From Fidelibacterota bacterium (GTDB lineage Bacteria > Fidelibacterota > UBA8477 > JABMPR01), in NCBI GenBank assembly GCA_013203185.1, contig JABMOS010000068.1, positions 19,889-83,888 of the forward strand: DNA of 64,000 nucleotides, written 5' to 3'. Shown piece after piece: positions 1 to 64,000 of the stretch. Each line of letters begins with the position of its first letter. The first letter of the stretch is position 1. The notes below the pieces were generated by a model, which was not told the origin of the DNA, ran no database searches, and was given only the letters and a program-made list of their open reading frames with translations. The translations under genes were made by a program, and so were the position numbers.

Positions 1-662
1 CTTCCTATCTAGTCCATGACCTGTATCGACGCTTCATTCGTCGGGATGGAGACGAGAAGCATTACGTGCTGGTCTCCAGATTGGCTATCATCCTCATGAC
101 CATTGTCTCTCTACTTGTAACACGTTATCTGCTGACTACAATTTCAGGTGCATGGGAGTTCATTATCAATGCCAGTGCCGGACTGGGGGCCGTTCTCATT
201 CTACGCTGGTTCTGGTGGCGGATCAATGCCTGGTCGGAGATCTCGGCTATGATCACCCCGCTGATCATTTACCCCATAGCACGATGGGGCTATGGTCTCG
301 AATCGCCCATTACCCTATATCCAATTGTACTTGGAACCACCATTGTCTGGTTGATCGTCACCTTCTTGACATCCCCTGTAAAAGAGGATCATCTCATAGC
401 ATTTTATCGTCGGATCAGACCCGGTGGGATTGGCTGGAAACCCATTCGAAAACACGCCCCAGAGGTGACCCCCGACACTGGATATGGTCGCAGTTTTATA
501 AACTGGGTTCTTGGTGTGGTCCTCATCTATGCCTTCCTTTATGGTTTTGGCCAGATCATGTTCAAGAACTACCTACCTGGTTTTGTCGCTATCCTGGGTG
601 GATTGGTAGCCGGATTTGTTATTAATGCGAATCTTAAAAAGGTCCCGGAGCTATCAGACTAG
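1..662 (+). CDS. sodium:solute symporter (SSS) family permease, C-terminal portion; 5' end outside window
   Basis: The frame of ORF 66..662 stays open back to base 3 (..LVHDLYRRFIRRDGDEKHYVLVSRLAIIL..), so the gene enters from the left edge. The product is a run of hydrophobic helices with an LRWFWWRINAWSE motif that I associate with the C-terminal third of SSS transporters. Confidence 0.55.
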   Translation, partial: SYLVHDLYRRFIRRDGDEKHYVLVSRLAIILMTIVSLLVTRYLLTTISGAWEFIINASAGLGAVLILRWFWWRINAWSEISAMITPLIIYPIARWGYGLESPITLYPIVLGTTIVWLIVTFLTSPVKEDHLIAFYRRIRPGGIGWKPIRKHAPEVTPDTGYGRSFINWVLGVVLIYAFLYGFGQIMFKNYLPGFVAILGGLVAGFVINANLKKVPELSD

Positions 663-754
663 CGAGGTTGGACTAGGGTAAGTGCTGATACTCATATGGG
701 TTTGTGCGGATGTGGAAATTCACTATCTCTAAAATCACGGTCTAACTTTGATCT

Positions 755-787
755 AACCTTGCGAAGGTTCTAAACCTTCACAAGGTT
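755..787. promoter_or_regulatory. pair of perfect 15-bp palindromes AACCTT-N3-AAGGTT (755-769 and 773-787)
   Basis: Read directly: AACCTTgcgAAGGTT cta AACCTTcacAAGGTT, with centres 18 bp apart. The pair lies about 150 bp upstream of the MFS gene start in a 271-bp intergenic region. It could be an operator pair for a dimeric regulator or two small hairpins. Function is not established. Confidence 0.3.
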
Positions 788-933
788 CAATCAAACCCAG
801 CTTTGGTTATTAAATTACTTCACAAAATCATCGATCAGCCTATATTGATTACGAAGTTTTCAACATCTCAGTAGAATAAAGAACCAATAGCCATTATAGC
901 ATGTTCTGTATTGGTACACACGGAGGATAACTC

Positions 934-2274
934 ATGGATAAAACCAAAAAAGGTATCTGGGGCTGGGCCATGTATGATTGGGCGAATTCAGCTTTTGCCA
1001 CCACGGTTATGGCCGGATTTTTCCCAATATTTTTTAAAAGTTATTGGAGTGCTGGTGCTGATGTAAATGTCAGTACGGCCCAATTAGGTGCCGCAAACTC
1101 AATTGCCAGTCTCATCGTTGCATTAATGGCTCCCATTTTAGGTGCCATTGCTGATAAGGGTTCTGCCAAGAAAAAATTCCTAATCTTTTTTGCTTATCTA
1201 GGCGCTCTCATGACTGCTGGTCTTTTCCTTGTACAGGAAGGGAATTGGCAAATGGCAATTTTTGTCTATATAATGGGTATTATAGGTTTTTCTGGTGCAA
1301 ACATATTTTATGATGCACTCCTGCCCAGCGTTACCTCTGAGAAAAATATTGATCGAATTTCAGGCCTGGGTTTTGGTATGGGTTATCTCGGTGGAGGAGT
1401 CCTGTTTGCCTTGAATGTGGCCATGACACTTTTTCCTGAAACCTTTGGACTTGATGGTCCAGCTCAAGCAGTTCGAATATCATTCCTGTCTGTGGCAATC
1501 TGGTGGAGCCTTTTCACCCTATTCACCATTTTCTGGGTAGAAGAAAAAAAACCAGAAGGTACACCAGGGGGCATGGCCGTTATAAAAGCTGGCTTTAAGC
1601 AGTATCTGGATACCTGGAAAAAAATCAGACACCTCCAGACTGTCTCAATATTTTTACTGGCATACTGGTTCTATATTGATGGCGTCGATACCATAATCAG
1701 AATGGCTGTAGACTATGGTATGTCAATTGGCTTTGCCTCAAATGACCTCATCATTGCTCTCCTCATTACTCAATTCGTTGGATTCCCGGCTGCCATAGTT
1801 TTTGGAAGACTTGGTGAAAAATGGGGTGTTAGAAAATCCATTTATCTGGCAATATTCGCGTATATAATTATCACCTTTTATGGTGTGCTCATGACCAAGC
1901 CAATCGAGTTCTATGCCCTTGCCATTGCCATTGGACTGGTTCAGGGTGGTATACAGGCCTTGAGCCGTTCTTATTACTCCAGACTGATTCCCAAGGGACA
2001 AGAGGGCGAATTCTATGGCTTCTATAACATGTTGGGAAAATTTGCAGCCATCCTTGGGCCCCTCCTCATTGGTGTTGTTGGTTTAACTATTAAGGGTACT
2101 CTTGGACCCCTGGCGAGTACGCCAGAACAGACGCTGGCCATAGGTCAAATTGCATCTCGTTGGGGTATTGGATCTGTGGTCTTGCTTTTTGTTATTGGTG
2201 CAATCCTCTTCAAATTTGTTGATGAAGAAGAAGGCAAACGAGAAGCTGCATTTATTGAGGAACATTCAAAGTAA
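934..2274 (+). CDS. MFS transporter, UMF1/Atg22-like family
   Basis: 446-aa polytopic membrane protein. The N-terminus GIWGWAMYDWANSAFATTVMAGFFPIFFK is the signature start of UMF1-family MFS proteins. GGAGG lies upstream of the ATG, and a rho-independent terminator follows. Confidence 0.8.
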   Translation: MDKTKKGIWGWAMYDWANSAFATTVMAGFFPIFFKSYWSAGADVNVSTAQLGAANSIASLIVALMAPILGAIADKGSAKKKFLIFFAYLGALMTAGLFLVQEGNWQMAIFVYIMGIIGFSGANIFYDALLPSVTSEKNIDRISGLGFGMGYLGGGVLFALNVAMTLFPETFGLDGPAQAVRISFLSVAIWWSLFTLFTIFWVEEKKPEGTPGGMAVIKAGFKQYLDTWKKIRHLQTVSIFLLAYWFYIDGVDTIIRMAVDYGMSIGFASNDLIIALLITQFVGFPAAIVFGRLGEKWGVRKSIYLAIFAYIIITFYGVLMTKPIEFYALAIAIGLVQGGIQALSRSYYSRLIPKGQEGEFYGFYNMLGKFAAILGPLLIGVVGLTIKGTLGPLASTPEQTLAIGQIASRWGIGSVVLLFVIGAILFKFVDEEEGKREAAFIEEHSK

Positions 2275-2295
2275 CGACATAAACTCTGCTATAAA

Positions 2296-2323
2296 AGCCT
2301 CGGAACAAACCGGGGCTTTTTTT
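2296..2323 (+). terminator. rho-independent terminator after the MFS gene
   Basis: 8-bp stem AGCCTCGG / CCGGGGCT (one G-U pair), 6-nt loop AACAAA, followed by T7. It starts 22 nt after the stop codon. Confidence 0.65.
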
Positions 2324-2430
2324 GTACTACCACGGCGAGAAGTCTGTTCAAAAGGGTCCCAGAATAGTACAGTTCTGGCTCCCAACTTTATCCGATAATT
2401 ATTTCTGTCTCGCTTGATGGGCTTATATTT

Positions 2431-2760
2431 GTGTCGAAAGGATTTACGAACATGAAAATACTTGAACTGATCCAACTTCCTATAGGCGTAGCAATTCGCT
2501 GGGATGATGGTGATGAAGCACTTATCGATTTTCACAAACTCAGAGATGCTTGTCCTTGTGCAAATTGCTCAGGGGAGAGTGATCTCTTTGGACATAAAAC
2601 TTTTGGCCTGCCCATGCTGAAAACAGCGAATACCTATGAATTGCAATCATTTCGTTGGGTCGGACACTATGCAATACAATTCACCTGGGCAGATCGACAT
2701 GATTCCGGGATTTATACGTTGAAACTTTTAAAAGCTCTGGGCGAACCAGACGAAGAATAG
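2431..2760 (+). CDS. DUF971 (gamma-butyrobetaine hydroxylase-like N-terminal domain) protein
   Basis: The 109-aa product contains IRWDDGDEALIDFHKLRDACPCANCSGE and YAIQFTWADRHDSGIY, the typical DUF971 pattern. The start may instead be the internal MKILEL at 2452. Confidence 0.7.
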   Translation: MSKGFTNMKILELIQLPIGVAIRWDDGDEALIDFHKLRDACPCANCSGESDLFGHKTFGLPMLKTANTYELQSFRWVGHYAIQFTWADRHDSGIYTLKLLKALGEPDEE

Positions 2761-2761
2761 T

Positions 2762-3001
2762 ATGCCAGATAAATACGAATCAAAGCTTCTCCCTAGAATC
2801 TTTGTTGCCATCATGATTGTCGGGTCAAGTATAGGCCTCCACAGTTTTGCCCTGGATTTATGGCAGGGAGAGACGATATCAACTTTTGAAAGTTTATTGG
2901 CCACAGGTCTTATTCTCGTCCTTGTGGCAACCATTATTTATGTCATTATTCAGCGCATGGAGATGCGTAAAACTGAAAAATTCAGGAGAGAAAAATGGTA
3001 G
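2762..3001 (+). CDS. small membrane protein, unknown function
   Basis: 79-aa ORF packed between DUF971 and ybjQ (1-nt gap upstream, 7-nt overlap downstream), with two predicted hydrophobic helices. No recognisable family. Confidence 0.4.
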   Translation: MPDKYESKLLPRIFVAIMIVGSSIGLHSFALDLWQGETISTFESLLATGLILVLVATIIYVIIQRMEMRKTEKFRREKW

Positions 3002-3309
3002 CATGGTACACAACGGAAAGCGTTGCCGGGAAACAAATATCCAAACATTTGGGAGTGGCGACAGGCAGTACTATTCGAGCGCGGAATATTGGTAGAGATA
3101 TTGTCGCCGGGCTGAGAACCCTGGTAGGTGGTGAAGTTCCAGAATATACGGAAATGATGGCCCATGCTCGCAACCAGGCCATTGAACGGATGCTTCAAAA
3201 GGCCGATGATATGGGTGCTGATGCTGTTGTGGCTGTGCGCTTTTCAACTGCTATGATTATGCAGGGGACTGCTGAAGTCATGGCCTTTGGCACTGCTGTC
3301 AAATTTTAA
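2995..3309 (+). CDS. ybjQ: YbjQ/UPF0145 family (heavy-metal-binding-domain-like) protein
   Basis: 104 aa. The sequences GSTIRARNIGRDIVAGLRTLVGGEVPEYTEMMAHARNQAIERM and GADAVVAVRFSTA..GTAEVMAFGTAV match the conserved YbjQ pattern along the full length. Confidence 0.85.
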   Translation: MVAWYTTESVAGKQISKHLGVATGSTIRARNIGRDIVAGLRTLVGGEVPEYTEMMAHARNQAIERMLQKADDMGADAVVAVRFSTAMIMQGTAEVMAFGTAVKF

Positions 3310-3964
3310 GAATCGAACCTTGAACTCCAACTTACCGCCAGGAGAAATCGTAGGAACCCTAACTGCGAAAAGACTGGATACCATCAAAAGAGTAGTGAGT
3401 AACCGCCAGTTTGACTTAACGGTCATTCTTGAGAACATTCACGACCCCCACAATGTAGGCGCTATTTTCAGATCAGCTGATGCTGTGGGGATTGATGAGG
3501 TTCAATTGCTCTACACAAAAGAAACTTTCCCTGCTCTTCACCCCAAGGTAACTGCTGGTGGTGGGAAGTGGGTTAAGCAAAATAAATATCGTGATCCACA
3601 GAAGCTGGCCGCAGACCTCAAGCAAAGGGGATTCAAGATATATACGACCCATCTGAGTATAGATGCAGTATCCATCCATGATATAGACTGGACCGAACCC
3701 TCGGCTGTGATTTTGGGTAATGAAAATCGCGGCGTATCCTCTGAAATGACCAAACTCGCCGATGCCAACATCGTCATCCCCATGTTTGGTATGGTTGAGA
3801 GCCTCAATGTCTCAGTCGCCACCGCCGTGGTTCTCTTTGAGGCCTGTCGACAGCGAATTGCCAGTGGAAAATATCCCAACCCAGAATCCAGCCCTGAATT
3901 TCTGGAGCAGAAGACAGAGGATTGGGTAAATATAAAAATTAACAAGCGTATACGGAGTAAGTAA
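3287..3964 (+). CDS. trmH: TrmH/SpoU family RNA 2'-O-methyltransferase
   Basis: SpoU motifs are present: NRQFDLTVILENIHDPHNVGAIFRSADAVGI, VILGNENRGVS and IPMFGMVESLNVSVATAV. The N-terminal layout resembles TrmH (Gm18). The start overlaps the ybjQ end by 23 nt. Confidence 0.75.
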   Translation: MALLSNFKNRTLNSNLPPGEIVGTLTAKRLDTIKRVVSNRQFDLTVILENIHDPHNVGAIFRSADAVGIDEVQLLYTKETFPALHPKVTAGGGKWVKQNKYRDPQKLAADLKQRGFKIYTTHLSIDAVSIHDIDWTEPSAVILGNENRGVSSEMTKLADANIVIPMFGMVESLNVSVATAVVLFEACRQRIASGKYPNPESSPEFLEQKTEDWVNIKINKRIRSK

Positions 3965-4134
3965 GGCAAAGACCTACTTCTGAGGGACCCGATTTCATCT
4001 TTTGTCCATTCGAGTTGATAAGATGAAACTGACGCTCAGGTATTCGCTCAAAAGATAGTTTGCTGTGAGCCATAGGATAGGTATGTTGTCAATCTCACGA
4101 GACCCTGTTTGCAACCCATGTAAGGAATTCAGTT

Positions 4135-5124
4135 TTGAATGACATAATTAGTCCACTTATTAGATCGTTTTCTAACCCAGCATCCATTTTGGTTCTCGTC
4201 CTGATTAGCTTTTCTGCTTTGCCGGCAGCACCCTTAGATACCAAAAATGTAATGTCAGGAATGGGGGCACTTGCCTATATCAGTGAATCAGACGGAAGGG
4301 ATGCGATTTTTATAAGGGACTCAGATGTGAACAATGTCATTTTCAGCTGTTCTTCTGGAAATGTAATCATTCTCACTCCATCAGTTAGTTCTGATGGCAA
4401 TTATATCACCTTTCTGGTGGATAATGGTCGCAATCAAAAGACAATCCACATTTTAGGACCGCTTCAAAAGGTGAATAATAGATGGCAAGCCCATGACCTT
4501 GAGGTGATGACAGTAAGAGGAGGCGCATGGCCGGTATTCAACAATGATCAATCCGTTTATATGTCCATGCCTGAGCAGACATCCTTGTCGAATGATGGTA
4601 CTACAAATATTTATCTGATTGGTACTGATGGCATTAAACAAATAAGTGATAATCTCGGTGTATCATCACATATCTGGCCTCTCATCAATCCAAACAAAGA
4701 TGCATTGATTTATCGCTATATACCCCAACCCGATGAAATGGGTTACACTGCTGAACCTGTAAAATCTATTATTATGAGTCTGGACTCTGGCAGCAGCGAG
4801 ATGCATTTTGTGGATCAATTTGTCTATCTGGAGCAATGGACCAGCCTGGGAGAAATCCTCTTCTCTTTTAGGGATAAGGATCAGAATGGGAATCGGATAT
4901 ACGCCCTGTACAATACTGAAACCAGAGCAACCAAAGAGATCTATCGCAACAAATCAAGACAGGGTGCACTAACCAGCGATTCTAAATTTTTGGCTACCAT
5001 CCGCCCCGTCCCAGAAGGGAATCCGCAGTTTGATATTTTTGTAACAGATTTGATTTCTACGACAGAAATTAATCTCACACAATCACCTGGGCAGAGTGAA
5101 AGTCTCATCGGCTGGATTAAATAG
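4135..5124 (+). CDS. secreted PD40/TolB-like beta-propeller repeat protein
   Basis: It has an N-terminal hydrophobic signal-like segment (ILVLVLISFSALPAAP). Recurring segments such as SVSSDGNYITFLVDN and NIYLIGTDGIKQISDN resemble PD40 repeats. TTG start. Family assignment is by eye only. Confidence 0.45.
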   Translation: MNDIISPLIRSFSNPASILVLVLISFSALPAAPLDTKNVMSGMGALAYISESDGRDAIFIRDSDVNNVIFSCSSGNVIILTPSVSSDGNYITFLVDNGRNQKTIHILGPLQKVNNRWQAHDLEVMTVRGGAWPVFNNDQSVYMSMPEQTSLSNDGTTNIYLIGTDGIKQISDNLGVSSHIWPLINPNKDALIYRYIPQPDEMGYTAEPVKSIIMSLDSGSSEMHFVDQFVYLEQWTSLGEILFSFRDKDQNGNRIYALYNTETRATKEIYRNKSRQGALTSDSKFLATIRPVPEGNPQFDIFVTDLISTTEINLTQSPGQSESLIGWIK

Positions 5125-5345
5125 CTCAAACCAATTTAACCTTATATTGATAAACGATTAATAAATAGAGCTTTACTCGATATATTGATTTAGGGATATG
5201 CCAGAATAAAAGTCCATCAAATCTCTTCCTGAAATCTTGGTTTATTCCCCACTTTTTATCGCATAAACCTTGAGTCGCAAGCCCCCTAAACTATATTGCA
5301 TTGCTGCAATTCATTTGGACCAATAAAGATAGGAAAATTGCGCTG

Positions 5346-6644
5346 ATGGCTGTTAAGATTGGAATCATAGCTGAGCACAAACCAGGGGAAGGTCGAATAC
5401 CTCTTACCCCTGTGCAAATCTCACAATTACTCAAGGACCATCCTGACCTCAAAATCTCAGTAATGCCTTCTGCTCAGAGGATATTTAAGGATGATGAATT
5501 TAAAGCATTAGATATCCCCATGTCTCAGGATTTAGCAGATGTTAATCTGGTTATGGCTGTGAAAGAAATTGCTGTGAAAGATATTCATGCCAATCAAGCT
5601 TATCTTTATTTTTCCCATACTATTAAAGGGCAGGATTATAACATGCCCATGCTACAACACATTCTTGATACTGGAGCAACGCTGTTGGACTATGAGTTAA
5701 TTCGAGATGATAACAACCGTCGTCTGGTATTTTTCGGACGCCATGCAGGATTAGCTGGCATGGTGAATACGCTCTGGTCATACGGACAACGCTTAAAGGT
5801 CTTGGGAACTGATAGTCCCTTTCTTCAGATCAAGCAGGCACAAGATTATGCCAATCTGGAGGAGATCAATCTCTCACTGCAAATTTTAGGATCAGAAATT
5901 AGTCGCTGGATGGCGGACAAACCTGCCATTGTCATCGGTGTGACCGGCTATGGCAACGTCTCTGGTGGTGCCCAGGAAATTCTGGCCAACCTACCTGTGC
6001 ATGAAATGAGTGCAGAAGCACTCATGAAAACAGATTTAGATGCGCTGCATGGACAGCTCATCAAAGTTGTGTTTAAAGAACAGGACATGTTTGAACCCAT
6101 CGATCCCAATGCCGAATTTGAACTTCAGGACTACTTCAATCATCCTGAAAAGTATCAAGCCAAATTTCAACCCTACCTCAAAAAATTGAATATGCTGGTT
6201 AACTGCATTTACTGGGATACCCCATATCCAAGACTGGTGACAAATGAAGAGATTAAAGCTCACTATGAGTCAGACAAAACCCTCATGGTTGTCGGTGACA
6301 TCACCTGTGATATTGATGGAGCGATCCAGTTCAATACAGGCTCAACCTTGAGTCCTGATCCTGTCTATATTCATGATATAAAATCAGGTGAAAAAATAAT
6401 GGGATTTGAAGGGGAGGGACCCGTTGTTATGGCTGTAGATAATTTGCCTACAGAATTGCCCCGTGAAGCCTCTGAAGCCTTTGGTGAAGCGCTTATCCCA
6501 TTTGTGTATGCAATGGGCGCCTGTGACTACTCCCAGGCCTTTGAAAGTCTAAATCTCCCTGCTCCAGTTAAACGAGCCGTCATCGCACATGCTGGAAAAT
6601 TGACCCCGGATTTTGTAATGCTAAAAAAATATCTGAAAGCTTAA
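5346..6644 (+). CDS. lysine-2-oxoglutarate reductase-like enzyme (saccharopine dehydrogenase, lysine-forming; AlaDH/PNT-fold)
   Basis: The N-terminus GIIAEHKPGEGRIPLTPVQISQLL...KISVMPSAQRIFKDDEF parallels the LKR half of eukaryotic AASS, and VIGVTGYGNVSGGAQE forms a Rossmann fold. The gene sits immediately upstream of SDH and ALDH7-type genes. The track ORF starts at 5301; the ATG at 5346 (MAVKIGII) is preferred. Confidence 0.7.
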   Translation: MAVKIGIIAEHKPGEGRIPLTPVQISQLLKDHPDLKISVMPSAQRIFKDDEFKALDIPMSQDLADVNLVMAVKEIAVKDIHANQAYLYFSHTIKGQDYNMPMLQHILDTGATLLDYELIRDDNNRRLVFFGRHAGLAGMVNTLWSYGQRLKVLGTDSPFLQIKQAQDYANLEEINLSLQILGSEISRWMADKPAIVIGVTGYGNVSGGAQEILANLPVHEMSAEALMKTDLDALHGQLIKVVFKEQDMFEPIDPNAEFELQDYFNHPEKYQAKFQPYLKKLNMLVNCIYWDTPYPRLVTNEEIKAHYESDKTLMVVGDITCDIDGAIQFNTGSTLSPDPVYIHDIKSGEKIMGFEGEGPVVMAVDNLPTELPREASEAFGEALIPFVYAMGACDYSQAFESLNLPAPVKRAVIAHAGKLTPDFVMLKKYLKA

Positions 6645-6653
6645 CTGAACTCA

Positions 6654-7970
6654 ATGAGCAAACACGTACTTATTCTGGGGGCTGGGCTTGTTTCCCAGCC
6701 CATAATCGACTATTTATTCAAGAACACGGATTATTATCTCACTGTAGCAGATCTCATTGAGGAAAATGCTGTCAAAGCCATTGATAATCACCCCAGGGGA
6801 AATTCTGCAGGGCTTGATGTCAATAATGAGGAGACTCTGGGTCAGCTGGTAGCTGAATCGGATCTGGTAGTCTCACTGTTGCCATACACACTTCACACCA
6901 TTGTAGCAAAACACTGTCTTAAAGCGGACAAACATATGGTCAATGCGTCGTATGTTTCCGAGGAGATGAAATCATTTGATGCTGAAGCTCGTGAAAAGAA
7001 CCTGCTATTCCTGTGTGAAATAGGACTGGATCCAGGGATTGACCATATGTCAGCCATGCAGATCATCCACTCTGTGCAGAATAGAGGCGGAAAGATTGAC
7101 GAATTCGTTTCAGTCTGTGGTGGTCTACCAGCACCAGAAGCAAATACAAATCCCTTTGGATATAAATTTTCATGGAGTCCCAAAGGTGTTCTTTTGGCTG
7201 GCAATAATCCTGCACAATATATCGATGGTGGGGCTTTAAAGAAAATCAGCGCACAGGACTTGTTCTATTCCACGGCTCCCATGAAAATCGATGGCAAGAA
7301 TTTCGAAGCATATCCGAATCGCGATTCTACTGCTTATGCAGCCATATATGGCCTGGAAGGTATCGATCTTCTCATGCGTGGGACATTGCGCTATGCAGGT
7401 TGGCACAAACTGGTACTGGCTTTAAAGGCTTTAAATCTTCTCACTGAGACACCAATTCCAGTTGGAGCAAACAGCTATGCAGGAATATTGGCCAAGGTAA
7501 GTGGTTTGGATGTAACAAAGCTACGCTCAGAAGTTGCATTAAAGCTTGATGTTCCAGAGGATGGTGAAATAGTTAAGGCGCTGGATTGGTTAGGTCTATT
7601 CGACGCGAACATTGTGGAGTTTCCAGCCACATGTGCTATAGATCTTCTTGCTGAGATAATGAATGACAAAATGGCCTATGGGGAGGGGGAACGTGACATG
7701 GTAGCCCTACAACATAGATTCAAGGCTACTTTCTCTGATCATAAGGAAGAGATCACATCAACCCTCTTTGATTACGGTATTCCCAATGGAAATAGTTCCA
7801 TGGCACGGACAGTATCATTGCCTTTGGCAATTGCTGTAAAACTAATTCTTGAAGGGAAAATTAACTTGACGGGTGTGCAAATCCCCGTGGATCCAATTAT
7901 TTACGAGCCAGTTCTCAAAGAGTTAAAATCTCTGGGTATTGAATTTGAAGAAGAGATTATCAGAAGCTAA
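6654..7970 (+). CDS. saccharopine dehydrogenase (L-glutamate-forming)
   Basis: It is collinear with my recollection of the SDH half of AASS: VLILGAGLVSQP, DLVVSLLPYTLH, EIGLDPGIDHMSAM, CGGLPAPE..NPFGYKFSWSPKGVL, YPNRDS..Y...YGL, LMRGTLRY.GW. Confidence 0.9.
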   Translation: MSKHVLILGAGLVSQPIIDYLFKNTDYYLTVADLIEENAVKAIDNHPRGNSAGLDVNNEETLGQLVAESDLVVSLLPYTLHTIVAKHCLKADKHMVNASYVSEEMKSFDAEAREKNLLFLCEIGLDPGIDHMSAMQIIHSVQNRGGKIDEFVSVCGGLPAPEANTNPFGYKFSWSPKGVLLAGNNPAQYIDGGALKKISAQDLFYSTAPMKIDGKNFEAYPNRDSTAYAAIYGLEGIDLLMRGTLRYAGWHKLVLALKALNLLTETPIPVGANSYAGILAKVSGLDVTKLRSEVALKLDVPEDGEIVKALDWLGLFDANIVEFPATCAIDLLAEIMNDKMAYGEGERDMVALQHRFKATFSDHKEEITSTLFDYGIPNGNSSMARTVSLPLAIAVKLILEGKINLTGVQIPVDPIIYEPVLKELKSLGIEFEEEIIRS

Positions 7971-8030
7971 ACCATATGATTAACAGGATATTAAACATTA
8001 TAAAATTAAAAGATAAGTAAAGAGGTAATT

Positions 8031-9551
8031 ATGGATTTCTTAAAAGAATTGGGAATTGAAGAATTTAATGCTGGTGCCTGTGTAGGAGCTGGAGAGTGGT
8101 TGGCAACTGGTGGGGATGATGTTCTCAAATCTCGTAACCCTGCAACTGGTGAAGTTATTGCCAATGTGTATCAGTGCACAGAAGAAGCCTATGAGCAGGT
8201 CGTTGCTCAAGCCGATGAAGCCTTTAAAGAATGGCGCCAGGTTCCTGCCCCAGTGCGAGGAGAATTGGTCCGGTTGATGGGTGTTGCGCTAAGAGAGAAG
8301 AAAGATGCACTGGGTAGTCTGGTTTCTCTGGAAATGGGAAAGATCAAGCAGGAAGGTGATGGTGAAGTTCAGGAAATGATCGACATTGCTGACTTTGCAG
8401 TTGGTCAGTCCCGTATGCTTTATGGTAGTACCATGCACTCCGAGCGTTTTCAGCACAGAATGTATGATCAGTATCATCCACTGGGTGTTGTTGGTGTCAT
8501 ATCAGCTTTTAATTTTCCTGTAGCCGTATGGGCCTGGAACTCATTTCTGGCAGCCATAGCTGGTGATACGACGATTTGGAAACCATCCTCAACTGCCCCG
8601 CTATGTGGTATTGCAGTTCAGAATATCTGTAACAAGGTTTTGACTGATAATGGTTACAGGGGCATTTTTAATCTGGTGATTGGTCGCGGCTCTGTTATTG
8701 GAGAGCGCCTCATCAACGATAAACGTATACCTCTTGTATCTTTCACAGGATCTACTCTCATGGGGCGTCACGTTGGCGAAGTAGTTGCAAAACGGTTTGG
8801 TAGCACCATTCTAGAGTTGGGTGGCAACAACGCCATTATCATAGACGATACAGCCAATCAAGAAATGGCTATCATGGCCACTGTTTTTGGTGCCGTGGGT
8901 ACTGCAGGACAACGCTGTACCTCCACACGCCGGATTCTTATTCAGGAAGAGATCATGGATTCCTTTGTTGAAAAACTGGTGAAAGCCTACAAGCAAGTCC
9001 GTATCGGCGATCCCCTGGCTGAGGGCACGCTTATGGGCCCTTTGGTTAATTCAGCTGCTGTAGAAGATTATGAGCATGCCATTGGTGAAATTAAGAAGGC
9101 TGGTGGGAAAATTCTAAGTGGTGGAAATGCGCTTAAGGACAGACCTGGATATTTTGTCGAGCCTACTATTGTACTAGGGGAAAACCATTGGGAAATCATT
9201 CAGACAGAGACGTTTGCACCAATTCTGTATATCATTCCATTTAAGACCATTGATGACGCTATTGAATTGCACAATGCGGTCCCACAGGGACTTTCTTCAG
9301 CCATGTTCACCATGAATATGCAGCATGCAGAGAGATTCCTGTCCCATACTGGTTCTGATTGTGGAATTGCCAATATCAATATCGGTACTTCAGGTGCAGA
9401 AATTGGTGGCGCTTTTGGTGGTGAGAAGGAAACAGGTGGTGGTCGTGAATCAGGTTCAGATGCCTGGAAAGCTTATATGCGTCGTCAGACCAACACCATC
9501 AATTGGAGTAAGGATCTCCCACTGGCTCAGGGTATTTCCTTCGATCTCTAA
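8031..9551 (+). CDS. ALDH7/antiquitin-type alpha-aminoadipic semialdehyde (piperideine-6-carboxylate) dehydrogenase
   Basis: Strong full-length resemblance to ALDH7A1: [121 protein letters not shown]. Confidence 0.9.
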
Positions 9552-9564
9552 AAATGCTTTATAC

Positions 9565-9593
9565 GCGGGGCTTATTTAAGCCCCGCAATTATT
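9565..9593 (+). terminator. hairpin after the ALDH7-type gene (possible terminator)
   Basis: 9-bp stem GCGGGGCTT / AAGCCCCGC with a 4-nt loop, 13 nt after the stop. It is followed by an A/T-rich tract rather than a clean T-run, and the rsmI start is at 9597. Confidence 0.45.
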
Positions 9594-9596
9594 AAT

Positions 9597-10274
9597 ATGC
9601 CTCCTGGTAAAATATATATTGTCTCTACACCCATAGGTAATCTCGGTGATTTTACCTTTAGAGCAGTTGATGTGCTAAAATCAGTTGAACTCATTGCCGC
9701 AGAAGACACAAGAGTTTCTGGGGTGTTATTGAAGCATTATGAAATCAAGACCCCCATGATGCCTTATCATGATCACAACAAGGAGCAGGCTACACCTGGT
9801 TTATTAAGGAAAGTGGAAAGTGGCGATGATATCGCCCTTATCACTGATGCAGGTACACCCCTGGTAAGTGATCCGGGATTTTTTCTGGTGCGTGCTGCAG
9901 TTGCTCAAAACATTGATGTGATACCCATCCCTGGCGCCTCAGCAATGTTGGCAGCCCTTGTAGCCGCAGGGTTGCCCTCAGATCGATTTACATTTGAAGG
10001 GTTCCTCCCGCGGAAAAAGGGACGTCAAACCCGATTTAAAATGCTAGCGGAGGATCCCAGAACAATCATCTTGTACGAATCGCCTCACCGCGTCGGTAAA
10101 ACACTCAGGGATATTGGAGAGCATATGGGGGACAGACAAGTTGTTATCGGTAGGGAAATAACAAAAAAGTTCGAAGAATTTATACGTGGTTCAGTCTTGG
10201 AGATAAGGGAACAGTTGGACACGCGCAGCATTAAAGGTGAAGTAGTAATTATGATTGGAGGAAATAAGGCGTGA
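9597..10274 (+). CDS. rsmI: 16S rRNA (cytidine1402-2'-O)-methyltransferase
   Basis: The sequences IYIVSTPIGNLGDFTFRAVDVLKSVELIAAEDTR, LITDAGTPLVSDPG, IPGASA and ESPHR are the classic RsmI tetrapyrrole-methylase-fold pattern. Confidence 0.9.
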   Translation: MPPGKIYIVSTPIGNLGDFTFRAVDVLKSVELIAAEDTRVSGVLLKHYEIKTPMMPYHDHNKEQATPGLLRKVESGDDIALITDAGTPLVSDPGFFLVRAAVAQNIDVIPIPGASAMLAALVAAGLPSDRFTFEGFLPRKKGRQTRFKMLAEDPRTIILYESPHRVGKTLRDIGEHMGDRQVVIGREITKKFEEFIRGSVLEIREQLDTRSIKGEVVIMIGGNKA

Positions 10275-10897
10275 CCGCAAACCACATTTTCGAGTATGCA
10301 CGAGATGATTTTAATTATCCAAAATTTATTCAAAACCTTCTCAAGAAGGCTCTCAACTTTGCCATCGCAAAGGTTCAGGAGGGGAATGTTGAGGCCGGGA
10401 CTCTAACTAAGGTCCGATATATTGTAGGTCTATCCACTATGCTGGCTCTTGTATTAGGCTTGTATTTATGGACTGCCCTCTTCCTGGCGATCTGGCTATT
10501 TATGGATCAGGTACATCTGCATCTCTTTGTTGATCGATCTGTTCCAAGTAGCAGGTTTAAACATTTCGTGGAGGAGGTGCCGCTCATGGTGGCATTAAGC
10601 CTTCACATGTGGATTGCAGGACATTTTTGGACAGGGGTTGCTGGTCTGATTGGAATTACAGGGCTTTATCTGCTCACAAATTTGCAAATGAAATATGATT
10701 TGACCGCCATCAATCTCCCACGGCTCTATTTTTTGAGATGGGACAGAATGGGCATCATGTTTCTATTTACTCTCCTAGGGTCCTGGCCAGGTGAAAGAGC
10801 ATGGTTATTCGTCGTACTCCTGGCCTGGTTCCTGGCAGCCTTAAGTTTTTATGACTATATCTGGATTCTCATCCAATTGTCCAAAAAGAAAAAATGA
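10271..10897 (+). CDS. integral membrane protein, unknown function
   Basis: 208-aa ORF with 4-5 hydrophobic helices. It overlaps rsmI by 4 nt (GTG start) and tmk by 4 nt, which suggests co-translation. No family recognised. Confidence 0.5.
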   Translation: MTANHIFEYARDDFNYPKFIQNLLKKALNFAIAKVQEGNVEAGTLTKVRYIVGLSTMLALVLGLYLWTALFLAIWLFMDQVHLHLFVDRSVPSSRFKHFVEEVPLMVALSLHMWIAGHFWTGVAGLIGITGLYLLTNLQMKYDLTAINLPRLYFLRWDRMGIMFLFTLLGSWPGERAWLFVVLLAWFLAALSFYDYIWILIQLSKKKK

Positions 10898-11529
10898 AAA
10901 CAGTTAAACCACTTCTCATAAGTTTCGAAGGCATTGATGGATCTGGGAAATCAACCCAGTGCAAAATGCTATATCATGAACTTCTGGATCGAGGTTACGG
11001 GGTCCATTTGTATCGAGAACCTGGTGGTACCACAATTTCTGAAAAAATTCGAGATATCCTTCTGGATCGAGAAAACGTTAAAATGACTCCCATCACAGAG
11101 ATGCTCCTTTATTTCTCCAGTAGAAATCAATTGATCACCGAAAAAGTCCTCCCAGCCCTGGCGAGAGGGGAAATTGTGCTGTTGGATCGATTTGTGGACA
11201 GTACCATTGCCTACCAGGGATATGGCAGAGATCTATCACTTGAAAACATCCATAAGGTGGCTGAGGTAGCAATTGGAGATCTGTCTCCTGACCTGACCAT
11301 TCTAGTAGATACGCCTCTTGATACCGCTGAAACCCGGATGGATAATCGTGAACCGGATCGTCTGGAGGCTGAAAATGAAGATTTTAAGCAAAGAACCCGA
11401 CAGGGGTATTTGAAACTGGTAAAAGAAGATCCCAATCGTTTTCTCCTCTTGGATGGACGTGAAACCATTGACACGCTGAAGCGGATGGTTTTCCAGCGTG
11501 TGGATCGGCTTTTGGGGACAAAAGATTGA
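10894..11529 (+). CDS. tmk: thymidylate kinase
   Basis: P-loop LISFEGIDGSGKSTQ, plus REPGGT and DRF.DST.AYQG motifs. The length (211 aa) is typical. Confidence 0.9.
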   Translation: MKTVKPLLISFEGIDGSGKSTQCKMLYHELLDRGYGVHLYREPGGTTISEKIRDILLDRENVKMTPITEMLLYFSSRNQLITEKVLPALARGEIVLLDRFVDSTIAYQGYGRDLSLENIHKVAEVAIGDLSPDLTILVDTPLDTAETRMDNREPDRLEAENEDFKQRTRQGYLKLVKEDPNRFLLLDGRETIDTLKRMVFQRVDRLLGTKD

Positions 11530-13172
11530 AATTTAGATTCATACTTCTCCCTCTCCTGGTCCTCTTTATTTTTACCGGATGGGCTGCAACGGTTTATACC
11601 CAGGCAAACTCTGACCGTGTTGAGGGTGAAGCTTCAATCAAAAAAGTATTTCAAACTATTCTCGATCGCTATGTTGCAGAGATTGATCCTGAGAAGCTTG
11701 CCGATGCAGCAATTGAGGGTATGCTTAAGGAGCTCGATCCGTATTCTCAACATATCGATGATAATAATTCTTATCGTCTTGATGCCATTACAACCGGTGA
11801 GTACGGTGGTGTTGGAATCCATCTTGGCCGGATGAATGATTCTCTTATGGTCATTTCACCAATGGATGGGACACCAGCATTTCTCCAGGGTATTCTCGCT
11901 GGAGACAGAATCGTAAAAATTGATTCTGTATGGACCAAAAAGCTGAGTCTAGATGAAGCGGCTAGGATGGTACGGGGTGAGAAGGGGTCCACTATCAATC
12001 TTCTCATTAAAAGAGAAGGCGAAACTGATTATTTAAATTTTGAGTTGATTCGAGAATTTATTAAGGTTCCAGATGTAAGCTATTCAGGTTTGCTGAGAGA
12101 GAGGACCGGGTATGTAAAACTTTCCAATTTTTCAAAGTATTCTGCAGAAGAGCTGGAAAAAGCCATCCGCAAAATAAATAACATTGGCCTTGAGGCACTC
12201 ATTATAGATGTAAGGGGTAACCCTGGGGGTCTCCTAAGTGCAGCCCTCATGAGTGCAGACCTGTTTATTGAACAGGGTGCAACTCTTTTGGAGACGAGGG
12301 GACGTATCAAACAATCCAATAAAACATATCTTTCTCGCCGGCGCCCTATCGTAAGGGATAATCTACCAATAGCTATTCTCATTGATGGCGGATCGGCCTC
12401 AGCTTCAGAGATTCTGGCAGGTATTCTCCAGGATTATGATAGGGCAGTGGTTATTGGTGAACCTTCTTTCGGTAAGGGATTGGTTCAAACCGTTACCCGG
12501 CTGACTCCTGATACCAGACTCAAGCTTACTTCAGCAAAATACTATTTACCCAGCGGTCGCCTTATTCAAAAGCGTGAAATCGCTGAGGATGTGATGTATG
12601 AAGATTTACTTATTTCCCAGGATACTTCCTATCTTTCTGACAACAATCGCAAGTTTGAAGGTGGTGGCGGGGTTGAACCTGATATTTATACGGAAGATTT
12701 TCCGTTAGGTAATCTTGAGAAATCACTGTGGCGACAGCGTTTATTCTTCAAATATGCACTTAAATATGGTGGGGAACATCCAGGACTGAATATGCCAATA
12801 AATTTCGAAGACGCTGAGGTGGATAGTTTTTATGCCTGGATGAAGGATCATGATTTGATTCCTGAGACAAAACTAAAACTACGGATAAATGACCTGGATG
12901 ACGCTCTTGATACTACAAGTGCCATCTATTCCGATATACTGGACTTGCAACAATCTTTGAGTCTCATGGAAGAAATCTACGCTCAAGAAGAGTTTTATAA
13001 GATCAAATTTCAGCTCTTGGCTGGCCTAGAGATGGAAATGGCGAGAGTTTTGGCCGGAAATGGGGCACGAATTTCAGCATCATTGACCCATGATCGAGTT
13101 GTCTTAAAGGCGATTGAAGTTCTGGCTTCAGATTCCCAGGTTCAGGAGATTCTAGCTGGTCCCACTGAGTAA
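11526..13172 (+). CDS. S41 family C-terminal processing peptidase
   Basis: N-terminal signal/anchor, a PDZ-like segment (GGVGIHL...MVISPMDGTPAFLQGILAGDRIVKID), and an S41 core (LIIDVRGNPGGLL, LIDGGSASASEILAG, GE.SFGKGLVQ). Confidence 0.85.
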   Translation: MKFRFILLPLLVLFIFTGWAATVYTQANSDRVEGEASIKKVFQTILDRYVAEIDPEKLADAAIEGMLKELDPYSQHIDDNNSYRLDAITTGEYGGVGIHLGRMNDSLMVISPMDGTPAFLQGILAGDRIVKIDSVWTKKLSLDEAARMVRGEKGSTINLLIKREGETDYLNFELIREFIKVPDVSYSGLLRERTGYVKLSNFSKYSAEELEKAIRKINNIGLEALIIDVRGNPGGLLSAALMSADLFIEQGATLLETRGRIKQSNKTYLSRRRPIVRDNLPIAILIDGGSASASEILAGILQDYDRAVVIGEPSFGKGLVQTVTRLTPDTRLKLTSAKYYLPSGRLIQKREIAEDVMYEDLLISQDTSYLSDNNRKFEGGGGVEPDIYTEDFPLGNLEKSLWRQRLFFKYALKYGGEHPGLNMPINFEDAEVDSFYAWMKDHDLIPETKLKLRINDLDDALDTTSAIYSDILDLQQSLSLMEEIYAQEEFYKIKFQLLAGLEMEMARVLAGNGARISASLTHDRVVLKAIEVLASDSQVQEILAGPTE

Positions 13173-13646
13173 TTAATCTTTTACTTTTAGCGAAAGCGTA
13201 AGGGTGAAAGTCGCCAGGATTTCATCACCATATTTGTCTGGCGCTGTGACCACAATATTGAGGGGCTCATGGTGACGTTCTCCTGTATCTATGACCTCTT
13301 GAACGAGAGTCGCTATTCTTTCACCATCAGTGCAGGTAAAAATTGCGTCGGCATCGACTCTTTTTAAAAAATCGGCCTGCATGTCCTTGAACACCAGGCT
13401 GATTTTGTGATCACTTCTACCAAGTAATTGCATTGCTAGTAAACCACCAGCCAGATCAGCACCCACTGCCAAGACTCCAAAATACATACTCCTGAGATGA
13501 TTCCGGGTTCTGCGACGCAGGGGGATCTTTATCATACATTGGGATTCATCCAACTGAATGACTCTGGGTTTTACAAAAAATATCAGCGGAATCTTAGTTA
13601 TTCCAAAATACCGAACCAAGAGCGTTTGTTTCCAGCGTGTTTTCAT
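13173..13646 (-). CDS. DUF4442 hotdog-fold (thioesterase-like) protein
   Basis: The 157-aa product contains FGITKIPLIFFVKPRV..L......IKIPLRRRTRNHLRSMYFGVLAVGADLAGG, which matches my recollection of DUF4442. Its stop codon directly abuts the stop of the convergent peptidase gene. Confidence 0.6.
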   Translation of the reverse strand: MKTRWKQTLLVRYFGITKIPLIFFVKPRVIQLDESQCMIKIPLRRRTRNHLRSMYFGVLAVGADLAGGLLAMQLLGRSDHKISLVFKDMQADFLKRVDADAIFTCTDGERIATLVQEVIDTGERHHEPLNIVVTAPDKYGDEILATFTLTLSLKVKD

Positions 13647-13755
13647 AAGGCCAAGTCAGGAATTCCTGCTCCATAGTTTTGGGGAGTAATTTCTTTTCGT
13701 GCGAAGTTACGCCAATGATGCATGCAAGAGGAGGGGCATCACAGATGATGCCAAA

Positions 13756-15291
13756 CTATATCAAATGCTGGATAGTTTCTTTCAATTCTGCCAGGCGAAA
13801 GGGTTTGGTCATAAAATCGCTGCAGCCTGCTTCAAGACACCTATCTCTATCGGATGTGAAAGCATGAGCCGTCAGCGCAATTATAGGTATCTTTAACCAC
13901 TTTGCCTCACCCCTGAGATATCTGGCGAGATCAAGTCCATCCTCGTCACCCCTTAAGGAAAGATCCAATAGGATTAATTGAACAGCCTCAGTATTGAGTA
14001 CGTCTTTAGCATCGGATACCGAATCAGCAAAATGAAGATCATAGTCTTTGCTGAGTGTGAAGCTAGCCAGCTTTTGAGAATTTGGGTCATCTTCAACAAC
14101 CAGAATACTCATTCTGCTAGAGTTACTATCCTCTGCGTGTCCACCTGAGGGGTTAATAATTGGCTCCTCAATAGTGATTACGGGTTGCACGGAAGGATCT
14201 ATGGGCAAATACACAGTAAATTTGCTTCCCACATCCCGTTTACTCTCAAAGTTTATTTTTCCATTGATGAGGGAGAGATAGCGGTGGGCAAGGGCTAACC
14301 CCAGACCAATCCCTTGAAAATTCTTGGTATAGCCAGTGCTTTCCTGGGAAAAAACATTGAACATATGGTCCTGATACTCTTGGGACATTCCGATGCCCGT
14401 ATCTTCAATGATGATGATCACAGAACCATCAACAATCTCAGTGTCCAGACTAACGTGGCCAGTGGTTGTATACTTTATGGCATTGTCGATAAGGTTGGTG
14501 ATCGCTTGAGTCGCACAATACTCATCAGAGATAATGTTAATATCAGTTTCAGGGAGATTGATATTGAGTTCCAACTTCTTAGCCGTGGCTGCTGATTTGA
14601 AGGACTTTCCCAAATCTTTAATAATTTTGCCCAGATTAACTGTTTCAGTTTTTAGTTCAAACGTACCTGTTTCAATTTGAGAGATGTCCAGGATGTGATG
14701 AACCGTTTGCCATAGGCGTTCACCACTCATATAGATGGTTTCAAAATACACATCTAAATTTTCATCTAGCTTGCCCTTGACCTTCTCCTCAATCAACTCC
14801 GTAAAACCAAGTATCGAATTTATGGGGGTTCGGATCTCATGACTCATATTAGCAAGGAAGAGGGTTTTGACTTCCTCGTTCTTTAAGGCCCGCTCTTTAG
14901 CGGCTATGAGCTCAGTCTCTGTATTTTTGAGGGTGGTGATGTCTGTGGCGTAGTAGTGTAGCAGATTCTGATTTTCCAGAAAAAACGCGGTCCACAAGAG
15001 ATGCGAGCCACTCAATGAAACCTCACGAGAAGGAATTTTACCCTTATCCGAGGATGCGGTTTTTATGTCTGCTTTATAGGTCTTAGGCAAGATTTGGGAA
15101 ACCTGAGACATATCCAGGTTCATTTTATCCAGGAGTTGGATTCCAGCAGGATTTATATAGCTGGGAACGCCTTCCAGGTCTACCTCTACCACAGGCATGG
15201 GGTTGGCAAGTGGGAAGAAAGCTAGTCGCTCTATCTCTTGTTGAGCTCTGTCACTTTCGCTTATGTCAAGTGGTTCTTTTTTATCAGTCAA
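13756..15291 (-). CDS. hybrid sensor histidine kinase / response regulator
   Basis: H-box FLANMSHEIRTPINSILGF, ATPase boxes (NLIDNAIKYT, EDTGIGMS, GIGLGLA), and a C-terminal receiver (ILVVEDDPNSQ, LILLDLSL, ALTAHAF, KPF). The N-terminal region is PAS-like and cytoplasmic. Confidence 0.85.
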   Translation of the reverse strand: MTDKKEPLDISESDRAQQEIERLAFFPLANPMPVVEVDLEGVPSYINPAGIQLLDKMNLDMSQVSQILPKTYKADIKTASSDKGKIPSREVSLSGSHLLWTAFFLENQNLLHYYATDITTLKNTETELIAAKERALKNEEVKTLFLANMSHEIRTPINSILGFTELIEEKVKGKLDENLDVYFETIYMSGERLWQTVHHILDISQIETGTFELKTETVNLGKIIKDLGKSFKSAATAKKLELNINLPETDINIISDEYCATQAITNLIDNAIKYTTTGHVSLDTEIVDGSVIIIIEDTGIGMSQEYQDHMFNVFSQESTGYTKNFQGIGLGLALAHRYLSLINGKINFESKRDVGSKFTVYLPIDPSVQPVITIEEPIINPSGGHAEDSNSSRMSILVVEDDPNSQKLASFTLSKDYDLHFADSVSDAKDVLNTEAVQLILLDLSLRGDEDGLDLARYLRGEAKWLKIPIIALTAHAFTSDRDRCLEAGCSDFMTKPFRLAELKETIQHLI

Positions 15292-15354
15292 TTTTGGTTT
15301 GTACCTTACTATTTAATCGACACATTTTAATAAGCCCAGATACCCCCCTTAGTA

Positions 15355-16764
15355 TTAATCTCGTACCAACTTATCTCGCTTATGGATATAAAAGTAATAG
15401 TAAATCGAACCCAGACTTGTCAATCCAAGACCTATGAGAGATGGAATGAGTGTGGTCATGAGTGTAATCACAAAGAAAGTAGCATAAATTACAAAGACGA
15501 TTATCAGACTCCAGGGGTACAACCAGGCTTTATAGGGTCTATCAACGTTGGGATATTTTTTCCGAAGAACATAAATAGCTCCAAAAACCATAAGATTGAA
15601 GACAGTTGAGGTGGCAGAGAAGAAGTCAATGATCGTCTCATAAGAATTTTCTGCCGAGACAGCAAAAGTAAGCAGCACCGTTGCCCATAAACCCTGACCG
15701 ATCAAGGCATTGTTAGGTGTTTTGTGCTTTTTACTAAGGACAGCAAATTTCTTAAAGAACATTCCATCCCGAGCCATGGCCTGCCAGGATCTTGCTTTGA
15801 CAAGAATCTGAGTACTCACGTTCCCAAAGGTGTTGAACATGACGGCAATTGAAATCAAAATACCACCAGTGGCACCCAACGCCACTTCCATAGCGTCGGT
15901 TGCTACCCAATCAGAGCTTGCAATTTGTTCTGGTGTTAATTGGAACAAGTAGGCTGCGTTTGCACCCATATAGAGAACCATGACGCCGGAAATTCCAATA
16001 AAAAGTGAAAGGGGAAGGTTGCGTCTGGGATTCTTAACCTCTTCAGCAATGTAGGTAGCGCCTTCCCAGCCACTAAAGGCGAAAAAGGCATAGCGAAGGG
16101 CTGCACCAACAGATTTAAAGGTTGAGCCATCGAAGGATTCAGGGAGGAGTGGAGTGACAAAATTAGAAAGTGACCCTGTTGACCAGGAGACAAAGCTGAC
16201 ACCAATTATACCACCCACAGCCACTACTTTAGTAGCACCAAAGAAATTTTGAATTCTACCACTTTGCTGGACACCGAATAGATTAACAATAGTAAGTATC
16301 CAGATGGTTGTGAATGCTATGAGATAATATGTAATGGGTCCAAAAAGAGAGCCAAACGCGATCTTCCATAGAGCTTCGAGATATACGCCAAAAACCAGTG
16401 CAACAGCCACAATCGATGCGGTCTCTGAGACAAAAAACATGGCCCAACCCCGAAGGAAGGCCCAGAATGGGTGGTAAGCCATCTTAAGGTAGACATAGGG
16501 ACCACCGGAGCGGGGCATCATGGCTGCTAATTCTGCATAGACAACAGCTCCAAAGATGGTAACAATTCCACCTAACAACCAAACCAGCCCGAAGAGGGAA
16601 GTACAACCCACAAGTGCCATAATCGGTGCAGGTGTTTTAAAAATACCCGAACCTATGATGCGGCCTATTACGATGGAGACTGCTTCCATAAGACCCAGGT
16701 CGCGTTTGTATTCAGTAGAGTCGGTGAAATCTCTCATTTGCGAAGTCTTCTCAGTCGTGGGCAT
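15355..16764 (-). CDS. APC superfamily amino acid permease
   Basis: 469-aa 12-helix-type protein. The N-terminal LGLMEAVSIVIGRIIGSGIFKTP and the later SGWEGATYIAEEVKNPRRNLP are typical of the APC/LAT family. Confidence 0.85.
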   Translation of the reverse strand: MPTTEKTSQMRDFTDSTEYKRDLGLMEAVSIVIGRIIGSGIFKTPAPIMALVGCTSLFGLVWLLGGIVTIFGAVVYAELAAMMPRSGGPYVYLKMAYHPFWAFLRGWAMFFVSETASIVAVALVFGVYLEALWKIAFGSLFGPITYYLIAFTTIWILTIVNLFGVQQSGRIQNFFGATKVVAVGGIIGVSFVSWSTGSLSNFVTPLLPESFDGSTFKSVGAALRYAFFAFSGWEGATYIAEEVKNPRRNLPLSLFIGISGVMVLYMGANAAYLFQLTPEQIASSDWVATDAMEVALGATGGILISIAVMFNTFGNVSTQILVKARSWQAMARDGMFFKKFAVLSKKHKTPNNALIGQGLWATVLLTFAVSAENSYETIIDFFSATSTVFNLMVFGAIYVLRKKYPNVDRPYKAWLYPWSLIIVFVIYATFFVITLMTTLIPSLIGLGLTSLGSIYYYFYIHKRDKLVRD

Positions 16765-17121
16765 CCCAACCTCCTGGTGTGTTGAGTATCGAACCTGAGC
16801 AGCCTATGAAGAGAGGGGGCACCAGGTAAATTTGTAAAGGACGAGTGTTCAAATATGATATCCCCAAATGGCGATAGTGCATCAATATGTGGATTCAAGA
16901 GAACAGCCTTATTTAATAGTTGGAATCACATGAAGCAAGGGGCTATTTATTTTCCACACCTGAGACTGGGAGACAAGGATGATTTTATCTCCTGGTGCGC
17001 TAGAACCCAACTATTTAGGATTAAAGATAAATGGTAACTGCTAGAAGTAAGTAATGTAAACCAGTTGATAATCAAATGATTAGAGGTGTCACATAAACAA
17101 CAAAAAGACGATTGTTAGGTG

Positions 17122-18482
17122 CTAGGCAATCCAGATAGATTTGATATTAGTAAACTCGCGGATACCAAAATGTGATAGCTCTCGACCGTAACCAGAACGC
17201 TTGATTTCGCCAAAGGGAAGTCTTGGATCAGAAACGGTCATCCCATTCACAAAGACCGCTCCACTCTCTACTGCACGTGCCAGTTTCTCACCCCTGACTA
17301 TATCATTGGTCCAGAGTGAACCTCCCAGACCAAATTCGGAATCATTGGCTACTGAGCTTGCTTCCTCAGCATCTTTCACTGGGATGATGGCTGACACGGG
17401 ACCGAAGGTTTCCTCGTGGTACAGACTCATTCCAGTTCTCACATCGCTAATCACCGTGGGCTCATAAAAGAAACCTGGTCCAAGAATAGATTTTCCACCC
17501 AGAAGGAGTCGGGCACCTGCATCCAGACTTGCTTTGACTTGTGCATGTAATTCGTCACGGAGATCTCCCCTTGCAAGGGGGCCGACTTGGGACTCTGGGA
17601 GAAGGGGATCACCAACAATAAGGCTCGACATGATCTGTGCTTTTTTGCTTTCAATTTCCTCAAGACGTGATTCAACCACGATAAATCTCTTGGCTGCGAT
17701 ACAGCTTTGCCCGTTGTTTATCATGCGAGCATTAACAGCTGTGGCAACACATTTATCAATATCTGCGTCCTCCAGAACGATATAGGGATCAGATCCACCT
17801 AACTCCAGGACGGTTTTCTTCAGGGCTCGTGCAGCTATGGCAGCTACGTTCATTCCAGCAACTTCACTGCCAGTCAAAGTCACAGCTCGGATATGGGGAT
17901 TCATGATGATTGCTTCAACCTGGCTGGCTGATATCATCAAGGTTCTAAACAGGTTTTCTGGAAATCCTGCCTTGATAAAGATGTTCTCAATGGCCAAGGC
18001 CCAACCAGGAACATTGGATGCATGTTTGAGAACCACGGCGTTCCCCGCCATGAGGGCTGGTGCAGCGAAACGAAATACCTGCCAGAAGGGGAAGTTCCAG
18101 GGCATAACAGCCAGAACAATTCCCAGGGGTTCAAAACTGATGAAGCTCTTTGAAGCGTTTGTTTCCACCATTTCATCAGCAAGAAAAGATTCTGCCTTAT
18201 CTGCTAAAAAAAATCACATACCCAGGCGCACTTCTCAATTTCAGCGCGGGCCTCATGGATAACTTTTCCCATTTCCAGGGTCATGAGGTGGGCTAGATCC
18301 TCTTTTTCTTTTCGTAGCATGAGGGCTGCCTGTTTCATCTTCTTAGCGCGAAGATTAAAATTGGTAGATTTCCAATCCAGCCAGGCTTCCCCGGTGCTTG
18401 TTACAATGCCAATGGCTTCTTCATTTGAATGGCGGGTATAACTCTGAATGAGCAGGCCGGTTGCAGGATTGATTGACTTCAT
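17122..18482 (-). pseudogene. Sad/YneI-type succinate-semialdehyde dehydrogenase, interrupted by a 1-nt frameshift in an A8/T8 run
   Basis: ORFs 18204..18482 and 17122..18171 align end-to-end with the intact paralogue at 51131..52489 (..EKCAWVCDFF | [LADKAESFLADE]MVETNASKSF..). The frames are offset by one base at the homopolymer 18206-18213. One extra A/T would restore FFLADKAESFLADEM. A homopolymer sequencing error cannot be excluded. Confidence 0.8.
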
Positions 18483-18505
18483 GTGACTCCCCGGTTTCTC
18501 TACAA

Positions 18506-21500
18506 CTATTTAAGCAATACCATTTTTCTTGTTTTGGTGTACTCACTTGAGACAATCCGAACCAAATAAACCCCGGCGCTCACTGGCTCACCACGATTAT
18601 TGCTACCATCCCAAATCAACCTTTTATATCCCGCGGTCTGGGATGCATTGACTAGCGTCCTGATCAACCGACCTCTGAGATCGTAGATCAACACTTGAAC
18701 CTCGGCCTGTTCAGGTAGCTCGTATCGAATTGTTGTGCTTGGATTAAATGGGTTGGGATAATTCTGATGCAAGGCAAACTGCTGGGGGATAGCTGGCATT
18801 GACAACACTTCGAGAAGTTGATTTGTGCTACCAGGCGTGGGGGTTAACATTCCCCAATTGTTGCTTCCATCAGGAACTCTACCCCAAGAGATGTCAGAGG
18901 TTTGAACACCAAATGTCAGTGAATCTATTATACTCAAACCATTTGAGTCAACCAGGGCAAGAAATTCACCTGAGGCACTCAGTTTAAAGTTGGCATGCAG
19001 CGGTCCCTGACTGCCATCTTCATCATTCCAGATGAGGAGGAATCCACCAGGTCCAATAATCGAAGAGCCTTCCGGGAATTGCCACTTGGTTAAGTTATTG
19101 GGGTTGTCAGTTAAGTATAATTTCGATAGATCAAGCGTTTCATCCGTAGGGTTATAAAGCTCCAGCCAATCATCGTATTCACCTGATTCATCGGCATTTG
19201 ACGATGAATTACTTGCCAGAAATTCATTGATCTTGAGAAACGAAATATATCTACCAGGTATTGGGAAGGGGTAATGATCTGGGCTATAGGTGTAGTAGGC
19301 ACCAATATCCCTGGGACTGCCATCAGAATCCTCAGGATCTCCAGGATCTCCAGCATCAGTGCAGGGTGAGCCTATGGCCAATTCAAAATTATACAAGGCA
19401 GGATCAACGAACTGAGGTTGGCTGAATAAGTTGCCCGCTCCAGCCAGTAATTCCGAATCGGATAAAGAGTAGGTTACGGTTTGTGAGGAGAACGCATCCA
19501 CAAATAGTGTGGAGATTAAGCTATTGGAATAAATACTATTCCTTTCCACAGCTTCACCACCACCATTGCCCACATTCTTTTCAAAGCAGACCAGACTGAT
19601 TTCGTTGTTCACATAAGTGTTGTTTAAAAGTAAGGCTGCGGAATTGTCTTTGACTGCCACTCCCCATGTGCAACCAACAATCAAATTCCTCGTTATGGTT
19701 GTGGTTGACTGTTGACCAACGGAAATCCCTTTATCTGAGGAGTGATATATCAGATTGCTCGTAATAAGAATATTTGAAGCGCCCTCGCCTAGATCAATAC
19801 CATCTGAATTTGGCCCGTCAAAGTTGTAGATGCGGTTGTTGGATACTACCCCTGACTCAACCCCATCAAGATCGATAGCGTCGGTGTCAGGCGCCTGAGA
19901 ACCGTAAAACCTGCAGTTATCAATGAGAACCTCCCCACGTTTGACATTGATGAAATCTGATATGAAGTCACAACGAAGAGAACTGTTGAGCAGTTTGATG
20001 GAACCACCTTGGATGTATATGGGGAACAGCACATCCTGAATATCCAGATGGTCAATGATGAGATTGGCATTATTTCCAGATATTGCTCCACGGTGAATAA
20101 TGGGATCAATACCCTTGGAGGCACCTGAAAGGGAGAGGTAGTCAAGTCTTGAGGTATCTGATTCACTGGAAAAGGAGATGCCACCCCAGCGTTCTCCTCC
20201 TGAATCAACATTGGATGCGATAGTAACACCTGCTGCATTTGTCCCATTGATGACAAGCTGACCATCTATAATGATATGTCCCTGTTCTGGCATGCGAATG
20301 TCCACACCAGCTTCCAGGGTTAAAGTGAGTCCCGCTGGTACAAGCAGATTTGTTGAAACGTAATACGTCCGATTGCCCAGGAGTGTCGTATTCTCTTCAA
20401 TTTGGGAAGGTAAAATGTTACCGGAACTTGGCTGAAAGAGGGCAATAAAACTGGTGTCAGTCTCACAACCGTATGTTATGGTTGCGGCATCGCTAATCCC
20501 ATTCCAACCAATAACTTCATAACCTGGTGCCGGGACTGCCGTCAACTGAATTGGTTGATTTTTGAAGTAGGTGCCAGTTTCATTCTCAGAAAGTTGCGGC
20601 ACGCCATTGATGAGAATATGTCCACCTTCTGCCAAATACGTTGCTGTGTTCATTTCAATGGTACCGTCTAGGTTCAATTCATTATTGAAATGATTGTACA
20701 GATTAGCCGAACGATTCTGGGCAAAAGTCTTGATGGCATTCAGCTCATCTTCCCAGGACGTCATGGATGAGATGCCTCCCAGGGATCCCCATTTGTCAAT
20801 ATGACGCGGCATTTCATCATAGATAGTGTTGCTTAGACTATCCACGATGGATTCGATCCGCTCAGCCATAAAGGTGTTGTTGAAATGTGCAGCAGCCCTT
20901 TGGAGAAAACGATTTTGGAATCGATCACTCCCCATGAGATATTGAAACAGGAGATACCCATCCAGTAGATTATCCAGGAGGTTAGTATTTATATTAGATG
21001 GACTGAAACCACGATCCACATCCACAATTAACCACTGCCATTTACCATCGCCACCCCTGGGTCGCCACCATTCCCGATTATGGCCCCAACTGGTGTTGGC
21101 ACAGTATAAGGTCATGACGACATGATCAATAAATCCATCAATATTCATGCGATTTGACAACTCATGGTAAGCTGCATCTTGATCTAGATCTGTATTTTGC
21201 ACGAAGGCAATGAAATCATTATAGGCGAGTTGGTCACCTTCAATGGTGAGCAATTGGGTCCCAGCTTGTGTAGCTCCATATTCAAGATGATCGATGTTAT
21301 CAGGATCCACTCCAAAATTTTCAAAAAAGAAGCGGGTATTATATTTCTCACGGATGTTATAGATTCCCCAATATTCCCCATTTAGAAACAGAGCAGAAGG
21401 TTGGTAGGCCATATAGCCACAATCCATCATGCCTTTTACCAGACTGCCTGTCATGGGATCCCGTAGCAGGGTTTCTTCCCAGTCATCACCACCATTCCGA

Positions 21501-23146
21501 AAAACAATTCGTGAAAAGTCTGCTATGGGTTTGCTTTTAAAAATCTGATAGGGGATAAGGTCCTCACCAAATCTGTCCCGGGTATAGATAGTAAATGGCT
21601 TCTGGGGTTTGGTCCAGATATTCAACCCACCCAATCTTGCGCCAGCATCAATGCGAAATCCAGTCTCGGTATCCTGCTGGAAGTAGTGAATGGATACAGG
21701 AATTTCGCGCTGTTTGTATTCGTTCTCATAAATGCCTATTTCCCCATCCCAAAGGGTTGGCGGTTCGGCTACCAGGGAAATGGTTGGTAGGAAATGTTGC
21801 TCATTAATGAAGTAGGTCGCTGTCATGATTTCACCAGGCAGAATTCCAGCTTCAAATGCTCGGGCCTTCAAAACTGAGGTAGCATCAATGGAGATACTTC
21901 CAGAGTAGAGTGGGCTTGAGCTGGCAGGTCTTGACCCGTCTAAAGTGTAGTGAATTTGGGACTGGGGGGAAGTGGTTGAGAGTGTGACGCTAATAGATCC
22001 ATTGTGGAAACCGCTGGCTACTGAACTTTCTACTGCTGTGGTTTTAACCGTGCCTGCACTTGAAGGTGTTGAGTTTTCAGTCCCTGGGGTCGGCTCTCCG
22101 AAAAAGGTCCAACCCATGACTCCAGATGGGCGACCGAAGGATACATCTGTTACCTGTTCACCATACGATACATAGTCAACAATACTGGCCTCAGAATAGT
22201 TGATGCCCATGAGCTCAAGATCAAAGCTTATGTCAGAGCTGGTTTCACTTATCTGATGAATTTCTACAGCCAGACAGTTCTCTCCAACTAGAAGCTCGTT
22301 GGCAGGGATGGTGTATTCATAAAATGCATCTTCTTCATCAGAACTTATGGCCGTGCTGGCAAGGGTTTCGAAGGTGATGTCCCCACTGGGCATATTCGTT
22401 CGGATGACCTCATTTCCATTTAAATAAACCACAGCACCATCATCACGCTTGATGTTGGCTACGAGATTACTTAGAGCACTTGGATTGTTTGCCATAAAGG
22501 TTTTACGGAAATAGGTTGTGATATATTTCTGGTTGCTATCACCTCCATAGTCGAGGACAGTGGCTTCATCTCCATCTCCATAACCAAGCTCTGCCTGACC
22601 TTCAGCCCAACTGCCGTCATCATAATTATTCTCAATCCAGGAAGGGTCCAGGTTTGATCCATTGTCCACATACTTCCAGAATGATTCCGTGGGAATGAAA
22701 TTGGTTGTAGCCAGTAGATCCGCCTGAGCCAGAACCACTTCTTCACCGGATTTACTAAGTTTAAAATTCGTGTGGTAGTGGCGTGTAGAATAATCGTCAT
22801 ACGGCCAGGTTTCGCGGGTGTAAATTGAACCTGGTCCATCGTCAAAGTCATCTGCCCAAACCAGCAAATAACCTTGTGCTGGAATAGAGGCACCGCTGGG
22901 AATTCTCCACTTTAAAGGATCATTAAGATTATCGGACAGAAAATATCCATCTAATGATGCAGGAATATCGGAGGTGTTGTGGATTTCTATCCAATCATTG
23001 TAATCCCCAAAATCATACATTTCCGGGAACTCCCTCACATTAGAGGCGAGGAATTCATTAATCTGAAAATCCTGGCCCCAGATGGAGATGCTCAAACTCA
23101 AAGCCAGAATGATACCCAATGGATTATTGAGAGACAGTTTATGCAT
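18506..23146 (-). CDS. giant secreted CotH-domain protein (LTD - CHB_HEX_C-like - CotH - parallel beta-helix - LTD - T9SS/FlgD-Ig C-terminal domain)
   Basis: - Signal peptide after MHKLSLNN (ATG at 23146; the track ORF extends to 23209).
- Lamin-tail-like segments INEFLASN..DWIEIHN and INEFLASN..DWLELYNP.
- IHYTLDGSRP...LKARAF (chitobiase/hexosaminidase C-terminal-type domain).
- CotH core: FRNGGDDWEETLLRD...LFLNGEYWGIYNIREKY.
- PbH1-like repeats: NNRIYNF.., ITSNLIYHS.., ITRNLIVGC..
- C-terminal NYPNPFNPSTTIRYELP...GVYLVRI. Confidence 0.85.
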   Translation of the reverse strand: MHKLSLNNPLGIILALSLSISIWGQDFQINEFLASNVREFPEMYDFGDYNDWIEIHNTSDIPASLDGYFLSDNLNDPLKWRIPSGASIPAQGYLLVWADDFDDGPGSIYTRETWPYDDYSTRHYHTNFKLSKSGEEVVLAQADLLATTNFIPTESFWKYVDNGSNLDPSWIENNYDDGSWAEGQAELGYGDGDEATVLDYGGDSNQKYITTYFRKTFMANNPSALSNLVANIKRDDGAVVYLNGNEVIRTNMPSGDITFETLASTAISSDEEDAFYEYTIPANELLVGENCLAVEIHQISETSSDISFDLELMGINYSEASIVDYVSYGEQVTDVSFGRPSGVMGWTFFGEPTPGTENSTPSSAGTVKTTAVESSVASGFHNGSISVTLSTTSPQSQIHYTLDGSRPASSSPLYSGSISIDATSVLKARAFEAGILPGEIMTATYFINEQHFLPTISLVAEPPTLWDGEIGIYENEYKQREIPVSIHYFQQDTETGFRIDAGARLGGLNIWTKPQKPFTIYTRDRFGEDLIPYQIFKSKPIADFSRIVFRNGGDDWEETLLRDPMTGSLVKGMMDCGYMAYQPSALFLNGEYWGIYNIREKYNTRFFFENFGVDPDNIDHLEYGATQAGTQLLTIEGDQLAYNDFIAFVQNTDLDQDAAYHELSNRMNIDGFIDHVVMTLYCANTSWGHNREWWRPRGGDGKWQWLIVDVDRGFSPSNINTNLLDNLLDGYLLFQYLMGSDRFQNRFLQRAAAHFNNTFMAERIESIVDSLSNTIYDEMPRHIDKWGSLGGISSMTSWEDELNAIKTFAQNRSANLYNHFNNELNLDGTIEMNTATYLAEGGHILINGVPQLSENETGTYFKNQPIQLTAVPAPGYEVIGWNGISDAATITYGCETDTSFIALFQPSSGNILPSQIEENTTLLGNRTYYVSTNLLVPAGLTLTLEAGVDIRMPEQGHIIIDGQLVINGTNAAGVTIASNVDSGGERWGGISFSSESDTSRLDYLSLSGASKGIDPIIHRGAISGNNANLIIDHLDIQDVLFPIYIQGGSIKLLNSSLRCDFISDFINVKRGEVLIDNCRFYGSQAPDTDAIDLDGVESGVVSNNRIYNFDGPNSDGIDLGEGASNILITSNLIYHSSDKGISVGQQSTTTITRNLIVGCTWGVAVKDNSAALLLNNTYVNNEISLVCFEKNVGNGGGEAVERNSIYSNSLISTLFVDAFSSQTVTYSLSDSELLAGAGNLFSQPQFVDPALYNFELAIGSPCTDAGDPGDPEDSDGSPRDIGAYYTYSPDHYPFPIPGRYISFLKINEFLASNSSSNADESGEYDDWLELYNPTDETLDLSKLYLTDNPNNLTKWQFPEGSSIIGPGGFLLIWNDEDGSQGPLHANFKLSASGEFLALVDSNGLSIIDSLTFGVQTSDISWGRVPDGSNNWGMLTPTPGSTNQLLEVLSMPAIPQQFALHQNYPNPFNPSTTIRYELPEQAEVQVLIYDLRGRLIRTLVNASQTAGYKRLIWDGSNNRGEPVSAGVYLVRIVSSEYTKTRKMVLLK

Positions 23147-23331
23147 GATTTTTAATGATGGCGTATTCATAGATAGCATATAGTGTATATCCAAACCGTT
23201 TTCGTACAAGGATTTTAGCAGAAGAGCACTCGGGAAGAAATACCATTACTAAAGATCTTATGAAAACCATAAAATAATAAAAATAAAGAAAATAGGACCA
23301 TAAATGGAGTGATATCCCAGGGTGATTTGAC

Positions 23332-26046
23332 TCACCTCAGATACAGCATTTTGATTGTGTGTTCAAAGCCTTCAGTTGTGAGGCGACAAAAATAGACACC
23401 CGTGCTCACAGTTTGGCCCCCTTTATTTAATCCGGACCAATGGTATTGGTAATGCCCCATACTTTGATACTCATTCATAAGGGTAACGATCTCCTGCCCT
23501 CTAATATCATACACTTTGAGACTGACTTGGGCATCAAATGGAATCACATACGAGATCGTGGTTGTTGGATTAAATGGATTGGGATAATTCTGACGAAGCA
23601 CAAAAGTTTGGGGGTTTTGGTGCGAATTATCTTCTTCAACAGCGCTTGGATCCAGCATCTGAATTTTTACGGCATCTGCTCTCAAGACTGGACCCTGAGT
23701 GGTATTGCCAACATCATGGACTTCCAGATCAATGGGTACATCGGTGGGTAAGAAATAGGTCCCGAGACTAACCCATTGGCCACTATTGGCATTCTGATCC
23801 ATAAAGACAGAATCAATGGGGGCACCGTCAATTTTTAAAAGATACAACGCATTGTCACTTGAGTTGATGGTGGTTGGTACTATGTAACTGATCTCATAGT
23901 AACTTGGCTCTTCAGGCTCTAGACGAAACGAGGCTGAGGCTCCGGAATTCAGCCAGGAGTATCTACTGGACAATCCCCAGGCCTGTGCCACACTTGTAAA
24001 CCATTCCCCAGTTTCGCTGTAGGAATCCGTCTGCTCATTGTCTACCACATAGAATGGGTATTGAACATTTGCAGTAATAACAATATCCAGATCTGGGTGC
24101 ATGGGGTCATCACTGGAAATTCTTAGGGTATCCTCAAGGGGTCCCAAATCAAGAGGATGGAGGGTCAGGGGAATATCAATTTCACCCATGGCTTCTATTT
24201 CCATGGGCAGTGTCAGATCAACATTCACATGCTGGTTTATGCTTTCAATATTTTGAATGGATAAGGTGGAAGTACCTAGATTACTGATCCTCAGATTCTG
24301 AACCGAAGTGCGATCCAGACTGATCTCACCATAATTAATGTTTTGACTGGAGAGATGAATATCTCTCTGGCGAACTCTTGCTGTGAGTTTAATGGCATCT
24401 ACAGTGAGATTTGCACCCATCACAGGTTGGGTGATGTCGCTGAACAATTCTACTACCTGGTTTTGTCCTGCATTCAGAGGAACAGTAGCCAAATAAATCC
24501 ACTCATGGGCGGGTAGGGGAGCCATAAGAGTTACGGTATCAATGCTGGTGTTTGAGTGAATCACAGCTTTGAGAGGAAATGGTGTTGTGTCAGTCGTGGG
24601 AACCTGGATAAAGACGTGATACAGAGAGGCTTCCTGGATATCTGGTGACCATGAGACATGGATAGTATTATTTTCATCCGTTGAGGCGGTGCGGGCATCA
24701 ACTCCCCAGACAGCATTGTCTGTATTTGTCCAAACACCACGTAGCTCGTTATAGCCAATATCTTCATTATCCATATATATATCGTCGGGAATCAGATTGA
24801 CAAATTCCGTGGTGAGGTTTCCAGAAGTATCTGTGGCTGCCACACCCAACTTTGCTAGTTCACCTGGGAAAGGAATGATTTCCGTGGTCCATGTGAGATC
24901 TGATTGCTGGATACACTCAATTTTGCCATAGCTCTCATCCCTGTACTTCACTGCCACATAGGGTTGAGGCATATATAAAGGTTCATTGGAGGATATTTGA
25001 TAGCTCCTGTTGTCCTCTGTCCCTTGACTGGTGACAGTGATCTCAGGAGGTGTTCCGTCAATGGTCCCACGCCAGAGCTGCATGGCCTCAATGGCTGTAC
25101 AGTATCGGAAATCAACATCAGGATATAAGTCGGCTGCGGCATGTGCCAGTTGATTCATCTCGGCCATTTTTTCCGGGAAATCACTTTCGGGCAAGTGTGC
25201 CCAGAGACAGGCAACCTGGTCTGTGCCATTACTGGCAGCTTCAAAGATATTGTTCATAATGCTTGAGCCGGCAACCTGTCCGAAAGAAACAGAGCGGACA
25301 TTCCAGGCAGGCCCATCTCCAGGTACCATGTAATTATCCAGGGAGGGCTGAAATGGTACAAAGGTGGACGGTGATTCAGACCAATTATAAGTATTGTCCA
25401 GGGGTTCTTCTACATCGACATGGTTTGCTGGCCAGGCGTTGTGCATACTATAAGGCAGGATTTCATTGAGATAGTGTTGCCATTCATTATCCATAAAATG
25501 CCAACCACTGCGAAATGAAACGGGGAAGACATCCGCTTCCAAAAGAAATTGAGCCAGGGTTACATCAAAATCATCCCTGGATTCTCCAAAGGTGAGGGAC
25601 TGATTCCAAAAGTACATCCCATCCTGATCATAGTCAGACCAGAAAAAGGTATGATAATGAAGTGATAGTTCATCTCCATTGATGATGACGTTCTCGCCAT
25701 GATATTTCTTCATCAAATACATGGTCATGATATTGGGGACAGGGAAGTTCCGGTTTGTGGCATAGCGGAAGATGTTTCCTGCCATCATCCACCAGGTCAT
25801 TTTCATGGGTTGGCCGTATGAATCCACGAATTGGGCACGGAATGCTGGATCCATGACTTCATATGTATTCATTGATGGATCAGTATAAAGAGCCTGGTTG
25901 TAGGTGTTGTGGTAGCGATTAACAGCCATGCCGTCCCAGATGGCCGTATCTGAGCCCAGGACGAGGTAAACTGTGGCGGATTCAAGTTGGGATACTCCGA
26001 AAATTAAGATCAGGACCAGGTTGAGAATGTGTTTTGATGTTTTCAT
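23332..26046 (-). CDS. secreted 904-aa protein of unknown function with a choice-of-anchor-D/HYDIN-like beta domain and a T9SS/FlgD-Ig C-terminal domain
   Basis: Signal peptide MKTSKHILNLVLILIFGVSQLES. A central segment INYGEISLDRTSVQNLRISNLGTSTLSIQNI is typical of choice-of-anchor D domains. The C-terminus is NYPNPFNPTTTISYVIP...GVYFCRL. The roughly 300-aa N-terminal domain is unrecognised. Confidence 0.7.
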   Translation of the reverse strand: MKTSKHILNLVLILIFGVSQLESATVYLVLGSDTAIWDGMAVNRYHNTYNQALYTDPSMNTYEVMDPAFRAQFVDSYGQPMKMTWWMMAGNIFRYATNRNFPVPNIMTMYLMKKYHGENVIINGDELSLHYHTFFWSDYDQDGMYFWNQSLTFGESRDDFDVTLAQFLLEADVFPVSFRSGWHFMDNEWQHYLNEILPYSMHNAWPANHVDVEEPLDNTYNWSESPSTFVPFQPSLDNYMVPGDGPAWNVRSVSFGQVAGSSIMNNIFEAASNGTDQVACLWAHLPESDFPEKMAEMNQLAHAAADLYPDVDFRYCTAIEAMQLWRGTIDGTPPEITVTSQGTEDNRSYQISSNEPLYMPQPYVAVKYRDESYGKIECIQQSDLTWTTEIIPFPGELAKLGVAATDTSGNLTTEFVNLIPDDIYMDNEDIGYNELRGVWTNTDNAVWGVDARTASTDENNTIHVSWSPDIQEASLYHVFIQVPTTDTTPFPLKAVIHSNTSIDTVTLMAPLPAHEWIYLATVPLNAGQNQVVELFSDITQPVMGANLTVDAIKLTARVRQRDIHLSSQNINYGEISLDRTSVQNLRISNLGTSTLSIQNIESINQHVNVDLTLPMEIEAMGEIDIPLTLHPLDLGPLEDTLRISSDDPMHPDLDIVITANVQYPFYVVDNEQTDSYSETGEWFTSVAQAWGLSSRYSWLNSGASASFRLEPEEPSYYEISYIVPTTINSSDNALYLLKIDGAPIDSVFMDQNANSGQWVSLGTYFLPTDVPIDLEVHDVGNTTQGPVLRADAVKIQMLDPSAVEEDNSHQNPQTFVLRQNYPNPFNPTTTISYVIPFDAQVSLKVYDIRGQEIVTLMNEYQSMGHYQYHWSGLNKGGQTVSTGVYFCRLTTEGFEHTIKMLYLR

Positions 26047-26143
26047 TTCGAAGCTCCCCTCAGCATATCGAAGTTTACAATTTTAATCTTCGGTTATGAA
26101 GAGTTGTTTACGATCTACTCTGAAATGGTTATTTCTTGTGTGA

Positions 26144-26707
26144 TTATCTTAACGTGAGATGTGTGACCAAAATCCTTAATCCTATAACCAGTAAAATAAT
26201 CCCACCCAGAATTTCAACCCGTTGACCCAGCCATTGCCCGGCAGCCTTACCAATCCTGGTTGATGCCGCTGAGAGTATGGCAGTAATCACACCGATGAGG
26301 AGGCAGGGGAGCCAGATATTTACATTGAGCATGGAAAAGCTGAGACCAGCGGCCAGGGCATCTATACTGGTAGCTATACTCAGGGTTATTAGGGTCCAAC
26401 CCTTGGATGGATCTACAATGAGCCTGGCATTATCAGGGACGAATCCAGAATAAATCATTCTGCCGCCGACGATTGCCAGGAGAATAAAGGCGATCCAATG
26501 ATCCCATGCACTCATGTAATCCACCACAGTGGAACCTAATAGCCAACCTAGCAAGGGCATAAGCGCCTGGAAGAGTCCAAAGTGAAAAGCGAGACGAAAA
26601 ACAGCTCTTTTGTCTTTCACAAATCCTGCAGCAGCAGCTGTCATTGAGACTGCTGAGGCATCCATTGCCAGTCCGATTGCGATAAGGATCATCTCCAGAA
26701 TAGACAT
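26144..26707 (-). CDS. mntP: manganese efflux pump MntP
   Basis: 187 aa. It has IAIGLAMDASAVSM and a second ATSIDALAAG half-repeat in a 6-helix layout, the MntP/DUF204 signature. Confidence 0.85.
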   Translation of the reverse strand: MSILEMILIAIGLAMDASAVSMTAAAAGFVKDKRAVFRLAFHFGLFQALMPLLGWLLGSTVVDYMSAWDHWIAFILLAIVGGRMIYSGFVPDNARLIVDPSKGWTLITLSIATSIDALAAGLSFSMLNVNIWLPCLLIGVITAILSAASTRIGKAAGQWLGQRVEILGGIILLVIGLRILVTHLTLR

Positions 26708-26965
26708 GCCCCATGATAAACATTATTACATTAAATCCATCTAAATTGAATAGAATACCGATGGGTATATGGATCTACGTGGTAGATATCTCAAAATTCG
26801 AAAGTCATTGTAGAGTTCTCGTTAATAAACAACTGACTTGGATGATAGAATTTGGAGTAATATTATCGAGAGATTATACTCAAACTATTTCATGTAAGCT
26901 GCTGTTAGCCAGTACGATAGAATGAATATATAAAGGAAGCAGAAGGGCCTTGAGCACTGAAACAG

Positions 26966-27772
26966 TTAAGAAGGGTTTTTGTCTATAGCTCCAGATACCT
27001 TGCGCCGTAGAAATCCCTGGAAGAACGTATTGAGGAAGGGAATCATCCCCAGTTTCTTAGGGATGTAAACAGTACTTTTATCGGCTTCAATAGCGAGAAT
27101 GATTTGATTAACACAGTCCTCAAGGCTTACGGACTCACTGGTATGCTTCTTTGAAGATTTCGAGAGTTTTTTACCGTCAGCTCCAAAAGCATTGTCTCTA
27201 AGATTTGTACCTCTGATCCAGCTCAGGACAGCCTCGAGAATAGAGACTTGTCCTTTCATCTCCATGTCTAGAGTAGATAGGAATCCATGCAGTGCATGTT
27301 TTGATGCGACATAGCCTGAATGGTTGGGGAAACCCATAATAGCTTGAGCAGTTGAACAACTCACAATTTTCCCATTGGTCTTTTTCAGATGGGGAAGGGC
27401 TGACTGGCAACAGTTCACAGCACCATGATAATTGACATCCATCAAAGTCTTAAAAAAAGTAATGTCAGTAATGTCTTCAAACTTAGCCCACATACTGACG
27501 CCGGCATTCAGGATGAGACCATCCACTTTGCCGTATACCTCTACTGCTTGTTTTACCATGTTTTGACAAGCATCCAGGTCAGTGATATCAGTTTGGACAG
27601 CGATTGCAGAACCAGCTGATGCTACAATAGAATCCGTGACTCTTTGGAGTACATCTGCCCGACGAGCGGCACAAACGATCTGAGCACCCTTCTGGGCAAG
27701 CACAACAGCCAGTTGTTCTCCAATACCAGAAGAAGCTCCAGTGATAATGAAGACTTTACCCGCTACGTTCAC
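26966..27772 (-). CDS. classical short-chain dehydrogenase/reductase; candidate acyl/alkyl-DHAP reductase by context
   Basis: SDR motifs TGASSGIG, NAG and S...YVASK are seen. It is the last gene of the AGPS operon, 23 nt after the AGPS stop. The substrate assignment is contextual inference only. Confidence 0.85.
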   Translation of the reverse strand: MNVAGKVFIITGASSGIGEQLAVVLAQKGAQIVCAARRADVLQRVTDSIVASAGSAIAVQTDITDLDACQNMVKQAVEVYGKVDGLILNAGVSMWAKFEDITDITFFKTLMDVNYHGAVNCCQSALPHLKKTNGKIVSCSTAQAIMGFPNHSGYVASKHALHGFLSTLDMEMKGQVSILEAVLSWIRGTNLRDNAFGADGKKLSKSSKKHTSESVSLEDCVNQIILAIEADKSTVYIPKKLGMIPFLNTFFQGFLRRKVSGAIDKNPS

Positions 27773-27795
27773 TTCTGATCCTGCTTATTTAGGGT

Positions 27796-29565
27796 TTAAT
27801 CAGAAAACACATTGTTGGCGACACCAAAAATATTTTTCGGGTCATGGGCCGTTTTCACCTGTTTGAGCATTTCAATACTTGCCGGGGAAATAGTTCCCTT
27901 CATAAAATCTTTCCGTAGTTTTCCAACCCCATGATGATGGGATATAGAACCACCGGCTTCCATGATGGCCTCCCTCATTGCATATTCGATTGAATTAAAA
28001 ATCTCAATGGGATTCTTAACACCTTTGATGCTCATGGCAAACATAAAATAGATACAGACTCCCGTATGATAGATCTGAGGTACACGATATGAGATATAGG
28101 GCTTGCCTGGGATGTTATGCTTTTGGTGAAGTTCTTTAATTTTATTGGTTGCAGCTTCACATACTTCATTCAGTTTGCTCCAGGGAACCGACGTTTCCAT
28201 GGTTTCACCAATTATACGATACCTCGTCATAAAGTCTCTGATGTAGGCGATGGCAAAAGTCAGGTTATAGCCCTTCTTGCCATTTTCAGCGCCGCCAATC
28301 ATACCATTATACTTCTTGGTTAATCTTTTTAAGGTTTTCTGTTGCAAAGCAACTTCATCCTTGGAACCCTCTAATTTGAAGGAGGTTACCACCATTTTGT
28401 AGGGATCGAATTTTTTCACATTCAACACGACGAACTTTTCAAGTTTCTTGATCCAAACCTTCATACCTGTTGCTTTGGGATTCAATGCTTGACCAAAACG
28501 GAACTGGGCATTATCCATGAGACGTGCACTGGCAGGTACGGCACCACTCTTCGATAATTCATACATAAAGGCTACACCGGTCTCCCAGTCGTGAAACAGG
28601 GCAGAATTATAATCGGATGATTCTGGGAGTGTATGCACTTTCAAAGTGGCTTTGGTGATGATTCCAAAATTACCTTCAGATCCTAAAAGCATATTCTGCG
28701 TACTCACGCCAATAGAAGCACGTGTAATTGGATCGACCTGCTCCACAACCCCATTGGGAGTGATCATGGTTACGTTTTCAACAATGTCTTCAATATTTCC
28801 GTAGCGATTTTTTTTCATCCCACTGGCATTGGTTGAAATCCAACCTCCTAGGGTAGATAGTTCGATACTGTCTGGTTCATGTCCAACCGTGAGACCTTTG
28901 ACTTGTAGGAGCTCTTCCAGTTTGCTGCCGAGGATACCGGCCTGGACAACTACGCGACGGTTTTCCAGATCAATGGATTCGATTTGATTCATTCGTCGAG
29001 TGTCTACTGCGACAACCATCCTCTTTTCAAATTGAGGGATTTGCAGGGCGTTGCTAACACTTGTCCCACCTCCATATGGGATGAGGCAAATATCATGTTC
29101 AATGGCCAGGTCAATCAATTTTTGAGTTTCGTCTTCTGACTCGATGTAGAAGACCATGTCAGCTACTTTATCGACTTTATCGAAAACAACCTTATATATT
29201 TCATCGGTGGTTTGGCCAGCGCTATGCATAAGTCGCTCTGAATCACCAAAGGTATAACGGTCCTCGGGAAACGTGGCTTTAACTGCGTCTGCGAAAGCTT
29301 GGTTGATTTGGGCTTTCTCTACAGGTTTGTCGTCTACTTCAGGCAATACGTCATCTACATCAACGGTCATATCCAACATCTCTTCAACATAAGGGATAAA
29401 ATCCGGCATATCGAAGCCACAAAGATCATAGCGATCTCCGGTCATGCTTACGGTCCGGTCGCTATTCAGTATGAATTCTGAATCTTTATAACCCCATTTA
29501 TGTCCCCAGTTGTCATCGTTTACGGCATAAAATTTTTCTTTGTTGGGAGGTGTACTATTTTTCAT
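27796..29565 (-). CDS. alkyldihydroxyacetonephosphate synthase (AGPS)-like FAD-linked oxidase
   Basis: 589 aa. The N-terminal WGHKWGYKDSEFILNSDRTVSMTGDRYDL parallels the animal AGPS N-terminus (..WNGWGY.DS.F..). It has a VAO/PCMH FAD-binding core. The C-terminal GGSISHHHGVGKLRKDFM...DPKNIFG reproduces the AGPS HHH active-site motif. Confidence 0.85.
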   Translation of the reverse strand: MKNSTPPNKEKFYAVNDDNWGHKWGYKDSEFILNSDRTVSMTGDRYDLCGFDMPDFIPYVEEMLDMTVDVDDVLPEVDDKPVEKAQINQAFADAVKATFPEDRYTFGDSERLMHSAGQTTDEIYKVVFDKVDKVADMVFYIESEDETQKLIDLAIEHDICLIPYGGGTSVSNALQIPQFEKRMVVAVDTRRMNQIESIDLENRRVVVQAGILGSKLEELLQVKGLTVGHEPDSIELSTLGGWISTNASGMKKNRYGNIEDIVENVTMITPNGVVEQVDPITRASIGVSTQNMLLGSEGNFGIITKATLKVHTLPESSDYNSALFHDWETGVAFMYELSKSGAVPASARLMDNAQFRFGQALNPKATGMKVWIKKLEKFVVLNVKKFDPYKMVVTSFKLEGSKDEVALQQKTLKRLTKKYNGMIGGAENGKKGYNLTFAIAYIRDFMTRYRIIGETMETSVPWSKLNEVCEAATNKIKELHQKHNIPGKPYISYRVPQIYHTGVCIYFMFAMSIKGVKNPIEIFNSIEYAMREAIMEAGGSISHHHGVGKLRKDFMKGTISPASIEMLKQVKTAHDPKNIFGVANNVFSD

Positions 29566-30286
29566 AAAGTTCCGTTGCCTTTTTGGTAATGGCTAGTTCC
29601 AGCGCTGATATCATTTTTTTTGAAGCTTCTTTTAAATCATTCTCGCTAGGAGTATCAGATTTAAGAAATTTTTCTGGATAAATTGGTTCAAGAATATAGA
29701 CCTTAATACCTGTGGGACGCATTAAAAATTTTCCACGAGGCCATGCTTTATGGGACCCATAAATAACAGCAGGTAATATTGGAGCTCCCAGATCCAGAGA
29801 AAATCTGGCTGCACCCTTCTTAAATGGCAATATTTTGCCTGGATTGCCTCGTGTTCCTTCAGGAAAAAATATGAGGCTCCTCTGTTGGTAGCTCATGAAC
29901 GTTTCGCACAATTTGATAGTATCTTTGATTGGGAATTGTCCTTCTCCTTTGACCCTTCTGTCAATGGGAATCAGGTTCATGACTGTATTTATCAGGGTCC
30001 GTCTGGTCCAACTATCAAACCAATAGTCCTTGGCCGCCATCATTCCAAAATGATTGAAGCTTTTCTGTGCCGCGGCCGAAAGAAGTGCAACATCCATATG
30101 GCTGTTGTGATTGCTGCAAAAAATAAAGGATGAATCAGGAATGTTTTCACGACCATAAACTTTCAGGGGCGTGTAAAATGTAAAGACTAACTTACTGTAA
30201 TAGTAAAATAAGATTTTCCAGATTTTATAGTAAAACGCCTGTTTCCCCAGCAAGTAGGAGAATTTTGGATTGTCAAGAACATCCAT
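29555..30286 (-). CDS. PlsC/GNPAT-type glycerolipid acyltransferase (LPLAT superfamily)
   Basis: HX4D motif (CSNHNSHMD), FFPEGTRG motif, and an N-terminal hydrophobic anchor. It overlaps the AGPS start by 11 nt and lies 8 nt downstream of the HMGR-like gene. Confidence 0.85.
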   Translation of the reverse strand: MDVLDNPKFSYLLGKQAFYYKIWKILFYYYSKLVFTFYTPLKVYGRENIPDSSFIFCSNHNSHMDVALLSAAAQKSFNHFGMMAAKDYWFDSWTRRTLINTVMNLIPIDRRVKGEGQFPIKDTIKLCETFMSYQQRSLIFFPEGTRGNPGKILPFKKGAARFSLDLGAPILPAVIYGSHKAWPRGKFLMRPTGIKVYILEPIYPEKFLKSDTPSENDLKEASKKMISALELAITKKATELYEK

Positions 30287-30294
30287 GTGTGACT

Positions 30295-31455
30295 CTATTT
30301 TCTACCATATTTCATATGTGCATCTGTCCAGGTATGGGAGCCAATGGCACAAATGAGCGAGATTTCAAGAGATAGGGTCGCGGCGGCAATAATTTCTGCT
30401 AGTTTCCTGGATGAATGCTCACCTTCTGCGCATCCCAGCAATTCCAGATTTCGCTGCTGCATTTTCAATCGTGTTCCACCTCCGACAGTACCGACAGTGA
30501 GTGAGGGGAGTGTCATCTTGAACTTGATACCTTCCTCAGTCTTCTCCAGTCCCAGATGAGCAATGCTGTTTTCAGCAGCACAAGCTGTGTCCTGACCTGT
30601 GGCCAGATAGATCGCTGTGAGAGCGTTTGAAACATGCAAGCCATTCCCATGGGTTCCAGCTAAGCTCGATATGGTTGGGAAAAAACTCCAGGAATCGAAC
30701 AAGATATCGGGATCCATTTTTAGAATTCTTCGCATGACACTATACTTAATGGTGGTTTCAGCTGAGACTGCATGACCGCGACCCAGAAGCATATTTCGGG
30801 TGGAAGCTTTTTTATCACTGTTGAAGTTGGACTCCAGGAAGTAATTCTGGCCAGTCTCTTTTTGAATGTATTCACAGGCAACCTGAGCTGCCAGAGTAAC
30901 CATGTTTTGTCCAGCTGCGTTGTTGGTGTCCAACACCAAATCCAGCACAACATAATTTTGGATTGTATATTGATCAATTCTCAGGACTTTTCCATGTTTG
31001 GTGGTGCTTTCTGCCACCGCCATGATTTTGTCCTGGTTCTCTGTAACCCATTGTTGGAACTTGACACTTTCCAGAATATCATCAAGAATAAATACGGGTG
31101 CCCGAGATAACTCCTGCCTGAAATGGCGTACGGTGGTTCCACCGCTTACCGTGGAGGCATAAATGCCGCGATTCATGGAGGCTGCCAGTGACCCTTCAAG
31201 TGTACACAGGGGAATGACAAAGTCACCGTTTGCATAGGTGCCGTTGATGCTCAGTGGACCAACTACAGCCATGGGTATGTTCATGGTTCCTACATGGTGC
31301 TCGATGATTCCTTTTAAATCCTCAACGTCATCAGTAAGCGTGTCGTCGATTTCAACACCTGTGAACTCCTTGACCCATTCTTTGCGAGCTATTGAATCTT
31401 CCATGCTGTATCCACGTGGAAGATGCGAGCCGAGCCCGTTTTTTTCTTCAGACAT
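30295..31455 (-). CDS. HMG-CoA reductase family (class I-like, short form) NAD(P)H-dependent thioester reductase; substrate uncertain
   Basis: The 386-aa product aligns by eye with the class I HMGR catalytic core: IPMAVVGPL..VIPLCTLEGSLAASMNRG, SNFNSDKKAS (cf. SGNYCTDKKPA), NALTAIYLATGQD, GTVGGGT and the C-terminal ..DAHMKYGR. It diverges at otherwise invariant motifs (EHHVG versus ENVIG; NAAGQNM versus DAMGMNM). It is the first gene of the AGPS operon. Confidence 0.8.
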   Translation of the reverse strand: MSEEKNGLGSHLPRGYSMEDSIARKEWVKEFTGVEIDDTLTDDVEDLKGIIEHHVGTMNIPMAVVGPLSINGTYANGDFVIPLCTLEGSLAASMNRGIYASTVSGGTTVRHFRQELSRAPVFILDDILESVKFQQWVTENQDKIMAVAESTTKHGKVLRIDQYTIQNYVVLDLVLDTNNAAGQNMVTLAAQVACEYIQKETGQNYFLESNFNSDKKASTRNMLLGRGHAVSAETTIKYSVMRRILKMDPDILFDSWSFFPTISSLAGTHGNGLHVSNALTAIYLATGQDTACAAENSIAHLGLEKTEEGIKFKMTLPSLTVGTVGGGTRLKMQQRNLELLGCAEGEHSSRKLAEIIAAATLSLEISLICAIGSHTWTDAHMKYGRK

Positions 31456-31775
31456 ATATCACCCCATATAAATGAAAGTTGTAATTTTTAATTTGTCCCG
31501 ATTCTTTATGTATATAATAATAATCATGATAATATCAATCACCAAATGTCTCAGATATATGGACTCAACAATCCATTTTATCACACACAATATCAATGCT
31601 TTGGTGGAGGTTATTTCTACAAGTTACTCCCGCCTTAAACCAACCAAAGTCCTTTTTAGGGTGAAAGTAGGGAATCTCCCGTTCCAGAAATAGGGCTCCC
31701 CTCATGAGAGAAAGGTCTGGTGACTCTATATTCATGTCACGTTTTTCACCAACACCTTACTGAGGAGAGATAAAA

Positions 31776-32171
31776 ATGGAAATCCAATTGCCCCCAAAGA
31801 AAAAAACTTTATTGTTCGTTGAAGATGACCCAGGCTGGAGGTTGATAATAAGCTACATGGTCAAAAATATGGACATCGAAGCTCTCTACGCAGAGTCAGG
31901 TGAAGATGCATTGCGGATTATCAAAGACCGGAAGGATGTTGAGATTATGTTTCTAGATGTATCTCTGGGGAATGGCATCTCAGGTATGGATCTGGCTGAA
32001 CAAATCAAATCCAATCAATGCTATAAGAATATTCCCATGATTGCCATGACTGCTTATGAAAAACAGAGTATTGAGGGTTATCAAGAGAATGGCTTCACCG
32101 GGTATCTCCAAAAGCCCTATTCTGCAGCGCAATTTGGAGCCGTTATTGATGGAAACAACCATCTGAACTAA
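31776..32171 (+). CDS. single-domain response regulator (receiver only)
   Basis: 131 aa with LLFVEDDPG, FLDVSLG (phospho-acceptor Asp), MIAMTAY and LQKPY. GGAGAG lies upstream of the ATG, and a terminator follows. Confidence 0.8.
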   Translation: MEIQLPPKKKTLLFVEDDPGWRLIISYMVKNMDIEALYAESGEDALRIIKDRKDVEIMFLDVSLGNGISGMDLAEQIKSNQCYKNIPMIAMTAYEKQSIEGYQENGFTGYLQKPYSAAQFGAVIDGNNHLN

Positions 32172-32205
32172 AATTTAAATTTGGCGTGCCTATTTGGAGA
32201 AACGC

Positions 32206-32238
32206 AAAAGCCCCATTCTTAAGTCTGGGGCTTTTTTT
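32206..32238 (+). terminator. rho-independent terminator after the receiver gene
   Basis: 7-bp stem AGCCCCA / TGGGGCT, 10-nt loop, then T7 (32232-32238). Confidence 0.7.
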
Positions 32239-32398
32239 GTTCAGATTATTATCATCTTTCGATTGGTTGGGATAATCTTGTAAATATTGAAACCTTTGAT
32301 TCAGCTATGTCCAGACTAGATTTCATGAGCGAAATCATCACTAATTTGACGTTAAATGAGTGAAACTGCTTCATTAAAAATTGACTGAAAAGGTATAT

Positions 32399-35134
32399 AT
32401 GTTAAATAAAATAATTTCTATCCTCCTCCTGGGACTCAGCACCTTATTCGCATCCACACCTGCTAAACCAGGTGTGATTCCATCTGAAGTGTTGATAGAG
32501 CAGATCGCAATCATGTCTGAAACATACGGGCAAGGTGGTCTAGCTGCCAAAATGCAAGGTATTAGGGCAGCGAATATCCAGCATGCAGAAAATGGGACCC
32601 GTGATTTGAGAGAAGATATCTATATGAGTTTTCCCGTCATCATGGGCTCATATTCTGATTATGATGATGCGACAAATGTTATCAATCTGCTTCAATCAGA
32701 ATTATTTGATGGGCCCTGGCCGAGCGTCACCATGGCAGAACATTATGAGGAAATGTCACTTGGTCAATTTCACCTTTCTGGGACAGTATATGGTTGGTAT
32801 GAGTTAGGTGAGACTGGCCAGCATTATGGTGGTACGGATAATGGTTTCGATGGGGGTGTCGGTGATTTTCTGCATGAGTCACTTGACCTTTCTGATATAG
32901 AGATAGATTTTAGAGAATATGACAATGATGGTCCTGATGGAGTACCAAATTCTGGTGATGATGATGGGGTTGTTGATGCTGCCTTTTTTGTACATTCCGG
33001 CCCAGATGGCGCGGCTGGAGGTCCTTACATCTGGTCTCATCGATGGTCCTATTCTGCAGCTTCTGGTACTGGGTCTGCCTACACGACCAATGATACTGGA
33101 GCAAACGGAAGTCCTATAACTGTTGATGATTACATTATGCAACCTGCAGAAGGCTCTAATGGTGGATTGATAGAGATCGCTGTTTTCTCACACGAATTTG
33201 GCCATGCTATTGGCCTTCCAGATCTGTATGATACCGATTATTCTTCAGATGGCATAGGCAGATGGTGCCTTATGGCTGGCGGCACTAACCTCCTACCCAA
33301 TAGTAGTCCGCCACATATGTCGGTTTGGTGCAAGGAAATGTTGGGCTGGGTTATTCCTGTGGTTCTAGATGCCAATATTGACAGCATTTCAATTCCGCCC
33401 ATTGTTCCAACCGGTTTCGCTCTCAAGGTATGGAAGGACGGGGAAGTTGATCCCTGGGAATCTGGATATGGCCAGGGACTTGAGGTAGGTCGTGAATATT
33501 TCCTTATAGAAAATCGGCAACATATAGGCACTGACCAACATCTGGTGGGCACCGGATTGATAATCTATCATGTAGACAACACCCAATGGGGCAATTCGGA
33601 TGACGAGCATCGATTGGTCGACATTGAACCTGCCAATGGTCAAGAGGGCGGAACAAACCCTGGACAGACCTGGTCTGCAACTTCTGAGAATCAATTGTTT
33701 GATTTCCAAACCATTCCCTCTTCAGCATCCTATGCATTTGAGAATACTGAGGTGGCCATATTTAATTTTGTTGAAAATGATTCAAGCATTATCGCTTCTG
33801 TGGAGGTCAATGAGGCTTTTCCCCACCTTGGTCTCGTTGATTTTATCCTTGCTGACGCCAATGATGATGGCTTTCTCTCACCGGGTGAGAGTGGGCAGCT
33901 TAGCCTGACGCTGATCAATTATGGTCTCCTGGCTACAGATGTTTCTGCCACCATCATTGAAGATAATTCGGCTTTTAATTTTACCACTGCAGCCATTGGT
34001 TTTGAGAACATTCTATCTGGTACTGCGGAGGTCTCAACGGCCCCTTTTGAGTTCACCATGGCCTCCGATTTTGAGTCTGGCACTAGCACGCTGCGATTCC
34101 AGGTGAATAATTCCACCTCTGATATCATTGATACCCTCTCATTTGATTTGATAATTGGTGATCCACAAGTTGCAGTAGTGGATGCTGATGGCGCCGTTTC
34201 AGGGGATATGGATGTTCAGGACTATTACACCCAGGCTCTGATTGATAATGATATTGTTTATACTATCTGGGATGTAGCCCTTGATGGGTTGCCCACAGAG
34301 GAGTGGTTGTTAGGCAGACCCAATGTTATTTACTTCACCGGAAGTGCTGGCTTGCCCTTAACTGTGCCTGTGATCAATCTCTTGTCAAGCTACCAGGATG
34401 GCGGCGGCAGGCTCTTGCTCACGGGTCAGGACCTTACAGATGGCGATGAAGTTCAAGCCGCCTTTTTAAATGAATATTGTGCAGTTGATTTTGTAGAGGA
34501 GCAAACCGTAAACCCACGGTATTTATTCGGAAATCCTGATCATGGAATCATGACTGCAGCTGATCAGTATCGAATCAACACCATTTATGGTGCCAATAAT
34601 CAAACCAGTCCTGATGTTGTTGAACGTTTATCCCATGGGACCAAATTGTTTCAATATCCACGACTGGATGATCAGGCTGCTGGTGTCACCACCATTCAAA
34701 ATGGCTATAAAACTATCTTCCTCGCATTTGGATTTGAGGCCATTGCTGGTCTAGAGGATGAGGGCCCTGAGGTACGAGCAGATCTCATTCAAAGATTCCT
34801 GGAATGGTTTAAGCTGGATTATGTGGGTATCGATTCAGAGAACATTCTAAAGGATATGACACCAGGTATCAGCCACTTCTATCCCAATCCTTTTAATCCT
34901 ACTGTCAATATTGGATATGTGCTGCCTGAACGGGTTGAGTTAACCCTTACCGTCTACGATATTGCAGGCAGGGAGGTTACTCAGCTGTTAAGTGGTGATC
35001 AATCGGCTGGGAGCCATGAAATTCAATGGAATGGTGTGGATGCTTCAGGTCTTTCTGTGAGTACAGGCGTGTACTTCTGCCGTTTGGAAGTAGGGGAGAT
35101 AAGTCATACCATCAAAATGGTCTATCTCAAGTAA
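32399..35134 (+). CDS. secreted M6 (immune inhibitor A-like) zinc metalloprotease with T9SS/FlgD-Ig C-terminal domain
   Basis: Signal peptide MLNKIISILLLGLSTLFAS (ATG 32399; the track ORF starts at TTG 32381). Zinc motif HEFGHAIGLPDLYD, as in M6 peptidases. C-terminus FYPNPFNPTVNIGYVLP...GVYFCRL. Confidence 0.8.
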   Translation: MLNKIISILLLGLSTLFASTPAKPGVIPSEVLIEQIAIMSETYGQGGLAAKMQGIRAANIQHAENGTRDLREDIYMSFPVIMGSYSDYDDATNVINLLQSELFDGPWPSVTMAEHYEEMSLGQFHLSGTVYGWYELGETGQHYGGTDNGFDGGVGDFLHESLDLSDIEIDFREYDNDGPDGVPNSGDDDGVVDAAFFVHSGPDGAAGGPYIWSHRWSYSAASGTGSAYTTNDTGANGSPITVDDYIMQPAEGSNGGLIEIAVFSHEFGHAIGLPDLYDTDYSSDGIGRWCLMAGGTNLLPNSSPPHMSVWCKEMLGWVIPVVLDANIDSISIPPIVPTGFALKVWKDGEVDPWESGYGQGLEVGREYFLIENRQHIGTDQHLVGTGLIIYHVDNTQWGNSDDEHRLVDIEPANGQEGGTNPGQTWSATSENQLFDFQTIPSSASYAFENTEVAIFNFVENDSSIIASVEVNEAFPHLGLVDFILADANDDGFLSPGESGQLSLTLINYGLLATDVSATIIEDNSAFNFTTAAIGFENILSGTAEVSTAPFEFTMASDFESGTSTLRFQVNNSTSDIIDTLSFDLIIGDPQVAVVDADGAVSGDMDVQDYYTQALIDNDIVYTIWDVALDGLPTEEWLLGRPNVIYFTGSAGLPLTVPVINLLSSYQDGGGRLLLTGQDLTDGDEVQAAFLNEYCAVDFVEEQTVNPRYLFGNPDHGIMTAADQYRINTIYGANNQTSPDVVERLSHGTKLFQYPRLDDQAAGVTTIQNGYKTIFLAFGFEAIAGLEDEGPEVRADLIQRFLEWFKLDYVGIDSENILKDMTPGISHFYPNPFNPTVNIGYVLPERVELTLTVYDIAGREVTQLLSGDQSAGSHEIQWNGVDASGLSVSTGVYFCRLEVGEISHTIKMVYLK

Positions 35135-35157
35135 TCATTCAATATGATTTAAATATG

Positions 35158-35190
35158 AAAAAGCCCTGGACTGAGTCTAGGGCTTTTTTG
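35158..35190. terminator. bidirectional rho-independent terminator between convergent genes
   Basis: 9-bp stem (AGCCCTGGA / TCTAGGGCT, one G-U pair), 5-nt loop, flanked by A5 upstream and T6 downstream. It lies between the protease stop (35134) and the minus-strand gene stop (35211). Confidence 0.7.
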
Positions 35191-35210
35191 TTCTGGGATG
35201 TCTAGAATCC

Positions 35211-36116
35211 TTATCTGTGATAGGCAAAATTTATAACGGGGAAGGGTAGAACAAACCCATCATCCAGCATACTCAGCGCCATTATACCACCTAAATCAAC
35301 CGCAATACTTTTGCCGATGAACCGGATAGCGAGTGAAATTGGAATTTGGCCAACCTCTGAATCAGGAATAATCCAGTTTTCAGTGACCAGAGCAATTGAG
35401 CTGCTGATGCGCTTATTGCCAGCTAATATGATGATAGGCCGGTCCATAATCTCAGTCTCACCATCGAATTGAACAAAACCCCATCCCAGGGAAACTGAGA
35501 GATGATCAAATTGGTCACCCACAGTTCCTGTGGTAAAGAGAAATCCCATGCCGAACCTGTTATTCTCATCAAAAAATCCTGGTATGGTGAAATACTGAAT
35601 ACCACCAGCAGTTGTGAAGGGCCCTACTGTGGGCAGACTCATTTTTGCACCGGCATAAAAGGGCATATTCTTCAAGGAAAGACCTGGAAAATAAAAGGCA
35701 CCAATCTGAGCTGATATCTGATCTGAGAGACCAAAGTTATAAGAGGGGAACACAAGGCAAAAGTCTGAGCAATACGCCTCCTCCTTGCCTACGGGAAATG
35801 CAGATACTGACCAGAGATAGCGACTTCGGTTGGGGTCAGGGTCATAGATTTTTCCACCCACCATGCGGCCTTGGAATTCACTTACTTGCAAGACGGATGA
35901 TTTGGGTATATTTGCCTGGAATCCAGTTGTTAGATCAACAACATATATGCTGTCATTCTCAGTTACAATACGACCTGTCAGATCGGAGCCATCATTCATG
36001 TTTAGGGTCATGATGGTTTGATCAGCTATTTTCTGGACTGTACTATCCGCATTCTGGGAGGCCATTGCCCCGCTAAAAATGATGGTAAGCGATAATAATA
36101 TAATACGATTGCTCAT
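35211..36116 (-). CDS. exported protein of unknown function
   Basis: The likely start is MSNRIILLSLTIIFSGAMA (ATG 36116; the track ORF extends to 36149), giving a signal peptide. The remainder is rich in G/F/Y beta-strand-like segments and ends in an aromatic residue region (..VINFAYHR). This is compatible with an outer-membrane protein, but no family was recognised. Confidence 0.5.
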   Translation of the reverse strand: MSNRIILLSLTIIFSGAMASQNADSTVQKIADQTIMTLNMNDGSDLTGRIVTENDSIYVVDLTTGFQANIPKSSVLQVSEFQGRMVGGKIYDPDPNRSRYLWSVSAFPVGKEEAYCSDFCLVFPSYNFGLSDQISAQIGAFYFPGLSLKNMPFYAGAKMSLPTVGPFTTAGGIQYFTIPGFFDENNRFGMGFLFTTGTVGDQFDHLSVSLGWGFVQFDGETEIMDRPIIILAGNKRISSSIALVTENWIIPDSEVGQIPISLAIRFIGKSIAVDLGGIMALSMLDDGFVLPFPVINFAYHR

Positions 36117-36298
36117 GAGGTGTTCTCCCTTTGCATCCAATATACTCATATTGGTATACTGACCAACGGCTCATATGGATTGGAGCACTCCGAATCATTA
36201 ATTTTGGCATCCAATTATTCTAGTTTAAGGGTGTTTCATATTTACCTTGGCCTAAATGAAATTTTACAACATATGTTCATAAAAATACGGAGGAAAAA

Positions 36299-36733
36299 AT
36301 GAAACAATTTGGATTAATTGTGGTGGCCATGTCCCTGGGACTCATGCTCATCCAGTGCGGGGGCGCAAAAGAAGAAAAGCCAGCGGCAAAGGCGGAGGTA
36401 TCTGCAGAGACTGCACCAGTGGCTGAAGCGACAGCTGCAACAGGGGAGATGACCTATGACCTGGCCAATGGCGAAGCTATCTACAAAAAATTGTGTTTTG
36501 CTTGTCATGACAATGGTTTGGCAGGTGCTGCAAAGCATACTGACCAGGAGCGTTGGGCAGAAAGTGCAGCCAAAGGCGTTCCTATGCTTATCAAGCATGT
36601 GACGGAGGGTTATCAGGGTAAGTATGGGATGCTACCCCCAAAAGGGACTTGTATGGATTGTACCGACCAGGATATCATCGATGCTGTGCACTATCAGTTA
36701 AAGATGGGTGGGAGCCTTAATAGCAGTAACTAA
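36299..36733 (+). CDS. cytochrome c5-like monohaem class I cytochrome c (probable lipoprotein)
   Basis: Signal with LIQC|GG, an A/E/K-rich linker, haem site CFACHDNG, distal ligand region YGMLPPKG, and the C..C pair (CMDC) typical of c5. Confidence 0.8.
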   Translation: MKQFGLIVVAMSLGLMLIQCGGAKEEKPAAKAEVSAETAPVAEATAATGEMTYDLANGEAIYKKLCFACHDNGLAGAAKHTDQERWAESAAKGVPMLIKHVTEGYQGKYGMLPPKGTCMDCTDQDIIDAVHYQLKMGGSLNSSN

Positions 36734-36766
36734 CTCAAGTATCCAAAGATATACTTCTTAAAAATG

Positions 36767-36795
36767 AAACCCCTGGCCCATGCCGGGGGTTTTTA
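36767..36795 (+). terminator. rho-independent terminator after cytochrome c5
   Basis: 8-bp stem CCCCTGGC / GCCGGGGG (one G-U pair), 4-nt loop, then T5. Confidence 0.7.
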
Positions 36796-36809
36796 ATTAC
36801 TGGGGATTG

Positions 36810-37233
36810 AATGGTATGTGCCCAAATAATGGGAAATGATGCAACCATATCTATCGGTGGTTCAAACGGCCACTTTGAATTAAATACTTTTAAACCGCTT
36901 ATTGCCACTAATGTATTACAATCAGCTCGTGTATTTATTTTTACCATAATTGCTCCGTAGGCATTCGTCCCAATATCCCCAGAATGGAACAACATCTTGA
37001 AAATTCTCTAATGCTGGTAACGGCTTTCAATACGCATATAGGTTATGAAAAAACCGCTAAAATTGTAAAGAAAGCGCAGGCAGAGAATAAAACATTGCAG
37101 CAAGCAGCGGTAGAACTCAAGCTTGTGACCAACAAGCAATTTGATGAATGGGTGAAGCCAGAAGATATGCGTGGAGCAATGGATTAGATGGTGTTCTATC
37201 CACCTTCTCCAGACAAACAATTAGATCTTCATA
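36810..37233 (+). pseudogene. fumC 3'-terminal fragment (degenerate duplicate of 56591..57030)
   Basis: Direct nucleotide alignment by eye with the 3' end of the intact fumC plus about 45 bp beyond its stop. The outer blocks are about 90% or more identical (roughly 9 mismatches in the first ~120 nt). The middle ~70 nt is degraded, with a length change and an in-frame TAG. ORF 36984..37187 encodes ..[59 protein letters not shown].., matching the FumC C-terminus. The N-terminal ~340 codons are absent. Confidence 0.9.
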
Positions 37234-37415
37234 ATCGAGATTTCGGAAACCTTTGATGAATAGACCGGAAGTATGTGCCCTGCTCTAATGGTTCGTGGCG
37301 CAAAATTCCCGAAATGATTCCTTGGATACACAGCTATAATTGTTAATATGTCGTACACGAATGATTATTATAGAACAAATAACACCACAACATAAATTTA
37401 ACCATCAGGGTATGT

Positions 37416-37964
37416 ATGGTATTTTCCAAATCGAGGGGCATGATGATGAGTAATAATCCGACCATAGCCGAACCGTTACCCAACGATATTCAGATTCTAA
37501 ACAGCATGCGCCAGATCATTCGTGCCATTGATGTACACTCACGGAAACTTAAGGCCCAGTATAACATAACTGGACCTCAGTTAATCTGCCTGGGAATCAT
37601 ACAAGCCAGCGGAAGTTCGACAGTGACCAAGATCGCTCACGAGGCTCATCTCAGCACCAGCACTGTCGTTGGCATTCTGGACCGCCTCGAGCATGAGGCC
37701 TACATTCTGCGTGAACGGGACCGTGTCGACAGACGAAATTGGAATGTTCACCTTACCGACCAGGCTGATCACTTACTGAAGATGGTTCCACCATCACTCC
37801 ATTACGGACTGTTGAACGCCCTACAATCCTTGCCTGAAGGCGAACAGGAAGTAATTGCCAACGCTTTCAAGCGAGTGGTGTCGCTTATGGGCGCAGAGAA
37901 TTTGGGTACAGCCCTCCTCCAGAAGATTACCCCCGTCGATAAGAGTAAGCCACCCAGTGAATAG
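37416..37964 (+). CDS. MarR family transcriptional regulator
   Basis: The sequence ITGPQLICLGIIQASGSSTVTKIAHEAHLSTSTVVGILDRLEHEAYILRERDRVDRRNWNVHLT is a winged-helix MarR pattern. The start is ambiguous among several Met codons. Confidence 0.8.
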   Translation: MVFSKSRGMMMSNNPTIAEPLPNDIQILNSMRQIIRAIDVHSRKLKAQYNITGPQLICLGIIQASGSSTVTKIAHEAHLSTSTVVGILDRLEHEAYILRERDRVDRRNWNVHLTDQADHLLKMVPPSLHYGLLNALQSLPEGEQEVIANAFKRVVSLMGAENLGTALLQKITPVDKSKPPSE

Positions 37965-38105
37965 TACCCATCAACCACCTACATAGTAGCCAATTGATTT
38001 ATTAGCTGACCCACGTTACTGACTGATTTCCCCTTTCATTAACCAGAACCATTTCTCCCGGGAACCTTGGCAAAATGATTTATTAAACCATTCAAAGGAT
38101 AATAA

Positions 38106-38801
38106 ATGACAACAACCGAAATCACTAAGAGCAAAAATCTGAGGACCAAGAGCGGTCCTGAATTCAGGATCATGGACTGTGCCCTCATCGCACTGGCAAC
38201 TGGCAAGCGAGCCAGGACTTTAAAGAATCTTCGAGATTATCTGGAAACTATTGAGCCGCAGAGCATCTATTATCATTTCTGGGGGAGTCTTCTGCGTCCT
38301 CGTTTCGAGGATGCTGAGTATCATAATGATTTTGCCGGTTGGGCGGCTCATTCACTCCATGACACCATGACGGCTGAGCGCCTGGGTATAGTAAATCCCC
38401 TGGCATTTCAGACTATGGAAGAATTGCGACAGGAACTCATGGACATTATTGATGAACGCATCGATGAGTTAGAAGTTCTACCTGCTTCTTCCAAGGATAG
38501 TCAGTTTGAATTTATCAGTTCAGACATGGTTGTATTCAGGTCAGATACAGTAATTAGGACAGCAGCCGAACTGTTGAAGGTCATACCCACGCTATCTCTG
38601 GGTAGCATCTTCTACCACTTCATTGATGCACGCCGGCGAACTGAGGTGTCCCATGACGATTTTAGCACCTGGCTCCAGCAATATGAATGTGCAGAAGCCG
38701 TTCAGGGGCTTGCCGAAATTGACCCATTCTTTACCTCTCTCAGCGCTTTGCGCCAGGAGATCACCGAAATACTAACTAAACACTTATCTGGAGACTTATG
38801 A
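38106..38801 (+). CDS. conserved-looking protein of unknown function with an internal two-fold repeat
   Basis: 231 aa. Two related segments are present: SIYYHFWGSLLRPRFEDAEYHNDFAGWAAHSL and SIFYHFIDARRRTEVSHDDFSTWLQQY. Its stop overlaps the start of the TreT-like gene (ATGA). Confidence 0.6.
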   Translation: MTTTEITKSKNLRTKSGPEFRIMDCALIALATGKRARTLKNLRDYLETIEPQSIYYHFWGSLLRPRFEDAEYHNDFAGWAAHSLHDTMTAERLGIVNPLAFQTMEELRQELMDIIDERIDELEVLPASSKDSQFEFISSDMVVFRSDTVIRTAAELLKVIPTLSLGSIFYHFIDARRRTEVSHDDFSTWLQQYECAEAVQGLAEIDPFFTSLSALRQEITEILTKHLSGDL

Positions 38802-40042
38802 GCACTCTTATCGATTCCTATACCAGCATCACAGGCCCGGATGTGGTAGAACAACTAAAACAGTTGGCCAAACCTATGCAGGGGATGCGTGTCGTTCACG
38901 TCAATTCGACGAAAGAGGGGGGAGGGGTGGCCGAGATCCTACACAAAATGATCCCACTCATGAACGATCTTGGGATTGAGACAAGCTGGGAAGTGCTTGA
39001 GGGAAACCCGGAGTTCTATTCCTGTACCAAAATGATGCATAATGCTATCCAGGGAAACCAAGTACCCATCCCTCAAATGCTTCTGGATGCGTATGAACAA
39101 ACAAATTTCGATAATGCTGAACGTCTACGTAAGAAGTTGGAGGAGGCTGATGTTGTTTTCATTCACGATCCACAACCTGCGGCTTTTCTGGGACATATGG
39201 AAAACCGTAAAGGTAAATGGATCTGGCGTTGTCATATCGATGCCAGTACTCCCTATCGACCGGTCTGGAAGTACCTGCGCCAACATATCCGTAACTATGA
39301 TGCTAGTGTTTTCTCATTGGCTAACTTTGCCCAAGCTTTACCACATCCTATTTACCTCATTCCTCCCAGCATCGATCCCTTGAATGACAAGAATTGCGAG
39401 CTCTCAGACGAGGAGGTGAATCAGGTATATTCTGATTTTGGTATAGACCCTGACCGACCTCTCCTGGTGCAGGTATCGAGGTTTGACCGCTTTAAGGATC
39501 CAATCGGTGTCATCGAGGCATTTCGCAAAACAAAACCATTTGTCCCCACGCTACAGCTCGTGCTGGCAGGTGGTGGTGCCAGCGATGATCCTGAAGGAAG
39601 AGCTGTTTTGGCAGAGGTTCAACAAGCGGCCCAGGGAGAGTCTGATATCCATATTCTTGACCTGCCGGGTGATGCTCATAGGACTATAAATGCACTGCAG
39701 CGTGCGGCAACCATTGTTGTCCAGAAATCCCTCCGCGAAGGTTTCGGCCTGACGGTGACGGAAGGCATGTGGAAACAAAAACCAGTCATAGGCGGCGATA
39801 CGGGTGGGATTCGTCTGCAGGTAGTAAATCATCATACAGGGTTTCTGGTGAACTCTCCAGAGGGAGCGGCACTTAGAATCCGCTATCTCATGCGCAATCA
39901 AGGGAAACTGTTAGAGATGGGTCTAAAGGCAAAAGCCTTTGTAAAGGAAAATTTTCTTATCACCAGACATCTTCGCGAATATCTCACACTCATGCTTTCC
40001 CTGCGCTCCACTGCTAAGGATAGAATTTATCTTGATTATTAA
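38798..40042 (+). CDS. treT: TreT-like GT4 glycosyltransferase (trehalose glycosyltransferring synthase family)
   Basis: Close collinearity with my recollection of archaeal TreT: VVHVNSTKEGGGVAEILH, HDPQPAA, WRCHID.S.P, IPPSIDPL..KN, QVSRFD..KD, DDPEG, QKS.REGFGLTVTE.MWK.KPVIG..GGI..Q. It might instead act as an accessory GT of the OtsA/OtsB pair. Confidence 0.75.
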   Translation: MSTLIDSYTSITGPDVVEQLKQLAKPMQGMRVVHVNSTKEGGGVAEILHKMIPLMNDLGIETSWEVLEGNPEFYSCTKMMHNAIQGNQVPIPQMLLDAYEQTNFDNAERLRKKLEEADVVFIHDPQPAAFLGHMENRKGKWIWRCHIDASTPYRPVWKYLRQHIRNYDASVFSLANFAQALPHPIYLIPPSIDPLNDKNCELSDEEVNQVYSDFGIDPDRPLLVQVSRFDRFKDPIGVIEAFRKTKPFVPTLQLVLAGGGASDDPEGRAVLAEVQQAAQGESDIHILDLPGDAHRTINALQRAATIVVQKSLREGFGLTVTEGMWKQKPVIGGDTGGIRLQVVNHHTGFLVNSPEGAALRIRYLMRNQGKLLEMGLKAKAFVKENFLITRHLREYLTLMLSLRSTAKDRIYLDY

Positions 40043-40056
40043 CAGAAGGATAAGCC

Positions 40057-40833
40057 GTGCGTATACTTAATCGTGAATTTGATTTTGAAGGCTTCTACGG
40101 TGCTCTAAAAGGGGATGGGCCGAAGCTGTTGCTCCTTGATTATGATGGTACTCTAGCCCCGTTTCGCACCGAGCCCAAACTGGCTGTGCCTTATCCAGAA
40201 GTTCTACCTTTATTGAATGAAATCATTCAGTCACCCCAATTACGGGTCGTTATAATCTCAGGTAGAGCCATCGAAGAACTGAAACCGCTGATAGTATTAA
40301 ATCACCCCATCGAAATGTGGGGATCCCACGGCAGGGAACGTCTCTTGCCAAATGGTTCTTACATCCGGATGGAGGTGTCCAAAAAGCAGGAGGACGGTAT
40401 GAGCATGGCTATTCAGGCTGTGTTTGATATTGAAGCGATGGTTCGATCAGAGTCCAAACCAAGCGCTGTGGCTTTTCACTGGCGAAAGCTGTCTGCAACT
40501 AGTGTCCCTGGCGTGGCAGGAAAAATAAGATCAACTCTAGACAAAATCGCATTATCACATAATCTCGAAGTTAAATCCTTTAATGGAGGTCTTGAGATTT
40601 TGGCTCCTGGGATGGATAAAGGGCAAGCTGTCCGCGAGGTTCTGAATGATCTGCCCCTGCAGGCGACAATTGCCTATGTGGGTGATGATCTTACCGATGA
40701 AGACGCGTTCAAGGAGCTCAACTACAAAGGACTATCAGTCCTTGTGGGAGACACTCCGCGAAAAACACAAGCTGATCTTTGGCTGCAACCCTCTGAGGAA
40801 CTCATCTGGTTTCTCGAGAAATGGAAAAATTAA
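40057..40833 (+). CDS. otsB: trehalose-6-phosphate phosphatase
   Basis: HAD motifs LLLDYDGTLAPF, ISGR and YVGDDLTDEDAF. GTG start. Its stop overlaps the otsA start region. Confidence 0.85.
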   Translation: MRILNREFDFEGFYGALKGDGPKLLLLDYDGTLAPFRTEPKLAVPYPEVLPLLNEIIQSPQLRVVIISGRAIEELKPLIVLNHPIEMWGSHGRERLLPNGSYIRMEVSKKQEDGMSMAIQAVFDIEAMVRSESKPSAVAFHWRKLSATSVPGVAGKIRSTLDKIALSHNLEVKSFNGGLEILAPGMDKGQAVREVLNDLPLQATIAYVGDDLTDEDAFKELNYKGLSVLVGDTPRKTQADLWLQPSEELIWFLEKWKN

Positions 40834-42398
40834 TGAAACAAAACACAATGACCCCAGCAGGGGCAATACATGCCTGGAATGTGGGCAAACAGCACAAAAT
40901 GGTTATCGTATCCAATCGTTTGCCTGTTGTCGTCCAGGATAAAGGCGAAGGGCAGTGGGAGGTGAAATCCGGCTCAGGAGGTCTGGTTACCGCCCTGGCA
41001 CCGGTATTGCGGGATCGCGGTGGAACCTGGATCGGTTGGCCAGGTCATGTGGATAAGGATTCTCAGGGGGTCGATGATCTATTACGGAAACATGATGAGG
41101 AGATAGGATATTCACTGCGTCCGGTTATGCTGGATGATGAAGAAGTGGAAAATTATTATAAGGGGTTCTCAAATGAAACATTGTGGCCCCTCTTCCATGA
41201 TCTCATCGATCACAGTCAGTTCAAACCAGAGTACTGGGACGCCTATCAGCGAGTGAATCGCAAGTTTGCAGAGGTCGTCAAATCAAATATAGAACCGGAA
41301 GACTTCATCTGGATCCACGACTATCACTTGATCAGTGTTATTAGCTATCTCCGGGAGATGGGCGTAAAAAACAAGGTTGGTTTTTTTCTTCACATTCCCT
41401 TTCCCCCCACGGACATCTATTCCCGACTTCCATCAAGATTAGAGGTTTTGAATGCCATGCTGGCGTACGATCTGGTTGGTTTTCAGTCAGCGCGTGACAG
41501 ACGAAATTTTGTACAGAGTGTACGCTCCTTAAAGGACAAGCCCAAGATCAAAGGAAAAGGGCAGGTCATAGGGATCCAGGGAGAAATGGGCAAGCTTAAA
41601 GCTGGTGTATTCCCTATCAGTATTGACTACAAGGAATTTAACAGTGCTGCGCAAAGCGCTGAGGTAGCTCAGAGTAGCAGCGTATTGCGTCAACTTTTTC
41701 CCAACCAGAAGATAATTCTGGGCGTGGACCGTTTGGATTATACAAAGGGTATCCCTGAGCGATTGCGATCCTTCCGTGAAGCTCTGCGACGTTTTCCTGA
41801 GCTGATTGGACAATTAAGCATGATTCAGATACTGGTGCCCAGCCGGCGAGATATCCACAAATACGAGGATTTAAAAATCGAGATTGAGAGGATGATTGCT
41901 GAGATCAATGGCGAATTCACTCGGCCAGGATGGCTGCCCATCGAGTATCAATTTCGATCATTGGATCGTAAGGAGTTGCTGGCCTATTACCGGGTGGCAG
42001 ATATCATGATGGTCACACCGCTGAAAGATGGAATGAATCTAGTGGCCAAAGAGTATTGTGCCTGCAACATAGAGGGCAATGGCGTTTTGATTCTCAGTGA
42101 GTTTGCAGGAACGGCTGCCCAGCTAAAATTAGGGGCTATACTGGTGAACCCTCATGATACAGTGGAATGTGCAGAAGCAATTTTCATGGCCTTTCACATG
42201 GAAGAAAAAGATCGCAAAATCAAGATGCAGAAACTGAGGCGTAATGTAAATCGGAGCGACATTTTCGACTGGGTCGATAGCTTCCTAAAGGCGGCATTCT
42301 CAATCGGACTTGGCAGTTTTCCACTTCTGGCGGACTATCGGCCTCTCAAGGAGGGCCGAGAGGCTGTAATCAGGGTGGAGTCAACAGGGACTCTCTAA
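40821..42398 (+). CDS. otsA: alpha,alpha-trehalose-phosphate synthase (GT20)
   Basis: GT20 motifs IVSNRLPV, GSGGLVTAL, WIGWPG, FSNETLWPLFH, IWIHDYHL, FFLHIPFP, LG.DRLDYTKGI and TPLKDGMNLVAKEY. An alternative coupled start is TAATG at 40833. Confidence 0.9.
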   Translation: MEKLMKQNTMTPAGAIHAWNVGKQHKMVIVSNRLPVVVQDKGEGQWEVKSGSGGLVTALAPVLRDRGGTWIGWPGHVDKDSQGVDDLLRKHDEEIGYSLRPVMLDDEEVENYYKGFSNETLWPLFHDLIDHSQFKPEYWDAYQRVNRKFAEVVKSNIEPEDFIWIHDYHLISVISYLREMGVKNKVGFFLHIPFPPTDIYSRLPSRLEVLNAMLAYDLVGFQSARDRRNFVQSVRSLKDKPKIKGKGQVIGIQGEMGKLKAGVFPISIDYKEFNSAAQSAEVAQSSSVLRQLFPNQKIILGVDRLDYTKGIPERLRSFREALRRFPELIGQLSMIQILVPSRRDIHKYEDLKIEIERMIAEINGEFTRPGWLPIEYQFRSLDRKELLAYYRVADIMMVTPLKDGMNLVAKEYCACNIEGNGVLILSEFAGTAAQLKLGAILVNPHDTVECAEAIFMAFHMEEKDRKIKMQKLRRNVNRSDIFDWVDSFLKAAFSIGLGSFPLLADYRPLKEGREAVIRVESTGTL

Positions 42399-42425
42399 AG
42401 TCTAAATTTTATTAAGGAGCAACAT

Positions 42426-43172
42426 ATGTTACGCAGCGCGATAGACATTTTGGGGTATAACCTGAAGGCATTGGATGGGGAAATTGGAAAATCAAAAGAC
42501 TTCCTCTTCGATGACCAGCATTGGGCCGTACGATATCTCATGGCTGAAACTGGACGTTGGCTACAGGGTAAACGGGTGCTAATCTCACCAATATCAATCG
42601 AACAACCAGATCGTGATGCACGCGTTTTTCCAGTGAATTTAACCAAACAGCAGATTGAAGACGCGCCTAATGAGGGTGAAGATATGCCTGTATCCCACAA
42701 ATTTGAAATCGAGTTCTTCAAGTATCATCAATGGCCCTATTACTGGAATGGTGGGTATCCCTGGGGCATCCTCATCCCAATGGAAAGGACTAATATGAAT
42801 AAGCCTGCTGGGAGAGACTCTCTAGATGATATTGAAGGTGATAAAAATCTCCGCTCCCTGAACGAGGTCAAGGGCTATAACATTCAAGCGACCGATGGCC
42901 ATATTGGTCATGTGGAAAATCTGATCCTCGATGACGAAACCTGGACCATTCGCTACCTTGTGGTGGATACACGTAATTGGCTGCCGGGAAAGCGAGTGCT
43001 GGTTTCACCTTCATGGGCTGAAAAAATCGATTGGGCAAAAAACACTGTAGACGTCAATATGAGCAGAGATCAAATCAAGAATAGCCCCGATTACGATGAC
43101 TCAAAACTCATGACTCGGAAATTCGAAAACAGTTTATTCAAGTATTATGGAGTCCCAGGGTACTGGTTATAG
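42426..43172 (+). CDS. tandem PRC-barrel domain protein
   Basis: Two PRC-barrel units: LGYNLKALDGEIGKSKDFLFDDQHWAVRYLMAETGRWLQGKRVLISP and VKGYNIQATDGHIGHVENLILDDETWTIRYLVVDTRNWLPGKRVLVSP. Confidence 0.8.
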   Translation: MLRSAIDILGYNLKALDGEIGKSKDFLFDDQHWAVRYLMAETGRWLQGKRVLISPISIEQPDRDARVFPVNLTKQQIEDAPNEGEDMPVSHKFEIEFFKYHQWPYYWNGGYPWGILIPMERTNMNKPAGRDSLDDIEGDKNLRSLNEVKGYNIQATDGHIGHVENLILDDETWTIRYLVVDTRNWLPGKRVLVSPSWAEKIDWAKNTVDVNMSRDQIKNSPDYDDSKLMTRKFENSLFKYYGVPGYWL

Positions 43173-43336
43173 CGAAGATTTCGCCCAATCTGGATTAGCT
43201 CGTGAACCTCATTTACTTCGTTACAGATGGGAATCATGACCAGGGTGAGTATGGATTGATTCGCCTGGCAAGAAGTCGGGGTGGTCACCGGAGTGGAATG
43301 TCGAGGTGGTGGCAAAGAGAATAACCTCAGGACTGC

Positions 43337-44467
43337 ATGTCTCGAATCAACTCCCCGAATACTTGCATCGAAAACATAACTGAACTGGAAGCTTTACACA
43401 TGGACTTATTTTTAATCTATCTGGATAAACATTCATCAACCCTGCTCTTAGTAGCCAGTTTATTGGGTTTTTCTCTGGTGATCCGCTATGGTTTTGCACC
43501 TAAGATTCTGGAACTGTTTCGTCGGGTGAAGGGTGTCAAGATCTCTGTAGAATTGCTTTATCAACCATTGAGTAATTTGAGCATACCTGTCTTCAGTATG
43601 TTTATCACACCCATTCTCAGCCTACCCACACAATTCAATGCCGTTTTCCAACATATGATGCAGATTTGGCTAATTGGTGCTTTAGCCTGGTTGCTCATTC
43701 GGATCTTGGTCCTTTTTAAAGAATTAATTCTAGGTCAGTATCAGCTTGACGCTAAAGACAACTTGAAAGCCAGGCAGATCAGCACCCAACTACTAATGAT
43801 AGAACGTGTTGTTAATGCAGTGATTCTGTTAATTGCAGGATCCATCATCCTTATGAGTTTTGATAAAGCGCGTGAAATCGGATTCAGTTTACTTGCCTCA
43901 GCTGGTATTGCAGGAATTATTCTTGGTTTGGCTGCTCAACGCAGTCTGGCAACACTATTTGCAGGTATCCAACTGGCTATCACCCAGCCTATCCGCATCG
44001 ACGATGTGGTCATTGTGGAGCATGAATGGGGATGGATAGAGGAGATAACTCTGACGTTTGTTGTTGTGAGAATATGGGATCAAAGACGCCTGGTCCTGCC
44101 AATTACCTACTTCATAGAACACCCCTTCCAGAACTGGACCAGGAAGCGAGCTGACCTGTTGGGCACTGTGTATCTGTATGTTGATTACAAAATGCCCTTG
44201 GACGATTTGCGGACTGAATTGGACAGAATTGTCAAAGAATCCCCGTTGTGGGACGGTCGAGTGGCAAAAATTCAGGTCACCAATGCAACGGAAAAGTCGG
44301 TTGAGCTGCGCGCCCTGGTAAGCGCAGAAAATGCTTCTAACGCCTGGGATCTTCGCTGCCTGGTGCGTGAAGATCTGCTCACTTACATACAACGGCACTT
44401 CCCTGAAAGTCTTCCCAGGATAAGACTCGACCGAGGTTTTCCAGAGCAAGGGGAGAGCAATGTCTGA
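43337..44467 (+). CDS. MscS-family small-conductance mechanosensitive channel
   Basis: TM helices followed by the pore helix and beta domain: AGIAGIILGLAAQRSLATLFAGIQLAITQPIRIDDVVIVE..WG.IEEITLTFVVVRIWD.RRLVLP. The true start may be the internal MDLFLIYL. Confidence 0.85.
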   Translation: MSRINSPNTCIENITELEALHMDLFLIYLDKHSSTLLLVASLLGFSLVIRYGFAPKILELFRRVKGVKISVELLYQPLSNLSIPVFSMFITPILSLPTQFNAVFQHMMQIWLIGALAWLLIRILVLFKELILGQYQLDAKDNLKARQISTQLLMIERVVNAVILLIAGSIILMSFDKAREIGFSLLASAGIAGIILGLAAQRSLATLFAGIQLAITQPIRIDDVVIVEHEWGWIEEITLTFVVVRIWDQRRLVLPITYFIEHPFQNWTRKRADLLGTVYLYVDYKMPLDDLRTELDRIVKESPLWDGRVAKIQVTNATEKSVELRALVSAENASNAWDLRCLVREDLLTYIQRHFPESLPRIRLDRGFPEQGESNV

Positions 44468-45308
44468 TATCATTCTCAAACACGGAAACAGTCTCATCCA
44501 ACACGGGTCGTTAAGTGACCGCGTATATATCATGAAACTTGATCCTGGTGAATGTGAGGAGGTGATTGATTTTGTTGAAAAGCTGGCTACTGAAAAGGGC
44601 TATTCAAAAATCTTTGCGAAGGTACCATTATCTTTAATTACAACATTTATTGCTGGAGGTTATGAAGAAGAAGCACGCATTCCGGAATTAGGGGAATCTC
44701 CCAGCGGTATTGCTTTCATGTCCAACTTCCTTGTGAAAAGACGTAAAAAACCCGGTAAGACTCACGAAATCATGCAAGTCAAATCTGCCTCGCTTATCCG
44801 CGGTGTTCCTCGAAAAAGCACTCCACTCTCAAGCGAATTCTCTATCAAGGAGGCGGAAATAGCTGATAGTGCTGACCTGGCCTTGCTTTATCGAGAAGTC
44901 TTTGCCTCCTACCCTTTTCCCATTTATGACCCTCTCTTTATTGCCAACAGCATGACTGAGGATGTTCGCTATTTTATCATCAGTCACAAAGGAGAAATTG
45001 TGGCAGCTGCGGCCGCAGAAATGGACTATGACACCCGCAGCGTCGAGATGACTGACTTTGCAACTAACCCCGGCCATAGGGGACGTCAATTTGGTCAGAT
45101 TCTTCTCGATCATATGGAAGTTGCTATGATTCAGGAACCCATAGACACGACCTATACCATAGCCCGTGCTGTCTCTCACGGAATGAATATTACATTTGCT
45201 CGTTCGGATTATGAATTTGCCGGTACGCTTATAAACAATACAAATATCAGTGGGTCTATCGAGAGCATGAATGTCTGGTATAAACAAATTGTCCATCCCG
45301 CCAATTAG
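44460..45308 (+). CDS. AblB/YodP-like GNAT acetyltransferase (putative beta-lysine N-acetyltransferase family)
   Basis: The N-terminal GNSLIQHGSLSDRVYIMKL followed by ..KGYSKIFAKVP...GGYEEEARIP...AFMS.FL..RR, plus a C-terminal GNAT core (HRGRQFGQILL), matches my recollection of the ablB-type family. It overlaps the mscS stop by 8 nt. No lysine 2,3-aminomutase gene is in the window. Confidence 0.6.
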   Translation: MSDIILKHGNSLIQHGSLSDRVYIMKLDPGECEEVIDFVEKLATEKGYSKIFAKVPLSLITTFIAGGYEEEARIPELGESPSGIAFMSNFLVKRRKKPGKTHEIMQVKSASLIRGVPRKSTPLSSEFSIKEAEIADSADLALLYREVFASYPFPIYDPLFIANSMTEDVRYFIISHKGEIVAAAAAEMDYDTRSVEMTDFATNPGHRGRQFGQILLDHMEVAMIQEPIDTTYTIARAVSHGMNITFARSDYEFAGTLINNTNISGSIESMNVWYKQIVHPAN

Positions 45309-45516
45309 AAAAATGAATTCCAGGCTGAATAAGTAGACGAACTGAATGAGCAAAAAAAATCAAGGGTTGGATGATTATAGCCAGGCTGTGAAATCAACGT
45401 TTTCACAAAATCAAACACCTGGGGAAAATGACAGAGGCTAGAGATAACGAATAGGCAAGCTATCTGGGAGTTGAGACTCATAGTAAAGCTTCACACAAAG
45501 TGACCCTGGTTCCACT

Positions 45517-46869
45517 ATGCCTGAAAAAAACGGTGAGCACATGATGAAACATGAAGATAGACAATCGCATTATCGTAAAGACAGCCTGACGCTGGTCGGA
45601 GCTATTGCACTTGGCACCGGTGTAATGATTGGTGCAGGCATATTTGCCTTGACGGGTCAGATGGCCCAGATGACTGGGAGCCTTTTCCCTCTGGCTTTTC
45701 TTTCGGCTGCGGTGATTGTGGCATTCAGCGCATACTCTTACGTCAAGATGTCGAATGCTTATCCTTCGGCCGGCGGGATTGGCATGTACCTGAAAAAGGC
45801 TTATGGCAGCACCGTGACAACAGCCTTTCATGCCCTCCTCATGTATTTTTCCATGGTGATTGCCCAGAGTTTTCTGGCTCGTACATTTGGATCTTATACC
45901 TTACAATTGTTTGGCATTGACGATACCAGCTTGTTGGTACCGACACTGGGTGTGGGCTTGTTACTGGTGGCTTTTCTCATCAATCTCGCTGCCAACCGGA
46001 TGATAGAGGGTGTTGCGTCGGTGCTTGGATTTATCAAGATTGGGGGCATCGTTTTATTTGGAGTCGTCGGTGTAATGGTGGCTGACAAGGTGGAAGTAAA
46101 TATTTCAACAGCTGTTCCTGATGCCTCAATGGCGGGTTTCCTAGGCGCAACAGCCCTTGGGATTCTAGCCTTTAAGGGGTTTACCACGATTACCAACAGT
46201 GGTTCGGAGTTGAAAGACCCGCACCGAAATGTGGGTAGAGCCATCATGATCTCCATCGCGCTTTGTGTTGTGATTTATACGCTGGTGGGTTTTGCTGTGG
46301 CAAGTAACCTGTCACTTCAGGAAATCATCGAATCAAAAAATTACTCCTTAGCTGCCGCTGCAAGACCGGCTCTGGGCGAATATGCAGTCTGGTTTACGGT
46401 TGTGCTGGCCATGCTGGCAACAGCTGGCGGGATTATCGCAAGCATCTTTGCTGTTTCACGGATGCTGGCCATGCTTACGGAGATGAAACTCGTCCCCCAT
46501 AGCCATTTTGGCATGCCCGGTAGCATCCAGAAGCATACACTGGTCTACACCGTAGTTCTTGGTTTGCTCCTGACGGCTTTCTTTGATCTGGCGCGCATTG
46601 CAGCCCTGGGAATTATTCTCTATCTGGTTATGGATATGGCAATCCATTGGGGTGTATTGCGTCATCTCAGGGAAGAAATTAGCGCCAATCGTGCCATTCT
46701 TATTGGAGCAATCGTTCTTGACCTGACTGTTTTGACCGGCTTTCTCTGGGTTAAAATTAATAGCGATCCAAGCGTGGTTGGTGTAGCTGGTGCTCTCATG
46801 ATGGCTATTTTGATCATGGAAGTACTGTTTCTGCGCTATAACCCGATTGTAGAGCAGGGGAGCGACTAG
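45517..46869 (+). CDS. APC superfamily amino acid/polyamine permease
   Basis: 450-aa 12-helix protein. The sequence LVGAIALGTGVMIGAGIFALTGQ and the overall layout are typical of the APC family. Confidence 0.85.
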   Translation: MPEKNGEHMMKHEDRQSHYRKDSLTLVGAIALGTGVMIGAGIFALTGQMAQMTGSLFPLAFLSAAVIVAFSAYSYVKMSNAYPSAGGIGMYLKKAYGSTVTTAFHALLMYFSMVIAQSFLARTFGSYTLQLFGIDDTSLLVPTLGVGLLLVAFLINLAANRMIEGVASVLGFIKIGGIVLFGVVGVMVADKVEVNISTAVPDASMAGFLGATALGILAFKGFTTITNSGSELKDPHRNVGRAIMISIALCVVIYTLVGFAVASNLSLQEIIESKNYSLAAAARPALGEYAVWFTVVLAMLATAGGIIASIFAVSRMLAMLTEMKLVPHSHFGMPGSIQKHTLVYTVVLGLLLTAFFDLARIAALGIILYLVMDMAIHWGVLRHLREEISANRAILIGAIVLDLTVLTGFLWVKINSDPSVVGVAGALMMAILIMEVLFLRYNPIVEQGSD

Positions 46870-46942
46870 AGTAGACACACAGGAAATGCTCTATTCATTG
46901 CATAAAAATGGTTCAGAAACAAAATACATGAGGTAGAATCAG

Positions 46943-47878
46943 ATGGGAATTTTATACGAAGTACCAAGCTTAACCAATTGGGCAATTTGGCTTTTTATTC
47001 TCTTCGCTTTAATGGCATTTAACGAACTTGGTCGCACGACCAAGTGGGGAGGACTTGTACTTTTTCTAATTGTGCCTATCGTCCTAACTCTATTTGTCTG
47101 GCCACAAACTGCAGCAGCAGGTAATGAGTTTGGAACGGGAAATTGGTTCAATTGGGTTAAAACGTATTCAGCCCTGGCAGGCTGCCTTGGATTTATGGCT
47201 ATCCGCTATATTCCAGGACTTGTAAAAAAGAAATGGGTCTTGGTATTCCCGCCTGCGATTCTTGCTCTCAATATCCTTGAAGCAAGTGTTCGAGATTTTC
47301 AGGTCTATGCTTATGGTGCCTGGGATGGAGCGTATATTGACCATTTGTGGGTGATGTCAGGATCATGGAATATCATGAATGGTATCGCCGGCTTACTTAA
47401 CATCATAGTCATCAGCGGCTGGCTTGGTATTATTATATCCAAAGACAAGACAAAGGATATGATCTGGCCCGACATGATCTGGCCGTGGATCATTGCTTAT
47501 GATTTGTGGAACTTCGCCTATACCTATAATTGTATTGCCGATCATTCATTTTACAGTGGTCTGGCCTTGTTGCTTGCCTGCACAATACCAGCTTTCTTTA
47601 TTAAAAAAGGAGCCTGGTTGCAGCATCGTGCGCAGACCCTGGCACTGTGGATTATGTTTGTGATGACAATCCCTTCATTTGCAGATCGAATGGCTCCCGT
47701 TCCAACCACCCACAATCCAACTGTCTTTTTTGCTGTGAGCTTTCTCGCTTTAATGGCTAATGTTGCATTGGTCATTTACCAATTTATCAGGATTAGAAAG
47801 CGCAAATTGAATCCTCTTAAAGATGAGATTTATGCGGAAACGGAAGCATATAAGCACGTTATTGCAGAGAATTCTTGA
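46943..47878 (+). CDS. polytopic membrane protein of unknown function
   Basis: 311 aa with about 8 hydrophobic helices, rich in W/Y. It contains an in-frame 15-bp tandem duplication (DMIWP DMIWP). No family confidently recognised. Confidence 0.6.
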   Translation: MGILYEVPSLTNWAIWLFILFALMAFNELGRTTKWGGLVLFLIVPIVLTLFVWPQTAAAGNEFGTGNWFNWVKTYSALAGCLGFMAIRYIPGLVKKKWVLVFPPAILALNILEASVRDFQVYAYGAWDGAYIDHLWVMSGSWNIMNGIAGLLNIIVISGWLGIIISKDKTKDMIWPDMIWPWIIAYDLWNFAYTYNCIADHSFYSGLALLLACTIPAFFIKKGAWLQHRAQTLALWIMFVMTIPSFADRMAPVPTTHNPTVFFAVSFLALMANVALVIYQFIRIRKRKLNPLKDEIYAETEAYKHVIAENS

Positions 47879-47898
47879 TTTAGAGAGTGTAATAACAA

Positions 47899-47975
47899 GA
47901 GGTCATGAAGTGTCTCTAAATTCAAAGGACATATACTCCTGCTGGTATTGACTTATCACAGCAATCAAGCTTAAA
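47899..47975. repeat. intergenic repeat R1, copy A (homologous to 58474..58550)
   Basis: The aligned blocks are GAGGTCATGAAGTGTCTCTaaAtTcAAagGACAtATACTCCtGcTGGTATTGACtTATCACA and GAGGTCATGAAGTGTCTCTtaActtAAacGACAaATACTCCgGtGGGTATTGACgTATCACA. The repeat contains a TTGAC(T/G)-N17-TT(A/C)AAA promoter-like spacing pointing at the downstream gene. Confidence 0.8.
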
Positions 47976-48092
47976 ACAGTATTGATGCTGAGAAAGTGCT
48001 ATTCAACCAATCCCAGGAGCATCAATTTGAATGGCTAACCTTTGCGATGGGGCATAGAAATAATATACTAGTCATGTTTTAAGAATATTGAT

Positions 48093-48989
48093 ATGGAAAA
48101 ATCACACAAACACAATCATAGTCATGACGTTCAAATATCCCACGGGAAAGCTTTTGCTTTAGGCATTGGGCTAAATATTGCATTTGTAATCATAGAGATT
48201 GTTTATGGTTTGATTGCAAATTCATCAGCTTTATTTGCCGATGCTGGACATAATGCAAGCGATGTACTAGGACTTGCTTTTGCATGGGCAGCTGCTTGGA
48301 TGGCCACCATAAAACCAAGCGGCAAGTACACCTATGGTCTTCGAAAAACAACTATTCTTGTTTCTATTCTCAATGCATTACTACTTTTTGGCGCTGTCGT
48401 TATTATTGCGTGGAATGCTATAGAAAAACTTAAAGAACCGGAGCCTGTTTTTGGTACTCAGATTATAATTGTTGCAGCAATAGGAGTAATCATAAATACC
48501 GTTACTGCTTTATTGTTCTTAAAAGGGCAGAAAAGTGACCTTAATATTAAAGGTGCATTTCTTCATATGGCAGCTGACGCTGGTGTTTCACTTGGTGTCG
48601 TGGTTGCAGGGTTACTCATAAATATAACGGGAATGCTATGGATTGACCCCGTAACTAGCTTTGTAATTATACTGGTTATTGTTTGGGGAACATGGAACCT
48701 GTTTACCGCTTCGATTGACCTGGCATTGGACGCTGTTCCCAAACACATTGACGTTGGAGAAGTAAAAGCTTTATTGTCTAGCCAAAAAGGAGTAAAAGGC
48801 ATTCACGATTTACACATCTGGGCGTTAAGCACTTCACAAGTTGCCTTATCGGTACACCTATATATTCCTAATGGAGCTAACGAAAATTTCCTTGCCGATA
48901 TGCAAAAAGAACTTGAACAGGAATATGGAATCAAACATATAACAGTTCAGATTGAGAATGATAAAATTGATTGCGAAACTGAATGTTGA
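48093..48989 (+). CDS. czcD: cation diffusion facilitator (CzcD/ZitB-type) divalent metal efflux protein
   Basis: His-rich N-terminus (HKHNHSHD), TM2 motif SSALFADAGHNASD, TM5 motif FLHMAADAGVSLGV, and the C-terminal cytoplasmic domain (VKGIHDLHIWALS). By eye it looks more AT-rich than its neighbours. Confidence 0.9.
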   Translation: MEKSHKHNHSHDVQISHGKAFALGIGLNIAFVIIEIVYGLIANSSALFADAGHNASDVLGLAFAWAAAWMATIKPSGKYTYGLRKTTILVSILNALLLFGAVVIIAWNAIEKLKEPEPVFGTQIIIVAAIGVIINTVTALLFLKGQKSDLNIKGAFLHMAADAGVSLGVVVAGLLINITGMLWIDPVTSFVIILVIVWGTWNLFTASIDLALDAVPKHIDVGEVKALLSSQKGVKGIHDLHIWALSTSQVALSVHLYIPNGANENFLADMQKELEQEYGIKHITVQIENDKIDCETEC

Positions 48990-49125
48990 ACCTTTTTTAA
49001 TGATAATAAAAAATATTACGCTGTACGTTGTCAAAGTAATTCGGACCAATCCGCTCAAGTCCAGCCGAACCAATGGATAATCTTCTTCCAGGAAAAAATA
49101 ATCAAGAAGTAAAACTGTGTCAAAA

Positions 49126-49357
49126 TAGTGTCAAGTAATATTAGAAGTGGTTGCGTTATTTGTCTTAATTATCCCACCCAACAGGAAAATATCCCAGCAT
49201 GTATCCAAAGTATAAATGAATGATTATGGGTCTTTTAGAGGTGTACCCGGGGTCTGATCCGCTACCGCGGATTGGGTCGAACCGGCACGGCTTTCATGTC
49301 GCAGCGAAGTTCGAAGGACGTAGCCGGAAAGGGCCGAGGGATTTTAAGCCCTGAATA
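49126..49357. repeat. intergenic repeat R2, copy A (homologous to 59474..59686); structured core 49241..49357 with a tRNA-like motif on the minus strand
   Basis: The core ..CGAACCGGCACGGCTTTCATGTCGC(A/G)GCGAAGT..AAGGACGTAGCCGGAAAGGGCCGAGGGATTTTAAG(C/T)CCTGAATA is shared by both copies. A second shared block (TAGTGTCAA...TATTTGTCT.A.TTATC) lies about 70 nt upstream. In copy A a GATCCGC-tac-GCGGATT hairpin replaces half of the T-arm-like hairpin of copy B. Confidence 0.8.
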
Positions 49358-49451
49358 ATTAACCAAAGCAACACACTCATTAATCCTAGGAAGACTCGAA
49401 TTCCGGATCAATAGTGAATTGAATGCATAGAATAGGAATAAGGAGACATAT

Positions 49452-51134
49452 ATGACCGTTGCTGAGTTGATTATTAAAGCACTTGAGGTCGAAGGGGTGA
49501 AGTACGTTTTTGGCGTGCCTGGAGAAGAAACTGAAGATCTGCTTTTTGCCCTTGAGCAGTCGTCTATCATCTTTGTTCCCACCCGTCATGAACAGGGTGC
49601 AGCCTTCATAGCTGATGTATATGGGAGAACCACGGGCAAAGCAGGCGTATGCCTGGCTACCCTGGGACCTGGAGCCACAAACTTGATCACAGGTATTGCT
49701 GATGCCTACCTGGATAAGGCACCAGTGGTAGCTATAACAGCTCAGGCCAGTTCGGTTCGTGTCCATAAAGAAAGCCACCAGGTTCTGGACATTCTCAATA
49801 TGTTGAAACCCATCACCAAATGGAACGCCAGCATCCAAAATCCTCTGGCGGCCAGTGAAATCGTTCGCAAAGCATTTAAGATGGCCCAGTCAGAGAAACC
49901 GGGTCCTACCCATATTGAATTACCTGAAGATGTAGCGGCTGAAGTCACCAGCTTGCCTGCTCTGGTATCTGGAGGTGTTCGAAGAAGTGCTCCTGACCAC
50001 AAGGCTATTCAGGTCGCCATGGAATTGCTGGGTCAAGCCCAGGCACCCATTATCCTTGCTGGAAATGGCGCTATCCGCAAGCGGGCCAGTAAGCATATCA
50101 GAGAATTTGTCGCCCAGACGGACATTCCAGTGATCTCCACCTTCATGGGCAAGGGTGCCATTGATGATAGAGATCCCCATTCACTGTACACCATTGGCGT
50201 CCCTGGCAGGGATTACCAGATGTGTGCCCTGGAACGAGCTGATCTGGTTTTAGCCATTGGTTATGATATTGGAGAATACGATCCTGCGAAATGGAACCCT
50301 ACCGGTGATAAACAGATCATTCACATCGATTTTGATCCCGCCGAAGTCTATGAATACTACCAGCCGAAGGTTGAGGTCATCGCCGATATATCAGCCAGCA
50401 TGTGGGAATTGAATCGTCAGGTCGCTGAAAAGCAGCTCAAGTTCCATCCCACCTGGTTTGCCAATCTCCGCGAAACGATTGAAAGCGATTTTAGAGCCTA
50501 CAGGATGAAGCCAGGGGAGGCATTCACCGTGCCAGGCAGTCTCCATATTATCCGAGAATACATGCGCCCAGGTGACATGATGCTCTCAGATGTGGGTAGC
50601 CACAAAATGTGGATCGGTCGCAACTTTCCAGTCTATGAAGCGAATTCCACCTTTATCTCAAATGGGCTGGCCACCATGGGTATCGCCCTGCCCGGTGGCA
50701 TCGGTGCAAAATTAGCCCATCCTGAAAGACGGGTGGTAGCCGCCATGGGAGATGGGGGTTTTCTCATGAATGTACAGGAGATCGAAACAGCAAAACGCAT
50801 GGGTCTGGGATACCCCATCATCGTCTTCAATGACAATGATTATGGACTCATTCGCTGGAAACAGACCAGCAGTACGGGCAAAACCTTTGGCACGTCCATT
50901 AGCAACCCTGATTTTGTTAAATTAGCAGAGAGCTTTGGAATCGAAGGCCACTCACCCAAGACTCTGGATGAGTTGGATGCCACCTTAAAGCGGGTGATCG
51001 AGGGCCAAGTCCTCAGTATCGTGGAGATCGCCATTGATCCGCGTGTCAATTTCGAGCTCACACAAAAATTGAATCAGAACATCTGTGAACGCTTTGAATT
51101 TCCTGAATTAAGCAGCAAAGGAGAACCCTCATGA
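49452..51134 (+). CDS. ThDP-dependent acetolactate-synthase-like enzyme; candidate 2-oxoglutarate decarboxylase by context
   Basis: 560 aa with ELIIKALEVEGVKYVFGVPGEE, RHEQGAAFIADVYGR.TGKAGVCLATLGPGATNL, and the ThDP motif GDGGFLMNVQEIETA...NDN. A strong AAGGAG RBS is present. Its stop overlaps the SSADH start (ATGA). Confidence 0.85.
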   Translation: MTVAELIIKALEVEGVKYVFGVPGEETEDLLFALEQSSIIFVPTRHEQGAAFIADVYGRTTGKAGVCLATLGPGATNLITGIADAYLDKAPVVAITAQASSVRVHKESHQVLDILNMLKPITKWNASIQNPLAASEIVRKAFKMAQSEKPGPTHIELPEDVAAEVTSLPALVSGGVRRSAPDHKAIQVAMELLGQAQAPIILAGNGAIRKRASKHIREFVAQTDIPVISTFMGKGAIDDRDPHSLYTIGVPGRDYQMCALERADLVLAIGYDIGEYDPAKWNPTGDKQIIHIDFDPAEVYEYYQPKVEVIADISASMWELNRQVAEKQLKFHPTWFANLRETIESDFRAYRMKPGEAFTVPGSLHIIREYMRPGDMMLSDVGSHKMWIGRNFPVYEANSTFISNGLATMGIALPGGIGAKLAHPERRVVAAMGDGGFLMNVQEIETAKRMGLGYPIIVFNDNDYGLIRWKQTSSTGKTFGTSISNPDFVKLAESFGIEGHSPKTLDELDATLKRVIEGQVLSIVEIAIDPRVNFELTQKLNQNICERFEFPELSSKGEPS

Positions 51135-52489
51135 AAGCCATCAATCCAGCCACCGGCGAAATTATAAAAGATTATCCTGAACATTCCAGTCAAGAGGTTC
51201 AACACATTCTAAGCAGCACACAATCAGCTTGGGAGGATTGGCGACGAACCAGTTTTGTTCATCGTTCTACACTCATGGGGCGAGCTGCAGATGTCCTGCG
51301 CAATAATTCTGAAAAATATGCAAGGATCATGTCAGTGGAAATGGGCAAGGTGATCACGGAAGCCAGGGCGGAGGTGGAAAAATGCGCCTGGGTTTGTGAA
51401 TTTTATGCTGAGCATGCTGAAACCTTTCTCCAGGATGAAATGATAAAAACTGAAGCTTCGAAGAGTTTCGTGTCCTTTGATCCCATGGGGATCGTCCTGG
51501 CTGTCATGCCCTGGAATTTTCCCTTCTGGCAAGTGTTCAGATTTGCTGCCCCAGCACTCATGGCTGGCAATGCTGGTGTGTTAAAACATGCTTCCAATGT
51601 ACCGGGGTCGGCTTTGGCCATTGAAGAGGTTTTTCATGAAGCAGGTTTCCCTCCTGATATATTTCGAACTCTGATGATCCCAGCCAAACAGGTTGAAGAC
51701 GTCATCAGGGATCCCCGAGTCCGCGCCGTGACCCTGACAGGGAGTGAGGGTGCCGGGATGCAGGTTGCCTCCATTGCAGGTAGTGAGTTGAAGAAAACCG
51801 TGCTGGAATTAGGCGGTTCAGATCCCTATATCGTGTTGGAGGATGCTGATATTCCGGCCTGTGTTGCCATGTCAGCCAAGTCGAGAATGATCAATACAGG
51901 ACAAAGTTGTATTGCTGCCAAGCGCTTTATCGTCGTTGAGTCAAAGGTGGCTGAATTTGAAAAGGCACAAGCGGAGATTCTCAGCCAGCTTCGAATTGGT
52001 GATCCTCAGGCGGAAGACACACAGGTTGGACCAATTGCCAGGGCCGATCTCCGGGATGAACTTCATGACCAGGTGACTCGCACCCTTGAGGCTGGAGGCC
52101 GTCTGGTAACAGGAGGTACATTTGTGGATGGGCCAGGAGCTTTTTATCAGCCAACGGTTATCTCAGATGTTAAAAAGGGGATGCCCATTTATTCTGAAGA
52201 AACATTTGGACCTGTTTCAGCCATTATACCAGTCAAAGACGCAGAGGAAGCCATTGCCGTGGCCAACGATTCAGAGTTTGGGTTGGGAGGCTCCTTATGG
52301 ACTGCCGATGTGAACAGGGGTGAGGCATTGGCCCGACGGGTGGAATCAGGGGCTGTTTTTGTGAATGGTATGACCCTGTCGGATCCGCGGATGCCGTTTG
52401 GCGGAATCAAGAAATCTGGCTACGGCAGGGAGCTTGGTACCTATGGAATTAAAGAATTTGTAAATGTAAAATCCATATGGATAGCCTGA
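51131..52489 (+). CDS. NAD(P)-dependent succinate-semialdehyde dehydrogenase (Sad/YneI type)
   Basis: Collinear with my recollection of E. coli YneI: INPATGE, MPWNFPFWQVFR, LKHASNVPG, ELGGSDPYIVL, NTGQSCIAAKRFIV, DLRDELH.QV, ANDSEFGLGGSLWT, FVNGM..SDPRMPFGGIKKSGYGRE. Confidence 0.9.
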   Translation: MKAINPATGEIIKDYPEHSSQEVQHILSSTQSAWEDWRRTSFVHRSTLMGRAADVLRNNSEKYARIMSVEMGKVITEARAEVEKCAWVCEFYAEHAETFLQDEMIKTEASKSFVSFDPMGIVLAVMPWNFPFWQVFRFAAPALMAGNAGVLKHASNVPGSALAIEEVFHEAGFPPDIFRTLMIPAKQVEDVIRDPRVRAVTLTGSEGAGMQVASIAGSELKKTVLELGGSDPYIVLEDADIPACVAMSAKSRMINTGQSCIAAKRFIVVESKVAEFEKAQAEILSQLRIGDPQAEDTQVGPIARADLRDELHDQVTRTLEAGGRLVTGGTFVDGPGAFYQPTVISDVKKGMPIYSEETFGPVSAIIPVKDAEEAIAVANDSEFGLGGSLWTADVNRGEALARRVESGAVFVNGMTLSDPRMPFGGIKKSGYGRELGTYGIKEFVNVKSIWIA

Positions 52490-52502
52490 GTCCTGGGGAT
52501 GA

Positions 52503-52637
52503 AAAATCCGATATTTATGGACACGGATATATTGCAGTAACGTTCTAAAAATTAACGTGACTGATTTGAATAAATGTGTTTATGTGTGTGGACCTCCACC
52601 AATGATTGACGCCATGGAGGAGCTGTTATTGAATTAA
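52503..52637 (+). pseudogene. relic of the C-terminus of an FNR-family (FAD/NAD(P)-binding) oxidoreductase
   Basis: A 44-codon open frame ends ..INVTDLNKCVYVCGPPPMIDAMEELLLN*. The VYVCGPPPM(I/V)DA motif is the conserved C-terminal strand of ferredoxin-NADP-reductase-like domains. No upstream body of the gene exists, because the SSADH stop is at 52489. Confidence 0.45.
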
Positions 52638-52684
52638 AGGTAATTGAGAATCTTATCGTCAAGGAAGGATTTTAAGCAAACAAC

Positions 52685-55477
52685 ATGGAAAATGATCTCT
52701 TTCAAATAAAAAGCACTTTGCAATTAGGTAAAACTCGGTATTCCTATTACAGCCTCACGGAGCTAAAAAAGCAAGGGTATCCCATAGAGAAATTCCCTTT
52801 TTCCATTCGCATTTTATTAGAGAACGCTTTGCGCAATTTTGATGATTTTGCAGTGACCAAAGAGGCCATTGATACCCTTCTGAACTGGAAACCAAAAGGG
52901 TCGGCCAAGGAAATTCCGTTTAAACCAGCCCGTGTTCTGATGCAGGATTTTACCGGAGTTCCAGCCGTAGTGGACATTGCAGCACTGCGCTCGGAAGTAG
53001 CGAGAAAAGGTCATGATCCCAATACCCTTAATCCGCTTATTCCTGTTGATTTGGTGATAGACCACTCGGTACAGGTAGATTACTTCGGCACTGAATATTC
53101 CTATCAACGCAATATAGACGAAGAATACAAACGCAACGCTGAGCGATATCAATTTTTGAAGTGGGCTCAGAAATCCTTCGACAATTTTAGTGTCGTTCCG
53201 CCGGGAATGGGAATCTGCCATCAGGTGAATCTTGAATATCTCTCAAAAGGCGTGATTGAAAGAAATGGAGAAGTATTCCCGGACACATTGGTGGGAACAG
53301 ACAGTCATACCCCAATGGTCAACGGCATTGGCGTTCTGGCCTGGGGTGTTGGTGGCATTGAGGCAGAAGCCGCTATTTTGGGACAACCAATTTATTTTAT
53401 TATGCCTGAAGTTATTGGTCTAAAACTAACTGGCAAACTTCCCCTGGGCTCAACCGCAACAGACCTGGTCTTAACCATTGCCAACTTGCTCCGTGAATTT
53501 GGTGTGGTAGGAAAATTTGTTGAGGTTTTTGGTGCCGGGCTGGATCACCTTTCAGTACCAGACCGAGCAACCATAGGTAATATGTCGCCCGAATTCGGTT
53601 GCACCATCACCTATTTCCCCATTGATGATAAAACCCTGGATTATATGCGGAAAAGCAACCGCCCTGAAGAGCATATAGAATTGGTTGAGTCGTATTGCAA
53701 AGCCAATATGCTCTGGCGGGAGAATGAAGATAAGATCAGCTATACAGCTGTTTTGGAATTAGATCTGTCAACGATAGAGCCTACTGTTGCCGGCCCGAAA
53801 CGCCCACAGGATAAAATTCTCTTAAAAGACTTCAAAAACAGATTTATCGAGTTGCTGGATAAATCGTTTGACCGCAAATACATCATACAGGAAAGCCGTG
53901 AGAACCAACAACCCATAACGACGTGGAATGCGGAAGGAGGAGATCAACCCGTACATAAAGCAGATACCAAATCATTAAAAACAGAAACAGAAGTGCATGA
54001 AAAAGATGGATTAAAGACAGTTTGGATTACACAAAATCAAGAGAAATTCATGCTTTCTGATGGTGCCGTGGCCATAGCAGCTATAACCTCTTGCACCAAT
54101 ACCTCAAATCCATATGTAATGATCGGGGCCGGTCTAGTAGCTCGAAAAGCCAGGGAGCATGGTATTGATGTAAAACCCTGGGTAAAAACGTCGCTTGCAC
54201 CCGGTTCTAAAGTAGTGACCGACTATCTTGAAAAGGCAGATTTAATGAAGGATTTGGAAGCCTTACAATTTCATCTGGTTGGCTATGGCTGTACTTCCTG
54301 TATTGGAAATTCAGGTCCTTTACCTGAGCAAATTGCGAAAGCAATTGATGAACATAATATCGTCGTGGCATCGGTACTTTCCGGAAATCGAAATTTTGAA
54401 GCGAGAATTCACCCTCAGGTTAAAATGAATTTCCTGATGTCTCCCATGCTGGTGGTGGCTTATGCCCTTGCAGGACGTGTGGATATTGATTTGATAAATG
54501 AGCCGCTAAGCTATGATTCCAATCAGGAACCGGTATACCTGAAAAATATTTGGCCCACAAATGATGAAATAAATGAAGTTTTAAACCTGGTATTGTCTCC
54601 TGGCGATTTTGCTAAAAATTATGGTGAAATTTTTGAGGGGAATGAAACCTGGAGAGATCTGAAAGTTCCCACCGGAAAATTGTATGAATGGGACAAGAAT
54701 TCCACCTACATCAAAGAAATTCCATTCTTTCATGATCTTTCTGAACATCCGGAACCACTAAAAAATATTCAAGACGCACGGGCTTTGCTTGTGTTGGGTG
54801 ATAGCATCACCACCGACCATATCTCTCCCGCAGGCGCTTTTAGTCCGGCATCTGCTTCTGGAAGATATTTGTTAGAGCAGGGCGTAAAAAAAGAGGATTT
54901 TAATTCCTATGGATCGCGTAGGGGAAACGATGAAGTGATGGTGCGTGGTACTTTCGCCAATGTTCGCATCAAGAACAAATTGGCAACACAAGAAGGTGGA
55001 TACACTACATTTTTACCTACCGGGGAAGAACTATCTGTATACGATGCTTCTGTAAAATACAAAGATACACATACTCCCTTATTGGTGCTTGCCGGAAAAG
55101 AATATGGTAGTGGCTCCTCCAGGGATTGGGCAGCTAAAGGCACATTCTTATTGGGGATAAAAGCCGTATTGGCTGAAAGTTACGAACGGATCCACAGAAG
55201 TAATTTGGTTGGAATGGGCGTCCTGCCGCTCCAATATAAAAATGGAGAAACTGCCGCAAGCTTAGGGCTATCTGGCAAGGAAGTGTTCTCGATAAGCCGT
55301 ATGGCAGAGGATCTTAAGCCGTTGAAAAAAGTCCAGATAATCGCCAAAAATGAGCTGGGGGAAGAAAAGAAATTCCATGCAATCGCCCGTCTCGATTCCA
55401 AAATAGAAATTGAATACTACCGGCATGGCGGCATACTGCAATATGTGTTGAGACGTTTTTTACAAAAGGAGGATTAA
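52685..55477 (+). CDS. acnA: aconitate hydratase A
   Basis: 930 aa with PARVLMQDFTGVPAVVD, VIDHSVQVD, PPGMGICHQVNLE, GTDSHT, ITSCTNTSNP, GCTSCIGNSGPL, LSGNRNFE.R, GDSITTDHISPAG and GSSRDWAAKG. Full-length AcnA/IRP pattern. Confidence 0.95.
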   Translation: MENDLFQIKSTLQLGKTRYSYYSLTELKKQGYPIEKFPFSIRILLENALRNFDDFAVTKEAIDTLLNWKPKGSAKEIPFKPARVLMQDFTGVPAVVDIAALRSEVARKGHDPNTLNPLIPVDLVIDHSVQVDYFGTEYSYQRNIDEEYKRNAERYQFLKWAQKSFDNFSVVPPGMGICHQVNLEYLSKGVIERNGEVFPDTLVGTDSHTPMVNGIGVLAWGVGGIEAEAAILGQPIYFIMPEVIGLKLTGKLPLGSTATDLVLTIANLLREFGVVGKFVEVFGAGLDHLSVPDRATIGNMSPEFGCTITYFPIDDKTLDYMRKSNRPEEHIELVESYCKANMLWRENEDKISYTAVLELDLSTIEPTVAGPKRPQDKILLKDFKNRFIELLDKSFDRKYIIQESRENQQPITTWNAEGGDQPVHKADTKSLKTETEVHEKDGLKTVWITQNQEKFMLSDGAVAIAAITSCTNTSNPYVMIGAGLVARKAREHGIDVKPWVKTSLAPGSKVVTDYLEKADLMKDLEALQFHLVGYGCTSCIGNSGPLPEQIAKAIDEHNIVVASVLSGNRNFEARIHPQVKMNFLMSPMLVVAYALAGRVDIDLINEPLSYDSNQEPVYLKNIWPTNDEINEVLNLVLSPGDFAKNYGEIFEGNETWRDLKVPTGKLYEWDKNSTYIKEIPFFHDLSEHPEPLKNIQDARALLVLGDSITTDHISPAGAFSPASASGRYLLEQGVKKEDFNSYGSRRGNDEVMVRGTFANVRIKNKLATQEGGYTTFLPTGEELSVYDASVKYKDTHTPLLVLAGKEYGSGSSRDWAAKGTFLLGIKAVLAESYERIHRSNLVGMGVLPLQYKNGETAASLGLSGKEVFSISRMAEDLKPLKKVQIIAKNELGEEKKFHAIARLDSKIEIEYYRHGGILQYVLRRFLQKED

Positions 55478-55577
55478 CTAATTATTTTGTTAACACTAAA
55501 TCCTGGAGAAAACGAATCAAGACCGTTACAGCCAAGCTTCAACCAGATGATGTGAAAGTAATAATACAGGCAAAAAG

Positions 55578-56984
55578 ATGAATGATATGAAATATAGAAT
55601 TGAAAAAGATACAATGGGTGAATTAAAAGTGCCTGAAAATTGTTACTGGGGTGCTCAAACAGAACGTTCGCGCAATAATTTTAACATTGGTCCTGAAGGC
55701 TCTATGCCCAAAGAGATCATTCATGCTTTTGCTTATTTGAAAAAAGCAGCAGCGATGACAAATCATCAATTAGGTGTGTTAGCTGCCGACAAACAGAAAC
55801 TGATAGTAAAGGTATGTAATGAAATCATTGCCGGTAAGCTGGACAAGGAGTTCCCTCTGGTTATCTGGCAAACTGGTTCAGGGACACAATCCAATATGAA
55901 TATAAACGAAGTAATTGCCAATCGGGCGCACGTGATGCAAGGTCATAGATTGGGAGAGGGCACACTATATATTCATCCCAATGATGATGTCAATAAATCA
56001 CAATCATCCAATGATACTTTTTCATCTGCCATGCATCTAGCCACTTATAAGCTGGTGATGGAAAATACTATTCCCGGGATAGAAATATTGATAGATACAT
56101 TGCAGAGTAAATCGCAAGATTTCAAAAGTATTGTTAAAATCGGTCGTACTCACTTCATGGATGCTACGCCATTAACCTTAGGTCAAGAATTTTCAGGTTA
56201 TGCACAACAACTAGTTAATGGTATCAGGACCATCAAAAATGCCCTGAAATCAGCTCGCGAATTAGCCCTGGGAGGAACAGCTGTTGGCACAGGACTAAAC
56301 GCTCCCAAAAGATATGATTTATTAGTAGCAGAAAAAATTGCAGAACTCACCGGCTTTCCATTTATTACTGCCCCCAATAAATTTGAAGCCATCGCTGCAC
56401 ACGACGCCATGGTTGAATTATCTGGAGCATTAAAACGTTGTGCAGTTTCGTTGATGAAAATAGGAAATGATATACGCATGTTGAGTTCTGGTCCACGTTG
56501 TGGCATAGGAGAGCTAATTATTCCAGAAAATGAACCGGGTTCATCTATCATGCCCGGTAAAGTGAATCCCACACAAGCTGAAGCGTTAACAATGGTCTGT
56601 GCCCAAATAATGGGAAATGATGTAACCGTATCTATCGGTGGTTCAAACGGCCACTTTGAATTAAATGCGTTTAAACCGCTTATTGCCGCCAATGTATTGC
56701 AATCAGCTCGTTTGATAGGTGATGCCTGTGTTTCATTTAACAATCAGTGCGCAGTGGGCATTCGCCCCAATAACCCCAGAATTAAACAACATCTTGAAAA
56801 TTCTCTTATGCTGGTAACGGCTCTTAACACGCACATAGGATATGAAAAAGCCGCTAAAATTGTTAAGAAAGCACAGGCAGAGAATAAAACATTGCAGCAA
56901 GCAGCAATAGAACTCAAGCTTGTGACCAACAAGCAATTTGATGAATGGGTGAAGCCAGAAGATATGTGTGGGGGCACAGATTAG
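55578..56984 (+). CDS. fumC: class II fumarate hydratase
   Basis: The motifs [10 protein letters not shown]....[39 protein letters not shown] and the signature [11 protein letters not shown], with length 468 aa. Confidence 0.95.
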
Positions 56985-57042
56985 ATGGTGTTCTAGCTAC
57001 TTTCTCCAGACAATCAATCAGATCATAGGAGCGAAGGTTGGA

Positions 57043-58374
57043 ATGAGGCCGCAGATTACAAATAAAACTTACTCTCCAGATTGTTCCACGGGTGCGAGGA
57101 TATGTCTTCCTGATACGCAGTTCCCAAGATTGGTAATCATTGGCGGAGGTTTTGCTGGATTGGCTTTGGTCGAGGGTCTCAAAAACCTAAATATCCAGAT
57201 CGTGTTGATTGATCGTAACAATTTTCATCAATTTCAGCCCCTGCTCTATCAGGTTGCCACCAGTGGTTTAGAGCCAGATAGTATCGTTTTTCCATATCGG
57301 AAGCAAATATCAGGCTATCCGAATACCATCTTTCGCATGGCAGATGTTCAAGATATCAAGCCATCAACAAATACCGTCATCACCAATAAGGGAAGCATAA
57401 GTTATGATTACCTGGTATTGGCGACGGGTACTACCAATAATTTCTTTGGGATGACCGAGCTTGAGGAGAATAGCATAGGGCTCAAGGATATCCGCGATTC
57501 CATAAACATCCGCCACAGGATGCTACACAACCTGGAGCAAGCGGCAATTACTTGTGATGCTGCTGAGCAGGACGCTCTCACCAATTTTGTGATAGTAGGT
57601 GGCGGTCCCGCAGGAGTGGAGATGGCTGGAGCTTTGGCGGAATTTTGTAAATTCATCCTACCCAAAGATTATCCAGAATATCCATCCTCCATCATGAAGA
57701 TTTATCTGATGGAGGCATCTGATAAAATACTGCCTGCAATGTCTGACAAAGCATCATCTGAAGCCCTGAAATACTTAAGACAAATGGATGTACAGGTAAT
57801 TCTGAAAGAAATGGTTACCGGATTCGATGGTCTTAATGTGACAACCAAAGACAATAAAACCATCCTGGCAAAAAATATGATCTGGACTGCTGGTGTGAAA
57901 GGGCAGTTCCCCAACGGTCTTGCTGTTCAAAATAACATTGCAAGTGGAAATCGATTAAAAGTGGATCAGTATCTGAAACTTGAAGGACATGCTAATATTT
58001 TTGCTGCGGGGGATATTGCTGCCGTGATTAACGGAGCGACATCAGTCGCACACCCTCAAGTGGCTCAAGTTGCTATTCAGCAGGGCAGGTACCTTGCTCA
58101 TTCATTGCAACATATTCTAAAACAACAGCCATCAAAGCCCTTCATCTACAAAGATAAAGGGACCATGGCAACAGTTGGGAAACGAAGGGCAGTAGCAGAT
58201 ATAGGACTATTTGAATTTTCTGGCTATTTCGCGTGGTTATTGTGGTCATTAGTTCATTTAGTCTCTATTAGCGGTTTTAAAAATAAGCTCATGGTCGGCT
58301 TGAATTGGGTCCTGAGCTATATTTCCTATGATAAGAGTAATCGGTTAATTATTACAGATTCAAAGATCAAATAA
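57043..58374 (+). CDS. ndh: type II NADH dehydrogenase (NDH-2)
   Basis: The motifs RLVIIGGGFAGL, FQPLLYQVAT, LVLATG, FVIVGGGPAGVE and AAGDIA. The track ORF starts at 56968 inside fumC. The ATG at 57043 (MRPQITN), preceded by AGGAG, is preferred. Confidence 0.85.
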   Translation: MRPQITNKTYSPDCSTGARICLPDTQFPRLVIIGGGFAGLALVEGLKNLNIQIVLIDRNNFHQFQPLLYQVATSGLEPDSIVFPYRKQISGYPNTIFRMADVQDIKPSTNTVITNKGSISYDYLVLATGTTNNFFGMTELEENSIGLKDIRDSINIRHRMLHNLEQAAITCDAAEQDALTNFVIVGGGPAGVEMAGALAEFCKFILPKDYPEYPSSIMKIYLMEASDKILPAMSDKASSEALKYLRQMDVQVILKEMVTGFDGLNVTTKDNKTILAKNMIWTAGVKGQFPNGLAVQNNIASGNRLKVDQYLKLEGHANIFAAGDIAAVINGATSVAHPQVAQVAIQQGRYLAHSLQHILKQQPSKPFIYKDKGTMATVGKRRAVADIGLFEFSGYFAWLLWSLVHLVSISGFKNKLMVGLNWVLSYISYDKSNRLIITDSKIK

Positions 58375-58473
58375 AAACATAAACAACCACCTAATGATTC
58401 CCAGCTAATGGGGCTGCCTGTCTGCCAGACTTCATACCGGCCTCATCAATCTCATGGTGGAAAAACCCCTTAT

Positions 58474-58550
58474 GAGGTCATGAAGTGTCTCTTAACTTAA
58501 ACGACAAATACTCCGGTGGGTATTGACGTATCACAAAGTACGAGTTTCAA
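58474..58550. repeat. intergenic repeat R1, copy B (homologous to 47899..47975)
   Basis: See copy A. It lies about 100 nt upstream of the ferredoxin gene, in the same orientation relative to the downstream gene as copy A is to czcD. Confidence 0.8.
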
Positions 58551-58649
58551 AATTGAGCAGGGAGCACAATGTAAAGTACACAAAATACTGGTCCGCATAA
58601 GAGCCATTACAGGAGCGTGTACAAATAAAAATAACATAAAAGGAATAAT

Positions 58650-58949
58650 ATGTCATACGTTATAACAGATATATGTAAAGGCACATGTGACACAGCATGT
58701 GTAGATGTTTGTCCAGTAGATTGCATACACGGCCCATTTGAGAAAGACGATATGGGTCAAGGTGCAAGAGATATGAAGGCAGAGGGAAAAAGTATAGAAG
58801 GGTTGCAACTATATATTGATCCTGAAGTGTGTATCAACTGCGGAGCTTGTGAGCCAGAATGTCCAGTAGATGCGATATTTGAAGAGGATGAACTTCCCGA
58901 AGAGCATAACAAATCAATCATTGAGAATGCTAAATTTTTCACTGAGTAG
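58650..58949 (+). CDS. FdxA-like bacterial ferredoxin (two Fe-S cluster motifs)
   Basis: 99 aa with MSYVITDIC.G.CD.ACVDVCPVDCIH and LYIDPEVCINCGACEPECPVDAIF. AAAGGA lies upstream of the ATG. Confidence 0.85.
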   Translation: MSYVITDICKGTCDTACVDVCPVDCIHGPFEKDDMGQGARDMKAEGKSIEGLQLYIDPEVCINCGACEPECPVDAIFEEDELPEEHNKSIIENAKFFTE

Positions 58950-59473
58950 TAATTTCAGGTAAGTGAGGATATTAGGACACACACTTTAACTTTTAAAGGC
59001 TCGACACGCAGAATTAGGCTGCCACATTTTGTACAATTACTTTTGCCATGTTCCTTAAGTCGTTTAGTCACTCTATCTTAAATGTGGAGCAACGTATATT
59101 ATTTCTCCAGCATAACAAGTAAAACAACCGAGTAAGCGATTCAGGCCAGTGTTTTACACTTGAAGACCTAATACACCCAGACATCAACATCGTTCCGGGA
59201 ATTCTTGCGGATGTTTAATAAGAATTGATCTCGGTCTCGACTATGGCTCTGACTGTGATGTAAAGCAGGTAGTTGTGCTTTAGGTGTTGCATAAACCGTC
59301 ATTTATGAGACCAATTTCCTATAACAAGCTAAACTCTCACAAACCCGACATATAAAGTCTCAAAACCCAACTCAAAATCAAAGTATCAATATCATCTACT
59401 AAACAACCTTCTCGAGACCCGCTTTCAGAACCGTATTCAAGGACGAAGACTAACCATTACAGCATTAATACAG

Positions 59474-59686
59474 TAGTGTCAAAGAATATGGCATGTGCTG
59501 GCGTGATTTGTCTCATTTATCATGAGATACGAAGTACGATCAGATATTTACGGATATGTTCTAAATATTGTGCAGTAGGGTGTTACGAGTGTACCCGGGG
59601 CCGGAATCGAACCGGCACGGCTTTCATGTCGCGGCGAAGTCTAAGGACGTAGCCGGAAAGGGCCGAGGGATTTTAAGTCCTGAATA
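59474..59686. repeat. intergenic repeat R2, copy B (homologous to 49126..49357); minus strand carries GCCGGTTCGATTCCGGC-CCCGGGTA (T-arm plus acceptor-like 3' end)
   Basis: The core is 59589..59686. The reverse complement reads ..AGGACTTAAAATCCCTCGGCCCTTTCCGGCTACGTCCTTAGACTTCGCCGCGACATGAAAGCCGTGCCGGTTCGATTCCGGCCCCGGGTACA. No matching 5' acceptor strand or D-arm is found upstream, so it is not a complete tRNA gene. Confidence 0.8.
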
Positions 59687-59942
59687 TATCGTTGATACTC
59701 AGTAGGTTACAGCAATTGTGTCAAAATAATCTAGTGCAGTATTCGAGCAAAAGGTACTGATGAAGATGGATGTTCATCGCGTATGTGACCCCCTCGTTAA
59801 ACCAGTTGCTTGACTAGCAGGAGGCTTACCGTTATATGTGCATTAAATAAAAGGTTCCCATAAAAGAGATTATGATGTAAGTCCCTAGTCACTCAATAAT
59901 TTATGAACCTCAATAGTTACCTAGGGGCCAAGAAAATTATAA

Positions 59943-62900
59943 TTGAGTGACAATAATTCCCTGTGTGAAATACACAACCCAATTATATTCTATCTCCATA
60001 AACACACACATCGGGGGTCACAGCTGACCAGATTTAAATACAGATATCTTGTACTTGTCCTTTTATACATCTCAAATCTAGGTGCGCTTGAAGAGAATTC
60101 GAGATATCATTTTACAAATATTGGCCTTGAAGAAGGACTCTCCAATAGAGCAGTCTCCAGCATTCTAAGAGACAGCAAAGGGTTCATGTGGTTTGGTACG
60201 CGGAACGGGCTCAACCGTTGGGATGGAAAGCACATGCGTATTTTCCATCACAATATCTTTGATTCTTTAAGCCTGCCAAGTCCAAGTGTGACTGCATTGG
60301 CTGAAGCTCCGGATGGGATTATTTGGATAGGCAGTAACGATAAAGGATTGGCCTCCTTCGACCCCAGAACAGAACTATTTAATCGATATGTGCATGATTC
60401 AAGTGATCCAAGATCTTTAGTTGACAATAATATCACAGTATTAAAAATTGATGCTAATGGGAACCTATGGGTGGGTACTCAAAATGGACTTTGTCGCCTT
60501 GATTTCGAGTCTGGAAATTTTACTCAATATCAACATCACCCAGGTACTGAACTCTCAATACCTCATAACAGCATAACTGCTCTAGAAGTGGATAAAAAAG
60601 GGATGTTGTGGGCTGGAACAGAACTGGGATGGTTGTGTAGCTATGATCCAGGTCTAAATGGATTTAAAACTGTACAGAATAAAAGACTTTCGCCTATTCG
60701 TGCAGGAACCAATATAATCACCGATATTTGTGTGGATCCATCAAATAACACCCTTTGGGTGAGCATGTTTCCGTTGGGTTTACTTAATTATTCCATTGCG
60801 GGAGGAAATGTCAAATCTTTTGGTGCTACTTCTGACGATCAACACATGGTGAATAAAAATGCTATCTATGCGCTTGACATGGATGCAAAGGGTGATGTTT
60901 GGATTGCTAGCATAAACGGCGTTACGAAATTTGATCCTGAGAATGAGAGTTATCAGTATTTTGTACCCGATAATAAAGATCCAAATAGTATCGAGGGGAA
61001 AGAAATTAGCAGTCTCATGATTGATTCTCAGGGGATTATATGGACTGCTTCACATAGCGATGGTGTAGATGTTTGTAACCCAAATCAACTTCGAATTCAA
61101 CACTTCAAAGCTTCTCAAAATAATGAGCTGCCATTGCAGATTGATAGAATCACTGGAATGGATCTTGACTTAGAGAATCGTTTATGGATGTCTGGTGCAC
61201 CAGGAGGATTCCAACGTATAGATCTTTCAACCGGTGAGGTCAAGCTATTTCAAACTGATGATACTGATCCTGGCGTTTGGAGTATGACTTATGCCACGAA
61301 GGTGATGGTGGATTCGCATGGACGTGTATGGATGGGTACCTATGGAGCTGGATTATTCCGTTGGGAACCCATCAGTGATAGGCTTGAGCATTATCGAAAT
61401 TTGCCAAATAATAACAGCCGACAGAGTAATAATACTAGCTATTCACTTTATGAAACCAGGGATAGCACAATCTGGGTTGGAACCCAGGGTGGGGGCTTGA
61501 ATCGCTATCGACCGGAGTCAGATGATTTTGAATATATTCGACACGATCCCAATGATCCAACATCCCTTGGAAGTGACAAAATATTCACCATGCTAGAAGA
61601 CCGGCGCGGTGAAATATGGATTGGAACTAGCGATGCAGGACTTGACCGATTGGATAGACATTCTGGTAAATTCCAGCACTATAGCGTAACAAAGCAATCC
61701 AATAGTATCAGTAGTAATATAATCCTGACCTTATATGAAGATGGCCATTCAAATCTTTGGATTGGAACCCGGGGAGGTGGACTCTGTCTGTTAGATAGTG
61801 CCCGCCAGGATTTTACACAGATCAATCTGGGACCCAACGCTGGACAGATCGAGATCAAGGGAATACTCGAAGATGCGCATGGGCTATTATGGATGAGCTC
61901 AAACATGGGAATTCTCAAGTATCATCCTACTCAGGGACTCATCGGGACTTTCAAACAGTCCGATGGTGTTCAGGGGCTTGAATTTAACTGGGATTCATGT
62001 TTAAAAGATGCAAATGGTTTTATGTATTTTGGGGGCTTAAATGGACTCAATCGATTTCATCCAGATTCTATAGCTTTGAATAAGCATATCCCAAATGTGG
62101 TTTTTACAAATCTTTGGATCAATCACGAAAGGGTAAATGTAAGAGATAAAACGGGTGAACAGTCAGTTTTACCCAAAGCAATTGAATTTCTGGATACACT
62201 GAACCTGAGTTACCGTGATAAGGTGCTCAGATTTGAATTTGTAGCATTGGATTACTCGAACCCTCAACTCAACCAATACAAGTATAAGCTTGAAAATTTC
62301 GATCCTGAATGGGTTGAAATAGGAAATCAAAACGAAGTAACCTACACCAGTCTTGATCCAGGCTGGTATACGCTCCGGATTAAAGCATCCAACAATGACC
62401 AGGTTTGGAATCAAGAAGGGACACAGTTAGCCATTTTCATTAAACCACCTTTCTGGCAGACTCTGTGGTTCAGGATATTATCGGCCCTGTTCATGCTTGT
62501 GATGTTCCTGCTAATCATGTGGTTACGAACCATAAGACTGAGGGCACAAAACAAACAGTTAGAAATTTTGGTTCGCCAACGCACTGAAGAGTTAAAAATA
62601 GAAATAGAGGGCAGGGCTAAAGCTAAGCTTGAACATCTGCGACGAGAACTTCTGACTAAGACCATGCACTTAAATGACAAGCAGCAAATCGTAGAACAAG
62701 TACATGCGGATCTAGAATTAATAACCAAAAGTAATATTGAGAATTCAGTGACAAGCTTGAAGAAGGTGCTGCGGTTTTTGAAATCTCAGCTAGTGGGACA
62801 GACCGGCTGGCAGGATTTTGAGCTTTGGTTTACAGAGGTCCACGCTGGTTTTTTTGACGCCTTACGAGAGCGCTATTCTGACCTCTCTGAAACTGAATTG

Positions 62901-63059
62901 AAGGTGTGTGCTTTACTAAGATTAAACCTTTTGTCAAAAGATATTTCCAAGGTCATGAACATCCAATCTGCATCAGTTGATACCTATAGATTTCGTATTC
63001 GCAAAAAACTGAATCTGCAGAATGAGGAAAATTTAACTACCTTTTTATCTCAATTCTAA
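59943..63059 (+). CDS. two-component-regulator-propeller / Y_Y_Y domain sensor fused to a LuxR-type HTH
   Basis: - Repeated propeller motifs (WFGT.NGLNR.D, LWVGTQNGLCRLD, IWIGTSDAGLDRLD, LWIGTRGGGL).
- An Ig-like Y_Y_Y region (YKYKLENFDPEWVE..YTSLDPGWYTLRIKA).
- One TM helix (WFRILSALFMLVMFLLIMWL) and a coiled coil.
- A C-terminal GerE/LuxR HTH (LSETELKVCALLRLNLLSKDISKVMNIQSASVDTYRFRIRKKL).
- No ATG occurs in the first ~80 codons, so the start (TTG 59943 in the track) is uncertain. Confidence 0.8.
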   Translation: MSDNNSLCEIHNPIIFYLHKHTHRGSQLTRFKYRYLVLVLLYISNLGALEENSRYHFTNIGLEEGLSNRAVSSILRDSKGFMWFGTRNGLNRWDGKHMRIFHHNIFDSLSLPSPSVTALAEAPDGIIWIGSNDKGLASFDPRTELFNRYVHDSSDPRSLVDNNITVLKIDANGNLWVGTQNGLCRLDFESGNFTQYQHHPGTELSIPHNSITALEVDKKGMLWAGTELGWLCSYDPGLNGFKTVQNKRLSPIRAGTNIITDICVDPSNNTLWVSMFPLGLLNYSIAGGNVKSFGATSDDQHMVNKNAIYALDMDAKGDVWIASINGVTKFDPENESYQYFVPDNKDPNSIEGKEISSLMIDSQGIIWTASHSDGVDVCNPNQLRIQHFKASQNNELPLQIDRITGMDLDLENRLWMSGAPGGFQRIDLSTGEVKLFQTDDTDPGVWSMTYATKVMVDSHGRVWMGTYGAGLFRWEPISDRLEHYRNLPNNNSRQSNNTSYSLYETRDSTIWVGTQGGGLNRYRPESDDFEYIRHDPNDPTSLGSDKIFTMLEDRRGEIWIGTSDAGLDRLDRHSGKFQHYSVTKQSNSISSNIILTLYEDGHSNLWIGTRGGGLCLLDSARQDFTQINLGPNAGQIEIKGILEDAHGLLWMSSNMGILKYHPTQGLIGTFKQSDGVQGLEFNWDSCLKDANGFMYFGGLNGLNRFHPDSIALNKHIPNVVFTNLWINHERVNVRDKTGEQSVLPKAIEFLDTLNLSYRDKVLRFEFVALDYSNPQLNQYKYKLENFDPEWVEIGNQNEVTYTSLDPGWYTLRIKASNNDQVWNQEGTQLAIFIKPPFWQTLWFRILSALFMLVMFLLIMWLRTIRLRAQNKQLEILVRQRTEELKIEIEGRAKAKLEHLRRELLTKTMHLNDKQQIVEQVHADLELITKSNIENSVTSLKKVLRFLKSQLVGQTGWQDFELWFTEVHAGFFDALRERYSDLSETELKVCALLRLNLLSKDISKVMNIQSASVDTYRFRIRKKLNLQNEENLTTFLSQF

Positions 63060-63173
63060 TCCATCATTAAAAATAGACTCCTCAAGGATCTCAATATCAG
63101 TTGTTGAGACTTTGTCTAGATGTCTAATGCTTGCAAAACGTTTAGTTTTCAGTATGAAAATTCAAAATGAAAC

Positions 63174-63590
63174 TTGGCGGTTGGTGTGAGCTCACGAGGG
63201 AAAATACTAATCCTGTGGAATGACACAAAGACGGTACAATCCATTCAGGATCAATTGGCAGGTGACTTTGAAATCATCCTTGATCAAGATGTTGGCAATG
63301 GTTACGAACAGGCTCTCCATTTTCAACCAGACTGCATCCTTGCGGATATCCCATTAGATAATTTGGCAGGTATCAACATGCTCAAGAAAATCAGAAATAC
63401 ATCCGGTCTTGAATCAGCCGGCTTGCTGTTGCTTACAGATCGAAATGAGAACAGATACGCTTCTCCCATAGAAGGCCTGGATGTAGATCTGTGCATAGCA
63501 AAACCATACTTAATTGAAGAACTAACCGCAGCGTTAATTGGAATGATTCAAGTTCATAGACGTTGCCAAAAGTTATTGACTACAGAATAA
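63174..63590 (+). CDS. stand-alone receiver (REC) domain protein
   Basis: The motifs ILILWND, ILADIPL (Asp), LLLLTD and IAKPY give a CheY-like fold pattern. The start is uncertain (TTG 63174 or GTG 63186). Confidence 0.6.
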   Translation: MAVGVSSRGKILILWNDTKTVQSIQDQLAGDFEIILDQDVGNGYEQALHFQPDCILADIPLDNLAGINMLKKIRNTSGLESAGLLLLTDRNENRYASPIEGLDVDLCIAKPYLIEELTAALIGMIQVHRRCQKLLTTE

Positions 63591-63625
63591 GTAACTAAAA
63601 TAGAAAACAGCTGAAGGAGAATCAC

Positions 63626-64000
63626 ATGTGTCGAAACGGAAGTAACTTGATAATCATTTGCGTGGGAGTTCTTTATTTTATGCTCGCCCCAGTCTGTCAG
63701 GGACAGTTTTCTTTAGACCTTGGAGACCCACATTCATGTACCATTGGCGTCGCCTCCGGTTCGGTCACGGAAGATGGTCGACCACTTATCTGGAAAACAA
63801 GAGATTGGACAAGCCCTGCAGATGCCCACATCAGATTTGATGAAACTATGGTCTACGATATAATCATGGTTGGCAGATACGGCAGTACATGGCCAGTGAT
63901 GGGAGTAAATGAAAAGGGATTTGCTCTGGTATTTTCATTGGCACCTGATCTTACACAAGGGGGGCAGGGTTGGTATTCTACGGGTCTTATGGAGACTGCG
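63626..64000 (+). CDS. secreted Ntn-hydrolase-like protein (C45/acyl-CoA:6-APA acyltransferase-like), 3' end outside window
   Basis: This ORF is not in the supplied track because it runs off the right edge. ATG 63626 is preceded by GAAGGAGA. The translation is MCRNGSNLIIICVGVLYFMLAPVCQGQFSLDLGDPHSCTIGVASGSVTEDGRPLIWKTRDW... A signal peptide followed by a Cys-Thr nucleophile context (SCTIGVASG..T.DGRPL..K.RD) is reminiscent of the C45/C69/choloylglycine hydrolase superfamily. Confidence 0.5.
   Translation, partial: MCRNGSNLIIICVGVLYFMLAPVCQGQFSLDLGDPHSCTIGVASGSVTEDGRPLIWKTRDWTSPADAHIRFDETMVYDIIMVGRYGSTWPVMGVNEKGFALVFSLAPDLTQGGQGWYSTGLMETA

Follow-up and report, generated by a model that had tools for sequence, protein, structure and literature searches.

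The window, by which is meant the whole 64-kb stretch of DNA that was analysed, carries on its plus strand an overlapping pair of genes for a ThDP enzyme and an aldehyde dehydrogenase (ALDH), followed on the same strand by two genes of the TCA cycle and an oxidoreductase gene. The relevant features, including a second copy of the dehydrogenase gene elsewhere in the window, are as follows.

49441..49445, plus strand: Shine-Dalgarno-like AGGAG, 6 nt ahead of the ThDP-enzyme start codon (read from the sequence)
49452..51134, plus strand: ogdA-like ThDP enzyme gene, open reading frame of 560 aa with an ATG start
51119..51123, plus strand: AGGAG ribosome-binding site for the dehydrogenase, within the 3' end of the ThDP gene (read from the sequence)
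51131..51134, plus strand: ATGA stop/start overlap of 4 bp (read from the sequence)
51131..52489, plus strand: ssaD-like aldehyde dehydrogenase gene, open reading frame of 452 aa with an ATG start
52685..55477, plus strand: acnA (aconitate hydratase A), 196 bp downstream of the pair (TIGR01341, 1313 versus a cut-off of 945; NF006757, 1354 versus 686)
55578..56984, plus strand: fumC (class II fumarate hydratase; TIGR00979, 742 versus 665)
57043..58374, plus strand: NDH-2-like flavoprotein of the pyridine-nucleotide-disulfide oxidoreductase family (weak NCBIfam matches, below cut-off)
17125..18482, minus strand: second ssaD-type gene with a frameshift near 18207-18210 (tblastn, two frames)

Gene layout and neighbourhood

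Both reading frames and their 4-bp overlap were found as described in the first-pass annotation. The sequence tcATGAaa at 51129-51136 contains the start codon of the dehydrogenase gene (ATG, 51131-51133) and the stop codon of the ThDP gene (TGA, 51132-51134), and an AGGAG lies 6-7 nt upstream of the start codon in both genes; the ATGA overlap suggests that the two are translationally coupled. A scan of positions 48900-58600 returned promoter-like sites at chance level (20 found versus 19.9 expected) and no plus-strand terminator between the genes, and operon boundaries therefore cannot be called.

Among the downstream genes that the first-pass annotation had named, acnA and fumC score above their family cut-offs, whereas 'NDH-2' stands at the level of the oxidoreductase family; the narrower identity is plausible from sequence, and the mechanical call starts this reading frame at a GTG at 56968. 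The genes acnA and fumC are the TCA genes of the window, which showed no gltA, icd, sdh or mdh/mqo, and the 10 kb of upstream flank beyond it contains peptidoglycan-recycling and transporter genes only, with no TCA genes. The acnA-fumC neighbourhood had initially been counted in favour of a TCA-cycle shunt. Lack of conservation in relatives led to its rejection as evidence of such a role: a single Marinimicrobia relative (L004) has fumC ~3.3 kb downstream of its pair, and apart from this gene no homologues of AcnA, FumC or NDH-2 were found at the other related loci.

Family, active site and phylogeny of the two enzymes

The 560-aa protein contains the Pfam domains TPP_enzyme_N, TPP_enzyme_M and TPP_enzyme_C (E-values 7e-37, 7e-34 and 6e-41). 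NF006187, which corresponds to PRK08322 and bears the name 'acetolactate synthase large subunit', is the sole NCBIfam model whose cut-off it passes (673 bits versus 509); its scores for the other ThDP models shown all fall below the cut-offs, including those for AlsS (NF006378, 452 versus 510; TIGR02418, 412 versus 551) and for the biosynthetic AHAS (TIGR00118, 398 versus 538). The characterised OgdA of Synechococcus 7002 (SynPCC7002_A2770, recovered as the reference beside the exact A2771 protein) matches the same NF006187 at 872 bits and is 46% identical to the window enzyme end to end, over 545 aa with 2 gaps, while true AlsS proteins are 32-35% identical to it.

Conserved positions in the window enzyme comprise Glu47, His384-Lys385, Ala407, Met409, GDGG (Asp434), Asp461, Tyr464, Leu466 and Lys470. 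These include the catalytic glutamate (Glu47), the GDGG...ND ThDP/Mg motif (Asp434 and Asp461) and the V-conformation methionine (Met409), the counterparts of E50, D435, D462 and M410 that were shown by mutagenesis in MaKGD (PMC10418658). The second pyruvate is positioned in B. subtilis AlsS by two glutamines, Q424 and Q487 (PMC9469723). The window enzyme has Ala407 and Lys470 at the aligned positions, and these two residues are in turn the equivalents of Ala408 and Lys471, two docked 2-oxoglutarate contacts of MaKGD (PMC10418658). The pocket residues K386, A408, L467 and K471 of MaKGD are kept as Lys385, Ala407, Leu466 and Lys470, with A, H or Y occupying the position of Lys385 in AlsS, and the docked contact Gln254 is replaced by Pro251; all of these contacts derive from docking into an AlphaFold model rather than from a crystal structure (PMC10418658). 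The genome-scan patterns contained the His-Lys motif, so that part of its conservation at the fetched loci was built into the search. Overall, the parallel to the cyanobacterial decarboxylase drawn in the first-pass annotation is upheld by NF006187 and by the family-specific active-site residues common to the window enzyme and Synechococcus 7002 OgdA. Activity as a 2-oxoglutarate decarboxylase has been measured for four family members, all of them cyanobacterial, and MaKGD formed no aldehyde from pyruvate or from the other four non-2-oxoglutarate alpha-ketoacids tested (PMC10418658). An identity of 46% to OgdA leaves room for a substrate range that may have shifted in the window enzyme.

In neighbour-joining (NJ) trees with 100 bootstraps, from which AHAS, Xsc and Oxc outgroups were left out, the three AlsS sequences split from all others in 100/100 replicates. 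The window enzyme falls inside the OgdA family, grouped with Marinimicrobia (support 100), then with Zixibacteria and an archaeon (support 91), before Bacteroidota-type MAGs and haloarchaea join the clade (support 96). Monophyly of the family in the sense of a split that excludes PDB entry 13BB receives only 53/100 bootstrap support. The entry 13BB, which is named 'acetolactate synthase', forms a long basal branch in the NJ tree.

The 452-aa dehydrogenase matches Pfam Aldedh with an E-value of 2e-139. It was at first assigned to the YneI/Sad type, and it does belong to the same ALDH subfamily, but its best PDB match is the SSADH of Synechococcus 7002 (4IT9/3VZ1; SySSADH) with 508 bits, compared with 433 bits for Sad/YneI. 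Identity to cyanobacterial SsaD is 51-53%, and none of the 8 residues for catalysis, cofactor and substrate is changed (N131, W135, R139, K154, S157, E228, C262 and S419), the catalytic residues being Cys262, Glu228 and Asn131. The carboxylate site (Trp135, Arg139, Ser419) and the NADP+ determinants (Lys154, Ser157) are identical in the window dehydrogenase, its paralogue and every SsaD-type partner examined. No NCBIfam equivalog cut-off is reached, the best score being that for NF006915 (592 versus 730); the characterised Synechococcus 7002 SsaD likewise misses it (684 versus 730), and NF006915 thus does not define the SsaD clade. On these grounds the ssaD-like gene is a candidate for an NADP+-type succinic semialdehyde dehydrogenase.

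A frameshifted SSADH paralogue, previously placed at 17122-18482, was confirmed by tblastn on the minus strand in two frames, with residues 1-92 at 18482-18207 (54% identity) and residues 91-452 in the second frame at 18210-17125 (73% identity). It retains 8/8 functional residues and is either a pseudogene or the product of an assembly error. An amino-acid permease gene adjoins this second copy.

Distribution of the gene pair

Loci encoding the family ThDP enzyme were counted from GTDB representative genomes (51 non-cyanobacterial and 29 cyanobacterial); the source MAG lies outside that set, within which the best match to the window is 78% identical. An SsaD-type gene is found within ~500 bp of the ThDP gene at 13/51 non-cyanobacterial loci, at 11 of these 13 as its direct same-strand neighbour, and within ~250 bp at 22/29 cyanobacterial loci. 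In 16 more loci the ThDP gene is adjoined by a second, unrelated ALDH. The presence of an ALDH gene next to the ThDP gene at so many loci fits an aldehyde-forming enzyme and not a carboligase. The cassette including the 4-bp overlap recurs in Marinimicrobia, Zixibacteria, Balneolaceae and one archaeal contig (loci L004/L005, L006, L007/L008, L009 and L014), and since the same pair and the identical overlap are seen in several phyla, the overlap is more than chance. Leaving the overlap aside, the same two families are adjacent in Saprospiraceae, haloarchaea, Rokubacteria and cyanobacteria. Co-conservation of the pair in relatives, on which the earlier interpretation partly hinged, is thus seen as a ThDP-SsaD linkage conserved across phyla.

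The module is widespread and is labelled 'acetolactate synthase' in error, and the pair in the window belongs to an already known kind of module. Close homologues in methanogens and anaerobic bacteria, and hence beyond the cyanobacteria, were already pointed out by Zhang and Bryant (2011), and a 2-oxoglutarate decarboxylase/SSADH shunt has been proposed for Thiomicrorhabdus too; the window pair is therefore not the first outside cyanobacteria. The Marinimicrobia literature on 2-oxoglutarate decarboxylase, OGDH and KOR yielded no direct statement on the ThDP/SSADH pair.

Proposed function, alternatives and known systems

We consider it likely, with a probability of roughly 0.7, that the overlapping genes encode a 2-oxoglutarate decarboxylase and SSADH module of the OgdA/SsaD type. 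The ThDP enzyme would decarboxylate 2-oxoglutarate non-oxidatively to succinic semialdehyde and CO2, and the co-translated dehydrogenase would oxidise the semialdehyde to succinate while reducing NADP+ (or NAD+), so that the two steps combined would lead from 2-oxoglutarate to succinate independently of CoA and could close or supplement an oxidative TCA cycle. Of the shunt interpretation in the first-pass annotation, the enzyme identities and the cyanobacterial parallel stand (NF006187, active-site residues, SsaD match) and the TCA neighbourhood does not. Family membership, active-site residues and gene linkage are matters of observation; the substrates, the translational coupling and the physiological role are inferred, and the module may be the only route or may run beside OGDH or KOR.

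A possibility to be taken seriously, to which we nevertheless give rather less than even odds, is that the enzymes act as proposed but work alongside a normal OGDH or KOR, as an auxiliary or conditional shunt that might for example supply NADPH or spare CoA, or else that the SSADH mainly clears succinic semialdehyde of other origin. The pair also occurs in haloarchaea and, within the Bacteroidota, in Saprospiraceae and Balneolaceae, lineages that normally possess KOR or OGDH, and its presence therefore does not imply replacement. Such an auxiliary role is further favoured by the unconserved acnA/fumC linkage and by the permease gene beside the second ssaD copy, as well as by Marinimicrobia reconstructions that feature, in some clades, an oxidative TCA cycle or ferredoxin-dependent 2-ketoacid oxidoreductases (PMC5688066). 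It is countered by the TCA flux that the homologous cyanobacterial pair carries, and by the 64-kb window and its 10 kb upstream flank, in which no gadB, gabT-type, OGDH or KOR gene was found.

Two further readings concern the substrate. The ThDP enzyme could act on another 2-oxo-dicarboxylate such as the 2-oxoadipate of lysine breakdown, with the dehydrogenase oxidising glutarate semialdehyde; this is improbable, even though saccharopine-pathway lysine catabolism genes are present in the window at 5301-9551, relatives of the dehydrogenase carry the JGI name 'succinate-semialdehyde / glutarate-semialdehyde dehydrogenase', and 2-oxoadipate was outside the substrate set tested on MaKGD (PMC10418658). 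The lysine genes are 40 kb away from the pair and show no linkage to it in any of the relatives examined, the succinic semialdehyde carboxylate-site residues of SySSADH are all unchanged in the window dehydrogenase, and the docked 2-oxoglutarate contacts Lys385, Ala407, Leu466 and Lys470 are the same as in characterised OgdA proteins. A true acetolactate synthase, as the databank annotation has it, next to an unrelated dehydrogenase is very improbable indeed. The NCBI family name and a catabolic ALS as nearest solved structure speak for this reading, but the enzyme lies under every AlsS and AHAS cut-off, neither acceptor-positioning glutamine is retained, the scanned window reading frames contain no neighbour of the alsD or ilvN type, the linkage and overlap with an aldehyde dehydrogenase persist across phyla, and the family name itself is contradicted by the OgdA of Synechococcus 7002.

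A bolder version of the decarboxylase/SSADH reading, which we hold to be doubtful, would have a Marinimicrobia lineage without OGDH and KOR run a cyanobacterial-type TCA cycle via ogdA-ssaD. NF006187 would then be a pan-phylum 2-oxoglutarate decarboxylase family, spanning >15 bacterial and archaeal phyla with >600 matches among species representatives, whose ALDH partner would have been recruited twice independently, once as the SsaD type and once as a second type whose carboxylate site has Asn/His/Arg.

The shunt concept is already known, having been described for cyanobacteria in 2011 with homologues elsewhere noted at once. Confirmation of the module would mean that Marinimicrobia/SAR406, abundant heterotrophs of the dark ocean, and many other uncultured lineages can make succinate from 2-oxoglutarate with no need of CoA and with a gain of NADPH, and the scoring of 'incomplete' and 'complete' TCA cycles from MAGs would change. 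The practical gain is an annotation correction for the NF006187 family, because the name 'acetolactate synthase large subunit' given by automated pipelines renders the shunt invisible in pathway reconstructions.

Among known systems, the route of mycobacterial Kgd (SucA-like) with GabD1/GabD2 and that of the Euglena 2-oxoglutarate decarboxylase employ a SucA/E1o-type ThDP enzyme unrelated to the OgdA family. The chemistry proposed for them is the same, from 2-oxoglutarate via succinic semialdehyde to succinate, and Rv1248c has been reported to make 2-hydroxy-3-oxoadipate rather than the free semialdehyde (PMC10418658). AlsS (B. subtilis 4RJI, K. pneumoniae 1OZF) offers the nearest solved structure and shares the three-domain ThDP fold, the GDG...ND motif and the catalytic Glu, but differs in its low identity to the window enzyme, in the replacements Q424 to Ala and Q487 to Lys, and in having alsD as its neighbour, whereas the window gene has an ALDH. 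The enterobacterial NAD(P)+-dependent SSADH Sad/YneI (3EFV, 8QMS) resembles the window dehydrogenase in ALDH subfamily and size; the latter is nearer to SySSADH, has the Ser157/Lys154 NADP+-preference pair of the cyanobacterial enzyme and, unlike Sad/YneI, is linked to a candidate ThDP decarboxylase gene. The closest system is cyanobacterial OgdA/SsaD (A2770/A2771, with the KGDs Synechocystis sll1981 and Microcystis MAE_06010), which is made up of the same two families, NF006187 and a SySSADH-type ALDH, encoded by adjacent same-strand genes, with identical functional residues in the dehydrogenase and the diagnostic His-Lys, Ala407 and Lys470 in the ThDP enzyme. The window pair, at 46% (ThDP enzyme) and ~52% (dehydrogenase) identity to it, differs in its heterotrophic Marinimicrobia host, in a C-terminal C-x-x-FEFP tail that cyanobacterial OgdA lacks, and in its gene order, which is ogdA then ssaD with a 4-bp overlap, as opposed to ssaD then ogdA with a gap of usually ~10-240 bp in cyanobacteria.

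The gene pair and its surroundings

The first-pass annotation described an acetolactate-synthase-like ThDP-enzyme gene overlapping a succinate-semialdehyde dehydrogenase (SSADH) gene, followed on the same strand by acnA, fumC and an NDH-2 gene, and a second, frameshifted SSADH gene elsewhere in the window.

Features of the pair and its surroundings
49452..51134, +, ThDP-enzyme ORF (ogdA-like), 560 aa, ATG start
51131..52489, +, dehydrogenase ORF (ssaD-like), 452 aa, ATG start
52685..55477, +, acnA, above curated cut-off, downstream of the pair
55578..56984, +, fumC, above curated cut-off, downstream of acnA
3′ of fumC, +, pyridine-nucleotide-disulfide oxidoreductase-family gene, by family membership
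18482-17125, -, second ssaD-type gene, frameshifted, frame change near 18207-18210

Sequence and Pfam bear out both ORFs and their overlap: in the junction tcATGAaa the dehydrogenase ATG (51131-51133) overlaps the ThDP-enzyme stop (51132-51134), AGGAG precedes both start codons by 6-7 nt, and the first protein has three ThDP-enzyme domains, the second a full-length Aldedh domain. The calls of acnA, fumC and the frameshifted gene also hold; of the NDH-2 claim, the presence of a flavoprotein-type oxidoreductase on the same strand stands, and this protein may be an NDH-2. As to the limits of the transcription unit, neither a plus-strand terminator nor a promoter signal above chance was found between 48900 and 58600.

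The frameshifted paralogue retains all eight functional residues of the Synechococcus 7002 SSADH (SySSADH) and adjoins an amino-acid permease gene (15355-16764, -); its frameshift could be an assembly error instead of the mark of a true pseudogene. A second fumC fragment (36811-37184, +) covers FumC residues 339-468 at 81-86% identity to the intact copy, is split across two reading frames just upstream of a MarR gene at 37416, and is probably a pseudogene remnant of rearrangement or duplication. The osmoprotection-like block preceding the pair (37416-45308, +) encodes MarR, DUF5752, TreT-like, trehalose phosphatase, GT20 trehalose-P synthase, PRC-barrel and MscS-like channel proteins, and ablB (beta-lysine N-acetyltransferase) without an adjoining ablA; its counterpart in the related Marinimicrobia locus L004 spans 1891-10004, and there the MscS-like gene runs 4 bp into ogdA. 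Large secreted proteins with type IX secretion sorting tails or PorZ-like regions (18506-23209, -; 32381-35134, +; 59943-63059, +), among them a 1567-aa CotH/LTD/beta-helix protein and an M6 peptidase, fit an organism of the FCB superphylum. The window itself belongs to a Candidatus Marinimicrobia MAG.

Identity of the two enzymes

The ThDP enzyme passes the curated NCBIfam cut-off of NF006187/PRK08322 only (673 vs 509 bits), and falls below those for catabolic AlsS (452 vs 510; 412 vs 551) and biosynthetic AHAS (398 vs 538). The Synechococcus sp. PCC 7002 locus was reached via the exact SsaD protein (ACB00745, A2771); next to it lies the 545-aa ThDP gene of OgdA (A2770), which has been characterised by experiment. 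OgdA also matches NF006187 (872 bits); aligned with the window protein over 545 residues, it shows 46% identity and only two gaps, while solved catabolic acetolactate synthases reach 32-35%. In neighbour-joining (NJ) trees with 100 bootstraps, the three AlsS sequences stand apart from the whole family in 100/100 replicates. The window protein clusters with other Marinimicrobia (100), next with Zixibacteria and an archaeal contig (91) and then with Bacteroidota-type MAGs and haloarchaea (96); the cyanobacterial members form a separate clade (100). On sequence grounds, namely the match of the characterised OgdA, its identity to the window protein and the trees setting AlsS apart, NF006187 is the OgdA family, in agreement with the first-pass proposal that the enzyme is a candidate 2-oxoglutarate decarboxylase of the cyanobacterial kind. 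The automatic product name of NF006187, 'acetolactate synthase large subunit', is probably wrong for the whole family, since this 'equivalog' model contains the characterised Synechococcus 7002 2-oxoglutarate decarboxylase. PDB 13BB chain A (558 aa), itself titled 'acetolactate synthase', joins the base of the family by a long branch, with Lys at the position of window Lys470, Met at 385 and Gly at 407.

B. subtilis AlsS uses Q424 and Q487 to recognise the second pyruvate and hold it in position (PMC9469723). Both sites are Gln in AlsS proteins; the window protein has Ala407 and Lys470, and nearly all of the best 80 family members (of more than 600) have Ala or Cys, and Lys. These residues correspond to Ala408 and Lys471 of the Microcystis 2-oxoglutarate decarboxylase MaKGD, for which docking proposed contacts with 2-oxoglutarate, including a Lys471 salt bridge (PMC10418658). 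Lys385 (MaKGD Lys386), which is Ala, His or Tyr in AlsS, is likewise kept, as are the catalytic Glu47, the GDGG motif, Asp461, Tyr464, Leu466 and Met409; the docked contact Gln254 is Pro251 in the window protein. The match is only suggestive, because the published contacts were derived from an AlphaFold model. 2-Oxoglutarate decarboxylase activity has been measured for four family members from cyanobacteria, namely the Synechococcus 7002 enzyme, Synechocystis sll1981 and two from Microcystis. With MaKGD, pyruvate and the other four non-2-oxoglutarate alpha-ketoacids tested gave no aldehyde (PMC10418658).

Among all solved structures, the dehydrogenase matches SySSADH best (4IT9/3VZ1, 508 bits), ahead of enterobacterial Sad/YneI (433 bits). 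Every residue on the SySSADH list, which is based on structure and mutagenesis, is identical: the catalytic Cys262, Glu228 and Asn131, Lys154 and Ser157 for NADP+ preference, and Trp135, Arg139 and Ser419, which surround the carboxylate of the substrate. This supports the SSADH assignment. No NCBIfam SSADH equivalog cut-off is reached (592 vs 730), which is uninformative, as the characterised Synechococcus 7002 enzyme misses the same cut-off (684 vs 730).

Linkage across genomes

Homologue look-ups recovered the ThDP-then-ALDH order with its 4-bp overlap in a Marinimicrobia relative (L004/L005), a Zixibacteria MAG (L006) and a contig (L007/L008) that is archaeal, as judged by the PCNA it encodes. 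A GTDB scan with one genome per species turned up over 600 family members, of which the best 80, made up of 51 non-cyanobacterial and 29 cyanobacterial loci, were retained. Thirteen of the 51 carry, within ~500 bp, an SsaD-type gene that shares 49-83% identity with the window copy. It lies downstream of the ThDP gene in Neomarinimicrobiota, Zixibacteria, Saprospiraceae and Balneolaceae and upstream of it in Halorubrum, Halapricum, Natronomonas, a Rokubacteria MAG and, with a gap of about 500 bp, an uncultured archaeon; in a Methylomirabilota MAG the two genes diverge. In 16 others the ThDP gene directly adjoins another kind of ALDH, with 26-31% identity, mainly from Proteobacteria, Desulfobacterota, Myxococcota, Rhodothermia and Spirochaetales. 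Three loci have only a distant class-B-like ALDH, non-adjacent and 2-4 kb off, and no ALDH was detected within 6 kb in the remaining 19, five of which have short flanks. In 22 of the 29 cyanobacterial loci, ssaD lies directly upstream of ogdA. As gene order differs among clades, the window cassette does not stem from a recent transfer of the operon found in cyanobacteria.

The second ALDH type follows the ThDP gene in L020, L022, L025-L027, L037, L040, L058, L068, L071, L077, L078 and L080-L083. Its closest NCBIfam match, below cut-off, is a lactaldehyde-DH-like model; it carries Asn/His/Arg at SySSADH positions 135/139/419, and 13 of its 16 ThDP partners have Cys for Ala at window position 407. 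It may be an independently recruited partner of family ThDP enzymes.

Physiological role and known systems

Lasting linkage to two unrelated ALDH types fits the prediction for an aldehyde-producing decarboxylase, not a carboligase, and it is very unlikely that the ThDP enzyme is an acetolactate synthase, as its annotation has it. Rather, orthology, residue conservation and conserved linkage give good support to an enzymatic reading in which the pair would convert 2-oxoglutarate via succinic semialdehyde to succinate with NADP+ reduction (probability roughly 0.7). An alternative substrate such as 2-oxoadipate is conceivable: it is the product of saccharopine-pathway lysine catabolism, which the window encodes, but those genes are unlinked to the pair. 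Three consecutive genes at 5301-9551 (+), for an AlaDh_PNT_N protein, a saccharopine dehydrogenase and a 506-aa ALDH, have the look of this pathway.

That the pair, by converting 2-oxoglutarate to succinate, stands in for OGDH in closing the TCA cycle is a hypothesis. The first-pass annotation argued from the neighbouring TCA genes, an argument that fails as this neighbourhood is not conserved: fumC lies ~3.3 kb downstream of the pair in one Marinimicrobia relative, and the other related loci yielded no homologue of AcnA, FumC or NDH-2. OGDH and KOR are absent from the window and a further 10 kb of upstream flank, and the literature yielded no statement on their absence. It is important to point out that haloarchaea and Bacteroidota-type lineages usually carry KOR or OGDH, and since the pair occurs in both, its presence cannot be read as replacement.

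The 2011 study of the Synechococcus 7002 bypass had already noted close relatives of these genes in some methanogens and anaerobic bacteria (PMC12214013), and for Thiomicrorhabdus a set of 2-oxoglutarate decarboxylase and SSADH has been put forward (PMC9751133); the literature found does not mention the pair in the Marinimicrobia phylum. The chief value of the analysis is that it corrects a systematic misannotation and flags a possible wide spread of the shunt module. Overall, the window pair is the same type of system as the OgdA/SsaD bypass of Synechococcus 7002, from which it differs in its reversed gene order, its stop/start overlap and the C-x-x-FEFP tail of its ThDP enzyme (51087-51134, residues 546-560), which is conserved among relatives in the Marinimicrobia, Zixibacteria and archaea and missing from cyanobacterial OgdA, and whose coding stretch bears the dehydrogenase ribosome-binding site at its 3′ end.
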